Part shown: in pieces, positions 1 through 64,000 of the stretch
Numbering within the stretch: the stretch's first letter is position 1
How the letters are laid out: each line of letters opens with the position of its first letter
From: Nitrospirota bacterium
GTDB taxonomy: Bacteria > Nitrospirota > Nitrospiria > 2-01-FULL-66-17
Direction of reading: 5' to 3'
DNA length: 64,000 nucleotides
NCBI GenBank assembly: GCA_049325335.1
Contig: JBMOMC010000001.1
Location: forward strand, 224,001 to 288,000
The notes under the pieces: generated by a model
Database searches by the model: none
Seen by the model: the letters and a program-made list of their open reading frames with translations, nothing else
What the model was told of the DNA's origin: nothing
Made by a program: the position numbers and the translations under genes

Positions 1-966
1 GGAGGCGGACGCCAGACTTGGAAATCCGATCACATCCCCCGCCGCGTACACGTGCGGCACCGCGGTCTGGTAGTGCTCGTTGACCGCGATATGCCCGCTT
101 TTTTGCTCCGGCACGCCGATGCTCGCAAGGTTCAGGCCGTCGGTCGCGGCGGTGCGACCGGCCGCGCCCAACAACGCCTCGGTGTACACCGTCTTCCCGC
201 TCTTGAGACGGGTGCACACCTGCTCGCCGTCAACCACCTCCACCGACTCCACCTCTTCACCCAACTTGAACGTGGTTCCCATGTCGCGCATATGGAAACT
301 TAACGCCGCGGTAATTTCCTCGTCCATGAACCGCATGAGCTGTTTGCGACGGTCCACCAACGTCACTTTCGTTCCCAGGGCCGCAAAGATACACGCGTAT
401 TCGCACCCGATGACCCCGCCGCCCAACACCATCAGCGTCCGTGGAATCCGGTTGATCGTGAGAATCGTATCGCTGTCGAAAATCGGGGCCTCGACGCGTG
501 GCATGTACGAGGAATGGTTGGGCCGGCTGCCGCTGGCGATCAACACGTATTCGGCGCGCAGCTCCGTCTGGCCGCCCTCGGGGCCGGTCACCGTGATTCG
601 ATGCGAGTCCGCGAACGCGGCGCGCCCGCGGATGACCTGCACGTCGTTGCGCATCAACTGATCGGAGATGATCGCCCGTTCGTGATCGATCACCGTGTCT
701 TTTTGATACATCAGGTCGGCGAGCGTCGTGGCCTTGTCCAGCCGGCACGACACCCCGCGCAACATGCGTTTGCGAAAGCCCTGGTAAAACATCACGGTCT
801 CGCGCAAGGTTTTGCTGGGCAAGGTGCCGGTATACAGGCAGATGCCGCCGGGATGCGGCTCCTTCTCCACGATTGCGACCGTTTTCTTGAGCTTGGCCGC
901 CTGTACCGCGCCCTTCTGTCCCGCCGGGCCGGCCCCGATCACGACCAAATCAAACTGACGCGCCAT
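1..966 (-). CDS. sthA: Soluble pyridine nucleotide transhydrogenase (3' end runs off the window)
   Basis: My translation from ATG 966 gives MARQFDLVVIGAGPAGQKGAVQAAK...GGICLYTGTLPSKTLRE (FAD-binding GxGxxG, single-Cys SthA-type motif). A second GGGVIGCEYA dinucleotide motif follows. Absent from the ORF track because it is truncated. Confidence 0.88.
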   Translation of the reverse strand, partial: MARQFDLVVIGAGPAGQKGAVQAAKLKKTVAIVEKEPHPGGICLYTGTLPSKTLRETVMFYQGFRKRMLRGVSCRLDKATTLADLMYQKDTVIDHERAIISDQLMRNDVQVIRGRAAFADSHRITVTGPEGGQTELRAEYVLIASGSRPNHSSYMPRVEAPIFDSDTILTINRIPRTLMVLGGGVIGCEYACIFAALGTKVTLVDRRKQLMRFMDEEITAALSFHMRDMGTTFKLGEEVESVEVVDGEQVCTRLKSGKTVYTEALLGAAGRTAATDGLNLASIGVPEQKSGHIAVNEHYQTAVPHVYAAGDVIGFPSLASAS

Positions 967-1044
967 CACGCATCCCTCGCCGCACGCTACGGTTCACGAG
1001 TATAGCATTCCATTCTCGGATAGTCGGCTTTGCGAGACACGGGG

Positions 1045-1197
1045 CAGGGGCAGAAATAGAACGGGGCACTTCGAGACAAAGACGGTGGCGTGTCCTTCGA
1101 CAAGCTCAGGACGAACGGAGGTGACATTGAACTTACAAAAACTATCCCGTTCGTGGTGAGCCTGTCGAACCACGCTCAAGACTTCTTCTGCACCCTG
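1045..1197. repeat. Palindromic intergenic repeat / MITE-like element, copy 1
   Basis: Internal inverted pair CCTTCGACAAGCTCAGGACGAACGG...CCGTTCGTGGTGAGCCTGTCGAACCAC. Near-identical arms occur in the opposite orientation at 56519-56647. Imperfect terminal IR CAGGG(T)GCAGAA. Confidence 0.75.
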
Positions 1198-1953
1198 TTA
1201 CAGCTCGATCGCGTTGACGGACTCCGCGATGTGCGCCGGACGATAGGGAAACCGTTCGACCTCTTCGCGCCGCGTCACGCCGGTTAACACCAAAATAGTC
1301 TCCAGTCCGCTCTCGATGCCCGCGATCACGTCCGTGTCCATCCGATCCCCGACCATGATGGCGTTTTCAGAGTGCTCCTGGAGTTGGTGCAGCGCAGTGC
1401 GCATCATCAACGGGTTGGGCTTGCCCACGAAGTACGCCTGGCGACCGGTGGCCTTCTCCATGAGCGCGACCAACGCCCCGGTAGCGGGCACGATCCCGGA
1501 CTCGGTGGGACCGGTCACATCCGGATTCGTGGCGATGAACCGCGCGCCGCCCACGATCAGCCGGATGGCCTGCGTGATCCGCTGGTGATCGTAGTGCGCG
1601 GTATCTCCGACCACCACGTAGTCCGGCCGATCTTCCGTGATCACATAACCCACGTCGTGCAACGCGGCGACCAGGCCGGACTCGCCGATGACACACGCCG
1701 TGCCCTTGGGCCGCTGGCTATTGAGAAACCGCGCCGTGGCCAGCGCCGAAGTGTATATGTGTTCCGCCCCGACATTGAGCCCGATCTTCTTCAACCGGTG
1801 TTCCAGGTCTTTGGGTGTGCGCTCCGAATTGTTGGTGAGCACCAGGAACTTCCGCCCCTGCGCCGCCAACCGCTCAATAAACGCATCCGCCCCCGGCACC
1901 AACTGCGGTCCGCGAACCAGAACCCCGTCCATATCGATGAGGAAACTTTTCAT
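1198..1953 (-). CDS. nagD: HAD-IIA family hydrolase (NagD/UmpH-like)
   Basis: [18 protein letters not shown] and MVGDRMDTD motifs. Confidence 0.9.
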
Positions 1954-2041
1954 CAAGCTCAGCATTGTTTCACATTACGCACCAGGGGCGACAGAACATT
2001 CCCCCCATTAGAGAGGTGACCCCGGGAAGCTTGTGCCCACC

Positions 2042-2647
2042 CTAATCCACAGGACGGAACGAGAGCCCATCAACAAACGCACTAGCCTCTGGAGCGAAAA
2101 GTGGTATCGACGTACCGAGCCTTGCTCGCTGTGCGTATCCAACGTGAATTAAGACACTCGGCGCATCGGGGTGCATACAATAGACTCCGCGAGCGGCGAC
2201 CGTTCTCTTCCGAAAAAACCTACCCTCCTCACCTTGAAGTGAATAGCTCGCGCAATACGGTCCTCGGGTTTCGTCTAAATCTTCGGCATGTTCCAGCAGC
2301 CTAATATGCCCTTCTGTCCATTCCTTCTTGTGAGTATCTCGAATGTACGCCAAGAACTCCTCAGGCGAAGAGAAATCGATGAGAACTGGGAGAGGCCCCG
2401 CCCATGCAGAGGTTTCGTAGTTCTGAGCACCAGCGTCTTTCTTAAACAGCACTACAGCGTCCCATTGTCGTGCGATATACCATCCGTCTCCCGGTGGTGG
2501 GACGATTGAGAAACCGAATAATGCTAACGGGGTTGTTTGGTCGCTGACCAGGCGATGAGCCAATGAGGAAGAACATCCCACAACTCCGAAACTCAGGACG
2601 GGCAAGAAGAACCATCGTTGTAGCAATTCTAGAAGCCAACTTTTCAT
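2042..2647 (-). CDS. Hypothetical lipoprotein (lower GC than flanks)
   Basis: 201 aa ORF with hydrophobic N-terminus and VVGC lipobox; 4-nt overlap with the upstream gene. Confidence 0.6.
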   Translation of the reverse strand: MKSWLLELLQRWFFLPVLSFGVVGCSSSLAHRLVSDQTTPLALFGFSIVPPPGDGWYIARQWDAVVLFKKDAGAQNYETSAWAGPLPVLIDFSSPEEFLAYIRDTHKKEWTEGHIRLLEHAEDLDETRGPYCASYSLQGEEGRFFRKRTVAARGVYCMHPDAPSVLIHVGYAQRARLGTSIPLFAPEASAFVDGLSFRPVD

Positions 2648-3189
2648 GGGTCAGGTTGGGCATTTAGTCGGTCTCGCTGCTGGCTAGTCCAACCTCTCCC
2701 CACAAACGTCGACTCTTCGGATCGAAGCGAGCGGGTCGTCGCAATTTCTCTCGACCCGACTTCCTCAGAGACCCGGTCAATCTGGGATGAGAACAGTCCG
2801 CCAAAACCCGGCAAAAATCTCAAGTAATAGGTTCTCCCGGGTTTTGCAATTAACCAATACATGCTGTCACCACCTTGCCACGAGGACGAGCGTTGCGTCT
2901 GAATGACGAACCCACCGGGTTCTAAAGCCGCCGCACTGTAACCGCCATTACGCAGGTGAACCGCTCGGACACCGTTTATCGTTATCCATGGAGCAGCCGC
3001 CCCTGACGCAAATTGCGCAGGCCGATAAATGTAGAGCAATGCCTTCGATGGCTCGGGGTGCATGACGGGCTCAAACATAGAGCCGTCCGCGTTACTACTC
3101 ATCAACGCATTTGGCGACGCGCAGGACGTAAGAATAGCCGCCATCGAAATCAGCACGATACTCATCACTATCCGAAAAGCGAATCGCAT
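2644..3189 (-). CDS. DUF2846-like lipoprotein
   Basis: LTSC lipobox; KALLYIYRP...LRNGGY...LEPG...PGRTYYL pattern typical of DUF2846. Confidence 0.7.
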   Translation of the reverse strand: MRFAFRIVMSIVLISMAAILTSCASPNALMSSNADGSMFEPVMHPEPSKALLYIYRPAQFASGAAAPWITINGVRAVHLRNGGYSAAALEPGGFVIQTQRSSSWQGGDSMYWLIAKPGRTYYLRFLPGFGGLFSSQIDRVSEEVGSREIATTRSLRSEESTFVGRGWTSQQRDRLNAQPDP

Positions 3190-3227
3190 ACAGAAAATAA
3201 GGTCCGACCTATTACCGGTCCCTTGGA

Positions 3228-3479
3228 TCAGCCGCGCGCTGTTTTCAGACGTCGGCGAGGACGTTTGGCCGAGCCAATAGTCTGTTGAGCCACTTCGATT
3301 AGGGAACTGCGCGCGTCGTTGACCACCCGCTCCGTTGGGAACGCCGCGGCAACCTCCGGTTTGAGCAGCACCAGGTTGGTTCCCACACGATAGGCCTTCG
3401 CGTATTTCCTCCGAGTGCCATTCCCGAGATCCTCTCGACGGTACTCGGGACGAAGCTCATCACGTTTAGCCTTCCTCAT
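3228..3479 (-). CDS. Putative antitoxin partner of the BrnT-type toxin (appears degenerate)
   Basis: MRKAKRDELRPEY...GTNLVLLKPEVAAAFPT..VND. Its ATG overlaps the end of the restored toxin frame. Confidence 0.6.
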   Translation of the reverse strand: MRKAKRDELRPEYRREDLGNGTRRKYAKAYRVGTNLVLLKPEVAAAFPTERVVNDARSSLIEVAQQTIGSAKRPRRRLKTARG

Positions 3480-3737
3480 AAATTTCCCTTTCACGCCTCG
3501 TGACCAACCGGGCACGGATGTTCGCACCTTACGGCCTCGGTCGGTGTGGGCAACGACGATCAAATGATTCGACCGAAAGACTCCGAACGTCACAGATCGC
3601 TGCTCGGTTTCTGAATGATCGGGGTCCGAGAATGTGATCGCCAACGGATCTCCGAACACCGTCGCGGCTTCATGAAACGATACACCATGTTTCTTCCTAT
3701 TTGCGGCCGCTTTTCTTTCGTCCCACTCAAATTCCAT
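3466..3737 (-). pseudogene. brnT: BrnT/DUF497 ribonuclease toxin, frameshifted near 3520
   Basis: MEFEWDERKAAANRKKHGVSFHEAATVFGDP. Restoring one base gives VRIIRARLVTRREREIYEEG*, matching the usual RIISAR-type C-terminus. Confidence 0.75.
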
Positions 3738-3765
3738 GACCGTGGCCCTTACTCTTCGCCGCTGG

Positions 3766-4266
3766 TCACCGGTAGTTCGTAAACTGCAGCGGTATCCCGA
3801 AGTCTTTGGCCTTCAGAAACGCGATCACGGTCTGTAGTTCGTCGCGACTCTTGCTGGTGACGCGGAGTTGGTCGCCTTGGATCTGGGCTTGGACTTTGAA
3901 TTTGGCGTCGCGGATCGCCTTGGTGATGTCTTTGGCTTTCTCGGACGCGATACCCTGGGTGATCGTGATTTTTTGGCGCACGGTGCCGGCGAGGGCGTGT
4001 TCGACCTTGCCGTAGTCCAGCGACTGAATCGAGACGCCGCGCTTGATGAGTTTGTTTTGCAGGATGTCGATTACGCTCTTGAGTTTCGCATCATCGTCCG
4101 AGAGGAGCACCAGCGCGGTCTCGTTCTCCTCCAACGTCACCTTGCTCTTGCTGCCCTTGAAATCAAACCGCTGAGTGATCTCCTTCATGGTCTGATCCAG
4201 CGCGTTTTTGACTTCCTGGATATTGACCTCGGAGACGACGTCGAACGAGTTCTGATCCGCCATCAC
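3766..4266 (-). CDS. yajQ: YajQ family nucleotide/c-di-GMP-binding protein
   Basis: SFDVVSEV...RFDFKGS...[17 protein letters not shown]...LQFTNYR. Confidence 0.95.
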
Positions 4267-7200
4267 ACACCTCCCGGTTCGGACGCACGATCCGCCACTG
4301 TCGGTTGTTTCGGTTCCCGATCCACCTGTTCCGCGCCTTCGACCCGATTGCCGCCGTTCTGTTGCGCGCGTTTGAGCGCGCGGTCGGCCGAGGCGAGTAC
4401 GTGGTCCGCGGTTTCGCCGTCCGCCAGGAATGTGGCCACCCCGCCGCTCACGGTGAGGCGGCCGACCCGTTCATGGCCGGACGATGTCGGCTCCATCCCC
4501 CGCGTGGCGAACGATGTTTCAGCGACCAGTCGCCGCAATTTGTCCGCCACGAACCGCGCGCCGTCCTTGGACGTCTCGGCCAGCAACACGGCGAACGTCG
4601 ACGGGCCGTAGCGGCAAATCGGATTCGCCGAACGCGTGTGCCGTCGCAACACGTCGGCCACTTCCCGCAGCAGGCGTTCTGCTCCCGACGCCCCGCCCAA
4701 CGAGGCCCGCGCGCCCGCGTCGGGCTCGAACAACACGACCGAAAACGGACGGTGCAGCCGCCACGCGCGATCGACTTCTTCGGCCAAACAATGTCGGAGA
4801 TAGCGGCTCGTGTACAGGCGGGTGGCGAGATCCACCAGTCCCGCGCGATGGGGAAGCGCGCGCTCCAAGCGGTGGCCCGCGCCGAGCAGCTCGTCTCGGA
4901 TCAACTCTCCGTTCGCCGCGGCGTGGCGCGCCTGCGCCGCCAGACGCAGCCACGTCTCCGCGGCGGTATGGTCCGGTAGGGCGAACGCCAACGGCGCGCC
5001 GCGCGCGACCGTATGGTGGGCCATCCGTTGCGCAATGCCGAACGGATCGGCCTCGCACACATCAACGATCACCAGGTCGGGTGACAATTCTCCGGCCGCG
5101 GTCGCCACGTCCTCGGACGTCGCGTGGTGTACGCCCACGCCGTCGTGGCCCAGCGCCTCCGCAAGCCGCGCGGTCGCGTCCTTGTCGGCCACGACCAGCA
5201 CCGTGGGGGGCCGACGCTTGACTGCGCGCAGGACGCCCAGGCCCCGCAACACCGCGCGCACCGCGTCCGCCGACGGCGGAGACGGGACCCCACCGACGGC
5301 GGCCGGCGCACACGCGCGCAGACCGTCCTCGGAGACCGCCAGCCAGACCACCGGCACGTCGCTCGCGTGGCGTAACGCGCTCATCGCGGCGCGCGAGGCC
5401 GGGTGATCGCCCACCTCAACCATCACGGCGAACGGCCGCGTGGGCCGCGCGCTCACGGTGGCCACATCATCGGGCGCGACGGCCTGCGCCTCGTACCCCT
5501 CGCCGTCCATGCTTTTACGGACCTGTTTCAACGTCCGCGCCGAGCCCACTACCGCGATTTTTGGCACGTTGCGCGCCACGAGCGAACGGGCGGCGGCGGT
5601 GGCCACCAGCGACTCCATCACCGCCTCCATGATGCCCGCGGGCCGCGGACGAACCGACGCGGATTCGACCGTGCGGCCGCGCGGCAACAGCACGGTGAAG
5701 CGACTGCCGAACCCCGCGCGGCTCTCGGCCCAGATCCGGCCACCCTGCAGTTCCACCAACCGCTTGGCGATGGCCAACCCCAGACCCGTGCCGGGGTGAT
5801 CCCGCGTGGGGCTCCCGTCCACCTGGTGAAACTCCTGGAAAATTCGGTCCAGATCCTCGGGGGCGATCCCGATGCCCGTGTCCTCGACGCGGATCTCGAC
5901 CGCGTCGGAGTCCACCCCGTGGTCAACGCCCTGAATCCGCACCGTCACGACGCCGCCGGGAGGGGTGAACTTGACCGCGTTCGACACCAGGTTGAGGAGC
6001 ACCTGTTTGACCAACCCCTCGTCCGCGAAGGCGATTACCGGCGCGTCGTCGAGTTCCGTGACGAGGCGCAAGTGCTGCTTGTCGATCAACGGCCCGAGCG
6101 TATCGCCCACCCGGCCGGCCAGCGGGCGGAGGTCGAACGCGCTCGCGTGCCATTCCAGTTTCCCGGCCTTGATTTTCGACAGATCGAGCACGTTGTTAAT
6201 CATGCCCAGCAGGTCGCGGCCGCTGTCCAACATGATCCGCACATACCGTTCCTGCTCCGGCGTGAGCGGGCCCGGAATACGACCCAGCAACAGCTCGGAA
6301 AACCCGATGATCGCAGTCAAAGGAATCCGCAGTTCGTGCCCGACGTTCGAGAGAAATTCGGTCTTGAGGCGATCGAGCTGCTCGAATTCCTTCACCAGGG
6401 CGCAGGCGCGTTCATATAGCCCGGCGTTCTCCAACGCGGTGCCGACCTGGCTGCCGATCGACGTCAACAGGTTCAGGTCCTGCGGCGTAAACGTCCTCGG
6501 GTCGCGACTAGCCACCGCCAACGTGCCCACCAGGTGGCCCTTGGCCATGACCGGCACGCACGCGGCGGCGCGAAATCCCTGCGCGAATAACACGGCCTCG
6601 CCCGCGTCGCCCAACCCGCCGATCGCCGCGTCGGCTGTGAGCGGCGCGCCGCGCGCGGCGACCCGGCCGGACAACCCTTCTCCTTGCGGGCAGACCGCCA
6701 ACGCCTCTAGCGCGCCCGTCGGCACGCCGCGATGCGCGCGCAAGGTCAACCCGCGCGCGTCCAGCAGCCGAATAAACGCCGCCTCCACATTCAACGCCAG
6801 CGGCAGGCGATCCAGCACGCTGCCCAAGATTTCATCGGGATCCAATGATCGGTTGACGGTCACCGCCACGGTATTGACCGCGGTCAACGCCATGGTGCGG
6901 TCCGCAACCGTTTGCTCGAGCGTGCGGTGCGACTCCGCGAGCCGAGCCGCCATCAAGTTGAAGGCCGCGGCCAGTTGCGCCAAGTCCAGTTCGGCCGGCA
7001 CGTTCAACCGATGGTCGAGGTCCCCCTCTCCGATCCGCCGCACGCCGTCGCGTAGCGCCCGAATCGGGCGCGACAAGACGCGCGACCCCCCGATGGCGAT
7101 CGCCACCGCCAATCCGACCGACACCGCATAGAGCGTCGGCCCGGTCCACGCGGGCCATTGCGCCAACCCGTGCCGCGAGGCCCACAATGTGACGGTCGCC

Positions 7201-7331
7201 GCAGTGAGCGGCGCGACCCCCGCGGTCAACATCGCGGCCACGATGGCGCCGCGATACCCGATCAACGGACGCGCGGAACGGCGACGTCCCGCGGCGGCCT
7301 CGCGCCGTGAGGGCTCAGTCACGGGATTCAA
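4263..7331 (-). CDS. Membrane hybrid sensor kinase: TM-HAMP-GAF-HisKA-HATPase-degenerate REC region-degenerate GGDEF
   Basis: GHELRIPL H-box, [10 protein letters not shown]-box, DTGIGI and GTGLGL G-boxes. C-terminal D..TRLY...RYGPSTF...LTVSGGVA...AD.AL..AQ.NG.NRV GGDEF-like fold. Confidence 0.85.
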
Positions 7332-8169
7332 ACCCCCGAACCGCGAGCCAGAGCATCGCGACGCCGAACGCCCCCATTACGACCAAATCTTGCAGCACTT
7401 CGAAGCGATGAAACCCGATGAGCACGGACCGCAACGCGTCCACGCCGTAGGTCAACGGATTGAGGTTCACGAGCACGGACATCCACCGGGGCAACCCGTC
7501 CATCGGAAACATCGCCCCCGATAAAAAGAACATGGGCAGCGTCAAAAAATTCATGATCACGGTAAACCCTTGCATGGAGCGCATGCGCGAGGCGGCCGCG
7601 ATCCCCATCGCGGTGAGCGAGACCGAGATGTACAGCAGCAACGGCAACAACGCCAACGCGGACGTCCACGAGAACTGAATCTGCAAAAACGGCGCGAATA
7701 ATAACATCAAACACCCTTGGAGCATAGCCACCGTGCTGCCGCCCAGGGTTTTGCCCACCGCCACTGCGGCGCGGGAAATGGGCGCCACCATCACCTCTTT
7801 GAGAAATCCGATTTCTCGGTCCCAAATAATCGAGATGGCCGAAAACACCGACGTAAACAGCAACGTCATCGCGATGATGCCGGGATAGATGAACGTCAGA
7901 TAGTCGGGGACTCCGGGCGCGAATTCGCGGCCCGTGGGCTCCACGTTGAACGCGTGCGGGATCCCCTTGCCGATCCCGGTTCCCAGCAACAACAAAAACA
8001 GCGCGGGTTGGACCGTGGCGCCGATGATGCGCGGCTTGTCGCGCCAAAACTTGACCACCTCGCGCAGCCAGATCGTGTAGATCCCCGAAACGTCGTCCTT
8101 CCACCGGCCGGACGCCACGGCGTCTGACGGTTCGGCGTGGACGCCTTCCGCGCCGCCGGATCGGCTCAT
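7315..8169 (-). CDS. ABC-2 type exporter permease
   Basis: DREIGFLKEVMVAP, PMFFLSGAMFP and NPLTYGVDALR motifs; multiple TM segments. Confidence 0.9.
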   Translation of the reverse strand: MSRSGGAEGVHAEPSDAVASGRWKDDVSGIYTIWLREVVKFWRDKPRIIGATVQPALFLLLLGTGIGKGIPHAFNVEPTGREFAPGVPDYLTFIYPGIIAMTLLFTSVFSAISIIWDREIGFLKEVMVAPISRAAVAVGKTLGGSTVAMLQGCLMLLFAPFLQIQFSWTSALALLPLLLYISVSLTAMGIAAASRMRSMQGFTVIMNFLTLPMFFLSGAMFPMDGLPRWMSVLVNLNPLTYGVDALRSVLIGFHRFEVLQDLVVMGAFGVAMLWLAVRGFESRD

Positions 8170-9119
8170 GCCGCGCCCCGCGAGCCGTCGCCTTCGCTCC
8201 GCAGGTGCCGGCCGGTCTTGTGCAAGAACACGTCTTCCAACGTCGGCCGCGTGAGATTCACACTGGTCACGTCAAAGGTTGCCTGCTTAATGAACGCGGG
8301 GAGGAACTCGTCGCCGTTGGGCACCTCGAACGCCAGTTCGCGCTCGCGCACCATCACCGGCGACAGTCCCCGGCTGTAGAGGAACTCCCGCGCGCGGTCG
8401 ATGTGGTGCGTGGTGATGGAAATTCGATCCCCGCCCGCGGCTTTCTTCAGTCCCGAAGGGGTATCGAGCGCAATCAGTTTCCCGTAGTCGATAATCGCGA
8501 TCCGGCCGCAGTGTTCGGCCTCCTCCATATAATGCGTGGTCAGAAAAATCGTGACCCCTTCCGTGTCCCGCAGTTCGTGGATGTAGTTCCAAATGAGGCA
8601 CCGGGTCTGGGGGTCCAGACCCAAGGTCGGTTCGTCCAGGAACAAGATCCGGGGGTGGTGAATCAGACCGCGCGCGATTTCCAACCGTCGTTTCATGCCC
8701 CCGGAAAAATTCTTGACCAAATCGTCGCGGCGGGTCATCAGCTCGACCATCTCCAGCATCTGGGCGATCCGTCGGGTCGCTACCTCGCGCGGCACGCGGT
8801 ACAATCGCGCGTGAAAATCCAGGTTCTCCTGCGCGGTCAACCGCTCGTCCAAGCTCGGGTCCTGGAACACCAGCCCGATGGACTTGCGGACCATGTGCGG
8901 CTGCGCGACGATGTCGAACCCGTTGAGAATCGCGGTCCCCGCGGTCGGCTGGAGCAACGTGCAGAGCATGCCGATGGTCGTAGTTTTTCCCGCGCCGTTC
9001 GGCCCCAAGAACCCGAAAACCTCCCCACGCTCCACCGTGAACGAGACATCGTCCACGGCCGTCACCGACCTTTTTTTCGTTTGAAAGATGCGCCGGAGGC
9101 GGCGCACGTCGATCATCAT
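8166..9119 (-). CDS. ABC exporter ATP-binding protein (DrrA-like)
   Basis: GPNGAGKTT, FSGGMKRR, LFLDEPT and TTHYMEEA motifs. Confidence 0.92.
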   Translation of the reverse strand: MMIDVRRLRRIFQTKKRSVTAVDDVSFTVERGEVFGFLGPNGAGKTTTIGMLCTLLQPTAGTAILNGFDIVAQPHMVRKSIGLVFQDPSLDERLTAQENLDFHARLYRVPREVATRRIAQMLEMVELMTRRDDLVKNFSGGMKRRLEIARGLIHHPRILFLDEPTLGLDPQTRCLIWNYIHELRDTEGVTIFLTTHYMEEAEHCGRIAIIDYGKLIALDTPSGLKKAAGGDRISITTHHIDRAREFLYSRGLSPVMVRERELAFEVPNGDEFLPAFIKQATFDVTSVNLTRPTLEDVFLHKTGRHLRSEGDGSRGAA

Positions 9120-9173
9120 AATATTGGTGTAGCCAGTGCCTTTCGAGACATCCAGCCGCGTCTTTACGTGGCT

Positions 9174-9298
9174 GGAGCCTGTTCAGGAGGTGCCAGATGC
9201 AAGGCGCCGCGAGCACCGGAGCGGAGCGTACGTTGTAAGTACGTGAGCACCGGGTGCGCAGCGGCAACGCCGCAGATGGCACCTCCTGAACAGGCTCC
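9174..9298. mobile_element. MITE-like element with perfect 22-bp terminal inverted repeats
   Basis: GGAGCCTGTTCAGGAGGTGCCA (9174-9195) and TGGCACCTCCTGAACAGGCTCC (9277-9298); internal CGTAC..GTACG palindrome; no coding capacity. Confidence 0.7.
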
Positions 9299-9299
9299 T

Positions 9300-9965
9300 C
9301 TACCGGAGTGTCGGGGTTTCGACGACTTCTATCCCCGCCGGTACGCTGAACGAGAACAGCGACGCCTCCAGCTTCGGGTTCACCGCCAGCTTCGAGAACA
9401 CGAACGACGACACGTTGCCGTTCTTCGGATGCAAGGCGATGGACGTCACCACGCGGCGTTGCGCGTCCACGCCCACGGTCACGTGGTCCAAATCCGCCAC
9501 CGCGCGCTTGGGTTCAAGCCGTAGTCGATACTCCGCGTCCCGCCGTGGCGACGCCGGATCCTCCCACGAGACCACGAAGTCCTGGTCCAACCGCTCCAGG
9601 GTCATCAGCAGGTGCAGGGGAATCTGGTCGTCGTTCTCCGGCGTGAGCGTGCTGACGATGACCTGTTTGTGCGCCGGAATGTAATACTGGATGCGGCCTT
9701 CGTTCACGTAAATCTGCTGGTTGCTCGGCTCGGTGTAGTCCCACCGCATCTTGCCCTTGGCCAGATACACTTTGCCCTTGGCCTGGATCGTGGTGGAAAA
9801 CCCGGTCACGGTCGTGCTCTGCGCAAAGTCCGCGGACAGGTCGGCCAAAGCGTGATACGTCTCGCGCACGCCGGAGACGACGTCGGCCGGGGTGGGCGGC
9901 GCGGCGCCGCCGAGGGTCCCAGCCGCCGCGATCGCGAGCGCCCAACGCGCCCACTGTGACCTCAT
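9300..9965 (-). CDS. lolA: Outer-membrane lipoprotein carrier protein
   Basis: Signal peptide, LSADFAQ...GKMRWDYTEP...FSFSVPAGIEV; directly downstream of ftsK. Confidence 0.85.
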   Translation of the reverse strand: MRSQWARWALAIAAAGTLGGAAPPTPADVVSGVRETYHALADLSADFAQSTTVTGFSTTIQAKGKVYLAKGKMRWDYTEPSNQQIYVNEGRIQYYIPAHKQVIVSTLTPENDDQIPLHLLMTLERLDQDFVVSWEDPASPRRDAEYRLRLEPKRAVADLDHVTVGVDAQRRVVTSIALHPKNGNVSSFVFSKLAVNPKLEASLFSFSVPAGIEVVETPTLR

Positions 9966-12151
9966 ACCTCCGCCTCGCCCGGCACGGCGCGGCGCACCAG
10001 CACTTCGCGCGGTTTGCCACCGCTCGCGGGGCCGATGATCTGGTCTTCTTCCATCATTTCGATCATGCGGGCCGCGCGCGGATAACCCACGCGCAGGCGG
10101 CGTTGGATAAACGAAGCCGACGCTTGCCCCGTGGTCGCGACCAAGTTGATGGCCTTTTCGTACAAATCATCGCGCTCGGGGTCTTCGCCGCCCTTAAAAC
10201 CCGATGCGTCGGCCTCCTCCATTGACCATTCGTATCCGGGCGGCGCCTGCGACTTGACGAACTCCACGGTCGAGGCGATCTCCGCGTCGGACACGAACGC
10301 GCCGTGGATGCGCGCGATCCGGCCGGTCCCCGGCATCAGATAGAGCATGTCGCCGCGTCCCAGCAGTTGTTCGGCGCCGTTCGCGTCGAGGATCGTACGC
10401 GAGTCGGTCTTGGACGAGACCTGAAACGAGATGCGCGCCGGAAAATTCGCCTTGATCACCCCGGTGAGCACGTCCACGGACGGCCGCTGCGTGGCCAGGA
10501 TGAGATGGATGCCCGCGGCGCGCGCCATCTGCGCCAGTCGCATGATGGAGTCTTCCACCTCGCGCGCGGCCACCAGCATCAAGTCCGCGAGTTCGTCGAT
10601 GATCACCACGATGTACGGGAGCCGTTCCGGCGGCGTCGTGACGGAGATCTCCACGCCCGATTCCGACGACGTCACCTGCGGCTCGGCCGCGGCGGGCGAC
10701 GACGCCACCTGCTTGTTGTAGCCGTCGATGTTGCGCACGCCGGCCTCGGCCAGCAATCGATACCGCCGTTGCATTTCAGCCACCACACGCTTGAGCGCGA
10801 CCGAGGCGTCCTTGGGTTGCGTGATCACGGGCGCGAGGAGGTGCGGAATCGCGTCGTACGCGGACAACTCCAACATTTTGGGATCGATCATCAACATGCG
10901 GATATCGCGCGGCCCCCCGGCCGAGAGCAGGCTCAGGATCATGGTGTTGAGCGCCACGCTTTTACCCGACCCCGTGGCCCCGGCCACCAACAGGTGCGGC
11001 ATGGCCGCCAGATCCGTGACCACGGGTTGGCCCACCGTGTCCTTGCCCAGGGCCAGCGGCAAGCGCCCCGTGGTGTCGAGGAACTCGGGCGCGGAGAGAA
11101 TTTCCTTGAGCGCCACGGTCTCGCGCACCTGGTTGGGGATCTCGATCCCAATGGCGGATTTGCCCGGCAGCGGGGTGACGATGCGCACGCTGGGCGCTTT
11201 CATGGCCAACGCCAAATCGTCCGCGAGGTTCAGTACCTTGCTGACCTTCACGCCCGGTTCCAGCTCCACCTCGTACATGGTGATGACCGGCCCGGGGTGC
11301 ACCTCGGTCACCGCGCCCTGCACGCCGAAGTCTTGTAGTTTCTTCTCCAGCAGCCGCGAACTCATCACCAAGTCGTCTTTGCCGGTCTTGTGGGGCGCGG
11401 CCGCGGCATCGGCCAGCAACGACAAGGGCGGCACCTGATAGTTCGCATGGCCGCGCATGAAGGACAGGCTCTCCTGGCGCGCGGGCGCGGGAGGCGGTTC
11501 CGGGGCCTCGGCAATGCGCGGAGACGGAGCGGCGTCAGCCTTACGCGCCGCGGGCGCCGCATGTTTACGGCGGGTGCGGCCGCGGCGCACCGCCAGCATG
11601 CCCGTGACGCGGCCGACCACCGCCGACACCCAGGAGCCGCCGCGGCCCGTCACGTCCCGCAGCGACACCGGGAGGAACACGATCACCGCGATGATGCCCG
11701 CCGCAATGAGCACGATCAACGTGCCCCACCACGCAAACGCGCCCAATAAGAGGCCGGAGACGACCGCGCCCAGGATGCCGCCGCCGTAGATGTCTCCCTC
11801 GGGCAAATAGAGTTCGGTCACGGTCGCGATCGACACGGCCGCCAGGACGCCGAGACCCGCGCCGCGCCAGGTCCAGAGCGCGCGTTTACGCGCCATGCCT
11901 TGCCACGCGGCCAACGCCGCAACCAAGGGCAGGAGGTACGCCGCAGCGCCCCCGAATTGGAATAGGGCTTCCGACAGGTTCGCGCCGACCCGACCGGCCA
12001 AGTTGTGCACCGGATCGCGCGACGTAGAAAAGAGCGACGGGTCCGCCGAGGTGTGCGACAGGAGGCTGACGGCCAAAAACACCGACGCCGTCGCCGCGGT
12101 CACACCCAGAATTTCTTGGACCCGTTCGCGAGACATTCCAGCGACAGGCAT
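9962..12151 (-). CDS. ftsK: DNA translocase FtsK
   Basis: N-terminal TM domain, PHLLVAGATGSGKS, IIDELADLM, ATQRPSVDV, gamma-domain QRRLRVGYPRAARMIE. Start approximate. Confidence 0.96.
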   Translation of the reverse strand: MPVAGMSRERVQEILGVTAATASVFLAVSLLSHTSADPSLFSTSRDPVHNLAGRVGANLSEALFQFGGAAAYLLPLVAALAAWQGMARKRALWTWRGAGLGVLAAVSIATVTELYLPEGDIYGGGILGAVVSGLLLGAFAWWGTLIVLIAAGIIAVIVFLPVSLRDVTGRGGSWVSAVVGRVTGMLAVRRGRTRRKHAAPAARKADAAPSPRIAEAPEPPPAPARQESLSFMRGHANYQVPPLSLLADAAAAPHKTGKDDLVMSSRLLEKKLQDFGVQGAVTEVHPGPVITMYEVELEPGVKVSKVLNLADDLALAMKAPSVRIVTPLPGKSAIGIEIPNQVRETVALKEILSAPEFLDTTGRLPLALGKDTVGQPVVTDLAAMPHLLVAGATGSGKSVALNTMILSLLSAGGPRDIRMLMIDPKMLELSAYDAIPHLLAPVITQPKDASVALKRVVAEMQRRYRLLAEAGVRNIDGYNKQVASSPAAAEPQVTSSESGVEISVTTPPERLPYIVVIIDELADLMLVAAREVEDSIMRLAQMARAAGIHLILATQRPSVDVLTGVIKANFPARISFQVSSKTDSRTILDANGAEQLLGRGDMLYLMPGTGRIARIHGAFVSDAEIASTVEFVKSQAPPGYEWSMEEADASGFKGGEDPERDDLYEKAINLVATTGQASASFIQRRLRVGYPRAARMIEMMEEDQIIGPASGGKPREVLVRRAVPGEAEV

Positions 12152-12212
12152 CGGCGCAGTATAACAAAGGCCTTCCGCGGGTTTCAACGAACGCGCACCG
12201 CCGCAATTTTGC

Positions 12213-12242
12213 TTGACTTCACCCGCCGCCCTTCCCTATATT
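12213..12242 (+). promoter_or_regulatory. Putative sigma70 promoter of the cytochrome operon
   Basis: TTGACT-N18-TATATT in the AT-rich divergent intergenic region. Confidence 0.45.
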
Positions 12243-12302
12243 TGGGCTTCTTTTAACCGGCGGATTTCAATTTGGAATTTCGCCCGACGGGTGCGATGCA
12301 AT

Positions 12303-12317
12303 TGGGAATTTTTCCCA
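12303..12317. promoter_or_regulatory. Palindromic putative operator
   Basis: TGGGAA-TTT-TTCCCA perfect inverted repeat in the leader of the cytochrome operon. Confidence 0.3.
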
Positions 12318-12420
12318 CTCCATGCGGTCTTAACCGGTAGCGTCTGAGGCGTGCCCGTCCTCAGGACCGGCAAGGTGCGTCACGGTCATGGGGTCGATCG
12401 CCCGGCGATTGACAGACAAC

Positions 12421-13218
12421 ATGAATGGCCCGCGTCGAATCGTCGTTCTCGCGGTCGTGGCGATCGCCGCCATGCCCTTGGCGATCGCGTTCGCCAACTC
12501 GATTAAAGGCTCCCGGCACGACTTGTCGGGACTGAATATGCGCGGGTACGGCACGGAGACCGGTCCCATGACCGGCGCCACGTTCAACGACTACCAAGAA
12601 GTGTGCGTGTATTGCCACACGCCGCACAACGCGGACGGCACCGCGCCCTTGTGGAACCGCGAGCTGCCGGCCCAGAGCGGGTACCTCATGTACTCGTCGC
12701 CCAATTTTGATTCCAAAGTCGATGCGCCGGACGGCATCTCCCTGGCGTGCCTGTCCTGTCACGACGGGACGGTGGCGGTGGACGCGGTGCGCAACAAACC
12801 CAAGTACCACGCCATCGTGGACGCGGGCACGCACTACAAGATGGACTTAGACGGCTCGCCGGGCAGCGACAGTTGCGGTAAGTGCCACAACCGACAAGAA
12901 GGCGCGTACGGCGGCATCGGCCGGGCGCACGACGCGTCGATTCGGTACCTGACCCGCGATCTGCGCGACGATCACCCGTTTTCGATCCCGTTCCCGTCGA
13001 TGCAACTCGACCCCGGATTTAATCAGCCCACCACGCTGAAGCCGGACGGGGGCCGCATGTTTCCCAACGGTATCCAAACCTTCGAAGGCGACAAGGTGCA
13101 ATGCGCGTCCTGCCACGACCCGCACGATCCGGATGAACGCAACGAACAGGGCCGTGACCCGTTTTTACGAACCTCGAACCGCGAAAGCGCGCTGTGTTTA
13201 ACGTGCCACGCGAAGTGA
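12421..13218 (+). CDS. Secreted pentaheme c-type cytochrome, OmcE-like scaffold
   Basis: Signal peptide; RHDLS, CVYCHTPH, LWNR, CLSCHDG, extra CGKCH, DDHP, CASCHDPH, FLR, CLTCH (5 CxxCH). Alternative start 12388. Confidence 0.88.
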   Translation: MNGPRRIVVLAVVAIAAMPLAIAFANSIKGSRHDLSGLNMRGYGTETGPMTGATFNDYQEVCVYCHTPHNADGTAPLWNRELPAQSGYLMYSSPNFDSKVDAPDGISLACLSCHDGTVAVDAVRNKPKYHAIVDAGTHYKMDLDGSPGSDSCGKCHNRQEGAYGGIGRAHDASIRYLTRDLRDDHPFSIPFPSMQLDPGFNQPTTLKPDGGRMFPNGIQTFEGDKVQCASCHDPHDPDERNEQGRDPFLRTSNRESALCLTCHAK

Positions 13219-14441
13219 ACGAAATGAAGATGACGAACCGGAGAGCCGGGGAACCGGAGAACCGGGGAAAGGACCGAGGGAGTGATCCGTCCGCTTTTTC
13301 ACCCCACCGCCGGTTCACCCCACCTCCCCACCGTCTCTTCGCCCACTCCCCCACTCCCCGGCTCCCCGGCTCGTCCCTTCTCGCTCTTTCGCTCCTGCTC
13401 CTCCTAACCGCCTGCGCCTCCACGCCACGGCCTGAGCCGGATTTAGTCTGGCCGTTGCCGCCGGAGACGCCGCGTATCAAGTTCGTGAAGAGCCTCTCGT
13501 CGTCCGCGGATGTCCGGCCCACGTCGTTCTCGCAACGGCTCAAATCCTCGATTATCGGGGAAGCGCAGACCGCCGCGCTGGGCAAGCCGTACGCGGTGCA
13601 CGCGGACCGCAAGGGTCGCGTGTATGTGGCGGACTCGGCATGGCGCAAGGTCTTGGTGTTCGATGAAACCGGCCAGGACTTCTTCATCCTGGGCACCGAC
13701 GGACCCGGCCTGTTGATCAATCCCCGCGGCGTCACCACCGACGCGGACGGCCGCGTGTATGTGACCGACGTGTCGCAACACCGCGTGGTGGTGTACGACG
13801 AGAAAGGCGAATTTGTACTGGCGATGGGTCTGCGCGGCCAACTGGACAAACCCGTGGGCGTGGCCGTGAACGACGCGCTCAAACGCGTGTACGTGGTCAG
13901 CACGGGCAGCACCGCCACCCAGAGCCATAAGGTCACGGTGTTCGACGCGACCAACGGCAATGTGCTCTTTGAATTCGGCGGCCGCGGCGTCGAAGACGGC
14001 AAGCTCAACTTCCCGACCAACGTGGTCACCGACGCCGAGGGCAAGGTCTACGTCATGGACTCGTTCAACTTCCGCGTGCAGATCTTCGACGCGGACGGCA
14101 AGTTCCTCTCCAAGTTCGGCGGCATCGGCACCGGGTTCGGCCAATTCTCCAAACCCAAGGGCATCGGCGTGGACAGCGAAGGCCACATCTACGTCAGCGA
14201 CGCGGCCTTCAACAACGTCCAGATTTTTGACCGGGACGGCCGATTGTTGTTGTTCTTCGGCGAAATGGGCACCCGACGCGGGCAGTTCTGGTTGCCAGCG
14301 GGACTGGCCGTGGATGGACACAATCGCATCTATGTGGCGGACCAATACAACAAGCGGATCAACATTTATCAATATCTATCCGAAGCCGACCGCACGGGCA
14401 GCGACCGGCCGCGGATGGACCAACCGTCGGTAACCAATTAG
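13215..14441 (+). CDS. NHL-repeat (6-bladed beta-propeller) lipoprotein 1
   Basis: LTAC lipobox; VWPLPPETPRIKFV; repeated P.GV..D..G.VYV.D..N.RVQIFD blades; GTGA overlap with the cytochrome stop. Confidence 0.9.
   Translation: MNEMKMTNRRAGEPENRGKDRGSDPSAFSPHRRFTPPPHRLFAHSPTPRLPGSSLLALSLLLLLTACASTPRPEPDLVWPLPPETPRIKFVKSLSSSADVRPTSFSQRLKSSIIGEAQTAALGKPYAVHADRKGRVYVADSAWRKVLVFDETGQDFFILGTDGPGLLINPRGVTTDADGRVYVTDVSQHRVVVYDEKGEFVLAMGLRGQLDKPVGVAVNDALKRVYVVSTGSTATQSHKVTVFDATNGNVLFEFGGRGVEDGKLNFPTNVVTDAEGKVYVMDSFNFRVQIFDADGKFLSKFGGIGTGFGQFSKPKGIGVDSEGHIYVSDAAFNNVQIFDRDGRLLLFFGEMGTRRGQFWLPAGLAVDGHNRIYVADQYNKRINIYQYLSEADRTGSDRPRMDQPSVTN
13236..13371. repeat. Inverted octamer array A
   Basis: AACCGGAG AGCCGGGG AACCGGAG AACCGGGG, answered by TCCCCCAC TCCCCGGC TCCCCGGC. 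Confidence 0.7.
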
Positions 14442-14479
14442 GCGAGTCCGACGGTTTCACCGACCAGAAGGAGACGCGT

Positions 14480-15523
14480 ATGAAGGCAGTTCGGATCGGA
14501 GGATTCATCGCACTGGCCGCGGTCACGACCGTGGCCGTATGGGCGGCGAGCACCGCGTGGGCGGTCCATTGCGGTACGGGCAGCACGCCGAGTTGTACGG
14601 AAAACGTCCGCGAAACCAAACACAACCTTGCGGCCAACACCGACATCTTATCCACCGGTACCAGCGAGGTCTGCGTGTTCTGCCATACCCCGCACGGCGG
14701 GCGGACCGACGTGGCCGGCGGCGGCGCCCCGTTGTGGAACCGCGCATTGCCGCCTTCGGCAACGAGCGGGACCGGCGCGTTTACGGTCTATACCTCACCC
14801 AATTTCGATAATGACCTCGGCTCCGCATCCGCGGGCCCCAAGGGCGTGTCCTTGGCGTGTTTGTCCTGCCACGACGGGACCATCGCATTGGACGCCCTGA
14901 TCAATGCTCCGGGGTCCGGCGGCTTTGCCCCAGGTAACCGCAACCCCCTCAGCGGGAACTCCCCCGGAACCAGCTTAACCAGCCTGTCGTTTACCGGCCC
15001 GGGCGTGGACGGCACCGAGTCTCTTGGCGAAGGAGACCGTCCGGCTTCCCCATCCGGAGGCGGGTTTAACGGCGGGCTCAATGACTTTGTGGGCGGCGCC
15101 GGGATGGAACCGTTCCCGAACTTGAGCCGGAACTTGACCGACGATCATCCGATCTCGGTTCGTATGCCCAGCGCGGACCCGCAGTTTAACGACGCCCTGG
15201 CCGGCTCCACCACCTTGTCTGCGGGCGGCAACGTGCGATACGTCTCCCGAACCGGGGCTCAGATGCCGCCGGATAGCCGTGACCGCGTCCGGCTCTATAA
15301 CAGCGGGGGCACCAGCAGCGGGACCACTGTGGATTGGGTGGAGTGCGCCTCGTGCCACAACCCCCACACGCCCCGGACCACCTTCCTACGTCTTCCCAGC
15401 ACCCCAAGTGACGTCGGGGCTCCGGCGGACGGCAACGTCACGGTCGCGGCCGGCGCCACGCGCAACTTGAACCACGAACCGAATCAAGGAAGCTTGATCT
15501 GCCTCACGTGCCACCAGAAATAA
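14480..15523 (+). CDS. Secreted tetraheme c-type cytochrome, OmcE-like (candidate filament subunit)
   Basis: AGGAGA RBS; signal peptide ending AWA; KHNL, CVFCHTPH, LWNR, SLACLSCHDG, DDHPI, ECASCHNPH, FLR, CLTCH (4 CxxCH). Confidence 0.88.
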   Translation: MKAVRIGGFIALAAVTTVAVWAASTAWAVHCGTGSTPSCTENVRETKHNLAANTDILSTGTSEVCVFCHTPHGGRTDVAGGGAPLWNRALPPSATSGTGAFTVYTSPNFDNDLGSASAGPKGVSLACLSCHDGTIALDALINAPGSGGFAPGNRNPLSGNSPGTSLTSLSFTGPGVDGTESLGEGDRPASPSGGGFNGGLNDFVGGAGMEPFPNLSRNLTDDHPISVRMPSADPQFNDALAGSTTLSAGGNVRYVSRTGAQMPPDSRDRVRLYNSGGTSSGTTVDWVECASCHNPHTPRTTFLRLPSTPSDVGAPADGNVTVAAGATRNLNHEPNQGSLICLTCHQK

Positions 15524-15528
15524 CGGAG

Positions 15529-15608
15529 CGGCCGGGGTCGGCAACGGCCCCGGCCGGTTTCGCGGTCCTTGTTCAGAGTCCATTCGCCCAGGTTTCGGCC
15601 TGGGCGAA
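15529..15608 (+). terminator. Two tandem GC-rich stem-loops after the tetraheme cytochrome
   Basis: CGGCCGGGGTCG-GCAA-CGGCCCCGGCCG and TTCGCCCAGGT-TTCG-GCCTGGGCGAA. Confidence 0.6.
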
Positions 15609-15657
15609 ACCGCTTCTGGCGGGCCCGTCCGCGCCATGTGGCGACGCACCGCGCACC

Positions 15658-16653
15658 GTGCGTCGGGCCGGTTCGCGACCCGCCGTCACGAACCGCGTGT
15701 TGGTCCCGACCGTGGTGCTGGCAACCGCGTGTTTTGCCGCCGCGGGTCTTGCGGCTGAGCCCCTTGCCGCCACGGTGAACGGCGTGGCCATCACGCTCGC
15801 ACAGGTGGACCGCGCGGTGGACGAGAAGGTGCCGCGTATGGCCGGGCACGGCACGTTGTCTGATGCGCGGCGCCAGGCGCTGCGGGCCGAGGCCCTGGAG
15901 GACTTGATCCAGGAAGAACTCATGGTCCAGGAAGCCAAGCGGCAAAAAATTACGATCGCCCCGGCCGCGGTGGATGAAGAAACCGCCAAGATTAAACGCC
16001 GGTTCACGGATTCCGCGCAGTACACCCGCGCCTTATCGCAATCCGGCCTGTCGGAATCCGATATCCGCGCCGGGGTGGAACGCTTTCTGCTGGTCAAACG
16101 GGTGACGGACAAGGCCGTGACGGATAAGGTCGCCGTCACCGACGCCGCGCTGAAAGCCTACTACGACGCGGACCCGTCGCGGTTCGTGCTACCGGAACAG
16201 GTCCGATACCGTCAGCTCTTGATCGCGGTTGATCCCGGCGGGAGCTCGTCGCAGTGGGAGGCGGCCAAACAACGCGCCGCGAGCCTGGCCAAGGAGGCTC
16301 GCGGGAAAAAATCATTCGCCGACCTGGCCAAGGCCCAGTCGGACGATGCCGCCACCCGCGAATCCGGCGGCGACATGGGCTGGGTCCATCGCGGCCGTTT
16401 GGAGCATGACCAAGACGCGGTAATTTTCGCCTTGCCCGTGGGCGGCGTGAGCGAGCCGGTCCGCACCCTGTACGGGTACGCGGTGTATCGCGTGGACGAG
16501 AAACAGGCGGCCAAAGCCTTGGCGTGGGAAGAGGTCAACAAACCGAGACTGGCCGAGGAACTACGTCTGGCGGAAACCACCCGCGTGCGCGCGGAGTGGC
16601 TCGCCGACCTTCGCCGCCGCGCCAAGGTGGAGGTGTCGTCCACCGCCCCATGA
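15658..16653 (+). CDS. SurA/PrsA-like parvulin-domain chaperone
   Basis: AATVNGVAIT SurA-N region; SFADLAKAQSDD...GGDMGW...VSEPVRT.YGY parvulin motifs. Start uncertain. Confidence 0.85.
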   Translation: MRRAGSRPAVTNRVLVPTVVLATACFAAAGLAAEPLAATVNGVAITLAQVDRAVDEKVPRMAGHGTLSDARRQALRAEALEDLIQEELMVQEAKRQKITIAPAAVDEETAKIKRRFTDSAQYTRALSQSGLSESDIRAGVERFLLVKRVTDKAVTDKVAVTDAALKAYYDADPSRFVLPEQVRYRQLLIAVDPGGSSSQWEAAKQRAASLAKEARGKKSFADLAKAQSDDAATRESGGDMGWVHRGRLEHDQDAVIFALPVGGVSEPVRTLYGYAVYRVDEKQAAKALAWEEVNKPRLAEELRLAETTRVRAEWLADLRRRAKVEVSSTAP

Positions 16654-18536
16654 GCGCGCGCCGCCCCATCCCGGCGCGCCGGATGAACCCTCGGCGCGCG
16701 GAGTCGCTCCACACCCGCGGCCGTGCCGCGCGGTTCGGGCCGGGCGCGTTCGCCGTAATCAGCCTCATCCTGTTCGCGGCAACACCCGCGCCCGCTATTG
16801 AGTGGCACGGGGTGGCGGAATTAACGACCCGGTGGTCGCGTTGGGACCATCGCGTGTTGAGCACGGACCTGACGCCCGCACGCACCAGCGGTCTCCAACA
16901 ACGGTATCAACTCGGCAGCTCGGGCAGCCTGTATCACCCCAACGTGGGAAGTTATATCGCCAACATTTCACTGGTTGACGACGTCGCGCGTGTCAACGAC
17001 GAAAAATCGCAGGACCTGGTCGTGAAGGATTACTACCTCGGGTTCAACTTCCTACCGCGTCAGACGCCGATTTCGCTCTACGCCCAACGCACCACCCAGG
17101 ACAACGAGGCGTTTCGGCCCGACACCTACGGGCCGGTCTCCGTCAACACCACGTACAACCTGACCTGGGACTTCCCGCTCAAGCGCCTGCCCCGTCTGCG
17201 GCTGAACCTGTCGCAGACCGACGTGCAAACCGACTCGCGCCTGGCGTCGTTGAGCAATGCAACGGGCCAAACCACCCGCGCCGCGGCGTTGGACACGGAC
17301 GGACAAGCCGGGAACACGCGTTTCTTTGCGCGGTATCAGCTCTCGGAACTCACCGGCGAAGTCGCGGACAACACCAGCCACACCATCACGGCCTCGACCG
17401 ACACCAAGGTGACGCCGGCCTTGTCCGCAGCCACCCGCGTGAACTACTCGTCCAACGTCACGACCATCGGCTCGGTCACGCCGGGCACGCTGCTACAACG
17501 CAGCGCGGGCGCCAGCGTGTTTTATCGGCCCAGCCTGCAAACGTCCTTGAGCGGAACCTACGACTACTACAAAGACCCGTTCGTCCGGCACCTGGCTCAA
17601 GGCTCCGCCGCTTTGCGGCCGCTTCAGGAGTTGGACATTTCCGCGGGGTACCGCCTGGCGCGTTTTGACCTGCGCGATTCTCTCACCGACTCGCACTACG
17701 CGTTCGCGAGCGCCAACTACCGCCCGTTCCTGGGGTTGTCGACGAACGCCACCGCCTCCATCGGCCTGACCGAGGTCAGCGGCGCCAGCGACGTACGCAG
17801 CCTGTATCAGAGTTACGGGTACGGGGCAAACTACTTAAAGACCCTCACACTGGTCACCTATCGCCTCGGGTACCAAGGCAACTACAGCGAGAACAAGCTG
17901 AACACCTCCGCCGGCACCTCGCGCGATTTGACCAATACCTTCTCCGCGGGCCTCAGCAACACGCAAACGCGCGTGGTCGCGCTCTCCGGAGACTACGCCT
18001 TGTCCCTCATTCGGCATCGCACCGCCGGGACCGACGCCTCCGATCAAGTCGACCATCGCGCGCAGGTGACGGCCACCAGCAGCGCGCCGCAGAATCTGTT
18101 TCTCACCGGAGACTTCATGGTCGTTTCCGCCCTGGCCTCCTACGCAGTCACTCAGTACCGGACGTTTTCCAACCACGTCCTGTTGCTAAGCGCCACCGAC
18201 ACGTACGAGACCGGCCGCGGCGTGGCCGCCACGGTCGGGTATACCTATGAACAACAGTCGCAACTGGATTACGACAACAAATCCACCAGCTTTATCCAGG
18301 TGCGCTGGTTGTCGTATATTGTGCGGAACGGATCGCTGGACCTGAACGCCAAGGAATCATGGGAACGCTACGCGGGCAACCAACAAGACGTCACCCGCAC
18401 CGAAGGCGGCGCCTTGTTCTCGTACTATATCGGGAAGCTGTCGCTGAGCGCGGACTACCGGCTCACGTTCGAGACGCGCACCGCGGATCGGCAACTCAAT
18501 CAGACCGCGTTTGCCAAGGCCTCGCGCTCGTTTTGA
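16650..18536 (+). CDS. Large outer-membrane beta-barrel / porin-like protein
   Basis: Signal peptide ending APA; many alternating Y/S/T/G-rich amphipathic strands; C-terminal Phe (AKASRSF). Confidence 0.75.
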   Translation: MSARRPIPARRMNPRRAESLHTRGRAARFGPGAFAVISLILFAATPAPAIEWHGVAELTTRWSRWDHRVLSTDLTPARTSGLQQRYQLGSSGSLYHPNVGSYIANISLVDDVARVNDEKSQDLVVKDYYLGFNFLPRQTPISLYAQRTTQDNEAFRPDTYGPVSVNTTYNLTWDFPLKRLPRLRLNLSQTDVQTDSRLASLSNATGQTTRAAALDTDGQAGNTRFFARYQLSELTGEVADNTSHTITASTDTKVTPALSAATRVNYSSNVTTIGSVTPGTLLQRSAGASVFYRPSLQTSLSGTYDYYKDPFVRHLAQGSAALRPLQELDISAGYRLARFDLRDSLTDSHYAFASANYRPFLGLSTNATASIGLTEVSGASDVRSLYQSYGYGANYLKTLTLVTYRLGYQGNYSENKLNTSAGTSRDLTNTFSAGLSNTQTRVVALSGDYALSLIRHRTAGTDASDQVDHRAQVTATSSAPQNLFLTGDFMVVSALASYAVTQYRTFSNHVLLLSATDTYETGRGVAATVGYTYEQQSQLDYDNKSTSFIQVRWLSYIVRNGSLDLNAKESWERYAGNQQDVTRTEGGALFSYYIGKLSLSADYRLTFETRTADRQLNQTAFAKASRSF

Positions 18537-18580
18537 GGTGATGCAATGTGGAATCGCGTTGCGGTAGACTGGGAACCCCG

Positions 18581-19672
18581 ATGACGCTTCGCAACCGCTC
18601 ACCCTGGATATCCGCCGCAACGTCGGTCTGCGCCGCGCTGATGCTCGCGGCCTGCGCCGGCGCGCCGCCCGCGCCCGTTGCGCCCGTCGCGGCTCGCGTG
18701 TGGCCGCTCCCCCCGGACCCTCCGCGGATCGAATACGTCAAAGACCTTACCCAGCCCGAGGCGTCGCAAAAACGCAAGGGATTTTTCACGCGCCTGTTCG
18801 AACGCTTGGTCGGGAAAGATTCCGAAACGCCGGTTCGCATGATCCGTCCGTTCGCCCTCGTGACGAACGACGCCGGCGACCTGTTCGTCACGGACACGGG
18901 GTTGCAAGTCGTGCACCGATTCGCGGCGGACGGCGCGTACCAACAATTCTTTCGCCTGGATAAGGGACGCCGGCTGCTCTCGCCCACCGGGGTGACTCAG
19001 GACGCCGATGGGCTGTTGTACGTGGCGGATTCGCAGATGAACCGCGTGGTCGTGTTCGACCGCCGCGGCGCGTACCAACGCGAGTTCGTGGCGGATGACG
19101 ACGCGGTGCGGGTCTCGGGCATCGCGTACCACCCGGGCCGCGACGTGTTGTACGTGAGCGATGCCGGCGGACACAAAATCCTCCTGTTCGGCCGCGACGG
19201 CCGCAAGCGCTCCGAATTCGGGACGCGCGGTCCGGAGGCAGGACAATTTAACTTCCCCACGCACCTGGCGGTGGATGGGGCGGGCCGGTTGTACGTGACC
19301 GACGCCATGAATTTCCGCGTGCAAGTATTGGAACCGGACGGCCGCTGGGTGCGGTCCATCGGCCGGTTGGGCGCCACCCTGGGCAGTTTTTCCAAGCCCA
19401 AGGGCGTGGGACTGGATCAACACGGGAATGTGTACGTCGTGGACGGATTGTACGACACGGTGCAGATTTTCAATCCCGATGGGGAATTACTCATGAACTT
19501 CGGGAACGCGGGCCTTGGCGAAGGCGCGTTCTGGCTGCCCACCGGCGTGGCCGTGGACGGGCGGGACCGGATTTACGTGGCCGACACGTACAACGCCCGG
19601 GTGCAGGTGTTTCGGCTGCTGGCGGACGGAGAACAGACGAGCCGGGGAACCGGGGAGCCTGGGAACCGGTGA
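18581..19672 (+). CDS. NHL-repeat beta-propeller lipoprotein 2
   Basis: LAAC lipobox; VWPLPPDPPRIEYV; paralogous to 13215-14441 (FNFPT, NFRVQ, FSKPKG, FWLP). Confidence 0.9.
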   Translation: MTLRNRSPWISAATSVCAALMLAACAGAPPAPVAPVAARVWPLPPDPPRIEYVKDLTQPEASQKRKGFFTRLFERLVGKDSETPVRMIRPFALVTNDAGDLFVTDTGLQVVHRFAADGAYQQFFRLDKGRRLLSPTGVTQDADGLLYVADSQMNRVVVFDRRGAYQREFVADDDAVRVSGIAYHPGRDVLYVSDAGGHKILLFGRDGRKRSEFGTRGPEAGQFNFPTHLAVDGAGRLYVTDAMNFRVQVLEPDGRWVRSIGRLGATLGSFSKPKGVGLDQHGNVYVVDGLYDTVQIFNPDGELLMNFGNAGLGEGAFWLPTGVAVDGRDRIYVADTYNARVQVFRLLADGEQTSRGTGEPGNR

Positions 19673-19742
19673 AACAGATCCCGACAAATTTACGCCCCCG
19701 TTGTTCCGCTGTTTCTCCGTTTCCCCGGCTCCCCGGCTCGTC
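19637..19742. repeat. Inverted octamer array B
   Basis: GACG AGCCGGGG AACCGGGG AGCCTGGG AACCGGTG ... CCGTTTCC CCGGCTCC CCGGCTCGTC, spanning the NHL2 stop codon. Confidence 0.7.
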
Positions 19743-19761
19743 TTTTCAACTGGAGGTTGGC

Positions 19762-22700
19762 ATGACGAACGCGCGATGGCTCCGATACGTTCTGGCCGCA
19801 GGCGCAGCGGCTGCGATGACTGTCGTGGCATGGCCGCACACCGGCCACGCCCAACCCCCGCCCCCGCCGCCTCCGCCACCGAGCCAACAGGTTCTGGAAG
19901 ACATCACCAACACCAAACACAACCTGTCGTCGGTCGATCCGGCGCAATTGCTCTCTTCCGGCGTGCTCCCGCGTCCCGGCACCTCGCGCGACGCGCAGTC
20001 CACGCCGGCCGGCACCAGCGAAATCTGCGTGTTCTGCCATACCCCGCACGGCGCCAGCGTCACCGGCGGGGAGTTCAAGGCGCCGCTCTGGAACCGCAAC
20101 CTGGACTACCAAGCCTCGCGCACCTACCAACTCTACGACCAGGTCTGGAGCTTTTCCTTTGAAGGCACGCTCAATGACGCGGCGGGCCGACGGCCCACCG
20201 GGTATTCGCGCCTGTGTTTGTCCTGCCACGACGGCACCGTGGCGCTGGGCAACACGCTCAACGCGCCGGGCAGCGGCGGATACTTGGGCCAGATTCCCAT
20301 GACCGGCGCTCTCGGACCGGGAGGCACCATTCCCCGCGGCAGCGGCGACCTCACCGGCGATACGCGTCGTCTCGGATTGGATCTGCGCAACGACCACCCC
20401 ATTTCCTTCACGTTCGATTCGACTCTACTCATCCAAGACCCGGAACTGGTGGACCCCGGCCCGGCGCTGACGGCGCCGTCTAGGAAGGTCAGCGATCCCA
20501 CCCCGATCTCGCCCGCGCGGCGCTATCCGGGCAACGACACCAATACGTATGACTCGGTGCAGTGTACGTCGTGCCACAATCCGCACCAGGTCAATTACCC
20601 CAAGTTCCTGCGCGCCAACTGGTTCCACAACGAGATCAACAACCCGGACCCGACCAAGAACCACCCCACCGAACAGATCATTTGTCTGTTCTGCCACGAC
20701 AAACCCCGCTGGATTGACAACACCCATGCGATTTCCACCGCAGTCCGCAGCCAATACCCATTGGTCAACAACGACCCGTCGAACGAAAACTCGGGATATG
20801 ACTTCGACGGCAGCCATACGGTCTCGGAAGTGGCCTGCCGCAACTGCCACGACCCGCACACCATCCAAGGTGCCAAGCGCCTACACCGCGAGGGCGTGAA
20901 CGCGCAAGGCACGGACGGCATCGAAGCCACCTGTTATTTGTGCCACTCGCCCAACACCACGCCCACCGCCGTGGGCACCTTGGTGGCGGGCGACCCCACC
21001 TCCGGCGCCAACCCCAGGTTCGTCGCGGGCACGGGGCGGCCCGCGCCCGACGTCTACAGCGAATTCGCCAAAGACATCGGTATCGGGAACTGCGCGACGT
21101 TCCCTCGCTGCGGCAGCGCCATGAACCTGCAGTTCAACCAGGGCCACGAACCCGTGTTCACCGCGCGCTCCCAAGAAGGCGTGGAACTCGACAGCCCCTC
21201 ACCGCCCGCGAACAACGAAGCCGCTCCCGGCGTGAGCACGCCGGACACCGCGCACATCGAGTGCGTGGACTGCCACAACCCGCACCAGGTGGTCAGAGAC
21301 AACCGGTTGCGGGGCATCAAGGGCATCACCTACGACGCCCAGGTCATCGAGACCACTTCCGCGGACCTCAACCGGCCGTATGTCTACGAAGTCTGCTTCC
21401 GCTGTCACGGCAACAGCTACACCAATATTTTTAACGGCGATCGATACCCCGACGATACCAAATACTCATTGGGCAGCCTCAATTTTTCGTTCCGCTCGAA
21501 CCCGCAATCCGCCCCGAGCAACCCCCGATTTAGCCTGTCCGGGTTCTCGAATAAGCGATTGGAATTCGCGACGTATGGGCGGCTTGAACGCGAACGTCAA
21601 GGCGGACCCGATGCCAGCTATGTCCTTGGCGACCCGTGGCCGACGGATCCGACTCGGCGCGTGGGGCCCGGCGCTCACAAGTCTTTCCACCCCGTGGTCG
21701 CCGGCGGCCGCAACGGCACCGACGCGTTGACCAAACAACTCCAAGCATGGTCCGCCGGACGCGCGGCCCATGAGATCACGATCCAATGCACGGACTGCCA
21801 CAACAACGACTATTACAACGCCTACGGCACCAGCGGGTCACAGACCGTGGTGCAGTCCCGCTTCCTCGGTCCCATCACGGAGAGCAACACCGTGCGGCCC
21901 GGAGACGTGCGGAACCTCGGCATTGCGCAGGATTATGACGGCGAGCGGAGCCAACACCCCATTGGCCCGCATGGATCCAACTACATTCGTATTCTCCGCG
22001 CGCCCTACAATACCGACATCGCCAACTCGAACCGAAGCTTCCCTAACGACGGATTCAGTTCGTCCCATTGGGACAAGTTCCTCCTATGCTTTCAGTGCCA
22101 TGACCGCAATGCGTTTGACCCGTTCCTGAACCCCAGCGGCGTGCAGGATGCGAGCTGGACCAACTTTTTCGGCGTCCCGGGAGACCCGAATGACGGCGCG
22201 GGTGGGCAGTTCCCGCCGACCCAATTGAGTTGGGAATCCAATCTGCACATGTACCATCTGCAACGCACCGGTGCGTTGTGCCACGAATGCCACTACAACG
22301 TCCACAGCAATGTGCAGGCGCAAAACACGATCTTCGGCGACGGAACCGGGTGCATCGGCGGCACCACCGGTTGCCCGGCCGGCCTCCCGCCGGATGACGA
22401 AGACGGCGTGGCCGACGGGGTCAGCGACACGCACTTGATCAACTTCGCGCCCCCAGGGCCATCCACCTACACCGGCGCTCGCCGGTGCGACGAAAACATC
22501 ACGGGCGGAGACGTGGCGTGTATCGAAGGCGCGACCGCCAACCCCAACCCCTCCAGTACCGGCACGGAACTGTCGTCGGATCCCAAATCCAACGTGTTCT
22601 CCGGCGTCGAGGGAGTCACCGCGGACCGACCGGTCTGGTATTACACCGAAACGATCGGGGGCGATGCCCCGGGCCAACCGTACGGCGTGTTTCGGTGTAA

Positions 22701-22983
22701 TTTGCGCTGCCACGGCGTGGTGATGTCCACCTGTTATTACATGGGCAACGCCAACCGCAATTTGAACCGCCAGATGAATGTCGGTTTACCCAACGGGACG
22801 TGGTGCGCGGGAGGGCGGGACCAGATCGCGCCCATCGGCATCGGTTCGGCCCCGCCTCCGGAGATCCAACAGTTGCTGGCGGGCTTCGGACAGGGCTTGA
22901 CGTCCGGTCGATTGGAAGAGGCCGCCAAACGCGCGGTCCGGCTGGCATCGGAAACACCGGCGCGACCGGCTCACGCCCACTAA
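19762..22983 (+). CDS. Large secreted multiheme cytochrome c (11 CxxCH + 1 CxxxCH), N-terminal OmcE-like module
   Basis: GGAGG RBS, signal peptide, poly-Pro. Motifs: CVFCH, CLSCH, CTSCH, CLFCH, CRNCH, CYLCH, CVDCH, CFRCH, CTDCH, CFQCH, CHECH, CNLRCH. Confidence 0.9.
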   Translation: MTNARWLRYVLAAGAAAAMTVVAWPHTGHAQPPPPPPPPPSQQVLEDITNTKHNLSSVDPAQLLSSGVLPRPGTSRDAQSTPAGTSEICVFCHTPHGASVTGGEFKAPLWNRNLDYQASRTYQLYDQVWSFSFEGTLNDAAGRRPTGYSRLCLSCHDGTVALGNTLNAPGSGGYLGQIPMTGALGPGGTIPRGSGDLTGDTRRLGLDLRNDHPISFTFDSTLLIQDPELVDPGPALTAPSRKVSDPTPISPARRYPGNDTNTYDSVQCTSCHNPHQVNYPKFLRANWFHNEINNPDPTKNHPTEQIICLFCHDKPRWIDNTHAISTAVRSQYPLVNNDPSNENSGYDFDGSHTVSEVACRNCHDPHTIQGAKRLHREGVNAQGTDGIEATCYLCHSPNTTPTAVGTLVAGDPTSGANPRFVAGTGRPAPDVYSEFAKDIGIGNCATFPRCGSAMNLQFNQGHEPVFTARSQEGVELDSPSPPANNEAAPGVSTPDTAHIECVDCHNPHQVVRDNRLRGIKGITYDAQVIETTSADLNRPYVYEVCFRCHGNSYTNIFNGDRYPDDTKYSLGSLNFSFRSNPQSAPSNPRFSLSGFSNKRLEFATYGRLERERQGGPDASYVLGDPWPTDPTRRVGPGAHKSFHPVVAGGRNGTDALTKQLQAWSAGRAAHEITIQCTDCHNNDYYNAYGTSGSQTVVQSRFLGPITESNTVRPGDVRNLGIAQDYDGERSQHPIGPHGSNYIRILRAPYNTDIANSNRSFPNDGFSSSHWDKFLLCFQCHDRNAFDPFLNPSGVQDASWTNFFGVPGDPNDGAGGQFPPTQLSWESNLHMYHLQRTGALCHECHYNVHSNVQAQNTIFGDGTGCIGGTTGCPAGLPPDDEDGVADGVSDTHLINFAPPGPSTYTGARRCDENITGGDVACIEGATANPNPSSTGTELSSDPKSNVFSGVEGVTADRPVWYYTETIGGDAPGQPYGVFRCNLRCHGVVMSTCYYMGNANRNLNRQMNVGLPNGTWCAGGRDQIAPIGIGSAPPPEIQQLLAGFGQGLTSGRLEEAAKRAVRLASETPARPAHAH

Positions 22984-22990
22984 CCGGCTC

Positions 22991-23788
22991 GTGGATAAGG
23001 GTTGGCTCGCGGTTGGCGCCGTGGTCATCGTGGTGGCGGCCGCGGCATTACTGGTGCAACACGGTCCTGGGGAACCGCCCGACGGCATGGTCGTGATTCC
23101 CGGCGGCACGTTTCATCTGGGCAGCCGCGGCGACGAGGCCAGGGTGGGGTTTGAAATCGGGGTGGATGAGATGCCGCAACACGCGGTTCGCCTGCGCTCG
23201 TTTTTCCTCGACCGGCACGAAGTCACCAACGCGCAGTACCACCGCTTCATCGCGGCCACCGGGCGTCCGAGCCCGGCCGATCCCCACGACGCCCAGTATT
23301 ACTCGTGGGTGGACGGCAAGCCGCCGGCCGGCCAGGAAGAGCATCCGGTTTGCTACGTCAATTGGGAGGAAGCGGACGCCTACTGCCGATGGGCCGGGAA
23401 ACGCCTCCCGACCGAAGCCGAATGGGAACGCGCGGCGCGCGGGGACGACAACCGTCCCTGGCCGTGGGGCACCGTCTTCGACCCCGCGCGCTGTAACGCC
23501 ATGGAAACCGACCTGCGGTGGTCCACCCCGGTCGGCAGTTTCCCGGACGGCGCCAGCCCGTACGGCGTGCTGGATTTGTGCGGCAACGTGGCCGAGTGGA
23601 CCGCGTCTTGGTACGAGCCCTACCCCGGCAACACCCTCACCCGCGGCGCCTTCGGCAAACAGATGCGCGTGGCGCGCGGCGGCGCGTGGGTGCTCACCGC
23701 CGAACCCTGGTCGCGCGCCACCAACCGCAATTTGTCGCAACCGCCGGACCTGCGGCATCGGAGTTTGGGGTTCAGGTGCGCGAAGTGA
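22991..23788 (+). CDS. FGE/SUMF1-fold protein 1 (N-terminal membrane anchor)
   Basis: MVVIPGGTF.LG, EVTNAQY, RLPTEAEWERAARG, GNVAEW, RGGAW, GFRC. Confidence 0.9.
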   Translation: MDKGWLAVGAVVIVVAAAALLVQHGPGEPPDGMVVIPGGTFHLGSRGDEARVGFEIGVDEMPQHAVRLRSFFLDRHEVTNAQYHRFIAATGRPSPADPHDAQYYSWVDGKPPAGQEEHPVCYVNWEEADAYCRWAGKRLPTEAEWERAARGDDNRPWPWGTVFDPARCNAMETDLRWSTPVGSFPDGASPYGVLDLCGNVAEWTASWYEPYPGNTLTRGAFGKQMRVARGGAWVLTAEPWSRATNRNLSQPPDLRHRSLGFRCAK

Positions 23789-24720
23789 TTGAGCCGGGGA
23801 GCCGGGGAGCCGGAGAAACGGTGAAGAAGCGAGAAAAACAATCAGTCGTTGTCGAACCGATTCCCCGCGTCTCCGGCTCTCCGGCTCATCTTTCCACCGT
23901 TGCGCCGATTCCCCAGTTCCCCGGCTCCCCCCACCGTCTTTTCATCGCTCTTCTAGCTGTCGTTCTCCTCTCCTGCTCTCATCCCCCGCTCTCCCCCTCC
24001 CCGGTTCCCCCCCTCGTCTCTTCTCCCCCTCCCCCCCTCGGTCCATTAGGAATGGTGTTCATTCCCTCCGGACCATTCCTGATGGGCAGCGCGCCCAGTC
24101 CGACGCTGGCGTGGTACGAACAAGGGGTCGATGAAACGCCGCAACGTCGCGTCACCCTCAGCGCGTTTTGGATCGATCGGCACGAAGTGAGCGAAGGCGC
24201 GTACGCCGCGTTTGTCGCGTCCACTGGACATCGCGCCCCGCGCATGTGGCCCGATGGCAGGCCTCCGCATGACGATCACCCGGTTGTGGATGTGTCCTGG
24301 AACGACGCGGACGCCTACTGTCGGTGGGCCGGGAAACGCCTGCCGACCGAAGCCGAGTGGGAGAAAGCCGCGCGAGGACCCGACGGCCGCATCTGGCCGT
24401 GGGGCAATGACTACCGACCAGGCGCCGCGGTCTTGCAGGACTCCTCGCGCGGGGATACCGCCGCGTCGGGCAGCCATCCCGATGACGTGAGCCCGTACGG
24501 CGTGTACGATATGGCCGGCAACGCCATGGAGTGGACCGCGTCATGGTATGAGAAGTATCCGGGCAGCACGCTGGAGCGGCTCGATTTCGGCGAACAATAT
24601 CGCGTCCTCAAAGGCGGCGCGTGGACCACCCCCGCGTTGCCGTTCAGCCGCGCCGCCAATCGCCACGCCATCGCCCCGTTCTGGGACCACCCGCATTTCG
24701 GCTTCAGATGCGCGAAATGA
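23785..24720 (+). CDS. FGE/SUMF1-fold lipoprotein 2
   Basis: LLSC lipobox; RLPTEAEWEKAARG, GNAMEW, KGGAW, GFRC. Start uncertain (GTG 23785 or 23821). Confidence 0.85.
   Translation: MIEPGSRGAGETVKKREKQSVVVEPIPRVSGSPAHLSTVAPIPQFPGSPHRLFIALLAVVLLSCSHPPLSPSPVPPLVSSPPPPLGPLGMVFIPSGPFLMGSAPSPTLAWYEQGVDETPQRRVTLSAFWIDRHEVSEGAYAAFVASTGHRAPRMWPDGRPPHDDHPVVDVSWNDADAYCRWAGKRLPTEAEWEKAARGPDGRIWPWGNDYRPGAAVLQDSSRGDTAASGSHPDDVSPYGVYDMAGNAMEWTASWYEKYPGSTLERLDFGEQYRVLKGGAWTTPALPFSRAANRHAIAPFWDHPHFGFRCAK
23791..24040. repeat. Inverted octamer array C and pyrimidine-rich tract
   Basis: GAGCCGGG x2, GAGCCGGA, GAAACGGT, answered by CCGATTCC, CCGGCTCT, CCGGCTCA and CCGGCTCC units. Confidence 0.7.
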
Positions 24721-25154
24721 TCGAGGGGGTGAGGGGGAGAATGGGCGAGGGGGAGACCAGACCGACAAGCGGTTCTCCGAGAATAGGGAATCACCGCGAG
24801 CTGCGGGTGTATCAAGGCGCGATGGAGGCAGCGATGCGCGTGTATGAGGCGACCAAATCGTTTCCTCCGGAAGAACGGTATTCCCTGGTCGATCAGATGC
24901 GCCGTTCGTCGCGATCCGTGTGTGCTAATCTGGCTGAAGCCTGGCGCAAACGCCGTTACCCAGCGGCGTTTGTGGCGAAGCTAACCGACGCAGAGGGTGA
25001 AGCATGCGAAACGCAAGTATGGATCGACTTCGCCAAGCGATGCCGGTATCTTGATAACGTCACCTGTCGAGAGCTTGACCAGGTGTACGATCACGTACTC
25101 GCTCAGCTCGTCTGTATGATCGACGAGCCAGGGAAATGGACCATTACGAAGTAG
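24717..25154 (+). CDS. Four-helix-bundle protein (23S rRNA IVS-encoded protein-like family)
   Basis: HRELRVYQ.AM...FPPEERYSLVDQMRRSSRSVCANLAEAW...EACETQVW family signature. Confidence 0.9.
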   Translation: MIEGVRGRMGEGETRPTSGSPRIGNHRELRVYQGAMEAAMRVYEATKSFPPEERYSLVDQMRRSSRSVCANLAEAWRKRRYPAAFVAKLTDAEGEACETQVWIDFAKRCRYLDNVTCRELDQVYDHVLAQLVCMIDEPGKWTITK

Positions 25155-25189
25155 CTTCCACGATGCCCCGACGGAAAGAGGACCTCCCC

Positions 25190-26008
25190 ATGCGCACATT
25201 CACCGTTTGTGGATTTGTGGCCTTTTTAGCCGTGTCCTGCTCCATTCACCCCCTCACCCCCTCACCCCCTCACCCCCTCGCCCCTCCGCCGGGTATGGTC
25301 TTAATACCCCCCGGTCCCTTCTGGATGGGTAGTGACGCCTCCGACGGGGCGCTGGGCATCGAAGTCGGCGTGGACGAAACACCTCGTCACCAGGTCCACG
25401 TGCCCGCGTACTTCATCGACAAATACGAAGTCACCAACGCGCAATACGGCGAATACGTGAAGGCCGTCGGCTCCGCGTACCAACCCGCGCCCTGGCGCGA
25501 ACGCGACGCGCTGAACAAGGAACCCAACCACCCGGTGGGCGACACGGACTACTACGATGCGGAGGCCTACTGCACCTGGGCGGGCAAGCGCCTGCCGACC
25601 GAAGCCGAGTGGGAAAAAGCCGCGCGCGGGCCGGATGGCGCGGCGTACCCCTGGGGCCCGACGTTTTCGCGCGAGCGGGCCAATACCATGGAGAGTGGCT
25701 TGGCGTGGAGCAAACCCGTAGGCAGTTACCCGCAGGGCGCGAGCGTGTACGGCGTCGAGGATCTCATTGGCAACGTGTGGGAGTGGACCAGTTCCTGGTA
25801 CGAGCGGTACCCCGGCAACACCGTGGAGCGCGCCGCGTACGGGCAGAAATACCACGTGTTGCGCGGCGGCTCCTGGGGCGCGCCGGCCGTGCCCTTTGCC
25901 CGCGCCGCCAACCGCCACGCGCCCGAGCTGTTCGCGATCAACGACCGCGACACGGACTGGCACACCGGCTACGACGTAGGCTTTCGCTGCGCGAGGGACG
26001 CGAGATAA
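25190..26008 (+). CDS. FGE/SUMF1-fold lipoprotein 3
   Basis: GAGGA RBS; AVSC lipobox; RLPTEAEWEKAARG, GNVWEW, RGGSW, VGFRC. Confidence 0.88.
   Translation: MRTFTVCGFVAFLAVSCSIHPLTPSPPHPLAPPPGMVLIPPGPFWMGSDASDGALGIEVGVDETPRHQVHVPAYFIDKYEVTNAQYGEYVKAVGSAYQPAPWRERDALNKEPNHPVGDTDYYDAEAYCTWAGKRLPTEAEWEKAARGPDGAAYPWGPTFSRERANTMESGLAWSKPVGSYPQGASVYGVEDLIGNVWEWTSSWYERYPGNTVERAAYGQKYHVLRGGSWGAPAVPFARAANRHAPELFAINDRDTDWHTGYDVGFRCARDAR
25247..25286. repeat. (CACCCCCT)4 array, inverted partner of the AGGGGGTG units at 24724-24756
   Basis: Read directly from the sequence; the two arms bracket the four-helix-bundle gene. Confidence 0.7.
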
Positions 26009-26174
26009 ACGGACTTACGTATACTCACGGCTGACGCGTACGCTTGAGATGCTCCGGGTGGAGGGAGGTACGCCACCGTCAATGGAATGCTCGATCCTAC
26101 ATCTCGAACTGGATAACGAGTGCAAGAGAAAACTGCGAGGCCATCGAACAGCCGTGGTGAGGGCGCCGCACTCC

Positions 26175-27425
26175 CTACCCCAGAAGGTGCCAGGGCACGG
26201 CCACGATGTTCTCCGCCAGGCGGGTGACCTCACGACCGGTGTGGATGAGCAGTCCGCCGACGGCTTCGGGATACTCGTGACAGAATGCCTGTAACCCCGC
26301 GGCATCGCTATATCGCGGCGTGGCGGAGAGTTTCACTTCGATGGCCAGCAGTTTTCGCGCGTGCTCGATGACAAAATCCACCTCCTGCCCCGTGGTCGTT
26401 CGCCAGTAAAAGAGGCGCGGCCGCGGAAGCCAGGCCTGCACCGCCACGAGCAGATGGAGCAGCACCAACGTTTCGAACAGGCCGCCGGCTTCCCGCGAGG
26501 CCGACAGTGTCCGCTCCTCGTGGTGACCGGCCAAGTACGCGGCGAGTCCGGGATCGGTCCAATACAGCTTGGGAGTTTTGATCAGTCGTGTGGTCCGACT
26601 CCTGGCGAACGCCGGGATGCGGACTAGCAGGTGGGAGGCTTCCAGGAGATTGAGGTAGCGATGCACCGTGGGTTGGCTGACTCCGGTATCGCGCGAGACC
26701 TCGGTCTGATTGAGCATCTGGCCGCTACGCAGCGCCAGCGCCTCCATCACGCGCCGGAAGTCCGCCAGGGAATCGACCTGGGACAACTGACGCAGATCGC
26801 GCTCCAGGTAGGTCGCCACGTACCCCTCCCACCAACGAAGCACGGCCGCGGTGCCGGAGAGGGTCGTCAGGGCCGGCATGAATCCGCGCAACATGTGGAA
26901 CACGGGTGACTCGTCGGTGTCGATCCTCCGCTCACGCGGGAACACGCCTCGCAAGACGCCACGCAGGAGATCCGAATCAGGGCGGCCGTAAAGTTCGCCC
27001 AGCGCCATGGGCAGCAGCGTGAAATAGACGGCGCGACCGGCGAGCGTCTCGCTCACGTTCCGCATCAGCAGCAAATTGGCGGAGCCCGAGAGCACGAATC
27101 GAACCACCTGGCGCCGTCGATCCACGGCCTGTTTGACCGCCGACAAGAGCGCCGGCGACTTCTGCACTTCGTCCAACACCACGCGGTCAACGCCCGCCCA
27201 CAAGGCGGCCGGGTCCCGCTCGGCCCGGTGGAGGGCGTCGAAATCGTCCAGCGTGACATACCGCCATGTGGAGAAGGGCTCCTCGTGCCGCAGCAGCGTG
27301 CTTTTGCCGACCTGGCGGGCTCCGGTCAGAATCACCACCGGGTGATCGTCGACCGCCTGCCGCATCAACGAGGCCAGCCTCCGGGGTTGATATAATAATT
27401 CATATTGTGAATGATTATCATTCAT
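26175..27425 (-). CDS. AAA_14/DUF4143 family ATPase
   Basis: GARQVGKST, LDEVQ, SGSANL, LAGRA, YLERDL, KTPKLY..DPGL, EVDFV...AIEVK. Confidence 0.9.
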   Translation of the reverse strand: MNDNHSQYELLYQPRRLASLMRQAVDDHPVVILTGARQVGKSTLLRHEEPFSTWRYVTLDDFDALHRAERDPAALWAGVDRVVLDEVQKSPALLSAVKQAVDRRRQVVRFVLSGSANLLLMRNVSETLAGRAVYFTLLPMALGELYGRPDSDLLRGVLRGVFPRERRIDTDESPVFHMLRGFMPALTTLSGTAAVLRWWEGYVATYLERDLRQLSQVDSLADFRRVMEALALRSGQMLNQTEVSRDTGVSQPTVHRYLNLLEASHLLVRIPAFARSRTTRLIKTPKLYWTDPGLAAYLAGHHEERTLSASREAGGLFETLVLLHLLVAVQAWLPRPRLFYWRTTTGQEVDFVIEHARKLLAIEVKLSATPRYSDAAGLQAFCHEYPEAVGGLLIHTGREVTRLAENIVAVPWHLLG

Positions 27426-27541
27426 CAAACGAATGATACGTCTCGGCGCTCCCTCCTGTCAATCCTGATGTCATATTCGTGTCATGTTCGCGGCCTCCAC
27501 TAGACATCGCGGGCATTCCGGCAATCATGGGGGGGTAAATG

Positions 27542-27596
27542 TTGGGGGCAGCGTCCTGTTCCGTCGTTCATTTCGGAAAAAGGACGCTGCCCCCAA
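27542..27596. repeat. Long intergenic hairpin / REP-like palindrome
   Basis: TTGGGGGCAGCGTCCTGTTCCG ... CGGAAAAAGGACGCTGCCCCCAA. Confidence 0.65.
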
Positions 27597-27622
27597 TGAG
27601 TGCGGGCTGATGGAACGGGGGT

Positions 27623-28468
27623 TCAGCCGAACAGTGCGCGTTCGGCGTCGTACGTCTTCTTAAACGCGTCTTCGATCTGGGCGAGCGCGTCCTCGGTCAG
27701 TTTGAGTTCCACCGCGGCCGGTAACGAGAGAATGTCCACCTCCATGGGCGCGCGCACGCCGATGCCCACTTTGTCGCACAGATGGGCCGCCACATTGACG
27801 ATCGCGCCTAAGCGACGCACGTACGGGTCGTTCGGATCGAGTTTGGAAATGTCGTGGTGATAGGTCACCACGTGCTCTAATTCCGGAGAGAAGTTCCATT
27901 TCTGCAAGACCAAGCCGCCGACCTCGGCGTGGGTGAACCCGAACACCTCTCGTTCCACCTCCACCGCGTCGCGGCCCTCGTTGTACACCGTGGCCATGAC
28001 CTGAGAATAGCGCTCGGGATCCGTGTTGTTCATGACCACCCGGCCGATGTCGTGGAGTAACCCGGCCGTAAAGACCTCTTCACCTTTTTTGAGTCCGGAC
28101 ACCTTCTCCAAATGGTGGGACGCCATCGCCGAGCCCACGGAGTGATCGTGCAACATTTTTTCGGCCAGTCCGAACCGCTTGTACACGTCCTTGGTGGACG
28201 CCGCGAACACGACGTTCGACAAGGTCTGAAACCCGATGACCACGATCGCCTGGCTGATCGTGTTGATCGCGCGCCGGCATCCGTAGAACGAAGAGTTGGC
28301 GATCTTGAGCACCCGCGCGGCCAGCGCCTGATCCACCGAGATCGCCTTGTTCAACGCCTCGGCCGTGGTGTTCTCATCCGCCAGCAGGCTGACCACCCGC
28401 CCCGCGATGGCCGGCATCGTGGGCAGGTCGCAGCTCTTCATGATCAGGGTTTCAAGTTCCGTCGGCAT
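27623..28468 (-). CDS. HDOD domain protein
   Basis: LPTMP, DQALAARVLKIANSSFYG, AGLLHDIG, E..VFGFTHAEVG...KWNF. Confidence 0.92.
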   Translation of the reverse strand: MPTELETLIMKSCDLPTMPAIAGRVVSLLADENTTAEALNKAISVDQALAARVLKIANSSFYGCRRAINTISQAIVVIGFQTLSNVVFAASTKDVYKRFGLAEKMLHDHSVGSAMASHHLEKVSGLKKGEEVFTAGLLHDIGRVVMNNTDPERYSQVMATVYNEGRDAVEVEREVFGFTHAEVGGLVLQKWNFSPELEHVVTYHHDISKLDPNDPYVRRLGAIVNVAAHLCDKVGIGVRAPMEVDILSLPAAVELKLTEDALAQIEDAFKKTYDAERALFG

Positions 28469-28729
28469 CGTCGCTCCTCCCTGTACGGCACCACCTGGGC
28501 CAACAGCCGTTCAGTATAGCGGCAGTTCCGGACGTTGCCAAAATTTCACAGGGGTGCACGTGGTCGGACAAGGATTCCAGCCACGCGGCACCCCATATAC
28601 AGGGCCTCTAGGCCTACGCCTATTGGTCCGTTGACAGTGCCGCGGGCCTTCCTTAGAATGGCCGCTCCGGGGCTGCGTGCCCTGTTGTGTCCGCTCACTC
28701 TCAGCATCGATCACTCAAGGAGGTTCCAT

Positions 28730-30973
28730 ATGTCGCTGCAATCCGTGCAGGCGGTCTATAAAAAAATGGCCGAGGTCGCGCCCAAGGCCCGCAAGAAGTT
28801 CGGCCGTCCCCTCACGTTGGCCGAAAAAATCCTGGTCTCGCACGCGGATGATTTCGATACGCAGGTGTGGGAGCGCGGGAAGGCGCAGTTGCTGCTACGG
28901 CCCGACCGCGTGGCTATGCAGGACGCCACCGCGCAGATGGCGCTGCTGCAGTTCATGCAGGCCGGCAAGAAGCGCGTGGCCGTGCCCAGCACCGTGCACT
29001 GCGACCATTTGATCCGCGCCCAATCCGGCGCGAAGGCGGACATCGATCGCGCGATCGAAGAGAACAAAGAGGTCTACAACTTCCTCCGCTCGGCTGCGAG
29101 CAAATACGGCATCGGATTCTGGAAGCCGGGCGCCGGCATCATCCACCAGGTGGTCCTGGAAAATTACGGATTCCCCGGCGGCCTGATCATCGGCACCGAC
29201 TCGCACACCCCCAACGGCGGCGGCCTGGGCATGCTGGCGATCGGCGTGGGCGGCGCGGATGCGGGCGAAGTCATGGCCGGGCTGCCCTGGGAAGTGCTGC
29301 ATCCCAAACTGATCGGCGTGAGGCTCACCGGCCAATTGCAGGGCTGGGCGTCTGCGAAAGACGTGATCCTGTACCTGTGCGGCCTGCTCACGGTCAAGGG
29401 CGGCACCAACAAGATCATCGAATACTTCGGCCCCGGCGCAGCCACGATTTCCGCCACCGGTAAGGGCACCATCACCAACATGGGCGCGGAATTGGGTGCC
29501 ACCACCTCGATCTTCCCGTTCGACGAGAAGATGGTGGCGTACCTGAACATCACCGAGCGCGCCGACCAGGCGAAACTGGCGCAGGCCAACAAAGAATTAT
29601 TGGTGGCCGACCCGGAAGTCATGCAATCGCCCGAGAAGTATTACGACCAGATCGTCGAGATCAATCTCTCGGAGTTGGAACCGCACGTGGTGGGCCCGCA
29701 CACACCGGACCTCGCGCGCCCCGTCTCCAAACTCCCGTCCGAGGCCAAGGAAAAGAGCTACCCCATGCAGCTCACCGCCGCCCTTATCGGGAGCTGCACC
29801 AACTCCTCCTACGAAGACATCAGCCGCGCCGCGCACATCGCGCGCCAGGGGCTGAAGGCGGGGCTGAAAGCCAAGGCGCAATTTCTGGTCACCCCCGGCT
29901 CCGAGCGCATTTACCACACCATGCAGCGCGACGGGTTCATGAAAACGTTCGAAGACATGGGCGGCACCGTGCTCGCGAACGCCTGCGGCCCGTGCATCGG
30001 CCAATGGAAGCGCGAAGACGTCAAACAAGGCGAGAAGAACTCGATCATCAGCTCGTTCAACCGCAACTTCCCCGCGCGCAACGACGGCAACTCGGAAACA
30101 CTCTCGTTCCTCTCCAGCCCCGAGGTCGTGACCGCGATGGCGTTTGCCGGAACATTGGACTTTAACCCCGTGACCGGCACGCTGACGACCAAGGACGGCA
30201 GCAAGATCAAATTCGAGCCCCCGGTCGGCGAGGAGTTGCCGGCCAAGGGCTTCGCCAAGGGTGAAGAAGGCTTCATCGCCCCGGCCGAAAATGGCGACGC
30301 TGTGAAAATCGACGTGGCCCCCGGCAGCGACCGCCTAGCTCTGCTCGAACCGTTCCCGAAATGGGACGGCAAAGACTTCGCCAAACTCCCCATCCTCTTG
30401 AAGGCCAAAGGCAAGTGCACCACCGACCACATCTCCCCGGCCGGCCCGTGGCTCAAATACCGCGGCCACTTGGACAAGATCAGCGACAACATGTTCCTGG
30501 GCGCCACCAACGCCTTTACCGGCGAAGCCGGCAAAGTGACCAACGCGTTAAGCGGCGAAACCGGCAAGACACCCAGCGCCGTCGCGCGCGTCTACAAGGC
30601 CCAAGGCATCGGCTCCATCGTGATCGGCGACGAAAACTACGGCGAAGGCAGCAGCCGCGAACACGCCGCCATGTCCCCCCGATTCTTGGGCGTGAACGTG
30701 GTCATCACCAAGAGCTTTGCCCGCATCCACGAAACGAACTTGAAGAAGCAGGGCATCCTGCCCCTGACCTTCGCGAATCCCGCGGACTACGACAAGTTCG
30801 AAGAAAAAGACCGCGTGAGCATCACAGGTCTGTCGGCGTTAGCGCCTGGCAAACCCGTGGACGTAACCATCCACAAGGCCAGTGGGGACGTGAAGATCCA
30901 GGCTAACCACAGCATGACGGCGCAGCAGATTGGGTGGTTCAAGGCGGGGTCGGCGCTGAACGCCTTGGGATAA
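28730..30973 (+). CDS. acnA: Aconitate hydratase, mitochondrial-type
   Basis: [75 protein letters not shown]. Confidence 0.95.
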
Positions 30974-31012
30974 GCGCCTACGGACATCGTCGGGTGGACA
31001 TGGAACCGGTAG

Positions 31013-31249
31013 ATGCCAACCGTTATTAGGTCTGGCCCCTACCGGTTCTTCTTTTACGCGGACGACCACAATGAACCTCCGCACATTCATATCGAGCGAG
31101 ACGACAAGGTTGCCAAATTCTGGCTCGATCCGATACGCTTACAGAGTAGCGGCGGGTTCTCACGGGCGGACATCGCGCGGATCGAAAGACTCGTGAGGAC
31201 CAACCGAACGAAACTGATCCGGGAGTGGAATGAGTATTTCGGCCGTTGA
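31013..31249 (+). CDS. DUF4160 family protein (putative toxin-antitoxin component)
   Basis: MPTV.R.GPYRFFFY..DHNEPPHIH...AKFWL. Confidence 0.85.
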   Translation: MPTVIRSGPYRFFFYADDHNEPPHIHIERDDKVAKFWLDPIRLQSSGGFSRADIARIERLVRTNRTKLIREWNEYFGR

Positions 31250-31574
31250 AATCGAAGTCCCCTTGGCCCAAAAGGTCACGGTCACCGACGATACGCTCTG
31301 CGTTGACCTGAGTGACGGGCGTAGCATCTCAGTCCCGTTGGCCTGGTTTCCCCGATTGCAACACGCGTCATCGACCGAACGCAAACGCTGGCGCCTAATC
31401 GGGAAAGGGCACGGCATTCACTGGGAAGACCTTGATGAAGACATCAACGTCGAAGGGTTGCTGGCAGGTTGGCCTTCCGGCGAGAGTCAACTCTCTTTCA
31501 AACGTTGGCTGGAGACCCGCACGCCTCGTCGCCCCAAGCGTTCAAACGGACACGGGAAAAGCGCCAGACGGTGA
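31230..31574 (+). CDS. DUF2442 family protein (putative toxin-antitoxin component)
   Basis: LSDGRSISVPLAWFPRL...GIHWEDLDEDI.VEGLL. Confidence 0.88.
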   Translation: MSISAVEIEVPLAQKVTVTDDTLCVDLSDGRSISVPLAWFPRLQHASSTERKRWRLIGKGHGIHWEDLDEDINVEGLLAGWPSGESQLSFKRWLETRTPRRPKRSNGHGKSARR

Positions 31575-31706
31575 CGCGGGTGAGTCGCAATCACTGAAGT
31601 CAATAAGTCAAGTCTGACCCCGATCGGCCCCGTCGTCGTAGGCTACCGGCTGCCGCGGACCGATGGCCCGCCACGTTGAATCCATTTCGCGCCGCTTCGC
31701 ACGCGC

Positions 31707-33308
31707 ATGCTTGACGTCATCGAACTAATCATCGGGCTCCTGATCGGCGTCGCCGCGCTGTCGGCCCTCGCGCGAAAGATGCTCGTGCCCCCGGCGATCG
31801 TCCTGGTCGTCGGCGGCGCCCTGTTCGGGCTGATCCCAGGGCTGCCACCGGTGCATCTCGATCCGGACATGGTCTTTCTGTTCCTGCTGCCGCCGCTGCT
31901 CTATCCCGCGGCCCTGTTTACCTCGTGGAGGGATTTTCAGGCTAATTTGCGGACGATCTCGCTCTTGGCGGTGGGCTTGGTGCTGTTCACCACCGCCGCG
32001 ATCGCCTGGCTCGCTTACTCCATGATGGGCATGCCCCTGGCCGCGGGGTTTGTGTTGGGGGCGATCATTTCCCCTCCCGACGCGGTTGCAGCCACCGCCA
32101 TCACGCAGCGCCTGCGCGTTCCGCGGCGCATCATCACGATCTTGGAGGGCGAAAGCCTGGTGAACGACGCCACGGCGCTGGTGGCGTACCGGTTCGCCGT
32201 GACCGCCGTCGTGACCGGAACCTTCTCGTGGACCGAAGCCGGTTGGCGGTTCCCGGCGGTGGCTGCGGGAGGCATCGCGATCGGGCTGGTCATCGGCCAC
32301 GTGGTGGCGCGCATTCAACAGCGGCTCGATGACCCGCCGATTCAGGCCACGATCTCCTTGTTGACGCCGTATGCGGCCTTTGTGTCAGCCGATCACCTCG
32401 GCGTCTCCGGCGTGCTGGCCGTGGTCACGGCCGGCGTGTACCTGGGCTGGCGCTCGCCAGAAATTACCACGGCGAGGATGCGCCTGGTGGTGCGCCCGGT
32501 GTGGGAAACTATCGGCTTCGTGTTGAACGGCTTTGTGTTCATCCTGATCGGCCTCCAATTGCCGGACGTGCTGCACGCGGTCTCGGACTATTCGGTCCTC
32601 CAACTGACCACCTACGCTCTGCTCATCAGTCTCGCGGTGATCGTGATCCGGTTACTGTGGGTCTACCCTGCGGCCTACGTGCCGCGTTGGCTGGTTCCCG
32701 CTCTTCGCAAGCGCGATCCCTATCCGGCGTGGCAGCACGTCATGATCGTGGCGTGGACCGGCATGCGCGGCGTGGTCTCGCTGGCCGCGGCCCTGGCCAT
32801 TCCCTTCACCCTGGCCGACGGCTCGCCGTTTCCCGGCCGGTCGTTGATCCTGTTCCTCACGTGTACGGTCATCGTCGCGACCCTGGTGGTCCAGGGCCTG
32901 AGCCTCCCCGTCTTGATTCGCTGGCTCGACGTCACGGACGACGGGGCGGAGGATGGGGAAGAGCGCGAGGCCCGGCTGAAAGCCAATCAAGCCGCCTTGG
33001 CGCGGCTTAATGAGTTGGCGCAGTCCTCGTCGATCAACGCCGACGTGATCCAGCGCATGCGGGTGGAGTACGAAGACCGGATCCGCCAATTGAAGCTGAC
33101 CGGCTCGGTCGACGGCGATGCCCCGAGACCCTTATTCGCCCCCGACTATGAAACCCTGTCGCACACCCTGCTCCGGACGGAGCGCGACGTCATTCTGCAC
33201 CTGCGCAACGAGCACGTGATCAACGACGAAGTCCTACGGCGCGTGCAGCGCGACATCGACCTGGCCGAAGCCCGCTTGCACCGCCGCCCAGCCCGCGCCC
33301 CGGCCTGA
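31707..33308 (+). CDS. Na+/H+ antiporter, CPA1 (YjcE-like)
   Basis: LPPLLY, ISPPDAVA, LEGESLVNDA, GMRGVVSLAAAL motifs. Confidence 0.93.
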   Translation: MLDVIELIIGLLIGVAALSALARKMLVPPAIVLVVGGALFGLIPGLPPVHLDPDMVFLFLLPPLLYPAALFTSWRDFQANLRTISLLAVGLVLFTTAAIAWLAYSMMGMPLAAGFVLGAIISPPDAVAATAITQRLRVPRRIITILEGESLVNDATALVAYRFAVTAVVTGTFSWTEAGWRFPAVAAGGIAIGLVIGHVVARIQQRLDDPPIQATISLLTPYAAFVSADHLGVSGVLAVVTAGVYLGWRSPEITTARMRLVVRPVWETIGFVLNGFVFILIGLQLPDVLHAVSDYSVLQLTTYALLISLAVIVIRLLWVYPAAYVPRWLVPALRKRDPYPAWQHVMIVAWTGMRGVVSLAAALAIPFTLADGSPFPGRSLILFLTCTVIVATLVVQGLSLPVLIRWLDVTDDGAEDGEEREARLKANQAALARLNELAQSSSINADVIQRMRVEYEDRIRQLKLTGSVDGDAPRPLFAPDYETLSHTLLRTERDVILHLRNEHVINDEVLRRVQRDIDLAEARLHRRPARAPA

Positions 33309-33327
33309 TCTTCCCGGCCCCACTCGA

Positions 33328-33781
33328 GGCGGTCTGGGTTTGGTCCGCACCGCAGACGGCTGGATACTGGTCTCCGAACTCCCGCACGGTCGCGAAGCGT
33401 TGCACCTAATGAGCGGATCATCGGCCAGCCCGAGTTTCTCGAGCAGGTCCTTCGGCAGCTCGACGAGGCAGAGACCGCTGCGCGCAAGCACCGGACGGTC
33501 ACGCTGGAGTCCCTGCTCACCGCGGTCTGTCGCGATCAGCAGATCACGCGCGAGGCCATCCGGGGTGGCGGACGCCTGTCAGCCATGTCGCGGACACGCG
33601 AAGGGCCCACCTATATCTCTGGGTGGAGTGCTTAGGGCGCAGCGGTCGGCAATTAGCACAATCGATCGGCGTCCGCCCAGAGTCGGTCTACCAGGCGGCT
33701 CGACGGGGCGCGCTCACGTCCACTCGGTGGCGACAGATGCTCAGTCACATCCCGTAAGGCCACGAAAGCCGCAACGTCCCC
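33328..33781 (+). pseudogene. 3' remnant of a RAYT-like (Y1) transposase with C-terminal HTH, two frameshifts
   Basis: Joined frames read GGLGLVRTADGW...GREA / NERIIGQPEFLEQVL...LESLLTAVC...GGGR / YLWVECLGRSGRQLAQSIGVRPESVYQAARRG*, followed by CAACGTCCCC. Confidence 0.6.
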
Positions 33782-33797
33782 GCCTTTTGTCCGTTCA

Positions 33798-33834
33798 GAA
33801 AAACAAAAAGCCCGGGGGGTGAGTGTCCCCGGGC
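33798..33834 (-). terminator. Rho-independent terminator of the cold-shock gene
   Basis: GCCCGGGG..CCCCGGGC stem followed by TTTTTGTTTT on the - strand. Confidence 0.75.
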
Positions 33835-33856
33835 CCTCGCCGTTCAGAGCGTACAG

Positions 33857-34057
33857 TTAGATCTTGGTGACCTTTTCCGCTTGCTGTCCTTTCGGACCAT
33901 TCACGATCTCAAATTCAACCTGTTGACCTTCGTCCAACGATTTGAATCCGTCGCCTTGAATGGCTGAAAAGTGCACGAACACATCGCGACCCTCTTCCGG
34001 TGTGATGAATCCGTAGCCCTTGCTGCCGTTGAACCACTTCACTGTTCCTTTTGCCAT
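33857..34057 (-). CDS. cspA: Cold-shock protein
   Basis: [16 protein letters not shown]...[18 protein letters not shown]. Confidence 0.95.
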
Positions 34058-34372
34058 ATGCAATCACCTCCCTTCATCGAACTCGGGAATCCTCCCGGGG
34101 TACGAAGCGAACGGAGGCGAAAAAAAACCGCAGGCGGAATTGCGTGCGCTGCGGTAGTTTTACTCACTCGACCTCTGACCACTCACAATACCTGGGCAGG
34201 TTGTACCACGGCGGTACGGAGAGTGTCAATGTATTTCTTTGATCATTTCTTTGGTCGCTCACACCTCCCGCTCGCGCACGAGCCTCTGCGCTTTTGTCGA
34301 ACAACCGCGACGTTTCTGTTCGACGATTGTGTTCCTGTCCGAAAAACTCCCCACGGAATGCCCATCCCGCTA

Positions 34373-34388
34373 CGGCACGCTGCTTGCT
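34373..34388 (+). promoter_or_regulatory. Sigma54 (-24/-12) promoter
   Basis: CGGCACG-CTGC-TTGCT (GG-N10-GC); upstream inverted repeat GTCGAACA-N13-TGTTCGAC at 34296-34324. Confidence 0.65.
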
Positions 34389-34415
34389 TTTCCTACCTCC
34401 CAAATGGGAGTCGCT

Positions 34416-35234
34416 ATGCGGACATTCATCGAGTTCGTGGTCGCCGCTGGGTTAGCATTGATTTTTCATGTTGCGCTAAGCCTCGAACACGAGGCCTACA
34501 TCCTGTTCGGCGTCGGCGTGTTGTTGACCCTCGCCGTGCACTTGATCTTGGACCGCGTCGCGGCGGTCGAGCGCCGGGCGCTCGATGCGGTGGCGCGCGC
34601 GCACCGGATCGATTCGGTGCTCGAACGCGTCCGAGACCCCGAAGCCCTAGTCAAAAGCCGGACCGTCATGGATACCACGCACCACGTGCTGGCGCTCTTG
34701 AGCAAGGGCGCCATTCCGCTCACCGAAGGCGAGTACTACTTCGAGGCCGGACAGTGTCTGGCCCAGTGCACGCGCGAGATCCGCGCCGTGAACTCGGTGG
34801 ACGTGACGGACTGGGTCGGTAAGGTGCAAAAGCGTAAGTACTACCACGATCAAATCCGCACCCGTCACCGCGGCGTCGCCATCTCCCGCATCTTCGTGCT
34901 GCGACGCGCGGACCTGGACGACCCCACGGTGATCGAGACGATACGCCACCAGCAGCAGGACGGCATCTCCGTGCGCATCGCGCTGCACGAAGACCTGGCC
35001 TTCTCCGGACGCGAAGGCGTGGAGATGCCGACGAACTTCGTGTTGTTCGACGACAAGGTGCTGATCATCCGCACTCCGTTGCTCGGACTCTATTACGGGA
35101 AAAAGACCCGCACGTCCGACGAGATCGAACGCTCTCGGCGGACGTACGAATTGTTGGACCAATACGCGCGCCCGCCGGCAGACTTGTTGCCCCAGTCTAC
35201 GGCAACCGATGCTTCGTTGGCGAAGGCATCGTAG
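34416..35234 (+). CDS. Hypothetical membrane protein (2 TM + soluble domain)
   Basis: GGGAG RBS; two N-terminal hydrophobic helices; normal codon usage; RIFVL and NFVLFDD segments. Confidence 0.75.
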   Translation: MRTFIEFVVAAGLALIFHVALSLEHEAYILFGVGVLLTLAVHLILDRVAAVERRALDAVARAHRIDSVLERVRDPEALVKSRTVMDTTHHVLALLSKGAIPLTEGEYYFEAGQCLAQCTREIRAVNSVDVTDWVGKVQKRKYYHDQIRTRHRGVAISRIFVLRRADLDDPTVIETIRHQQQDGISVRIALHEDLAFSGREGVEMPTNFVLFDDKVLIIRTPLLGLYYGKKTRTSDEIERSRRTYELLDQYARPPADLLPQSTATDASLAKAS

Positions 35235-35288
35235 CGTTCGTCGTTGACTCGATATCACTATTCACTTGTCACCCGAAGGAGGAACGTG

Positions 35289-36629
35289 ATGCAACACGCC
35301 GTGAGATATCTCGCCCCAACCGTCCTGGCCGCGCTCGCGGCCGTCGGGACCGGGGCGCCGCGCGCGTACGGCGCGCTCGATGCCCAGGTCGTCACCATCG
35401 GCGGCGAAGTCCGGGAACGGTACGAGTTTCGGGATAATGCCGACTTTAACTCCAATGCCGCGGATACATTGAGCTTCATCTCGTCGAGGATTCGCCTTCA
35501 CCTGAACTACGAGGTCACGCCCGACGTAGCCGCGTTCATCCAGATACAGGATGCCCGACAGTTCGGCGGCGAAGTCTCCACCGTGTCCAACGACCATTTG
35601 CTGGATCTGCACCAGGGATACATCACGATCAAGAACCTGGGGACCGCAAGCCTCACGGTCGGCCGACAGGAGATCTTTTTCGGCGAGCATCGTCTGGTCG
35701 GGCATTTCGGATGGAACAATGTCGGGCGGAGCTTTGACGGACTCCGTCTGGCCTACGTCACGGCTCCCGCGCGCGTAGACGTTTGGGCCACATCCGTGAA
35801 GGTGTACGGGACCAACACCGGGGCCAGCCCATCGTTCGCGTCGTCCAATAACGACGCCCAACAGTTTTACGGCGTCTACGGAAGCGTGAAGACGCCGGTG
35901 GCGGTCGTGGAACCCTACATTATGTATCTGCGCGATACCACCGGGGCCGCCACGCCGTCGGCCATCACCGCGCCTGCCGCCACCGGACAGCGCCGGACCA
36001 CGGCGGGCCTTCGCGTGGACGGGAAAGCGGTCAGTGAGTCCATCGACTTTACCGGCGAGGGTGCGTACCAGTTCGGGACGATGGCGGCGCGGGGCGCGAC
36101 GCCCGAGAGCGACATTTCCGCGTACGCAATCGCGCTCAAAGCGGGTTACACCGTGCCGGTTGCCATGAAACCTCGAATCGGCCTCGAATACGACCGGGCC
36201 ACGGGAGATAGCGACAGCACCGACGACAAGTTTGAGACGTTCGAGAACCTCTTTCCCACCAACCATCCCTTCTACGGATTTATGGACTACGTGGGATGGC
36301 GGAACATGCAGGACATCAGGCTGTCATTGAGCGCCAAACCGAGCCCCACCACCGGCGTCAGCCTGGATTATCACAAGTTCTCCCTCGCCGAAGACACCGA
36401 CAACTGGTACGCGGCATCGGGGGCCGTCTTTCGGACAACCCCGGGAGGCAACACTGAATCGGATCTCGGACAAGAGATCGACCTGGTGGGTTATCTGATG
36501 GTGAAAGAGAAGGTCCGGGTCGAAGCCGGGTATGGACGCTTCATGCCAGGAGACTACGTGGACGTGAACTTTCCGACCGCGAACGACGCGTCGGATTGGT
36601 TATACCTGCAGGTTGGAACCAGTTTCTAA
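35289..36629 (+). CDS. Alginate-export (AlgE-like) family outer-membrane porin
   Basis: GGEVRERYE, VGRQE, W.NVGRSFDG, A.GD...F..LFPTNH..YG.MD, LGQEIDL; C-terminal Phe. Confidence 0.85.
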   Translation: MQHAVRYLAPTVLAALAAVGTGAPRAYGALDAQVVTIGGEVRERYEFRDNADFNSNAADTLSFISSRIRLHLNYEVTPDVAAFIQIQDARQFGGEVSTVSNDHLLDLHQGYITIKNLGTASLTVGRQEIFFGEHRLVGHFGWNNVGRSFDGLRLAYVTAPARVDVWATSVKVYGTNTGASPSFASSNNDAQQFYGVYGSVKTPVAVVEPYIMYLRDTTGAATPSAITAPAATGQRRTTAGLRVDGKAVSESIDFTGEGAYQFGTMAARGATPESDISAYAIALKAGYTVPVAMKPRIGLEYDRATGDSDSTDDKFETFENLFPTNHPFYGFMDYVGWRNMQDIRLSLSAKPSPTTGVSLDYHKFSLAEDTDNWYAASGAVFRTTPGGNTESDLGQEIDLVGYLMVKEKVRVEAGYGRFMPGDYVDVNFPTANDASDWLYLQVGTSF

Positions 36630-36644
36630 GGAGCCCGGAACGAC

Positions 36645-37934
36645 ATGTCGAACGCATCGGATCAATCGAATAAGGCCAAGCACAACTTCACTCGTCGCGA
36701 CGCCATCAAGACCGCGGGCGTGACCGCGCTCGGCATGCTGCTCGCCGGACTGCCCCCCTTGCGGGGCGGGTTGTTCGCGGGAACCGGCGACACGCCGGAG
36801 ACGACCAAACTCAAGATCGGCTTCATACCATTGACCGACTGCGCCTCGGTCGTGATGGCGTACGAACTGGGGCTATACAAGAAGTACGGCCTCGACGTGA
36901 CCATCTCTAAAGAAGCATCGTGGGCCGCGGTGCGCGACAAGCTGACGATCGGCGACATCCAGGCCTCCCACATCCTTTATGGGATGCCCTACGCATCGAC
37001 GCTCGGGATGGTAGGCGCCGAGGGCCAGCAAAAGGCCATGGTCATTCCGATGGCGTTGAACCAAAACGGTCAAGCCATCACCTTGGACAATAAGCTCAAG
37101 GCACGGGGCGTCAAAACGCCTCACGACATGAAGAAGGTCATCGACGCGGACAAGGGTAAGAAGACGTACACGTTCGCCATGACGTTCCCGCCCGGCACGC
37201 ACGCAATGTGGATGCGGTATTGGCTGGCGTCTGGCGGCGTGGACCCGGACAACGATATCAAGCTGATCACCATCCCGCCCCCCCAGATGGTGGCCAACAT
37301 GCGGATCGGCAACATGGACGGGTTCTGCGTGGGTGAGCCGTGGAACGCGCGCGCGATCTTCGACGGCATCGGATTCACCGCCATCACCACCCAGCAGATG
37401 TGGGTCAACCACCCGGAAAAGGTCTTGGGCATGACCCAGGAGTTCGCGGAAAAGAACCCCAAGACCGTGAAGGCCATTCTTATGGCCGTGATCGAAGCGT
37501 CGCAGTACATCGACAAGATGGAGAATCGAGCCAAGGTCGCGGAGACCATCGGGAAAAAGGACTACGTCAACGCCCCGTTCGATGTGGTGTTGGGGCGCAT
37601 GCAGGGCAAATACGTGTATGGAGACGGACGCACCGAGCAAGACGCCAACTACATGAAGTTCTACCGGGACGGCGAAGTGACATTTCCGTGGAAGTCACAT
37701 GGCCTGTGGTTTCTGACGCAGCACCGCCGGTGGGGGTTCCTGAAAGACCCGATCGACTACAAGAAGGTCGTGGACTCGGTCAACCGGACGGACCTGTACC
37801 GGGACGCGGCCAAGGCGTTGGGCATCCCGGTGCCCGCCGAGGAGTACAGGGAGGAGACGTTGTTCGACGGGATCGAGTTCGACCCCGCGGATCCGGAAGG
37901 CTATGTCAAGAAGTTCGGCATCAAGAGAGTGTGA
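36645..37934 (+). CDS. nrtA: NrtA/CmpA/CynA-family ABC substrate-binding protein (Tat signal)
   Basis: TRRDAIK; GFIPLTDCA, TFAMTFP.GTH, PPPQMVANM, FCVGEPWN, HPEKVL. Confidence 0.9.
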   Translation: MSNASDQSNKAKHNFTRRDAIKTAGVTALGMLLAGLPPLRGGLFAGTGDTPETTKLKIGFIPLTDCASVVMAYELGLYKKYGLDVTISKEASWAAVRDKLTIGDIQASHILYGMPYASTLGMVGAEGQQKAMVIPMALNQNGQAITLDNKLKARGVKTPHDMKKVIDADKGKKTYTFAMTFPPGTHAMWMRYWLASGGVDPDNDIKLITIPPPQMVANMRIGNMDGFCVGEPWNARAIFDGIGFTAITTQQMWVNHPEKVLGMTQEFAEKNPKTVKAILMAVIEASQYIDKMENRAKVAETIGKKDYVNAPFDVVLGRMQGKYVYGDGRTEQDANYMKFYRDGEVTFPWKSHGLWFLTQHRRWGFLKDPIDYKKVVDSVNRTDLYRDAAKALGIPVPAEEYREETLFDGIEFDPADPEGYVKKFGIKRV

Positions 37935-37936
37935 GC

Positions 37937-38815
37937 ATGGAACGAGTCGAAACCCCACGGATGATTCCAGTCGGTGATAAGGCCACGGCGTCCGAGACGC
38001 AGCAGACCCCGCCGCCATCGCCGGCGGCCGCATTGAGACTCCGTCGTATATCGATTAGCGGACTCGTGCTGCCCTTTGCGGGGATGGCCGTGCTCGTGGC
38101 AATTTGGGCGATGGTGAGCCAACTCGCGCCATTTCTACCCAATCCGGTCCAAACCATCACCAAGAGCTGGGACTTGATCCGTCATCCGTTTTTTGACGAG
38201 GGGCCCAACAACAAGGGGATCGGGTGGCAAGTGCTCTACAGCCTGGGACGCGTCGGCCTCGGGTTCGGCCTCGCCATTCTGGTCGGCATTCCGGCCGGAC
38301 TGATTTTGGGGCTCTCAGCCATCACCCGAAAAATGTGGGACCCCGTGGTCCAGGTCCTCAAACCCGTCTCCCCGCTGGCGTGGCTGCCGTTGGGTTTGGC
38401 CACGTTTCAAGCCGCCACGCCCGCGGCGGTGTTCACCATCTTCATCACCGCGTTGTGGCCGATCCTGATCAACACCTCGGCCGGTGTCCAACAGGTGCCG
38501 CTCGCGTATCTCCAGGTCGGCCGCATTTTGCGGCTCTCGCGCCGAAAAATGGTGACGCGCATTTTGATTCCCGCCGCGCTCCCGCACATCCTGTCCGGAT
38601 TGCGCGTGAGCCTGGGCGTGGCCTGGCTCGTGATCGTGGCGTCCGAAATGCTCACCGGCGGCGGGGGCATCGGGTTTTTCGTGTGGGACGAGTGGAACAA
38701 CTTGTCGTTGGAACACATCATTCTGGCGATCGCGGTGATCGGCCTGGTCGGGTTGGGACTGGACCGATTGATGCTCGCCGCGGCCCGTCGGATCAGCTAT
38801 CAACCCTTGGGATGA
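37937..38815 (+). CDS. nrtB: Nitrate/cyanate/bicarbonate ABC permease
   Basis: PFFDEGPNNKGIGW, KPVSPLAWLP, AWLVIVASEML.GG.GIGFFVWDEWN. Confidence 0.9.
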   Translation: MERVETPRMIPVGDKATASETQQTPPPSPAAALRLRRISISGLVLPFAGMAVLVAIWAMVSQLAPFLPNPVQTITKSWDLIRHPFFDEGPNNKGIGWQVLYSLGRVGLGFGLAILVGIPAGLILGLSAITRKMWDPVVQVLKPVSPLAWLPLGLATFQAATPAAVFTIFITALWPILINTSAGVQQVPLAYLQVGRILRLSRRKMVTRILIPAALPHILSGLRVSLGVAWLVIVASEMLTGGGGIGFFVWDEWNNLSLEHIILAIAVIGLVGLGLDRLMLAAARRISYQPLG

Positions 38816-38819
38816 CATC

Positions 38820-39605
38820 ATGACCACCTTCCTTGAAATCAGCGACGTCACAAAAGCCTTCAACACCCCACAAGGACCGTTCACCGCGCTCCACGGCTGC
38901 ACGCTCTCGGTCCAGCCCGGCGAGTTCGTGTCCTTGATCGGGCACTCCGGATGCGGCAAGAGCACTCTGCTTTCGATCGTCGCCGGCCTCACGCCTGCCA
39001 CCACCGGCGGCGTCATCCTGGAAGGCAAAGAGGTGACGAGTCCCGGACCGGACCGGGGCATGGTGTTCCAGCAACACGCATTGCTGCCGTGGCTGTCCGC
39101 ACACGACAACGTGCTCTTGGCCGTGGAAGAGGTCTTCCCGGACTTGAGTCGCGCGGAACAGAAAGACCGGGTCATACACTTCCTGGAGATGGTGGGGCTC
39201 GGTCACGCGGCCACGAAATATCCGGCTGAACTCTCAGGCGGGATGTGCCAACGCGTGGGCATCGCGCGCGCCTTGGCCATGCGGCCCAAGGTGCTCCTCC
39301 TGGACGAACCGTTCGGGGCGCTGGACGCGTTAACGCGCGGTCACCTGCAGGACGAGGTGCTTCGGATCTGGCAGAAGTTCGGGCAGACCGTGCTAATGGT
39401 GACGCACGACGTGGACGAAGCGATCCTGCTCTCGGACCGAATCGCGCTGATGACCAACGGCCCCGCCGCGACCATCGGGGAGGTTCTGCCGGTCAACCTC
39501 CCTCGCCCGCGCGACCGTCGTACGCTCTCGGGCATGCCGGAGTACCACGAGATGAAAGTCCGCGTGCTGGAGTTTCTTTACGAACGCTACAAGGCCGCAT
39601 CGTAA
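38820..39605 (+). CDS. nrtD: Nitrate/cyanate ABC ATP-binding protein
   Basis: IGHSGCGKST, PGPDR..VFQ, LSGGM.QRVGIARAL, LDEPFGALDALTR, MTNGPAA.IGE. Confidence 0.9.
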   Translation: MTTFLEISDVTKAFNTPQGPFTALHGCTLSVQPGEFVSLIGHSGCGKSTLLSIVAGLTPATTGGVILEGKEVTSPGPDRGMVFQQHALLPWLSAHDNVLLAVEEVFPDLSRAEQKDRVIHFLEMVGLGHAATKYPAELSGGMCQRVGIARALAMRPKVLLLDEPFGALDALTRGHLQDEVLRIWQKFGQTVLMVTHDVDEAILLSDRIALMTNGPAATIGEVLPVNLPRPRDRRTLSGMPEYHEMKVRVLEFLYERYKAAS

Positions 39606-39679
39606 GCAACACGTCAAACGATCGCGGAGCGCTCACGAGTAAAACCCTCGGGGCCCAACACATCGTCGTTCTCCAATAA

Positions 39680-39709
39680 CGACTGGGCCGCCTGACGGCG
39701 GCCCAGTCG
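39680..39709. terminator. Stem-loop between convergent nrt and pst units
   Basis: CGACTGGGCCGCC-TGAC-GGCGGCCCAGTCG perfect 13-bp stem. Confidence 0.6.
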
Positions 39710-39738
39710 CCTCACCCGCTGGGGCCTTGACCGAACCG

Positions 39739-40755
39739 TTACCGTTTTTCCGCGGTCAGAAGTCCTTCGAGGGTCACCCCCACCTGCGAGCCCTTGCCCC
39801 CGAACACCGAGCCCACCGTGCGGGTCTTCGCCCGCTTTTGCGCCAACTCATAGACCGCATCGGGCAACGGGATGTACCCGACTTCCTGGACCAACGGTCG
39901 CCCGGCGGTCAAATAGAATTTCACGAACTCCGCGATCTCCGGGCGGTCCAAGGCTTTCGTGTTCACGTAGATGAAGATCGGTCGCGACAAGGGCTGATAC
40001 GTCGCGTTCTTCACGTTGTCGAACTCCGGCAGGATCGGCCCGTCCCCGTTCTTCGGGTTCTCATCATCGATGGCCACCAACTTCAGGCGCTCCTTGTTAT
40101 GCTCGTAGTAGGCCACGCCGAAGAAGCCCAGCGCCAGCGGGTCGTTGGCAATGCCCTGTACCAACACGTTGTCGTCTTCGCTCGCGGTAAAGTCCCCGCG
40201 GCTCGAGTGCTCTTTGCCCACGATAGCTTCGGTGAAGTAGTCGTACGTGCCTGAATCCACTCCGGCGCCGAACAGGTGGATTTCCTTATCCGGCCACCCG
40301 GTGCGAATCTGACTCCAGCGCGTGATCTTGCCTTGGGCCGCCGGTTCCCAGAGCTTCTTGAGTTCTTTGACCGTCATGCTGCTCGCCCAATCATTCTTGG
40401 GGTTGACCATTACGGCCAACCCGTCGAACGCCACCGGCAGCTCGATGTACGCGATCTTGTTGTCCAGGCACAGTTCCACTTCCGAGAGTTTGATCGGCCG
40501 CGAGGCGTCCGAGAGGTCGGTCTCCCCGTTGCAAAACTTCTTAAACCCCCCGCCGGTGCCAGAGATGCCCACGGTCACCCGCACCTTCGGATTCTTCTTC
40601 CCGAATTCTTCGGCCACGGCCTCGGAGATCGGGTACACCGTGCTCGAACCGTCGATTTTGATCAGAGTGGCCGCGTAGGTGTCGTGCGGCGCGGTGAGTA
40701 CCGTGGCGCCTAGAAGCGCCGCCAGGCTTACTGTCCAGTACTTCCGTGGTGTCAT
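39739..40755 (-). CDS. pstS: Phosphate ABC substrate-binding protein, copy 1
   Basis: [48 protein letters not shown]. Confidence 0.93.
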
Positions 40756-40787
40756 GTGTGTCTCCTCGTTGTCGTGTGTCAGGCGCG

Positions 40788-42020
40788 TTAGAACTTCACC
40801 GACAAATCCGCCTGCAGCCGGTTGACGTCATTGGGACTTGTCGTGCTGTCTTCCATTTCAGTCAGAAAGTACTTGACCTTCACCTGTATCGACTTGGTGG
40901 GGCTATACGCCGCCCACATGATATGGCCTGCACGCCCGGTGCCGCCGTTGCCGAAGTCCGAATCCGCCACATCCGCCAATGTCGCATCGTTTCCCACGCG
41001 TTTGAAGAAGTACGCGGTTTCCCAGGTCTGCGGGTCGCTCGCTTTGCCCACGATCAGGCCCGCCTGGTACCCGCTGTCTTTGGTATTCGCCCCCGACGCG
41101 CTGACTGTGTCCGCCATGTTGGTCACATAGTCGCCCATGACCGCCACCGGCAGCGACGCAACCTTGGTGGCGACTTCCGCAGTGACGTCCAGCACGTTGT
41201 AGTCATTGACTAGCACCCCGGTGGCCGCCAGCGGGGTGGCGCACGCGCTCGCCCGGCTGTTGCCGTCCTGACACACGGCCTGACTCAGATTATTGTTCTG
41301 GACGTTGACCGCGTTGTAGTACGCCACGGCAAGGCCGGTTTTTACGTCCTTGATTGGACTCGCCTTGACTCCCAATTGCTGGGCGAACAGCCATTGGTCC
41401 GTGGACGGCTTGCCGCCGCTGTCTTCATCCAGCACGATCTGCGCCACATTCAAGAAGAGATCGGTATCACCCAGCTTCCACGCAAACTGTTCGGCCACGC
41501 CTTCGGGGTTGTAGTCGTCGTCCCAGACCGCGTCCGTGGAGTACACGGTCCAGAAGGGGTTGGCCATCCGGCCGCCGGTGAGCGTCAACCACCGCGTGTT
41601 CTCGCCTTGCCACCGCACGAACGCGCGGTCGATGTAGAGCGCGGTCTGGCTCGACAGGTTGTCGAAGCTCTTGTTGGTCGAGACCTGCTCGCCCGTGCCG
41701 CTCGCCAGACGAATGCCCACGGTGATGGTGTCCAGCTTCAGATCCGTGCTCACCCGTAGACGGAACCGCTGGCGGTGCCGGTCATCCGCGGTGTTGCGGT
41801 AGAACGATTCGTGCCGCAATCGCACGTCGCCGCTGAACGTCATGCGATCGAGGGAGGACGAGAACTTCTTCTTTTGCACCGACGCCGCTTCATCCTTGGT
41901 CAGAATGCCTTTGTCGAACAACAACTCCTCCAACGGCACGCGGCCTTCGGCAAACGCCTGGCCCCCTGCCGCCACTGCCGCCAACACCACTCCCGCCACC
42001 AGACTCCACCGATTGTGCAT
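40788..42020 (-). CDS. Putative phosphate-regulated porin, copy 1
   Basis: Signal peptide; [37 protein letters not shown]-terminal VKF. Confidence 0.8.
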
Positions 42021-42062
42021 TCCACTTTCCTCCGAATACGTTGCTCGATGATTGACTTTCGT

Positions 42063-42260
42063 TTACCCCACCGCCCGGATCGCCTCGCGCCGGCAGGACG
42101 CCACCAAGCGTTCCCACGCCTGCCGTTTTCGCTCCACGCCGATCGTCCGATCGATCACGCCACCTTCCGCCCAGGGCGGGCCGCCTGCACCGACCGCCTT
42201 GGGCGAGCCATGACCACTCACCCCGTCCGCCTCATGCTGATTGCCCTTGTGATGTCCCAT
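42063..42260 (-). CDS. Putative small protein (65 aa)
   Basis: Strong GAGGAGGAG RBS before ATG 42260; lies between the Pho-box-like repeats and the porin gene. Confidence 0.45.
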   Translation of the reverse strand: MGHHKGNQHEADGVSGHGSPKAVGAGGPPWAEGGVIDRTIGVERKRQAWERLVASCRREAIRAVG

Positions 42261-42319
42261 CGTCTCCTCCTCGTCTCTACGCGTCGCTCGTTTGTGTTGA
42301 CGGGAGCGTATCAAGCGTG

Positions 42320-42358
42320 CGTTGCGCGGACGTTATCGCTGTATTAAATGCGTGTAAC
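42320..42358 (-). promoter_or_regulatory. Pho-box-like 11-bp direct repeats
   Basis: - strand GTTACA-N5-TTAATA-N5-ATAACG-N5-GCAACG. Confidence 0.55.
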
Positions 42359-42493
42359 AAATCCTCCTCACGCCTCGTCCCGATCTCCGCGGGGGACGAG
42401 CGGGGTGAAGATGGATTGATACGGCACACGCGTTCGGCGAGGACCGCGCGGCTGGGAATGAGGGGAGCGACGTCGGAACGACTGGTCTGGGAG

Positions 42494-43147
42494 TCAGACC
42501 GTGGTGTGTCTGATGATCTTGCCTTCCACGAGGTAGACGACCATCTCGGCCACGTTGGTGGCGTGGTCCGCGATGCGTTCGATGTACTTAGCCACGAACG
42601 TGATGCGGATAGCGCGGCGGATGGTTTGCGGATTTTCCATCATATAGGAGAGTAATTCGCGAAAAATCTGGCCGGTCAATTCGTCCACGAACGCGTCGTC
42701 GCGGCAGACCTTGCGGGCGAGGTCCGCGTTCCGGTTCACGAACGCGTCCAACGCCTCTTTGACCATGGTACGCGCGTGCTCCGCCATGCGGGGGATGTCG
42801 ATGTATGGTTTGAGCTGCGGCTCGTCCGTCAGCTCGATTGCGCGCTCGCAGATGTCTTCGGCCAGATCGCTCATGCGCTCCAGATCGGTGGAAATTTTCA
42901 TAGCCGTGGTCACGAAGCGCAAATCGCTCGCCGCGGGCTGTCGCAGCGCGATCAACCGGATGCATTCTTCGTCGATTTCCACGTCGTAGGCGTTGACCTG
43001 ATGATCGGTCGCGATCACGCGGCGCGCCAGCTCCGAGTCGCGCTCCACCAGGGCTTTGATCGCGTTGGCCACCTGGACTTCCACTAAGGCGCCCATCCGC
43101 AGGATGCGCTCCTTGAGCGCGGTGAGTTCTTCGTCGAATCGTCGCAT
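42494..43147 (-). CDS. phoU: Phosphate signalling protein PhoU
   Basis: IALRQPAASDLR, DLERMSDLA, IERIADHATNVAE. Confidence 0.95.
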   Translation of the reverse strand: MRRFDEELTALKERILRMGALVEVQVANAIKALVERDSELARRVIATDHQVNAYDVEIDEECIRLIALRQPAASDLRFVTTAMKISTDLERMSDLAEDICERAIELTDEPQLKPYIDIPRMAEHARTMVKEALDAFVNRNADLARKVCRDDAFVDELTGQIFRELLSYMMENPQTIRRAIRITFVAKYIERIADHATNVAEMVVYLVEGKIIRHTTV

Positions 43148-43148
43148 G

Positions 43149-43910
43149 TCAACCGAACCTCCCGGTGACGTAATCTTCGGTGAGTTTTTGCCCGGGGTTG
43201 GTGAAGATGTTCGAGGTGGGGCCGTATTCCACCACCTTCCCGAGCATGAAAAACGCGGTGGAATCCGAAATCCGCGCGGCTTGTTGCATGTTGTGGGTCA
43301 CGATCACCATCGTATAACTTTTCTTCAAGTCCACCAAGAGTTCTTCGATCTTGGCGGTGGCGATGGGGTCCAGCGCGGAGGTGGGCTCATCCAGCAGCAG
43401 GACCTCGGGTTTGACGGCGAGCGCCCGGGCGATGCACAACCGCTGTTGCTGTCCGCCCGAGAGCGCCCACGCCATGTGCCGCAATTTGTCCTTGACCTCG
43501 TCCCAGATCGCGGCCTGCTTGAGACTCTCTTCCACCAAGGCGTCGAGTTGCGCGCGGTCCGTGATGCCGCACAACCGCGGCCCGTACGCGACGTTCTCGT
43601 AGATGGACTTAGGAAACGGATTGGGCTTCTGGAACACCATCCCGATCCGCAGCCGAATGCCGATGGGGTCCACGCCCGGTCCGTAAATGTCCTGGCCTTT
43701 GAACTTGAGCGAGCCGCTCACCCGAAACCCCGGCACCAAATCATTGATCCGGTTCAAGCACCGGATGAACGTGCTCTTGCCGCACCCGGACGGACCGATG
43801 ACAGCGGTGATGCGCTGCTCGGCAATGCCGAGCGAGACCTCGCGGAGCGCCTGATTCACTCCATACCACGCGTCCATGCCGTGAATCTCGAAAGCCGAAG
43901 CCGTGCCCAT
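43149..43910 (-). CDS. pstB: Phosphate ABC ATP-binding protein
   Basis: [46 protein letters not shown]. Confidence 0.96.
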
Positions 43911-43919
43911 AAGAACTCG

Positions 43920-44834
43920 CTACAGTTGGACTCTTCTCTGGTATCGATGGCGCAGATACACCGCCACTGCATTGAGCAACAGCAATACAGCCAACAGGAC
44001 CAAGATTGCGGCCGCGGCATTGACGTGAAAGCCAGGCTGCGGCCGCGACACCCAATTAAAAATCTGGATCGGCAACGCGGTGAACGGAGCGAACACGCTG
44101 TCGGGCAAAAACGCCACGTAGGTCAACGCGCCGATGGTGATCAGGGGCGCGGCCTCGCCGATCGCGCGCGAGAACGCGAGGATCGACCCGGTGAGGATGC
44201 CGGGCAACGCCATGGGCAGCACCTGGTACCAAATCGTCTGCCACCGTGTGGCGCCCAACGCGCACGAGGCCTCGCGGATGGAATTGGGCACGGTCCGGAG
44301 CGCCTCGCGCGACGCGATGATAATAATCGGCAATACCAACAAGGCCATGGTCAGGGCGCCCGCGAGAAGACTGCGCTCCAATTTGAGCGCGCGCACAAAC
44401 AGTTCGAGCCCGAGCAGGCCGTACACGATCGAGGGTACGCCCGCCAGATTCGCGATATTGACCTCGATGATGCGCGACCACCACGTCTTGCCCGCGTACT
44501 CCTCCAGGTACACCGCCGCGCCCACGCCGATGGGGAGCGCGAAGGCCGCAGTCAGCAGGATCAGCGCGACCGACCCCACCAATGCCGCGAGAATACCGGC
44601 CTCCTCGGGCCGCCGCGAGGGAAAGCTGGCTAGGAATTGCCACGACAACCGCCCCGCGCCGTCGATCAACGCATCCAGAAACAACGCCGCCAGACTCCCC
44701 AATGCCACCAGCAGCGCGCCCGCGGCCGCGACCCGGAACCCGGTCTCGGCGAGATGGCGCTGGGCGAGCATACGAGCCAGCGCGTCGCTCTCAAGCCTCA
44801 CGCTTCCCGCTCCTGAAACCGCTGGCGCAGCCAC
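43920..44834 (-). CDS. pstA: Phosphate ABC permease PstA
   Basis: [43 protein letters not shown]. Confidence 0.93.
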
Positions 44835-45694
44835 TGGCTGAGCACGTTGAGCGCCAGCGTGCCGAGAAACAGCATCATGCCCACCGCGAAAATCGTCCGG
44901 TACTCGATGGTCCCGGTTGGCGTGTCGCCCAGGCTGACCTGCACGATATACGCGGTCATGGTTTCGATGGGCACGGTGGGATCGAGCGTGAGGCGCGGCT
45001 GCTGCCCCGCGGCAATAGCCAGGATCATGGTCTCGCCGATCGCCCGGGACACGCCCAGGAGCACGGAGGCCGCGATCCCCGAAAACGCGGACGGCACCAC
45101 CACCTTCAACGCCACTTGGAGTTTGGACGAGCCCAACGCATACGCGCCCTCGCGCAAGCTTTGCGGCACCGCGTACATGGCGTCCTCGGAGAGCGACGAG
45201 ATCATGGGAATGATCATGATGCCGATTACGATCCCGGGCGCGAGCGCGTTAAACCCCGAAAGAGTGGGAATGACTATTTGCAGCAGCGGAGTCACGAACA
45301 GCAACGCGAAGTACCCGTAGACCACGGTGGGAATGCCCGCCAACACCTCCAACACGGGCTTGACCACGCGACGCAGCCGCTCGCCCGCGTATTCGCTCAA
45401 ATACACCGCGCTGACCAGGCCGATCGGGAGCGCCACCAATATCGCGATCCCCGCGGTCAACGCCGTGCCGCAGACCAAGGGCAGGATGCCGAAGTGTTTA
45501 TCCGCGAAGAGCGGGGTCCACTGCGTGTCGGTGAGAAAGTCGACCACGGACACCTCGCGGAAAAACGCCGTGGTCTCGAACAGGAGGACGCCGACAATGC
45601 CAAGCGTGGTGACGATCGACAGCGCCCCGCACAGCAGGAGCACAGCGTGCACCGCCCGCTCTTGCACGTACTGAGTGCCGGTTCGCGCGATCAT
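44798..45694 (-). CDS. pstC: Phosphate ABC permease PstC
   Basis: [41 protein letters not shown]. Confidence 0.93.
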
Positions 45695-45732
45695 CCCCGC
45701 TCGTGTCCCTAGGGGTGAGTCATCGACTCGCG

Positions 45733-46785
45733 CTACTTGGCCTCGGCTGCCAACAACGACTCAATCGTGACCCCCACCTGCGACCCCTTGCCCGCGAACA
45801 CCGACCCCGTGGTTCGGGCTTGCACCCGTTTGAGCGCCAATTCATAGGCCGTGTCCGGCAAAGGGATGTACCCGACTTCGGTCACCAGCTCCCGCCCGGC
45901 GGTGAGGTAAAACGTCACGAAGTCCGCGATCTCAGGGCGGTCCAATGCCTTCTTGTTGACGTACACGAAGATCGGGCGCGACAACGGCTGGTACGTGCCG
46001 TTCTTGATGGTCTCCGCCGTGGGCACGATCGGACCCGCGCCGTTCTTGGGACTCTCATCGTCGACTGGCACCAACTTGAGGCGCGCCTTGTTGCTCTCGT
46101 AGTACGCCACGCCGAAAAATCCCAGCGCCAAGGGATCGTTCGCAATGCCTTGGACCAACACATTGTCGTCCTCGCTCGCAGTGTAGTCTCCGCGGCTGGC
46201 ATGCTCCTGGCCGATCACGGCCTCGGTAAAGTAATCGTATGTGCCCGAGTCGACCCCGGCGCCGAAGAGTCTGATCTCCTTGTCCGGCCAACCCGGCCGC
46301 ACCTGGTTCCAGCGCGTGATCTTACCCTGCGCCGCGGGCTCCCACAGCTTCTTGAGTTCCGCCACCGTCATGCTGCTCGCCCACGTGTTCTTGGGATTCA
46401 CCATCACGGCCAAGCCGTCGAACGCGACCGGCAACTCGATATATTCGACCTTCTTGTCAGCGCACTGTTTGAGCTCGGTGGCCTTGATGGGCCGCGACGC
46501 GTCCGCGAGATCAATTTCCCCACCGCAGAACTTCTTGAACCCGCCGCCGGTGCCGGAGATTCCGACCGTGATCCGCACCGCACGGTTCTTCTTTTGAAAT
46601 TCTTCCGCCACCGCCTCGGTAATGGGGTACACCGTGCTGGAGCCGTCGATTTTGATCAACGTGGCGGCACCCGTGGGTCCCGGAAACGCCGTGCACCAGA
46701 CAACCAGCAGCACCCCCCCCAGACCGATCCGTCCGCCAACATGCCCCGGCACACGCAACCGCCTCGTGATCAGTGACTCATTCAT
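45733..46785 (-). CDS. pstS: Phosphate ABC substrate-binding protein, copy 2
   Basis: Close paralog of 39739-40755; start uncertain. Confidence 0.93.
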
Positions 46786-46794
46786 CCGATTTCG

Positions 46795-48045
46795 TCAGAA
46801 CTTGACTGACGCCTCGACCTGCAGCCGCTTGACGTCGCCGTTGTTGCCCCCGTTGTTCGCCAGCGCCGGATCCTCGACGCGCGAGATAAAATACTTGGCC
46901 TTGAGCTGCACCGCTTTGGAAGGGTTGTAGGCCGCCCACACAATATGCCCCTTGCGATTCGTCCCGCCCTTGAAGCCGAAATCCGAATCCGCGATATCGG
47001 CCAAGGTCGCATCGGCGCCGACTTTCTTGTAGAAGTACGCAGCCTCCCAGGTCTTCGGGTCGCTCGCCTTGCCCAGGATCAGCCCGGCCTGGTAGCCGCC
47101 GTCTTTGGTATCCGAACCGCCGACCGCGCTCTTTGTATCCGCGGTGTTTTTGACCGCATCCGCCATGACCGCCACCGGCAACCCACCGACTTTGGCGGAC
47201 GCCATCGCGGTGAGGCCGAACACGTTGTAGTCGTTGACCAATCTTCCGGTGGTTCCCAAGGGCGTGCCGCACGCATCCACCCGGCTATTGCCGTCCTGAC
47301 ACACAGTTTGACCAAGGTTGCCATTCTGCGTATTGACCGCGTTGAGGTAGGTGACGGCCACCGCGGCTTTGGTGGTCGACGTCGGCTTGGCTTGTACGCC
47401 AATCTGCTGGCCGAACAGCCATTGGTCCGTGGAAAGGCTGCCGCTGGAATCTTCGTCGAGCACGATCTGCGCGAGATTCACAAACAGCTCGGCCTCAGCG
47501 ATCTTGACCGCGACATTCTGCGCAAGGCCCTCGGGATTGAACTCTTCGTCCCACACGAGATCGGATGAATACACGGTATAGAACGGATTCGGCATCCGCC
47601 CGCCGGTGACCGTCAGCCACTTCGCGCTCTCGCCGTGCCACCGGACGAATGCGCGATCGATCCACACCGGCTTCTGGCTCGACAGCGCGTCCAAGGTCTG
47701 GTTGGCGGAGCCCTGGTCGCCGGAACCGCTCGCCAGGCGAATGCCGACCGTGAGGTTCTCGATCTTCACATCCGCGCCGAAGCGCAGCCGGAACCGCTGA
47801 CGATGTTGATCATCAGCCGTGTTGCGATAGAACGATTCATGCCGCAACCGGATATCACCCCCAACCGCGATCCGGTCCAGCCACGCCGACAACGTCGCAC
47901 CCTGAACCGACGCCGCCTCGTCTTTGGTAATCACACCCTTCTCGACCAACAGGTCTGCCAAGGGTTTACGTCCCTCCGCTCCCGCCAATGTCGCGGCCAG
48001 CAGCGTCCACGGCCCGACCACGAGGCCTGCGATCCATCGTTTCAT
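46795..48045 (-). CDS. Putative phosphate-regulated porin, copy 2
   Basis: Paralog of 40788-42020 (shared [37 protein letters not shown]). Confidence 0.8.
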   Translation of the reverse strand: MKRWIAGLVVGPWTLLAATLAGAEGRKPLADLLVEKGVITKDEAASVQGATLSAWLDRIAVGGDIRLRHESFYRNTADDQHRQRFRLRFGADVKIENLTVGIRLASGSGDQGSANQTLDALSSQKPVWIDRAFVRWHGESAKWLTVTGGRMPNPFYTVYSSDLVWDEEFNPEGLAQNVAVKIAEAELFVNLAQIVLDEDSSGSLSTDQWLFGQQIGVQAKPTSTTKAAVAVTYLNAVNTQNGNLGQTVCQDGNSRVDACGTPLGTTGRLVNDYNVFGLTAMASAKVGGLPVAVMADAVKNTADTKSAVGGSDTKDGGYQAGLILGKASDPKTWEAAYFYKKVGADATLADIADSDFGFKGGTNRKGHIVWAAYNPSKAVQLKAKYFISRVEDPALANNGGNNGDVKRLQVEASVKF

Positions 48046-48186
48046 GCGTCTCCCTCCACGTCCGGATTGGGTTCAGACCATCGCAACCAGTTCACCGCGC
48101 GTAGCCATCCAGACGAGATCCGTACGGGAGAAGCGGATCGCGCGCGGGTCTGTATCGCGCGTGACCGGGTCACGGTAACAACGATA

Positions 48187-48225
48187 TGTTTCGTCGTTGT
48201 TACTTGTGTGTTAACCCAATGTAAA
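48187..48225 (-). promoter_or_regulatory. Pho box: four 11-bp-spaced TTxACA-type repeats
   Basis: - strand TTTACA-N5-TTAACA-N5-GTAACA-N5-GAAACA upstream of porin-pstSCAB-phoU. Confidence 0.7.
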
Positions 48226-48253
48226 TTGTCGGCCTGGGGTCGGGAGGGGTCTC

Positions 48254-48739
48254 CTAGTCAGCGTCGCGTCGCGCGTCAGGATTCGTGGACGACGGGGAAA
48301 AGCGGATCGCCAGGATTCTGACGCCGCTGAGCACCGCGATGACCGACAGCAGCAACGTAAACGTCGTCCCCTCGCCGCCTTTAAGCCAGAGGGAGAGAAT
48401 TTCCGTCAACATGACGACCAGAATCGTATCCACGATGAACGTGACCTTAACCCGGCCTTCGGTCAGGTACGCCAACGTGGTCCGGAATACCTCGACCATC
48501 GCCAGCAACATGAGCACGCCGATCAAGACGTGCTGGAGCACGGTATCGACGCCAGCCGTGCCCAGCGCCAGCAGTTCCAGACCCACGGCTACCACACCGA
48601 TCAACAACGTGAGCACGATCAACCCGAGCAACACGCTAAGCACCGTCTTGATCGCGGTGGTCCACAGCCGCGTGGAATCCAATCCCCCGATCGAGGGCAG
48701 CCGCTGCCACACACCGTCCCATGTCATGAAAAACGCCAT
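48254..48739 (-). CDS. PsiE-family (phosphate-starvation-inducible) membrane protein
   Basis: 4 TM; VEVFRTTLAYLTEGRVKVTFIVDTILVVMLTEI; GGAGG RBS. Confidence 0.8.
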   Translation of the reverse strand: MAFFMTWDGVWQRLPSIGGLDSTRLWTTAIKTVLSVLLGLIVLTLLIGVVAVGLELLALGTAGVDTVLQHVLIGVLMLLAMVEVFRTTLAYLTEGRVKVTFIVDTILVVMLTEILSLWLKGGEGTTFTLLLSVIAVLSGVRILAIRFSPSSTNPDARRDAD

Positions 48740-48805
48740 ACCGTTCCTCCTGTTCCCGTCATCGCCTCTTCTTGTTGTTCTCTCGCGTCGAGCATAACCG
48801 GCCAA

Positions 48806-48844
48806 CGTTACCCCGGTATTGCGAACGCGTTGAGGCCACGTAAA
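48806..48844 (-). promoter_or_regulatory. Degenerate Pho-box-like repeats upstream of the PsiE-family gene
   Basis: - strand TTTACG-N5-TCAACG-N5-GCAATA-N5-GTAACG. Confidence 0.45.
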
Positions 48845-48909
48845 TTTTCACGGCGGTCCTCGGTGCGCGGCGTGGACTGGCCGCCGAAGCGTGTGTTACG
48901 ATCCGGCGC

Positions 48910-50085
48910 ATGGAACCCCTGTGGCTGATCGCGGCGTTATTGGTCGCGTGGATGATCGTGGTCGGCGTCGCGTTGTTTCGTCGCCGATCCGACCCCGCGC
49001 TCGAGCTGCTCCAACAGCAGCTCGACGCCATGAACCGTCAGCTCAGCGAATCAGCGGGAGGGGCGAAATTAATGCACGACCGGCTCGGCCAGGTCACGCA
49101 AGATGTCAATGGCCAACTCTCGGCGATCACAACCCAAGTCAACGGCCAGTTGGGGCTGATCACCACCCAGGTCAACCAGCAACTCACGGCCATTGGCAAA
49201 CAGGTCCAGGAAGCCACCGGGCAGATGGGCACGCGGCTGGACAACGCGGCCCGCGTGGTGGGCGAGGTCCGGCAAAACTTGGGCGAACTGACCAAGGCCA
49301 CCGAGCGCGTGTTCGACGTAGGCAAGGACATCGCCAGCCTGCAGGAGATCCTGCGCGCGCCCAAACTACGCGGCGTGTTGGGCGAATTGTTTCTAGGCGA
49401 TTTGCTCGGCCAGATCCTACCGCCCACGCACTATGCGCTGCAATACAAGTTCAAGAGCGGTGAGGCCGTGGACGCGGCCATCCACTTAGGGCAAGGCATT
49501 GTCCCGGTGGACAGTAAGTTCCCGTTGGAAAATTTTCGCCGCGTGATCGCGAGCGAGGCCGAGGACGAGCGTAAGGCCGCCAAGAAAAAGTTCTCGACTG
49601 ACGTGAAAAAACACATCGACGCCATCGCCACCAAGTACATTTTGCCGGACGAAGGTACGTTCGACTTCGCGCTCATGTACATCCCGGCTGAGAACGTGTA
49701 CTACGAAGTGATCTTGAAAGACGACGCGTTCGGCGAGGACAAGGGCCTGTGCGCCTACGCGCTCGCGCAACGCGTGATCCCGGTCTCGCCCAACAGCTTC
49801 TACGCGTACCTGCAAGCCATCGTGCTCGGACTCAAAGGCCTGCGCATCGAAAAGAACGCGCAGGAGATGATCCAGCACCTCAAACGGTTACAGGGCGACT
49901 TTCAACGATTCCGGGACGACTTCGAGGTGTTGGGCAAACACCTGGGCAACACGCGCGGCAAGTACGAAGATGCGGCCAAACGCCTGGAACGTTTCGGCGA
50001 GAAACTCGCGAGCGTGGAAGACTCGGCCGCAGCGCCGACTCTCGAAGTCGACGCCACTCCGCCAGCTCAACGACCATTGCTGTAA
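48910..50085 (+). CDS. rmuC: DNA recombination protein RmuC family
   Basis: N-terminal TM + coiled coil; PKLRG.LGE, VDSKFP, DFALMYIPAE, VSPNS. Confidence 0.9.
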   Translation: MEPLWLIAALLVAWMIVVGVALFRRRSDPALELLQQQLDAMNRQLSESAGGAKLMHDRLGQVTQDVNGQLSAITTQVNGQLGLITTQVNQQLTAIGKQVQEATGQMGTRLDNAARVVGEVRQNLGELTKATERVFDVGKDIASLQEILRAPKLRGVLGELFLGDLLGQILPPTHYALQYKFKSGEAVDAAIHLGQGIVPVDSKFPLENFRRVIASEAEDERKAAKKKFSTDVKKHIDAIATKYILPDEGTFDFALMYIPAENVYYEVILKDDAFGEDKGLCAYALAQRVIPVSPNSFYAYLQAIVLGLKGLRIEKNAQEMIQHLKRLQGDFQRFRDDFEVLGKHLGNTRGKYEDAAKRLERFGEKLASVEDSAAAPTLEVDATPPAQRPLL

Positions 50086-50088
50086 GGG

Positions 50089-50382
50089 CTAGACAGGCCG
50101 TTCCGGCTCGTCTTCATTGGGAACGATGAAGATGAGCGCCACATACAGCAACACCACCACGCCGAACGAGATGAACGCGGCCAGCACCCAGAGGACGCGC
50201 ACGATCGCGGGATCGATCCCCAGGTAGTCCGCCATCCCGCCGCAAATGCCCGCGAGTTTGCGGTCACGACGCGATCGCGTCAACCGCTTCGCCATCCCCG
50301 GCGGGGTCAACGACGACCCGCAGTAGCGACACTTGATCGCATCGGTCTGAATTTCTTCCGCGCAGTAAGCGCACCGCTTCAT
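50089..50382 (-). CDS. Zinc-ribbon + PspC-domain membrane protein
   Basis: CAYCAEEI...KCRYCG, then LTRSRRDRKLAGICGGMADYLGIDP..VR. Confidence 0.85.
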   Translation of the reverse strand: MKRCAYCAEEIQTDAIKCRYCGSSLTPPGMAKRLTRSRRDRKLAGICGGMADYLGIDPAIVRVLWVLAAFISFGVVVLLYVALIFIVPNEDEPERPV

Positions 50383-50535
50383 GCCGCGACGTTACCAAAC
50401 GCGACCGCCACGCGTCCAGCCGCGTCCGCGCCCCGTTCGGTTCTCATTCCGCGGACTCCGTGGTACCCTTCGTGCTCGCCGGCGGACGACCGGCCCTATA
50501 CCGGTTCGTCACCGTCGCGGTAAACGGAGGGCCTG

Positions 50536-51498
50536 ATGACCACAGGGCGATCAACCTTCAGCGCATTGGCGCTCTTGGCGGCGCTTACCGCGCCGTTCAT
50601 CGCGGCCGGGGCGGATATTTTTACCTGGACCGACGAGCGGGGCACCATCCATTTTTCGGATTCCACGAGCGACGTCCCCGCGCGATACCGCCACTCGATC
50701 AAAGCCAAACAATTCGGCCCTGACGACACGAGCCCTCCGGCCAACGCGCCGGCCGCGCCGCAACTCTCCGACGATGACGAGGAGATGGCCCCGCCCGCCG
50801 GTTCCCAAGCGCCCGTCGCGCAGACGCGCAAGCGATTCGAGGTGCCCTACCAGGCCTATGAAGGAAACGCCAAGCGGCTCCTGGTGTCCGCGCGGTTCAA
50901 CGACCGGGTCACCGCCCGGATGATTTTGGACACCGGCGCGCCGCGCTCGCTCATTTCCATGAACGTCGCGAACGACCTGGGACTGCTCGATGACGACCAA
51001 GGACAACTCGTGGTCGCGATCGGCGGTATCGGCGGAAGCACGACCGCGATTCGAACCGTCATCAACAGCATCCAGATCGGCGGCGCGCGGATCGAGTTCG
51101 TCCCCGTGGAGATATCCAAATCCATCTCCGACGCATTCGAGGGACTGATCGGGATGGATTTCCTGGGGGACTACTCGATGAGCGTCGACCCCACCAAGCG
51201 ACTGGTGATTTTCGAAGAGGTTCCCGACACCACCGACCGACCAGGCGGGCGGGATGAAACCTGGTGGCGCAACACCTTCAGCGAATTTGCGGCCTATCAC
51301 AACCACTGGAAGCAGACCTTCACGACGATCGAGAAAGAGTTGACGCAGACCAGCGTCACGACCGCAAGGACCCGCGGCGACCTGGAGCGACGCCGCGACC
51401 TCGCCAAACGGCAATCCCAAGAAGCCGAAAAACTCATGGATCGCCTGCACCGCTTCGCCCGCGAACACGCCGTGCCCATGCACTGGCGAACCTACTGA
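50536..51498 (+). CDS. Secreted DUF4124 + retropepsin-like aspartyl protease
   Basis: IFTWTDERGTIHFSD; ILDTGA; GLIGMDFL. Confidence 0.85.
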   Translation: MTTGRSTFSALALLAALTAPFIAAGADIFTWTDERGTIHFSDSTSDVPARYRHSIKAKQFGPDDTSPPANAPAAPQLSDDDEEMAPPAGSQAPVAQTRKRFEVPYQAYEGNAKRLLVSARFNDRVTARMILDTGAPRSLISMNVANDLGLLDDDQGQLVVAIGGIGGSTTAIRTVINSIQIGGARIEFVPVEISKSISDAFEGLIGMDFLGDYSMSVDPTKRLVIFEEVPDTTDRPGGRDETWWRNTFSEFAAYHNHWKQTFTTIEKELTQTSVTTARTRGDLERRRDLAKRQSQEAEKLMDRLHRFAREHAVPMHWRTY

Positions 51499-51550
51499 CG
51501 CGATGCCTATTCGGAATGTCCCATGACTTTCCTATGCTAAACTTACCGCC

Positions 51551-52210
51551 ATGATTCTTCCGAAACGCTCCGTGGCCAGGCACATCGGGCGAGCATGGTT
51601 TGCCGTAGTGATCCTAGGGTTTGTCTTGACTGGTCCTCTCAAAGCGTCGGCGACCTTTCAGTACACGGACGAGGCGGGGACGATCCACTTCACGGATGAC
51701 CCGGGACAGATTCCGGAACCGATTCGAAAGCGCATGGGAATCTGGGTCGAACCACCCGCGAAACCGCCGGAGGCAAACCTGCGCCTGAAATTTTCGGAGC
51801 CTCTGCCCGCGCCGGATCCGGTCGAAGTCACACCCGCAGAACCTTCACTCTGGGAACAGGTCGTCCCCACGAACATCCGTTCGCCGTGGGTGCCCGGCCT
51901 GATCGGCCTCGCTATGGCCGGAGGCCTTCTCGTGGCGCTGCGCGCCAGCAAGCAGCCGACGTCCCGCATCGCGTGCAAGACGGCCCTCGTACTCGTCATC
52001 GCCGCCAGCGCCACGGTCACCGCAATGGCCGCGCTCGCCGAACGAGGCTCATCGCTACCAGAGGCGATCACCGAAGCCGAAACCACCATCGATCACTGGG
52101 AATCGCGCGTCACCTCCCCGCTTCAGGACGCGGAGCGTCGGGCCAAAGAAATCGGCCAGGCAAAACGCGAATACCAGGAAACGATCAAACAGCTCGAAGC
52201 CCTTCCGTAG
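51551..52210 (+). CDS. DUF4124-domain membrane protein
   Basis: FQYTDEAGTIHFTDDP..IP followed by 2 TM helices. Confidence 0.7.
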   Translation: MILPKRSVARHIGRAWFAVVILGFVLTGPLKASATFQYTDEAGTIHFTDDPGQIPEPIRKRMGIWVEPPAKPPEANLRLKFSEPLPAPDPVEVTPAEPSLWEQVVPTNIRSPWVPGLIGLAMAGGLLVALRASKQPTSRIACKTALVLVIAASATVTAMAALAERGSSLPEAITEAETTIDHWESRVTSPLQDAERRAKEIGQAKREYQETIKQLEALP

Positions 52211-52453
52211 GCTCGACGCCCCCCCGCGTCGCGCGCCATTCGAGACGTCGCTCTTGTACCAAAATAAATCTCTCCCGATTTCTCCAGGTCGGCGGTTTCC
52301 AGATAACCTTGCCTTCCAACTGACGGCGGACGAAGTTGCCGACTTGAGGTCGCACATTGCGATCTCAAGTTCGGAGAGCGCCTGTGATCCGACCACGTGG
52401 TCCAGACAGCAAACATCGTGAGACGAACTGGTCGCAATTTGAGAACCAGACCA

Positions 52454-52557
52454 GGGACGGTCCCAGCTAAACAAGAAATGTCCTAGGTCTTTTGCGAAAG
52501 GGCTTTCGCTCGGCAGCTCGTTGACGAAGAAATTAGTTACTTACTTGGGACCGTCCC
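52454..52557. repeat. Inverted pair of REP-like palindromes
   Basis: GGGACGGTCCCA (52454-52465) and TGGGACCGTCCC (52546-52557) around an AT-rich spacer. Confidence 0.55.
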
Positions 52558-52666
52558 CAATCGGTTCGCTGATGATCTTCGAGAAGACTACCGGGCCACT
52601 CCCGTATACACTCACAAAAACGCGGTTTCAACCCGGTTATCCGCCTTTGGGGGAGAGGAATTTGGT

Positions 52667-53602
52667 GTGCCACTAAAATGTGACGCCTGTGGTTGTTCGT
52701 CTGAATTCGAGCAGACATTCCGAACTCGTCGCGCCGGCCTTCGTATGCAGTCGGTACTCCTGTGCCCAGCATGTTGGTCAAATGATTACATCGCAAGGTT
52801 CAAGACCACTCTTGGCATGATTGCGGCTGCATTCGTCGGTGGCCTAATTCTCCACTACACTGACACATCAGACTCCTTAGGGATAGGGCTAATCAACATT
52901 GGCCTGGTCTATCTTTTTATGTTGGTCATGGTAATCCCACACGAGTTAGGCCACGCAATTGCTGCAAGGATCGTCGGCTTCCGAGTCTTCAAGGTGGTCA
53001 TCGGATATGGACCCATCCTCTTAACGCGCAAATATCTGGGATGGCAATGGGAGTTCAGGCCTCTGCCTATCGGGGGTGTTACCGTGGCCGCATCACCTTT
53101 GCCGCGGTTGTATCGAACGCGAGAATTCCTTTTGGTCCTTGCCGGGCCATTAGTAAACGTGATCTTTGCGGTGGCCCCGTTTTGGCTCGGGCAAAAAATC
53201 GGGAGTTCCAACCGGCTAGGGTTCTGGGAGGCGTCCCTGCTAATCGACCTCGCGCTGGCGAACATTCTCTTGCTTGTAATGAACCTCTGGCCGCGAAAGC
53301 TACCGACCACCACCGGCATCATCGACAGCGATGGACTGGCACTCCTCACGGTCCCATTCAGCTCCCAGAAAACGGTTGAGGAAGGCCTCGCGACGTACTA
53401 TCGGCTGGCATCCAACGAGCTCCTTCGACGGAACCAGTTCGGGCAGGCCATCCAACAATGCGAACAAGGTCTCGTACACTTTCCTGACTCTGAACCTCTC
53501 CGGAAACAGATGGGCCTTGTTCTGTTGGTTATGAATGAAATCGACAAAACTCGTCAATTAGGCAGGAAACAGAAATCAATAGCGCCAGTGCCTGACCCGT
53601 AA
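52667..53602 (+). CDS. M50 (site-2 protease) family metallopeptidase with N-terminal Cys pairs and a partial C-terminal TPR; low GC
   Basis: CDAC...CPAC, HELGH, LAGPLVN, NLWP...SDG. Confidence 0.8.
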   Translation: MPLKCDACGCSSEFEQTFRTRRAGLRMQSVLLCPACWSNDYIARFKTTLGMIAAAFVGGLILHYTDTSDSLGIGLINIGLVYLFMLVMVIPHELGHAIAARIVGFRVFKVVIGYGPILLTRKYLGWQWEFRPLPIGGVTVAASPLPRLYRTREFLLVLAGPLVNVIFAVAPFWLGQKIGSSNRLGFWEASLLIDLALANILLLVMNLWPRKLPTTTGIIDSDGLALLTVPFSSQKTVEEGLATYYRLASNELLRRNQFGQAIQQCEQGLVHFPDSEPLRKQMGLVLLVMNEIDKTRQLGRKQKSIAPVPDP

Positions 53603-53744
53603 AAGCCGCCCGCGTTTCGCCGCCCTTTAGGTATCTCGCCTGAGCATGATGTCGTCCCAAGCCACGGGTTGACCACCCGAAACTACCTGCAAGGCGGTCG
53701 GACTTGATTTTCGCGTGACGCGCCTGCTAGTCTGCGCCGGGCGT

Positions 53745-54446
53745 ATGATGGACTTTTCGCTGTATTCCGGCGCTGCGGTGCGCCGCGCGATGGTTGTCCT
53801 CGGGTTGGCCGTGGTGCTCGCGGCCTGCGCGGGCAAGAAGGACGATCCCGCGCTCAAGCCGCTGCTCGCCCTTACCGATTTGCAGTATGACGCCGGGGTC
53901 ATTATGACCAAGGCCGAGGCGTTATACGACGAGAAGAAGTGGGACGAGGCGATTCCGGAATACGAGCGCTTTCTGGAACTGCACCCGGTGCATCGCTGGG
54001 CGCCGCACGCGCAGTTCAAACTCGCGCTCTGTTACACCCAGCGAATTCCCAAGGTCGGACGCGACCCCTCGATCGCGGAAAAGGCCGAGGCCGCGTACGA
54101 ACGGGTGTTGTCGTATTCGGACACCCGATACGCGGAGGTCGCGCGCGCCAAACTCGCCGACGTGCGCACGCACCGCGCCCAGTCGGATCTGGAAATCGGA
54201 CGGTTTTATCATAAGCAGGGCAAGTACCCCGCCGCGATCATTCGGTTCCAGAAGGTGATCGACACCAAGCTCGGCGGTGCCGTGACCGAAGAGGCTTCGT
54301 ATTACCTGGCGTTGTCCTACGAGCGCGACGGGCAACCGGAGCTGGCAAGCCGGGCCGCGCAGTCGCTCGTGGACGCGTTTCCGAACACCCGCTACGCCAA
54401 GGCCGTCGCCAAACTCCGGGCGCGCCTGACGTCCAGTGCCAACTAA
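53745..54446 (+). CDS. bamD: Outer-membrane assembly lipoprotein BamD
   Basis: LAAC lipobox; TPR; RDPS.A; IGRFY...Y.AAIIRF. Confidence 0.85.
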   Translation: MMDFSLYSGAAVRRAMVVLGLAVVLAACAGKKDDPALKPLLALTDLQYDAGVIMTKAEALYDEKKWDEAIPEYERFLELHPVHRWAPHAQFKLALCYTQRIPKVGRDPSIAEKAEAAYERVLSYSDTRYAEVARAKLADVRTHRAQSDLEIGRFYHKQGKYPAAIIRFQKVIDTKLGGAVTEEASYYLALSYERDGQPELASRAAQSLVDAFPNTRYAKAVAKLRARLTSSAN

Positions 54447-55155
54447 CGCCCGGTACTACCCCGCCATGCTGAACTTGGAGGACCGCGCCGTGGTGGTGAT
54501 CGGCGGCGGCGTGATTGCGACCCGCAAGGTGGCGGAGTTGCTCGCGAGCGGCGCCCGCGTCACCGTGATCAGCCCGACCGTGAGCCCCCGCGTGGCGCGA
54601 TGGGCGCGCGAAGGCCGCCTGCGACTTCGTCGCCGCGCGTACCGGAGCGGCGACCTGAAAGGCTCGCGCCTAGCCGTGGCCGCCACGTCCGACCCCGGTG
54701 AACAGACGCGGATCGCACAGGAGGCCCAGACCACGCTGACGTGGGTGAACGTGGTGGATCAACCCGAGCACTGCGACTTTGTGGCCCCGGCCGTGGTGCG
54801 GCGCGGCGATCTGACGATCGCGGTCTCAACCGGCGGACACAACCCCGCGCTCGCGCGCTGGCTCAAACAGGAACTGGCCGCGACCGTGGGGCCCGAATAC
54901 GGCCGCCTGACCGCGCTGCTCGCCGCGGTCCGCCTCGCGCTGCGCGAGCACGGCGCGCCGATGACGACGCGGCGACGATTGGTCGATCAGCTCATGGCCG
55001 CGGGCTTGTTGGAGCGCGTGCGCGCGAACGATCGCCACGGCATCCTCCGCCTGATTCGTCGCGTCACCGGCCTGCCCACGTTCACCGCGCCAACCCCATC
55101 CACCCGAACCGGACGGAGCGCACATGTCTCCACGCACGCCGCGATCATTCGATAA
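54436..55155 (+). CDS. sirC: Precorrin-2 dehydrogenase / sirohydrochlorin ferrochelatase (CysG N-terminal / SirC)
   Basis: YYP..LNL, VIGGG.IA.RK, VNVVD.P..CDF..PAVVRRG.L.IAVSTGG.NP.LA. Confidence 0.9.
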   Translation: MPTNARYYPAMLNLEDRAVVVIGGGVIATRKVAELLASGARVTVISPTVSPRVARWAREGRLRLRRRAYRSGDLKGSRLAVAATSDPGEQTRIAQEAQTTLTWVNVVDQPEHCDFVAPAVVRRGDLTIAVSTGGHNPALARWLKQELAATVGPEYGRLTALLAAVRLALREHGAPMTTRRRLVDQLMAAGLLERVRANDRHGILRLIRRVTGLPTFTAPTPSTRTGRSAHVSTHAAIIR

Positions 55156-55321
55156 AGCACTCTATTACGTGGGACGCGGCGTCCAGCTCGTGGGGCTGCT
55201 GATCACGCTCAACGTGGTGGTCTTATTTTTCTTCCCGGAATACAAGATGGGGCCATTGCTGCAACTCACCGCCGTGGGGGTGATCACGTTTTTTGTGGGC
55301 TGGTTAATCCAGGCCAGGTAA
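55124..55321 (+). CDS. Small 2-TM membrane protein
   Basis: LYYVGRGVQLVGLLI...GVITFFVGWLIQ. Confidence 0.65.
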   Translation: MSPRTPRSFDKALYYVGRGVQLVGLLITLNVVVLFFFPEYKMGPLLQLTAVGVITFFVGWLIQAR

Positions 55322-55330
55322 CGCGTTCTC

Positions 55331-56497
55331 TTATCGCATAAACAGCGATGAGACCCGGCTGGCCACCGCCGCCGGCGCCAGGCGGATGGCGTGACGTTTG
55401 AGACGAGACCACAGCGCCCGGAACGAGGACTCCCCGCGTAACACGTCGTACATCCAGCCCACCACCTCGGGGTGGGCCCGCATCGCGTCGTACCACAGCC
55501 GTGGGTGCCCATAGGCGATCGCCGCGAGACGCGCGGTGACCGCGAGTTCCGGCGCCAGAGCGTTGCGCACCCATTGCTCGTATTCGTGTAAGTTGATCGC
55601 GCCGTTCGCAAGTTGACGGCCGATGGTTCGGCCGAGATGTTGCCCGCTGAGCACGCCGAAGTAAATGCCCTCGCCGAAAAACGGGTCCACCAACCGCGCC
55701 GCGTCGCCGACCAGACCGATGCGTTGTGACGCGACGCGAAATGTCGCGGTGAATACCGGGATCGGATGGCCGATCGGCGGCGGAATCGCCTGCTCGCGAA
55801 GCGCGGGCTGGCGTTCCATCGCCAGGTGATACCGTTGTTTGGGCCGAGGCTCCGCGCCGTAAAATCCCGCGACCCCGACCGACACGCCCCGCCGCTTGGG
55901 AAACACCCAGCCGTACCCGCCGGGCACGGCCCCCATTTCCAAAACCGCGCGCGGCGGCGCGGCCGCGCCGGACACCTCGGCCTCCAGTCCGTACACGCCG
56001 CGGAGCGCGTGGTCGGGGTTCAGACGTTTGGCCAGACGGCTGTGCGCGCCGTCCGCGCCCACCAAGCAGCGCGCCTGATACGCCCCGCGCGCGGTCCGCA
56101 CGTGAACGCCGGAGTCGGCCTCTTCGCGCACCTCGATCGCGGGCTCCCCGTACCGAACGTCCGCGCCCGCGGCCGCGGCCCGATCCGCGAGCCACGCGTC
56201 GAACCGATCACGCATGACAAACCGCGCCAGCGGCCCGTCGGCATCCACGCTGAACGCCTCGGCCCCGCGGTACACGAACTCCATGCCCCGCACCGAGGCT
56301 TCGACGGTTTCGTGGTAGACGGTCCCGATCACGCGGTCCAGTCGGGCCGACAACCCGCCGCCGCACACCTTGTATCGTGGAAACCGCTCGCGTTCGAGCA
56401 CCAAGACGGTTCGCCCCGCGGCCGCAATTTCGTACGCGGCGGACGCGCCCGCTGGTCCGCCCCCCACGACAATCGCGTCATATGTAGATGTCTTCAT
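55331..56497 (-). CDS. Geranylgeranyl reductase-family FAD oxidoreductase
   Basis: VVGGGPAG, FPRYKVCGGG, GADGAHS, GYGWVFPK, VGDAA.LVDP..GEGI. Confidence 0.9.
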   Translation of the reverse strand: MKTSTYDAIVVGGGPAGASAAYEIAAAGRTVLVLERERFPRYKVCGGGLSARLDRVIGTVYHETVEASVRGMEFVYRGAEAFSVDADGPLARFVMRDRFDAWLADRAAAAGADVRYGEPAIEVREEADSGVHVRTARGAYQARCLVGADGAHSRLAKRLNPDHALRGVYGLEAEVSGAAAPPRAVLEMGAVPGGYGWVFPKRRGVSVGVAGFYGAEPRPKQRYHLAMERQPALREQAIPPPIGHPIPVFTATFRVASQRIGLVGDAARLVDPFFGEGIYFGVLSGQHLGRTIGRQLANGAINLHEYEQWVRNALAPELAVTARLAAIAYGHPRLWYDAMRAHPEVVGWMYDVLRGESSFRALWSRLKRHAIRLAPAAVASRVSSLFMR

Positions 56498-56518
56498 ACC
56501 GGGAAAATGACGTCAGAG

Positions 56519-56647
56519 CAGAGTGTCGAAAAAGTCTTGAGCGTGGTTCGACAGGCTCACCACGAACGGAACAATTGATGAATTTTATTGCTCCATCCGT
56601 TCGTCCTGAGCTCGTCGAAGGACGTCCACAGATTTTCCAGCGGCCTG
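56519..56647. repeat. Palindromic repeat / MITE-like element, copy 2 (inverted relative to 1045-1197)
   Basis: AGTCTTGAGCGTGGTTCGACAGGCTCACCACGAACGG...CCGTTCGTCCTGAGCTCGTCGAAGGAC; ends CAGAGTGTCGAAAAA / TTTTCCAGCGGCCTG. Confidence 0.75.
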
Positions 56648-56671
56648 CCAGCCGTGGCTCGGTGCGTCAGA

Positions 56672-57412
56672 CTACTGGCCGATGGACCAGCCAATCCCAT
56701 TTTTCGTCAAAAACGAACTCAACATGGAGAGCGAGTTCGTGACGATCAGGATGCCGACCGCAACCAAGAATACGCCGCTGAATTTGGTGATGACCGGAAA
56801 ATACGGGCCGATGGTTTTCATCCGCGTCAGGAAGGTATTAAACCCCAACGCGGTCACCAGCAGCGGCAGACCCAAGCCGACCGAATACACGGTCAGCAAT
56901 TGGACCCCCTCCCAGAGCGAGTGCCGGGTGCTCGCGTAAAGCAGGATGGAGCCCAAAATCGGCCCCACGCACGGCGTCCAACCCGCGGCGAACGCCAGGC
57001 CCACCACGTACGCGCCCAGGTAGCCGGCGGGACGGCCTTGCAAGTGCAGACGTTTATCCGCGGCCAGGGCGGGCAGATTAAAGACCCCCATCACATACAG
57101 GCCGAAAAAGATGATGAACGCGCCGCCGACCCATCGCAACAATTTTTGGTGCGTGAGCACCACCTGCCCCATCAACGACGCGGACGCGCCGAACAGAATG
57201 AACACCGTGGAAAACCCGGCGATGAACAACAAGGACATGATCAACGTGGTCCATTTCACGCGATACCGATCCGTGCCGCGCGTCAATTCGTCGAACGACA
57301 GTCCCGTGACGAAGGACACGTACGCGGGCACCAACGGCAACACGCAGGGCGAGACAAACGAGAGGAACCCGGCGGAAAACGCAATGGCCATCGACGGCGC
57401 GGACGCGTCCAT
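56672..57412 (-). CDS. ccdA: Cytochrome c biogenesis thiol-redox membrane protein CcdA
   Basis: AGFLSFVSPCVLPLVP and GWTPCVGPILG motifs. Confidence 0.92.
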   Translation of the reverse strand: MDASAPSMAIAFSAGFLSFVSPCVLPLVPAYVSFVTGLSFDELTRGTDRYRVKWTTLIMSLLFIAGFSTVFILFGASASLMGQVVLTHQKLLRWVGGAFIIFFGLYVMGVFNLPALAADKRLHLQGRPAGYLGAYVVGLAFAAGWTPCVGPILGSILLYASTRHSLWEGVQLLTVYSVGLGLPLLVTALGFNTFLTRMKTIGPYFPVITKFSGVFLVAVGILIVTNSLSMLSSFLTKNGIGWSIGQ

Positions 57413-57416
57413 TCGC

Positions 57417-58334
57417 CTACTCGCGGATGCCGGAACCGGTCCCGGACGGCGGATTCCCGCCGGCGCCCGGGGTGGTCGGCGGGGCCGGAGCCCCGCCCGA
57501 CTCCGCCACCAACACACGCACCAATTCGCGGTTTTTCGGCGTGTTCCAGTCCATGGCGCCGAAAAATTTGTGCCGAATCACGCCCCGGCGATCCAACACC
57601 ATGCTGGTCGGGAGCGATCGGATTTCGAATTGATCGTTCACCCGCATCTCGGGGTCGAGCAGGATGGGAAACGTGAGGCCGAAGGAGTCCATGAACGGTT
57701 GGACGATCTGCGCGCCCTCATAATCCGTCGAAATGCCGACCACCAGGAAATCCTGCGAGGGAAACTGGTGCGACAACGCTTCCAATGACGGCATCTCGGC
57801 CCGGCACGGGCCGCACCACGTGGCCCAAAAATTCAGCAGGAGGACCTTGCCGCGAAATTCGCTCAAGGTCGAGACCCCGCCGTCCAGTCGCTCCAGCGCG
57901 AACTGCGGCGCCTGAAACCCGACGCGCGTGCCTTCACGCACCGCGGGCGCCTTGGCCTCCGCCAGCGGCGCGGCGGCCGGAGACGGCTCGCACCCCGCCA
58001 GTGCCGCCGCCAGCAACGCGCCGAGCAGCCGCAAATCCGGCGCGTTGGGTCGTCGCCGCATGTGGTCGGTCGCCGGTTCCGCCGGCCGCATCCACGAGCC
58101 GTCCGGCGACAGATAGCCGTCGCGAATGGCCTCCTCGAGAACGGACCGCGCGCGCGCCACGTCCTGGTCCGTCACGCTGATCCTCCGTTCGCCGAACCCA
58201 CCGATGGTCATGGGATACGGGGAAATCGTCAAATCCCGGACCACGCACGGCACGTCGTGTTCAGCGAGCAGGTCGGCGATCCGATCGGCTTCCAGCGGGT
58301 CGTAGGTCTTATAGAGTTCCACGAAGCGGTGCAT
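57417..58334 (-). CDS. DUF2007-like domain in frame with a TlpA/ResA thioredoxin lipoprotein (internal start 58061)
   Basis: N-terminal EA..I..LL....VP...ISV...D...AR..L. Then MRRR..LLGALLAAALAGC lipobox and LLNFWATWCGPCRAEMP. Confidence 0.8.
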   Translation of the reverse strand: MHRFVELYKTYDPLEADRIADLLAEHDVPCVVRDLTISPYPMTIGGFGERRISVTDQDVARARSVLEEAIRDGYLSPDGSWMRPAEPATDHMRRRPNAPDLRLLGALLAAALAGCEPSPAAAPLAEAKAPAVREGTRVGFQAPQFALERLDGGVSTLSEFRGKVLLLNFWATWCGPCRAEMPSLEALSHQFPSQDFLVVGISTDYEGAQIVQPFMDSFGLTFPILLDPEMRVNDQFEIRSLPTSMVLDRRGVIRHKFFGAMDWNTPKNRELVRVLVAESGGAPAPPTTPGAGGNPPSGTGSGIRE

Positions 58335-58457
58335 GTCGGGGTCAATGATAGCGAACCACCGCCGGGACCGTCAACGTGCCCGCGCCGTAGACATCGCGCG
58401 GAGCGTCCCGTATACTGGGGCGATTTATGCCGTACACCCACGTCGTTGATCTCCCGC

Positions 58458-59132
58458 GTGAGCGCCGTCCGCGTCGTTGACCTGGCCAAGGCGCATGGGC
58501 ACTACCGGGTGTTCGAGCAGGTGTCGTTCGAACTCATGTCCGGCGAGTGTCTGGCCCTCTTCGGCCCCAACGGCGCCGGGAAAACCACGCTGATCCGCAT
58601 TCTCGCCACGTTGTCGCGACCCACCGCCGGACGGTTTGAGATCCACGGGCACGACGGCGTCCGCGACAAAGACGCGGTCCGGGCGTCCTTGCTCTTATTG
58701 GCTCACGGCTCGCATCTGTACGACGAACTCGACGGGGCGGAAAATCTTCGCTTCGCGCTCGCCCTGCGCGACCTGTCCCCGACCGATCGAGATGTGAAGC
58801 TGGCGCTCGACCGCGTGGGCATCGGCGCGTTCGCGGATCTTAAAACCCGCTACTATTCCGCGGGCATGAAGAAACGGCTGACTCTCGCCAAATCCATGCT
58901 GGTGCGCCCCAAGGTCCTGTTGCTGGACGAACCCTATACCTCGCTCGACGAAGCCGGCGTGGCCTTGGTCAACCAGCACCTGCGCGCCATCACCGGGGAC
59001 GGCGCCGCCGTGCTCATGACCACGCACGACCGCGCGCGCTCCGCGGAGGTGGCGCACCGCGCCGGCGTCCTGGACAAGGGCCGCCTTCGCGAAGTCCCGG
59101 TTGAGCGCCTGCGACACGATGTCCTTTTTTAA
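58458..59132 (+). CDS. ccmA: Heme export ABC ATP-binding protein
   Basis: GPNGAGKTT, YSAGMKKRL, LLDEPYTSLD; first gene of the ccm cluster. Confidence 0.9.
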   Translation: MSAVRVVDLAKAHGHYRVFEQVSFELMSGECLALFGPNGAGKTTLIRILATLSRPTAGRFEIHGHDGVRDKDAVRASLLLLAHGSHLYDELDGAENLRFALALRDLSPTDRDVKLALDRVGIGAFADLKTRYYSAGMKKRLTLAKSMLVRPKVLLLDEPYTSLDEAGVALVNQHLRAITGDGAAVLMTTHDRARSAEVAHRAGVLDKGRLREVPVERLRHDVLF

Positions 59133-59796
59133 CGTCATCCGCTGGGTCGCGTGGAAGGATTTTATCAGCGAGGTTCGCAGCCGCGAGACCCTGTCGTCGA
59201 TGTTTTTCTTCGCGCTGATCGTGATCCTGGTGTTCAGTTTCAGTTTTTCGATGGACCAACAGGAGGCGCGCGAGCTCATCGCGGGCATCATGTGGGTGGC
59301 GTTCGCGTTTACCGGGATCATCGGTCTCGGCAAATCTTTCTCCGCGGAACTGCAGAACGACTGCCTGGAGCACCTTCAAATCAGCCCGACCTCCAAGGGC
59401 GCTATTTTTTTGGGCAAACTGGCTTCGAACCTCCTGTTTATGCTCGCGGTGGAAATTATTTTGTTCCCCCTGTTCGTCATCTTTTTCAATCTGGACGTGG
59501 TTGAAGCCCTTCCCGTACTTTTGTTAGTATTCGCGTTGGCCACGCTCGGGCTGTCCACGGTCGGCACGCTGTTTTCGGCCATGACGGTGCAAGTGCGGGC
59601 CCGCGAAGTCATGCTACCTATTCTCCTGCTCCCCTTGGCGGTCCCGGTCATGATCGCGGCCGTCGAATCCACCCGCGGCGCGCTCAGCGGAGACCCGGTT
59701 TCGTTGTACGGCAATTGGTTACAATTGCTGGGCGTGTTCGACATCGTGTTCACCGTCGTGTCGTTCTGGGCGTTTGAATGGATCTTGGACTCATAG
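59119..59796 (+). CDS. ccmB: Heme exporter permease
   Basis: KDF.SE.R; AREVMLPILLLPLAVPVMIAAV. Confidence 0.9.
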   Translation: MSFFNVIRWVAWKDFISEVRSRETLSSMFFFALIVILVFSFSFSMDQQEARELIAGIMWVAFAFTGIIGLGKSFSAELQNDCLEHLQISPTSKGAIFLGKLASNLLFMLAVEIILFPLFVIFFNLDVVEALPVLLLVFALATLGLSTVGTLFSAMTVQVRAREVMLPILLLPLAVPVMIAAVESTRGALSGDPVSLYGNWLQLLGVFDIVFTVVSFWAFEWILDS

Positions 59797-59806
59797 GGAA
59801 CCTGGA

Positions 59807-60529
59807 ATGAACGCGCTCATTAAGTGGATGCAACGTTATGAGGGCTGGTTCGGCGCCGTGGGCGCGACGTGCATCGTGGCGGGGCTCTATCTGGGACTCG
59901 CGGCTTCTCCCCCCGACTATTACCAGGGCGAAGTGGTCCGCATCATGTATATCCACGTGCCGATCGTGCAGACCGCGATGCTCGCGTATTCGGTGTTGTT
60001 CGCGGGCAGTCTCTGGTATCTGTGGAAGCGCGATCCGATCGTGGACAACATGTGCCAGGCCGCGGCCGGTATCAGCGCGTTTTTGACCGCGGGCGGACTG
60101 ATCACGGGTTCCATCTGGGCCAAACCCACGTGGAACACCTGGTGGACGTGGGACGCGCGATTGGTCTCGTTCGCCGTAATGTTGATGATTCTGGCCGGGT
60201 ATTTGATGCTGCGCACGTTCGTGGACGAGCCGGAGCGCGAAGCACGGTACGCCGCGGTGCTGGCGATCGTCGGGTTCGTGGATCTGCCGATCGTGCACTT
60301 TTCCGTGGAATGGTGGCGCACGTTGCACCAGCCGCTGTCGATCTCCATGCGCGGGATCGCCATGTCGTCGGAAATCTTGCGCCCGTTGATCGTGATGAGC
60401 ATCGGGTTTTCCGTGTTGTTCGTGTACATTCTGATGGTCCGCACGCAGATGTATTACTTGACCCATCTGCTCCGAGCCAAAAAGGGGCGGCTGCTCAGCC
60501 ACGCGCACCTCTCGGATCTGCCCACGTGA
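59807..60529 (+). CDS. ccmC: Heme chaperone-loading protein
   Basis: QGEVVRIMYIHVP, GSIWAKPTWNTWWTWDARL, SVEWWRTLHQ. Confidence 0.95.
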   Translation: MNALIKWMQRYEGWFGAVGATCIVAGLYLGLAASPPDYYQGEVVRIMYIHVPIVQTAMLAYSVLFAGSLWYLWKRDPIVDNMCQAAAGISAFLTAGGLITGSIWAKPTWNTWWTWDARLVSFAVMLMILAGYLMLRTFVDEPEREARYAAVLAIVGFVDLPIVHFSVEWWRTLHQPLSISMRGIAMSSEILRPLIVMSIGFSVLFVYILMVRTQMYYLTHLLRAKKGRLLSHAHLSDLPT

Positions 60530-61038
60530 CGCGCTTGTACGTGCAATGGCTGGTCCTCTCGCTGGCCGCGGCCCTGGTGGCGGTCGCGGCATCGCGGTAT
60601 TACACCCGCCATTTGCTCACCATCCCTCCGGAGGCCGTGGCAAGCGGCGCCGCGGGAGCGGACCTGGTGCGCGTGCAAGGACTGGTCGAAGGCGGGACCC
60701 TAACCGGCGATCCCGCGTCCGGTCACGCCGCATTTCGGCTCGGGGGCGATCACGACGCCCTGCAGGTTGAATACAACGGGCCGCCGCCCGAGAACCTCCG
60801 CGAGTTGAAAACCTTGGTGGTGATCGGCCGGTGGGACCAGGAGCGCCGCGTGTTCTCGGCTCACGATCTGGGATTGATCCCCAACTACGGCTTCGTGGTC
60901 AGCGCGTACCTGATCGCCCTGATCCCCCTCGCGTTGTTTATCTTCTTCATGGAACGACGCGTGCGGCTGTTGTATCGAGAAATCAAGGACGCCAAAATGT
61001 ATGAACCGGAGCCGACTGCTCATGTGGACGCGCGGTAA
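60526..61038 (+). CDS. CcmE-like OB-fold domain (no heme-binding motif) fused to a CcmD-like C-terminal helix
   Basis: TM, VRVQGLV..GT, V.Y.G..P...RE...VV.G, then NYGFVVSAYLIALIPL..F..MERRVRLL; sits at the ccmD position. Confidence 0.7.
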   Translation: MTRLYVQWLVLSLAAALVAVAASRYYTRHLLTIPPEAVASGAAGADLVRVQGLVEGGTLTGDPASGHAAFRLGGDHDALQVEYNGPPPENLRELKTLVVIGRWDQERRVFSAHDLGLIPNYGFVVSAYLIALIPLALFIFFMERRVRLLYREIKDAKMYEPEPTAHVDAR

Positions 61039-61477
61039 ACAAATCGGCATCATTGTCAGCCTCCTGCTCGTGGCGGCTTCTCTGGGGTATCTCGCCTTGG
61101 GCAACTTCGGCGAGAACTTGGTGTATTTCTTCACGCCGTCCGAGGTCTCGGGATTCACGCCCGATCATTACAACAAGAAAGTCCGCGTGGGCGGCATGGT
61201 GGTCAAGGGCAGCGTGAAGTCCACGCCGCAGCCGGTGGGCATGACGTTCGATCTGACTGACGGAGCCTCCACGATCCCGGTCACGTTCGAAGGTATTCCG
61301 CCCGACCTGTTTAAAGAAGGCCAGGGCGCAGTCGTGGAAGGCGTGTGGACGCCGAGCAAGGAGTTTCACTCCACTATGATCATGGCCAAACACTCCGAAG
61401 ACTACATGCCGATCGAGCTTAAACGCACGGGCGTCGAGCTCCCCAAGAAGGACTTTCTCAAAACCTTGAGTCAGTAA
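61022..61477 (+). CDS. ccmE: Heme chaperone CcmE
   Basis: NLVYFFTPSE, VRVGGMV..GS, PDLFKEGQG.VVEG, AKHSEDYMP (HxxxY). Confidence 0.95.
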   Translation: MWTRGKQIGIIVSLLLVAASLGYLALGNFGENLVYFFTPSEVSGFTPDHYNKKVRVGGMVVKGSVKSTPQPVGMTFDLTDGASTIPVTFEGIPPDLFKEGQGAVVEGVWTPSKEFHSTMIMAKHSEDYMPIELKRTGVELPKKDFLKTLSQ

Positions 61478-61527
61478 CACACCCGACCGGACGCCCTTAT
61501 GCGCGCCTTTCACAGACATCCCGTCCC

Positions 61528-63477
61528 GTGATCATTGAACTGGGACATATCGCCGTCATCACCGCGTTGGTGCTCTCCGTGTTCGGGGTGGTCGCGCCCA
61601 TTATCGGGCTGCGCACCAAAAACCCCGACTGGCTCCGATCCGCGCGCCAAGCCGTCACCTTGGTCTTCGTCTTGCTCGCGCTCGGCATTGCCGCCCTGGA
61701 ATATGGGTACCTCACGCGAGACTTCTCTGTCGCCTACATCGCGGCCACGTCCAACTCCAAATTGCCGATCTTCTATACCGTGGCGGCGCTGTGGGGCGGA
61801 CACGAAGGCTCATTGCTGCTCTGGGTGTTCATCTTGTCCGCCTTCAGCACCGTGGCGGTGTGGCTGCACTGGCGCACCCAACCCGCGATCATGCCGTATC
61901 TTATGGCCGTGGAATCCGCGGTCACGTTTGGGTTCTTGATGCTGATCGTGTTCCTGTCCAACCCCTTCGAGCGCATTTTCCCAACGCCCCTGGACGGCAA
62001 AGACCTCAATCCCCTGTTGCAGGACCCGGCCATGACCATGCACCCGCCCATGCTTTACATGGGGTACGTGGGCTTCTCGATTCCCTTTGCCTTCGCGATG
62101 GCCGCGCTGTTCTCCGGTCGTCTGGGCGAAGAATGGATCAAGGTCACGCAGCGCTGGACCATCTTCGCGTGGCTCTGCCTGACGGTCGGGATCATGATGG
62201 GCGGGTACTGGGCCTACTACGAGTTGGGGTGGGGCGGGTACTGGGGGTGGGACCCGGTGGAGAACGCGTCGTTTATGCCGTGGCTGGTCGGCACCGCGTT
62301 TCTGCACTCGGTGATGGTGCAGGAAAAACGCAAGATGTTCAAAGTGTGGAACCTCTTTCTGATCATCCTGACGTTCTCCCTGTCCCTGATCGGCACGTTC
62401 CTGGTGCGCTCCGGCGTGCTGACCTCGGTGCACACGTTCGCGACCGACCCCGAACGCGGCGTGTTTATCTTGCTCTTTCTCGGGGTGGTGATGGGCACAG
62501 CGTTCGGGACGTTGATCGTGCGCGCGCCGAAACTCAAAAGCCGGATCGAACTCGATTCGGTCGTGTCGCGCGAATCCGTGTTCCTGTTCAATAACCTGTT
62601 CTTTCTGGTGGCCGCGGCCACCGTGTTTCTGGGCACCCTGTATCCGCTGATGATCGAAACCTGGAAGGGCTCCAAAGTCACGGTGGGCCCGCCCTACTAC
62701 AACGCGGTGTTCATGCCTATCGCGCTGGGCCTGTTGTTCCTCATGGGCGTGGGGCCTTACATTGCGTGGCGCAAAGCCTCGATTGACAACTTGAAGAAAA
62801 ATTTTCTGGCGCCGCTGCTCGTCGCGGCTGTGGCCACGCTTTCGGCATTCGGTTTGGGATTTCGCGGCCCGTTTCCCCTTTCCGGGGCCTTTGTCGTCGG
62901 ATTCGTCGCCACTGCGATCGCGGTGGATGTGGGCAAGGTGTCGGCGTTTTTCGCGCGACGCGACCATGTCGACTACCTCCGCGGGTTTTTTCGCGCGTTT
63001 CGGAACAATCAGCGACGATACGCCGGCACCGTGACCCATTTCGGCGTGTTGATCACGGTGGTCGGCATCATCGCGTCGACCGTGTATCAAACCGAAAAGG
63101 TGGTGTCGGTCACGGTCGGAGATGAATTCGTCTTGGGTGAGTACCGGGTGCGGCTCGCGCAGATCCACGACGTGCGGGGCCCCAACTGGACCGCGCGCGA
63201 AGGACGCTTCGAGTTATACCGAGACGCTCAACTGATCACGGAGCTCACGCCGCAAAAACGCGTGTACGACGCGACGCAAACGCCTACCACCGAGTCCGCG
63301 ATTTTCGCCATCAACATGGGCCACGTGTTTCTCACTATGCCGGAGGTCACGCCCGACGGCGTCGCGACGGCGCGCGGAGTGATCAACCCGCTGATCCTCT
63401 GGGTGTGGGGCGGCGGCGGCATCATGGGCGTGGGCGTCATATTGAACATGTTCCGTCCTCGCAAACGCGACGAATGA
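61528..63477 (+). CDS. ccmF: Cytochrome c heme lyase subunit
   Basis: WGGHEGSLLLW, LNPLLQDP.M..HPP.LY, WAYYELGWGGYWGWDPVENAS, RSGVLTSVH.FA. Confidence 0.96.
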   Translation: MIIELGHIAVITALVLSVFGVVAPIIGLRTKNPDWLRSARQAVTLVFVLLALGIAALEYGYLTRDFSVAYIAATSNSKLPIFYTVAALWGGHEGSLLLWVFILSAFSTVAVWLHWRTQPAIMPYLMAVESAVTFGFLMLIVFLSNPFERIFPTPLDGKDLNPLLQDPAMTMHPPMLYMGYVGFSIPFAFAMAALFSGRLGEEWIKVTQRWTIFAWLCLTVGIMMGGYWAYYELGWGGYWGWDPVENASFMPWLVGTAFLHSVMVQEKRKMFKVWNLFLIILTFSLSLIGTFLVRSGVLTSVHTFATDPERGVFILLFLGVVMGTAFGTLIVRAPKLKSRIELDSVVSRESVFLFNNLFFLVAAATVFLGTLYPLMIETWKGSKVTVGPPYYNAVFMPIALGLLFLMGVGPYIAWRKASIDNLKKNFLAPLLVAAVATLSAFGLGFRGPFPLSGAFVVGFVATAIAVDVGKVSAFFARRDHVDYLRGFFRAFRNNQRRYAGTVTHFGVLITVVGIIASTVYQTEKVVSVTVGDEFVLGEYRVRLAQIHDVRGPNWTAREGRFELYRDAQLITELTPQKRVYDATQTPTTESAIFAINMGHVFLTMPEVTPDGVATARGVINPLILWVWGGGGIMGVGVILNMFRPRKRDE

Positions 63478-64000
63478 CGCGCGTATGGCAAATCGCGTTG
63501 GTCGCGGGCCTGCTGGGCCTCTTTGTCCTGTTTTACCAGGGGCTGTGGGGCAATCCGCGCTACATCCCCACGGTGCTGATCGGCACCCCGGCGCCGACGT
63601 TCTCCGCGCCCGTGCTCGGAACCGGCGAGACGCTTTCGCTCGATCAGTTCAAGGGCAAGGTGGTGCTACTGAACTTCTGGGCGTCGTGGTGCCAGGAGTG
63701 CCGGTTGGAGCACACGAACTTGCTGGCGCTCAACGACCAATTCCGTCACGACCCCAACTTCGTGATGTTGGGCATCAACTACCAAGATAAGGAACACGAC
63801 GCGCTGGACTACATCAAAACGTTCGGCACGAACTTCGCGCACGTGCGGGACGCCAAAAACACCCTGTCGTTCGATTACGGCGTGTACGGCGTCCCTGAAA
63901 CGTTCGTGATCGACCAACAGGGCGTGATTCGTTGCAAAACCATCGGACCGATTATCGGCCCGGTCTACGCCAACTACACCCAGCGGGTGCTGCCCACGCT
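63474..64000 (+). CDS. ccmG: CcmG/DsbE thioredoxin (3' end runs off the window)
   Basis: My translation from ATG 63474 gives a TM segment, GKVVLLNFWASWCQECRLEH and DYGVYGVPETFVID. Confidence 0.88.
   Translation, partial: MTRVWQIALVAGLLGLFVLFYQGLWGNPRYIPTVLIGTPAPTFSAPVLGTGETLSLDQFKGKVVLLNFWASWCQECRLEHTNLLALNDQFRHDPNFVMLGINYQDKEHDALDYIKTFGTNFAHVRDAKNTLSFDYGVYGVPETFVIDQQGVIRCKTIGPIIGPVYANYTQRVLPT

What the first reader, a model, noticed from the sequence alone, without database searches (positions are those of the whole stretch)
12421..26008. Candidate cytochrome-nanowire / extracellular electron transfer operon with its own assembly machinery
Seen: eleven closely spaced or overlapping + strand genes. 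Order: pentaheme cytochrome, NHL lipoprotein, tetraheme cytochrome, parvulin chaperone, large beta-barrel, second NHL lipoprotein, 12-heme cytochrome, two FGE-fold genes, four-helix-bundle gene, third FGE-fold gene (21 heme motifs in total). All three cytochromes share the ordered signature (K/R)H(N/D)L - CVxCHTPH - LWNR - CLSCHDG - DHP - CxSCHxPH - FLR - CLxCH. Known: this signature resembles Geobacter OmcE-type filament cytochromes. The Geobacter OmcS companion cluster also pairs cytochromes with beta-propellers and a prolyl-isomerase chaperone. Inference: a self-contained system that exports and polymerises heme filaments or forms a trans-outer-membrane conduit, in an apparently non-Geobacter (Nitrospirota-like) organism. 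It could take up electrons (metal oxidation) or release them. The FGE-fold members are not a component I know from described clusters.
Basis: partly seen in the sequence, partly recalled or inferred. Interest (0 to 1): 0.9.

Follow-up and report, generated by a model that had tools for sequence, protein, structure and literature searches.

The report
Nitrospirota OmcE-type cytochrome wire operon
This operon encodes three relatives of the Geobacter nanowire cytochrome OmcE, a predicted giant outer-membrane pore and likely assembly helpers; the same gene run recurs across uncultured Nitrospirota and, by gene order, in a cultured manganese oxidiser, where it likely forms a haem wire that would carry electrons from minerals into the cell.

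Summary
In detail: eleven genes and 21 haem motifs (20 CXXCH, 1 CX3CH). All three cytochromes match solved OmcE filaments (7TFS, 9YUQ), and the tetraheme keeps OmcE's eight histidines. The kind of system is known. It is homologous gene for gene to the uet cluster (Tenderiales) and fits the published omcE cluster, whose paper already notes Nitrospirota and 5-haem variants. This scan also found such clusters on other DNA.

(1) The family is in 40 of 61 Nitrospiria genomes, in conserved order, and was not found in two nitrite-oxidoreductase-bearing families (0/41, 0/17). (2) The same run is in Ca. Manganitrophus, is transcribed during Mn(II) oxidation, and is probably the 'family-unique' PCC_1. 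(3) The barrel models as 30 strands, and the 12-haem protein is an OmcE head plus an extension ending in a likely His/Met haem. (4) FGE-fold genes are stable members (25 of 28 genomes) without catalytic cysteines, whereas the four-helix gene is a recent passenger.

Filament formation is untested. Manganitrophus transcripts show no excess of the tetraheme, so a short conduit is a real rival. Verdict: new variant of a known kind.

The parts
12421..13218 (+). cytA: 5-haem OmcE-family cytochrome; the extra haem sits in an internal insertion; most conserved gene; candidate periplasmic base or anchor
   Evidence: 7TFS E 6e-25; 5 invariant non-motif His in 28/28, H130 26/28, H138 22/28; median 71% identity outside own family
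13224..14441 (+). NHL beta-propeller 1, probable lipoprotein (start uncertain; ORF from 13194)
   Evidence: PF01436 E 5.5e-27; 34% to the second NHL gene of the Ca. Tenderia sp. locus L078; lipobox by eye
14480..15523 (+). cytB: tetraheme OmcE/UetA homolog with long loop insertions; candidate polymer subunit; 1-3 copies in relatives
   Evidence: 7TFS E 8.8e-14, 9YUQ E 2.5e-11; profile E 2e-24; 4 CXXCH + 4 distal His in 38/38; 32% to the L078 tetraheme, E 4e-30
15658..16653 (+). SurA/parvulin-type chaperone, UetB-like (start uncertain; ORF from 15508); shortened in families f7 and f12, not seen in some loci
   Evidence: PF13624, PF00639; 34% to the L078 PPIase
16650..18536 (+). Outer-membrane beta-barrel, predicted 30 strands, no plug; UetC homolog
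   Evidence: AlphaFold2 pLDDT 90.5; profile-profile probability 98.8, E 7e-17 to 22 barrels in the uetC position; no close solved relative, best TM 0.47
18581..19672 (+). NHL beta-propeller 2, probable lipoprotein
   Evidence: PF01436 E 1.7e-29; 39% to an L078 NHL gene
19762..22983 (+). cytC: 12-haem UetJ/OccP-family cytochrome; OmcE-like head (haems 1-4) plus an 8-haem extension ending in CX3CH-xxx-M; candidate outer tip
   Evidence: head vs 7TFS E 1e-14; module-by-module homology to the undecaheme family, E 3e-98, 3e-66, 1e-42; that family's haems 5-8 align to OmcS, E 5.5e-8; Met at H+4 in 115 of 120 homologs
22991..23788 (+). fge1: FGE-fold protein, N-terminal hydrophobic anchor (by eye), no catalytic CX4C
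   Evidence: PF03781 E 4.6e-60; own ortholog clade; conserved His-Arg near the C-terminus
23785..24720 (+). fge2: FGE-fold probable lipoprotein (start uncertain; ORF from 23518)
   Evidence: PF03781 E 2.3e-58
24741..25154 (+). Four-helix-bundle gene (TIGR02436); recent passenger, not part of the machine
   Evidence: only copy found in the genome
25190..26008 (+). fge3: FGE-fold probable lipoprotein
   Evidence: PF03781 E 2.7e-55
13227..13395 (.). Degenerate 8-base inverted repeat array at the cytA/nhl1 junction; similar arrays at 19623-19754 and 23783-24030, and flanking the four-helix gene (24719-24761, 25241-25294)

Best explanation
The operon encodes three OmcE-family cytochromes, a predicted 30-strand outer-membrane barrel, two propellers, a chaperone and three FGE-fold proteins, which likely assemble into one haem wire across the outer membrane that probably carries electrons inward from solid or dissolved metal donors. 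Proposed steps, all inferred: the chaperone and propeller lipoproteins would deliver matured cytochromes to the barrel. The 12-haem cytC would go out first and form the tip, with its probably His/Met-ligated last haem facing the donor. Tetraheme cytB units would stack head-to-tail behind it through the OmcE-type inter-subunit histidine, to an unknown and possibly short length. The 5-haem cytA would close the periplasmic end and hand electrons through its extra haem to c7 trihaem carriers encoded elsewhere. The FGE-fold proteins would be non-catalytic periplasmic binding or assembly factors.
For: Shown: homology to two solved OmcE filaments with all 8 His kept in cytB. Gene-for-gene homology to a uet-order locus. 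Conserved order in relatives. Barrel model. Surplus conserved His in cytA (6-7 for 5 haems) and cytC (15 for 12); PMC13712944 names a surplus His as the mark of an anchor and says it found no tip candidate in omcE operons. cytA is more conserved than cytB in 27 of 27 loci; medians are 71, 43 and 42% for cytA, cytB and cytC. PMC12977616 passages say surface cytochromes evolve fastest. cytB is duplicated in 6 of 32 genomes. For inward flow: the genome has an ATP-citrate-lyase domain, a bd-like oxidase and a near-consensus Cyc2 motif; it showed no NiFe hydrogenase large subunit, no COX1 and no NxrA/NarG-type match at E 1e-30. The same run in Ca. Manganitrophus Mn1 is transcribed during Mn(II) oxidation, percentiles 0.34-0.90. 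His is replaced by Met at the terminal motif in Nitrospirota: Met in 115 of 120 homologs, His in 13 of 15 non-Nitrospirota copies.
Against: In Mn1 the tetraheme transcript (percentile 0.68) is below the 12-haem one (0.83) and only about twice the barrel's, not the excess a micrometre filament would need. cytB itself has a ninth His in 26 of 38 copies, so the His-surplus argument is not clean. cytA was seen in none of the 68 non-Nitrospirota loci, so it cannot be the universal anchor. cytB is about 115 residues longer than OmcE, and the insertions could block stacking. The OmcS match came from the broad profile only; the Nitrospirota profile did not reach it at E 0.05, and modules 2-3 match the tetraheme only over short motif stretches. 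Homologous kits serve reducers too (Geobacter; Dechloromonas occ). Three f6 genomes have no FGE next to cytC. The His/Met-potential rule is my own knowledge, not a call.
Confidence: 0.42

Rival explanations
1. A fixed porin-cytochrome conduit without a filament: the 12-haem cytC, with one tetraheme and the pentaheme, sits in and on the barrel at about 1:1, MtrCAB-like, as proposed for uet.
For: Near-equal Mn1 transcripts of tetraheme, pentaheme and 12-haem genes. The plug-less 30-strand barrel is wide enough to hold a cytochrome. The best TM among the first three Foldseek ranks is to MtrB (0.37). The uet authors' own model.
Against: cytB keeps the exact His count of polymerising OmcE and is duplicated or triplicated in 6 of 32 genomes. 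Both solved relatives are filaments.
Confidence: 0.3
2. The same wire runs outward: it reduces Fe(III) or Mn(III/IV), or passes electrons to partner cells, as in Geobacter OmcE and Dechloromonas Occ.
For: OmcE serves reducers. occ was expressed during Mn(III) reduction. The family also occurs in other Nitrospirota classes. The genome has two large c7-type cytochromes with 14 and 24 haems.
Against: No hydrogenase large subunit found; rTCA marker, oxidase and Cyc2-like gene point to aerobic lithoautotrophy. It is expressed in a Mn(II) oxidiser. Only six marker families were searched, so the metabolism is thinly sampled.
Confidence: 0.17
3. The polymer is mainly structural (adhesion, bundling, charge storage), and the FGE-fold proteins are lectin-like binders or merely clustered paralogs.
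For: OmcE bundles are proposed to aid biofilms. The genome has 12 FGE-domain ORFs, several beside unrelated cytochrome or oxidase genes. A paper disputing a conduit role for filaments appeared in a search listing only (PMC11077965).
Against: A 21-haem investment. Trihaem carriers are linked in families f4, f7, f8, f12 and inside the uet operon. The FGE genes stay in the run in 25 of 28 genomes and were recruited from at least three clades.
Confidence: 0.11

Closest known systems
uet cluster of Ca. Tenderia electrophaga / Tenderiales and Gallionella (10.1101/2022.05.06.490989; PMC10734462)
   Same: Tetraheme, PPIase, barrel, two NHL and an 11-CXXCH cytochrome, all homologous to the Ca. Tenderia sp. 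locus L078 (32-39% identity; barrel by profile). The uet names for L078 genes were assigned by position and haem count.
   Different: Extra 5-haem cytA, a twelfth CX3CH motif, FGE trio and another gene order. Trihaems lie in trans, no cupredoxin in the run, no adjacent ccsAB/nrfG/bat genes. The passages read do not mention OmcE or Nitrospirota (0 occurrences in the preprint text).
omcE nanowire cluster of Desulfuromonadia (PDB 7TFS, 9YUQ; PMC13712944)
   Same: OmcE homolog, two more multihaem cytochromes, two propeller lipoproteins and a large barrel. The paper lists Nitrospirota homologs and 5-haem OmcE-like proteins.
   Different: PPIase and FGE genes are not named in its main text (0 hits); no glycosylation tract follows here; cytB is 347 aa against 218-232 aa; no filament shown. 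The Geobacter neighbours were not compared in sequence.
Ca. Manganitrophus Mn1 locus Ga0306812_1011434-1011443, probably PCC_1 (PMC9040806)
   Same: Annotation order 3, 3, 5 haems, NHL, 4 haems, SurA-like, outer-membrane protein, NHL, 12 haems, FGE equals G041's run, whose cytA clusters at 90% with NKE70511.1 of Ca. M. noduliformans.
   Different: One FGE of another clade, short chaperone, trihaem pair adjacent. The paper calls PCC_1 unique to that family. The text seen gives no locus tags, so the equation with PCC_1 is by elimination (the two MtrAB pairs are in only 1-2 of 8 genomes), at about 70% odds.
occ cluster of Ca. Dechloromonas occultata (10.1101/695007)
   Same: Undecaheme of about 920 aa with NHL genes; Rhodocyclaceae loci of this type were retrieved with the cytC family.
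   Different: 19 genes with 10 cytochromes; linked to Mn(III) reduction; OccP itself was not aligned here.

Membership tests
OmcE filament cytochrome (cytB) | Four CXXCH and four distal His in OmcE order, with sequence homology to 7TFS/9YUQ | tested here: met
OmcE filament cytochrome (cytB) | Head-to-tail polymer with a haem ligated by the neighbour's His | not testable with these tools
omcE gene cluster | OmcE + two multihaem cytochromes + two propeller lipoproteins + large barrel | tested here: met
   definition in PMC13712944; content
omcE gene cluster | Orthology of the two companion cytochromes and the barrel to the Geobacter/Desulfuromonas genes | not tested
   those neighbours were not among the loci fetched
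uet cluster | uetA, B, C, H, I, J homologs | tested here: met
uet cluster | uetD, E, G trihaems and uetF cupredoxin inside the operon, uet gene order | tested here: not met
   none in 12421-26008; trihaem homologs (40-50% to L078) on contig C43
PCC_1 of Ca. Manganitrophaceae | Identity with the genes the authors call PCC_1 | tested here: inconclusive
   no locus tags in the passages or tables seen; fits by haem count, 8/8 presence and elimination
Formylglycine-generating enzyme (active) | Catalytic cysteine pair (CX4C; motif recalled) | tested here: not met
   no CX4C in fge1-3
Diversity-generating retroelement (FGE-type target + Avd-like gene) | Variable C-terminal binding region with template repeat and reverse transcriptase | tested here: not met
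   C-terminal sites are conserved within each ortholog group; no template-like repeat in 12000-26300; Avd models score below cut-off; reverse transcriptase was not searched genome-wide
MtrB/PioB porin or chaperone-usher usher | Family match, 26- or 24-strand barrel, plug | tested here: not met
   no Pfam/NCBIfam hit; 30 strands, no plug; TM 0.37 and 0.32

The most novel reading that the evidence does not exclude
omcE, uet, occ and the manganese oxidiser's PCC_1 are one machine. Chemolithoautotrophic Mn(II) oxidation, and the unknown energy metabolism of most non-nitrifying Nitrospiria, would run on an OmcE-type nanowire used in reverse. The Nitrospirota operon would name the missing end pieces: a 12-haem tip with a His/Met haem, a 5-haem periplasmic anchor, and FGE-fold proteins as a new class of cytochrome assembly factor.
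Probability: 0.22. Interest if true: 0.82.

Novelty: new variant of a known kind. Interest (0 to 1): 0.52.

Why it matters
How OmcE wires are exported, started and ended is stated as open in PMC13712944, and the entry point for electrons in Mn(II) lithotrophy is only hypothesised. This locus links the two questions and points to a culture that exists (Ca. Manganitrophus), where filaments, stoichiometry and potentials can be measured. If the run is PCC_1, it is not a marker of manganese oxidisers: it occurs in 12 of 17 sampled Nitrospiria families and has homologs in several phyla. The kit as such, and its presence in Nitrospirota, are already in print.

Tried and rejected
Structure of cytC: mean pLDDT 60, head 30-50; Foldseek gave no match at E 0.001; uninformative. 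Complex folding (planned: cytC 355-975 with fge1) was not available, so there is no binding result either way. VIA-align searches were not run. RNA runs for this genome: none was listed; no evidence either way. Rejected: DGR reading of FGE + four-helix gene. Rejected: FGE as dedicated factor for the CX3CH motif, because 18 loci have CX3CH without a nearby FGE (the rows are not independent, some genomes appear twice). Rejected: three full tandem OmcE repeats in cytC, since modules 2-3 align to the tetraheme over only 18-47 columns. Weakened: 'FGE link is Nitrospirota-only'. In my 68 non-Nitrospirota loci same-strand FGE genes were in 2 and fell outside the trio's clades, but two unchecked scan notes report FGE add-ons elsewhere. 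The FGE tree is the quick tree; the careful search did not finish. Papers not held: the 2022 OmcE structure, the 2025 OmcS assembly paper and the 2020 Mn-oxidation paper. The supplement of PMC13712944 could not be read and may list these organisms or genes; figure 3B of PMC9040806 would settle PCC_1.
Full report
1. Observation. The eleven genes are there in the stated order. cytA has 5 CXXCH, cytB 4, and cytC 11 plus one CX3CH. Families: NHL twice, SurA/rotamase, FGE-sulfatase three times, TIGR02436, and nothing for the barrel. The ordered signature matches cytA and cytB, 2 of 20,859 genome ORFs and 0 of 2000 shuffles; cytC failed my spacing limit but holds the same motifs invariant. Start codons of nhl1, the chaperone and fge2 are uncertain. 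Signal peptides were judged by eye.

2. The cytochromes. The only significant PDB sequence hits of all three are Geobacter OmcE (7TFS) and 9YUQ: cytA E 6e-25, cytB 9e-14, cytC head 1e-14. I take 9YUQ to be the D. soudanensis OmcE of PMC13712944 from its label and 16 chains; no call states this. In 38 of 38 cytB copies the four motifs and four distal His are invariant; a ninth, N-terminal His is in 26 of 38. cytA adds a fifth haem in an insertion and keeps 5 invariant non-motif His plus H130 (26/28) and H138 (22/28). cytC keeps 15 non-motif His in at least 31 of 32 copies, one of them inside a motif. Its three parts match the wider undecaheme family part by part (E 3e-98, 3e-66, 1e-42). A profile of that family aligns haems 5-8 to OmcS haems 1-4 (E 5.5e-8), but the Nitrospirota-only profile did not. 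After the terminal CX3CH the fourth residue is Met in 115 of 120 homologs and His in 13 of 15 non-Nitrospirota copies. I infer a His/Met haem of higher potential; that rule is my own knowledge. The cytC model was poor and its fold search empty.

3. The barrel. AlphaFold2 gives a plug-less barrel of 30 strands at pLDDT 90.5. No solved barrel is close: TM 0.32 to the FimD usher, 0.37 to MtrB, 0.47 to a Deinococcus S-layer complex. The fold therefore does not separate 'usher' from 'conduit'. Nitrospiria barrels are homologous to 22 barrels in the uetC position (probability 98.8, E 7e-17).

4. Distribution. Homologs of cytC are named Nitrospiria or Nitrospirae by their sources. With cytB as query, 40 of 61 genomes of the class match (own genome included), in 12 of 17 families. 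With cytA, 66 of 221 genomes of the phylum match at E 1e-15; families f3 and f15 give 0 of 41 and 0 of 17. Those two families carry a 1150-aa molybdoenzyme (5/11 and 3/3 at E 1e-30) that I read as NxrA from recall. I fetched stretches from 35 of the 39 matching relatives. The order cytA-nhl1-cytB-chaperone-barrel-nhl2-cytC recurs, sometimes split by contig ends or insertions, and cytB has 2-3 copies in 6 of 32 genomes. Families f21 and f25 of other classes show the same order; f23 has trihaems inside the run; f20, f27 and f35 differ. Median identity outside the own family is 71% for cytA, 43% for cytB, 42% for cytC and 29% for the barrel. Kin are not independent, so these counts show conservation, not selection.

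5. The FGE genes. Of 28 class genomes where the end of cytC is visible, 25 have one to three FGE genes in the run. The three exceptions are all family f6, one of them with a pair 8.7 kb away; a second cytC copy in G014 has none within 5 kb. fge1-3 form ortholog groups, while families f5 and f7/f12 use other FGE clades, so the slot has been filled more than once. None of the three has the catalytic cysteine pair. The genome has 12 FGE-domain ORFs, including a pair beside the bd-like oxidase and two fused to dihaem domains, so the fold travels with respiratory genes in this lineage. The fold has a non-enzymic precedent in the secretion ring protein PorK/GldK. A role in assembly is inference. Among 68 non-Nitrospirota loci, same-strand FGE genes were in 2. 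Scan notes e1-974826 and e1-5120514 report FGE add-ons in other lineages, unchecked. The four-helix gene is a passenger: present in G000 and G001, absent at this place in G002 and G004, and bracketed by inverted 8-base arrays.

6. What is in print. PMC13712944 (abstract, results on structure and gene clusters, discussion read; supplement unreadable) defines the minimal omcE cluster, reports homologs in Nitrospirota, describes 5-haem OmcE-like proteins, and leaves export, anchor and tip open. The uet preprint (passages) has tetraheme, PPIase, barrel, three trihaems, cupredoxin, two NHL and an undecaheme, and allows either a conduit or polymers. The window's genes hit a Ca. Tenderia sp. locus of that order at 32-39%, and uetD/E-like trihaems lie on contig C43. 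The occ preprint (passages) and PMC10734462 (passages) extend the family. Searches listed no paper that ties OmcE to uet, occ or PCC_1, or names FGE genes in such a cluster; subscription papers, including the OmcS assembly paper, were not searchable. Scan note e1-1110001 had already drawn the OmcE/uet link on other DNA.

7. The manganese oxidiser. G041's proteins are labelled Ca. Manganitrophaceae, and its cytA shares a 90% cluster with NKE70511.1 of Ca. Manganitrophus noduliformans. Table S6 of PMC9040806 (rows seen) lists Ga0306812_1011434-1011443 with the same annotation order. Expression percentiles under Mn oxidation: trihaems 0.90 and 0.66, pentaheme 0.74, NHL 0.61, tetraheme 0.68, chaperone 0.35, outer-membrane protein 0.48, NHL 0.39, 12-haem 0.83 (8 of 8 genomes), FGE 0.34. 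I matched these rows by order and haem count, not by sequence. The paper calls PCC_1, a porin-dodecahaem complex, unique to that family and a candidate first acceptor in Mn oxidation. The two MtrAB pairs in the table occur in 1-2 of 8 genomes, so this run is the likely PCC_1 (about 70%). If so, the uniqueness claim fails. The same data argue against long filaments in that state, because the tetraheme is not in excess.

8. Direction. The genome (99% complete) has an ATP-citrate-lyase domain, one bd-like oxidase, no COX1, only short N-terminal hits to the hydrogenase model, and no NxrA/NarG-type match at E 1e-30. It also has one ORF with a near-consensus Cyc2 motif (motif from PMC8406198 passages). 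This fits electron uptake by an aerobic or microaerobic autotroph, but it rests on few markers.

9. Mechanism and verdict. Shown: composition, homologies, synteny, residue patterns and the barrel model. Inferred: export through the barrel, stacking of cytB, cytC as tip, cytA as base, inward flow and FGE as assembly factors. I give this model 0.42, a fixed conduit 0.30, outward flow 0.17 and a structural role 0.11. It works like an omcE/uet system and meets the gene-content test of the omcE cluster. It fails the strict uet gene set, and polymerisation was not testable. Novelty: new variant of a known kind. Interest 0.52, carried by the link to the cultured Mn oxidiser and the named candidates for tip, anchor and helper, not by the kit itself.

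Noticed in passing
window 13227-13395, 19623-19754, 23783-24030, 24719-24761, 25241-25294: Degenerate 8-base inverted arrays at gene junctions. One pair brackets the four-helix gene, with its right arm read as the proline-rich tether of fge3. This looks like a small insertion element with empty and filled sites; the filled site is absent in G002 and G004.
   Followed up: partly
G000 C6:94998-96434 (-) and C7:119785-121236 (-): Two monohaem, porin-length ORFs; the first nearly fits the Cyc2 consensus, the second less well.
   Followed up: partly
L153:6783-13935 (G000 C43): Two tandem 1.1-kaa pentahaem proteins with almost no Pfam match, followed by DUF3105 and TPR genes, with an FGE pair on the other strand.
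   Followed up: no
L150:5041-10946 (G000 C43): 14-haem and 24-haem c7-type cytochromes with TPR lipoprotein, Rieske and an unknown membrane gene.
   Followed up: no
L149:9952-11804 and L155:7432-9446: Two pairs of FGE genes in which one is fused to a dihaem domain and keeps a CX4C motif.
   Followed up: no
L156:5428-16786 (G000 C2): bd-like oxidase cluster with two FGE genes directly upstream.
   Followed up: no
L151:6248-8405 and L152:4910-5898: Five c7 trihaem genes in two groups; the pair in L152 is the ortholog of the pair lying beside the operon in families f4, f7, f8 and f12.
   Followed up: yes
L120: A contig titled as a Thermoplasmata archaeon carries NHL, tetraheme, outer-membrane barrel, NHL and 11-haem genes in bacterial order; probably a binning error.
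   Followed up: no
window 35244-37934: Alginate-export-type porin followed by an NMT1-like binding protein, possibly a nitrate or cyanate uptake module.
   Followed up: no
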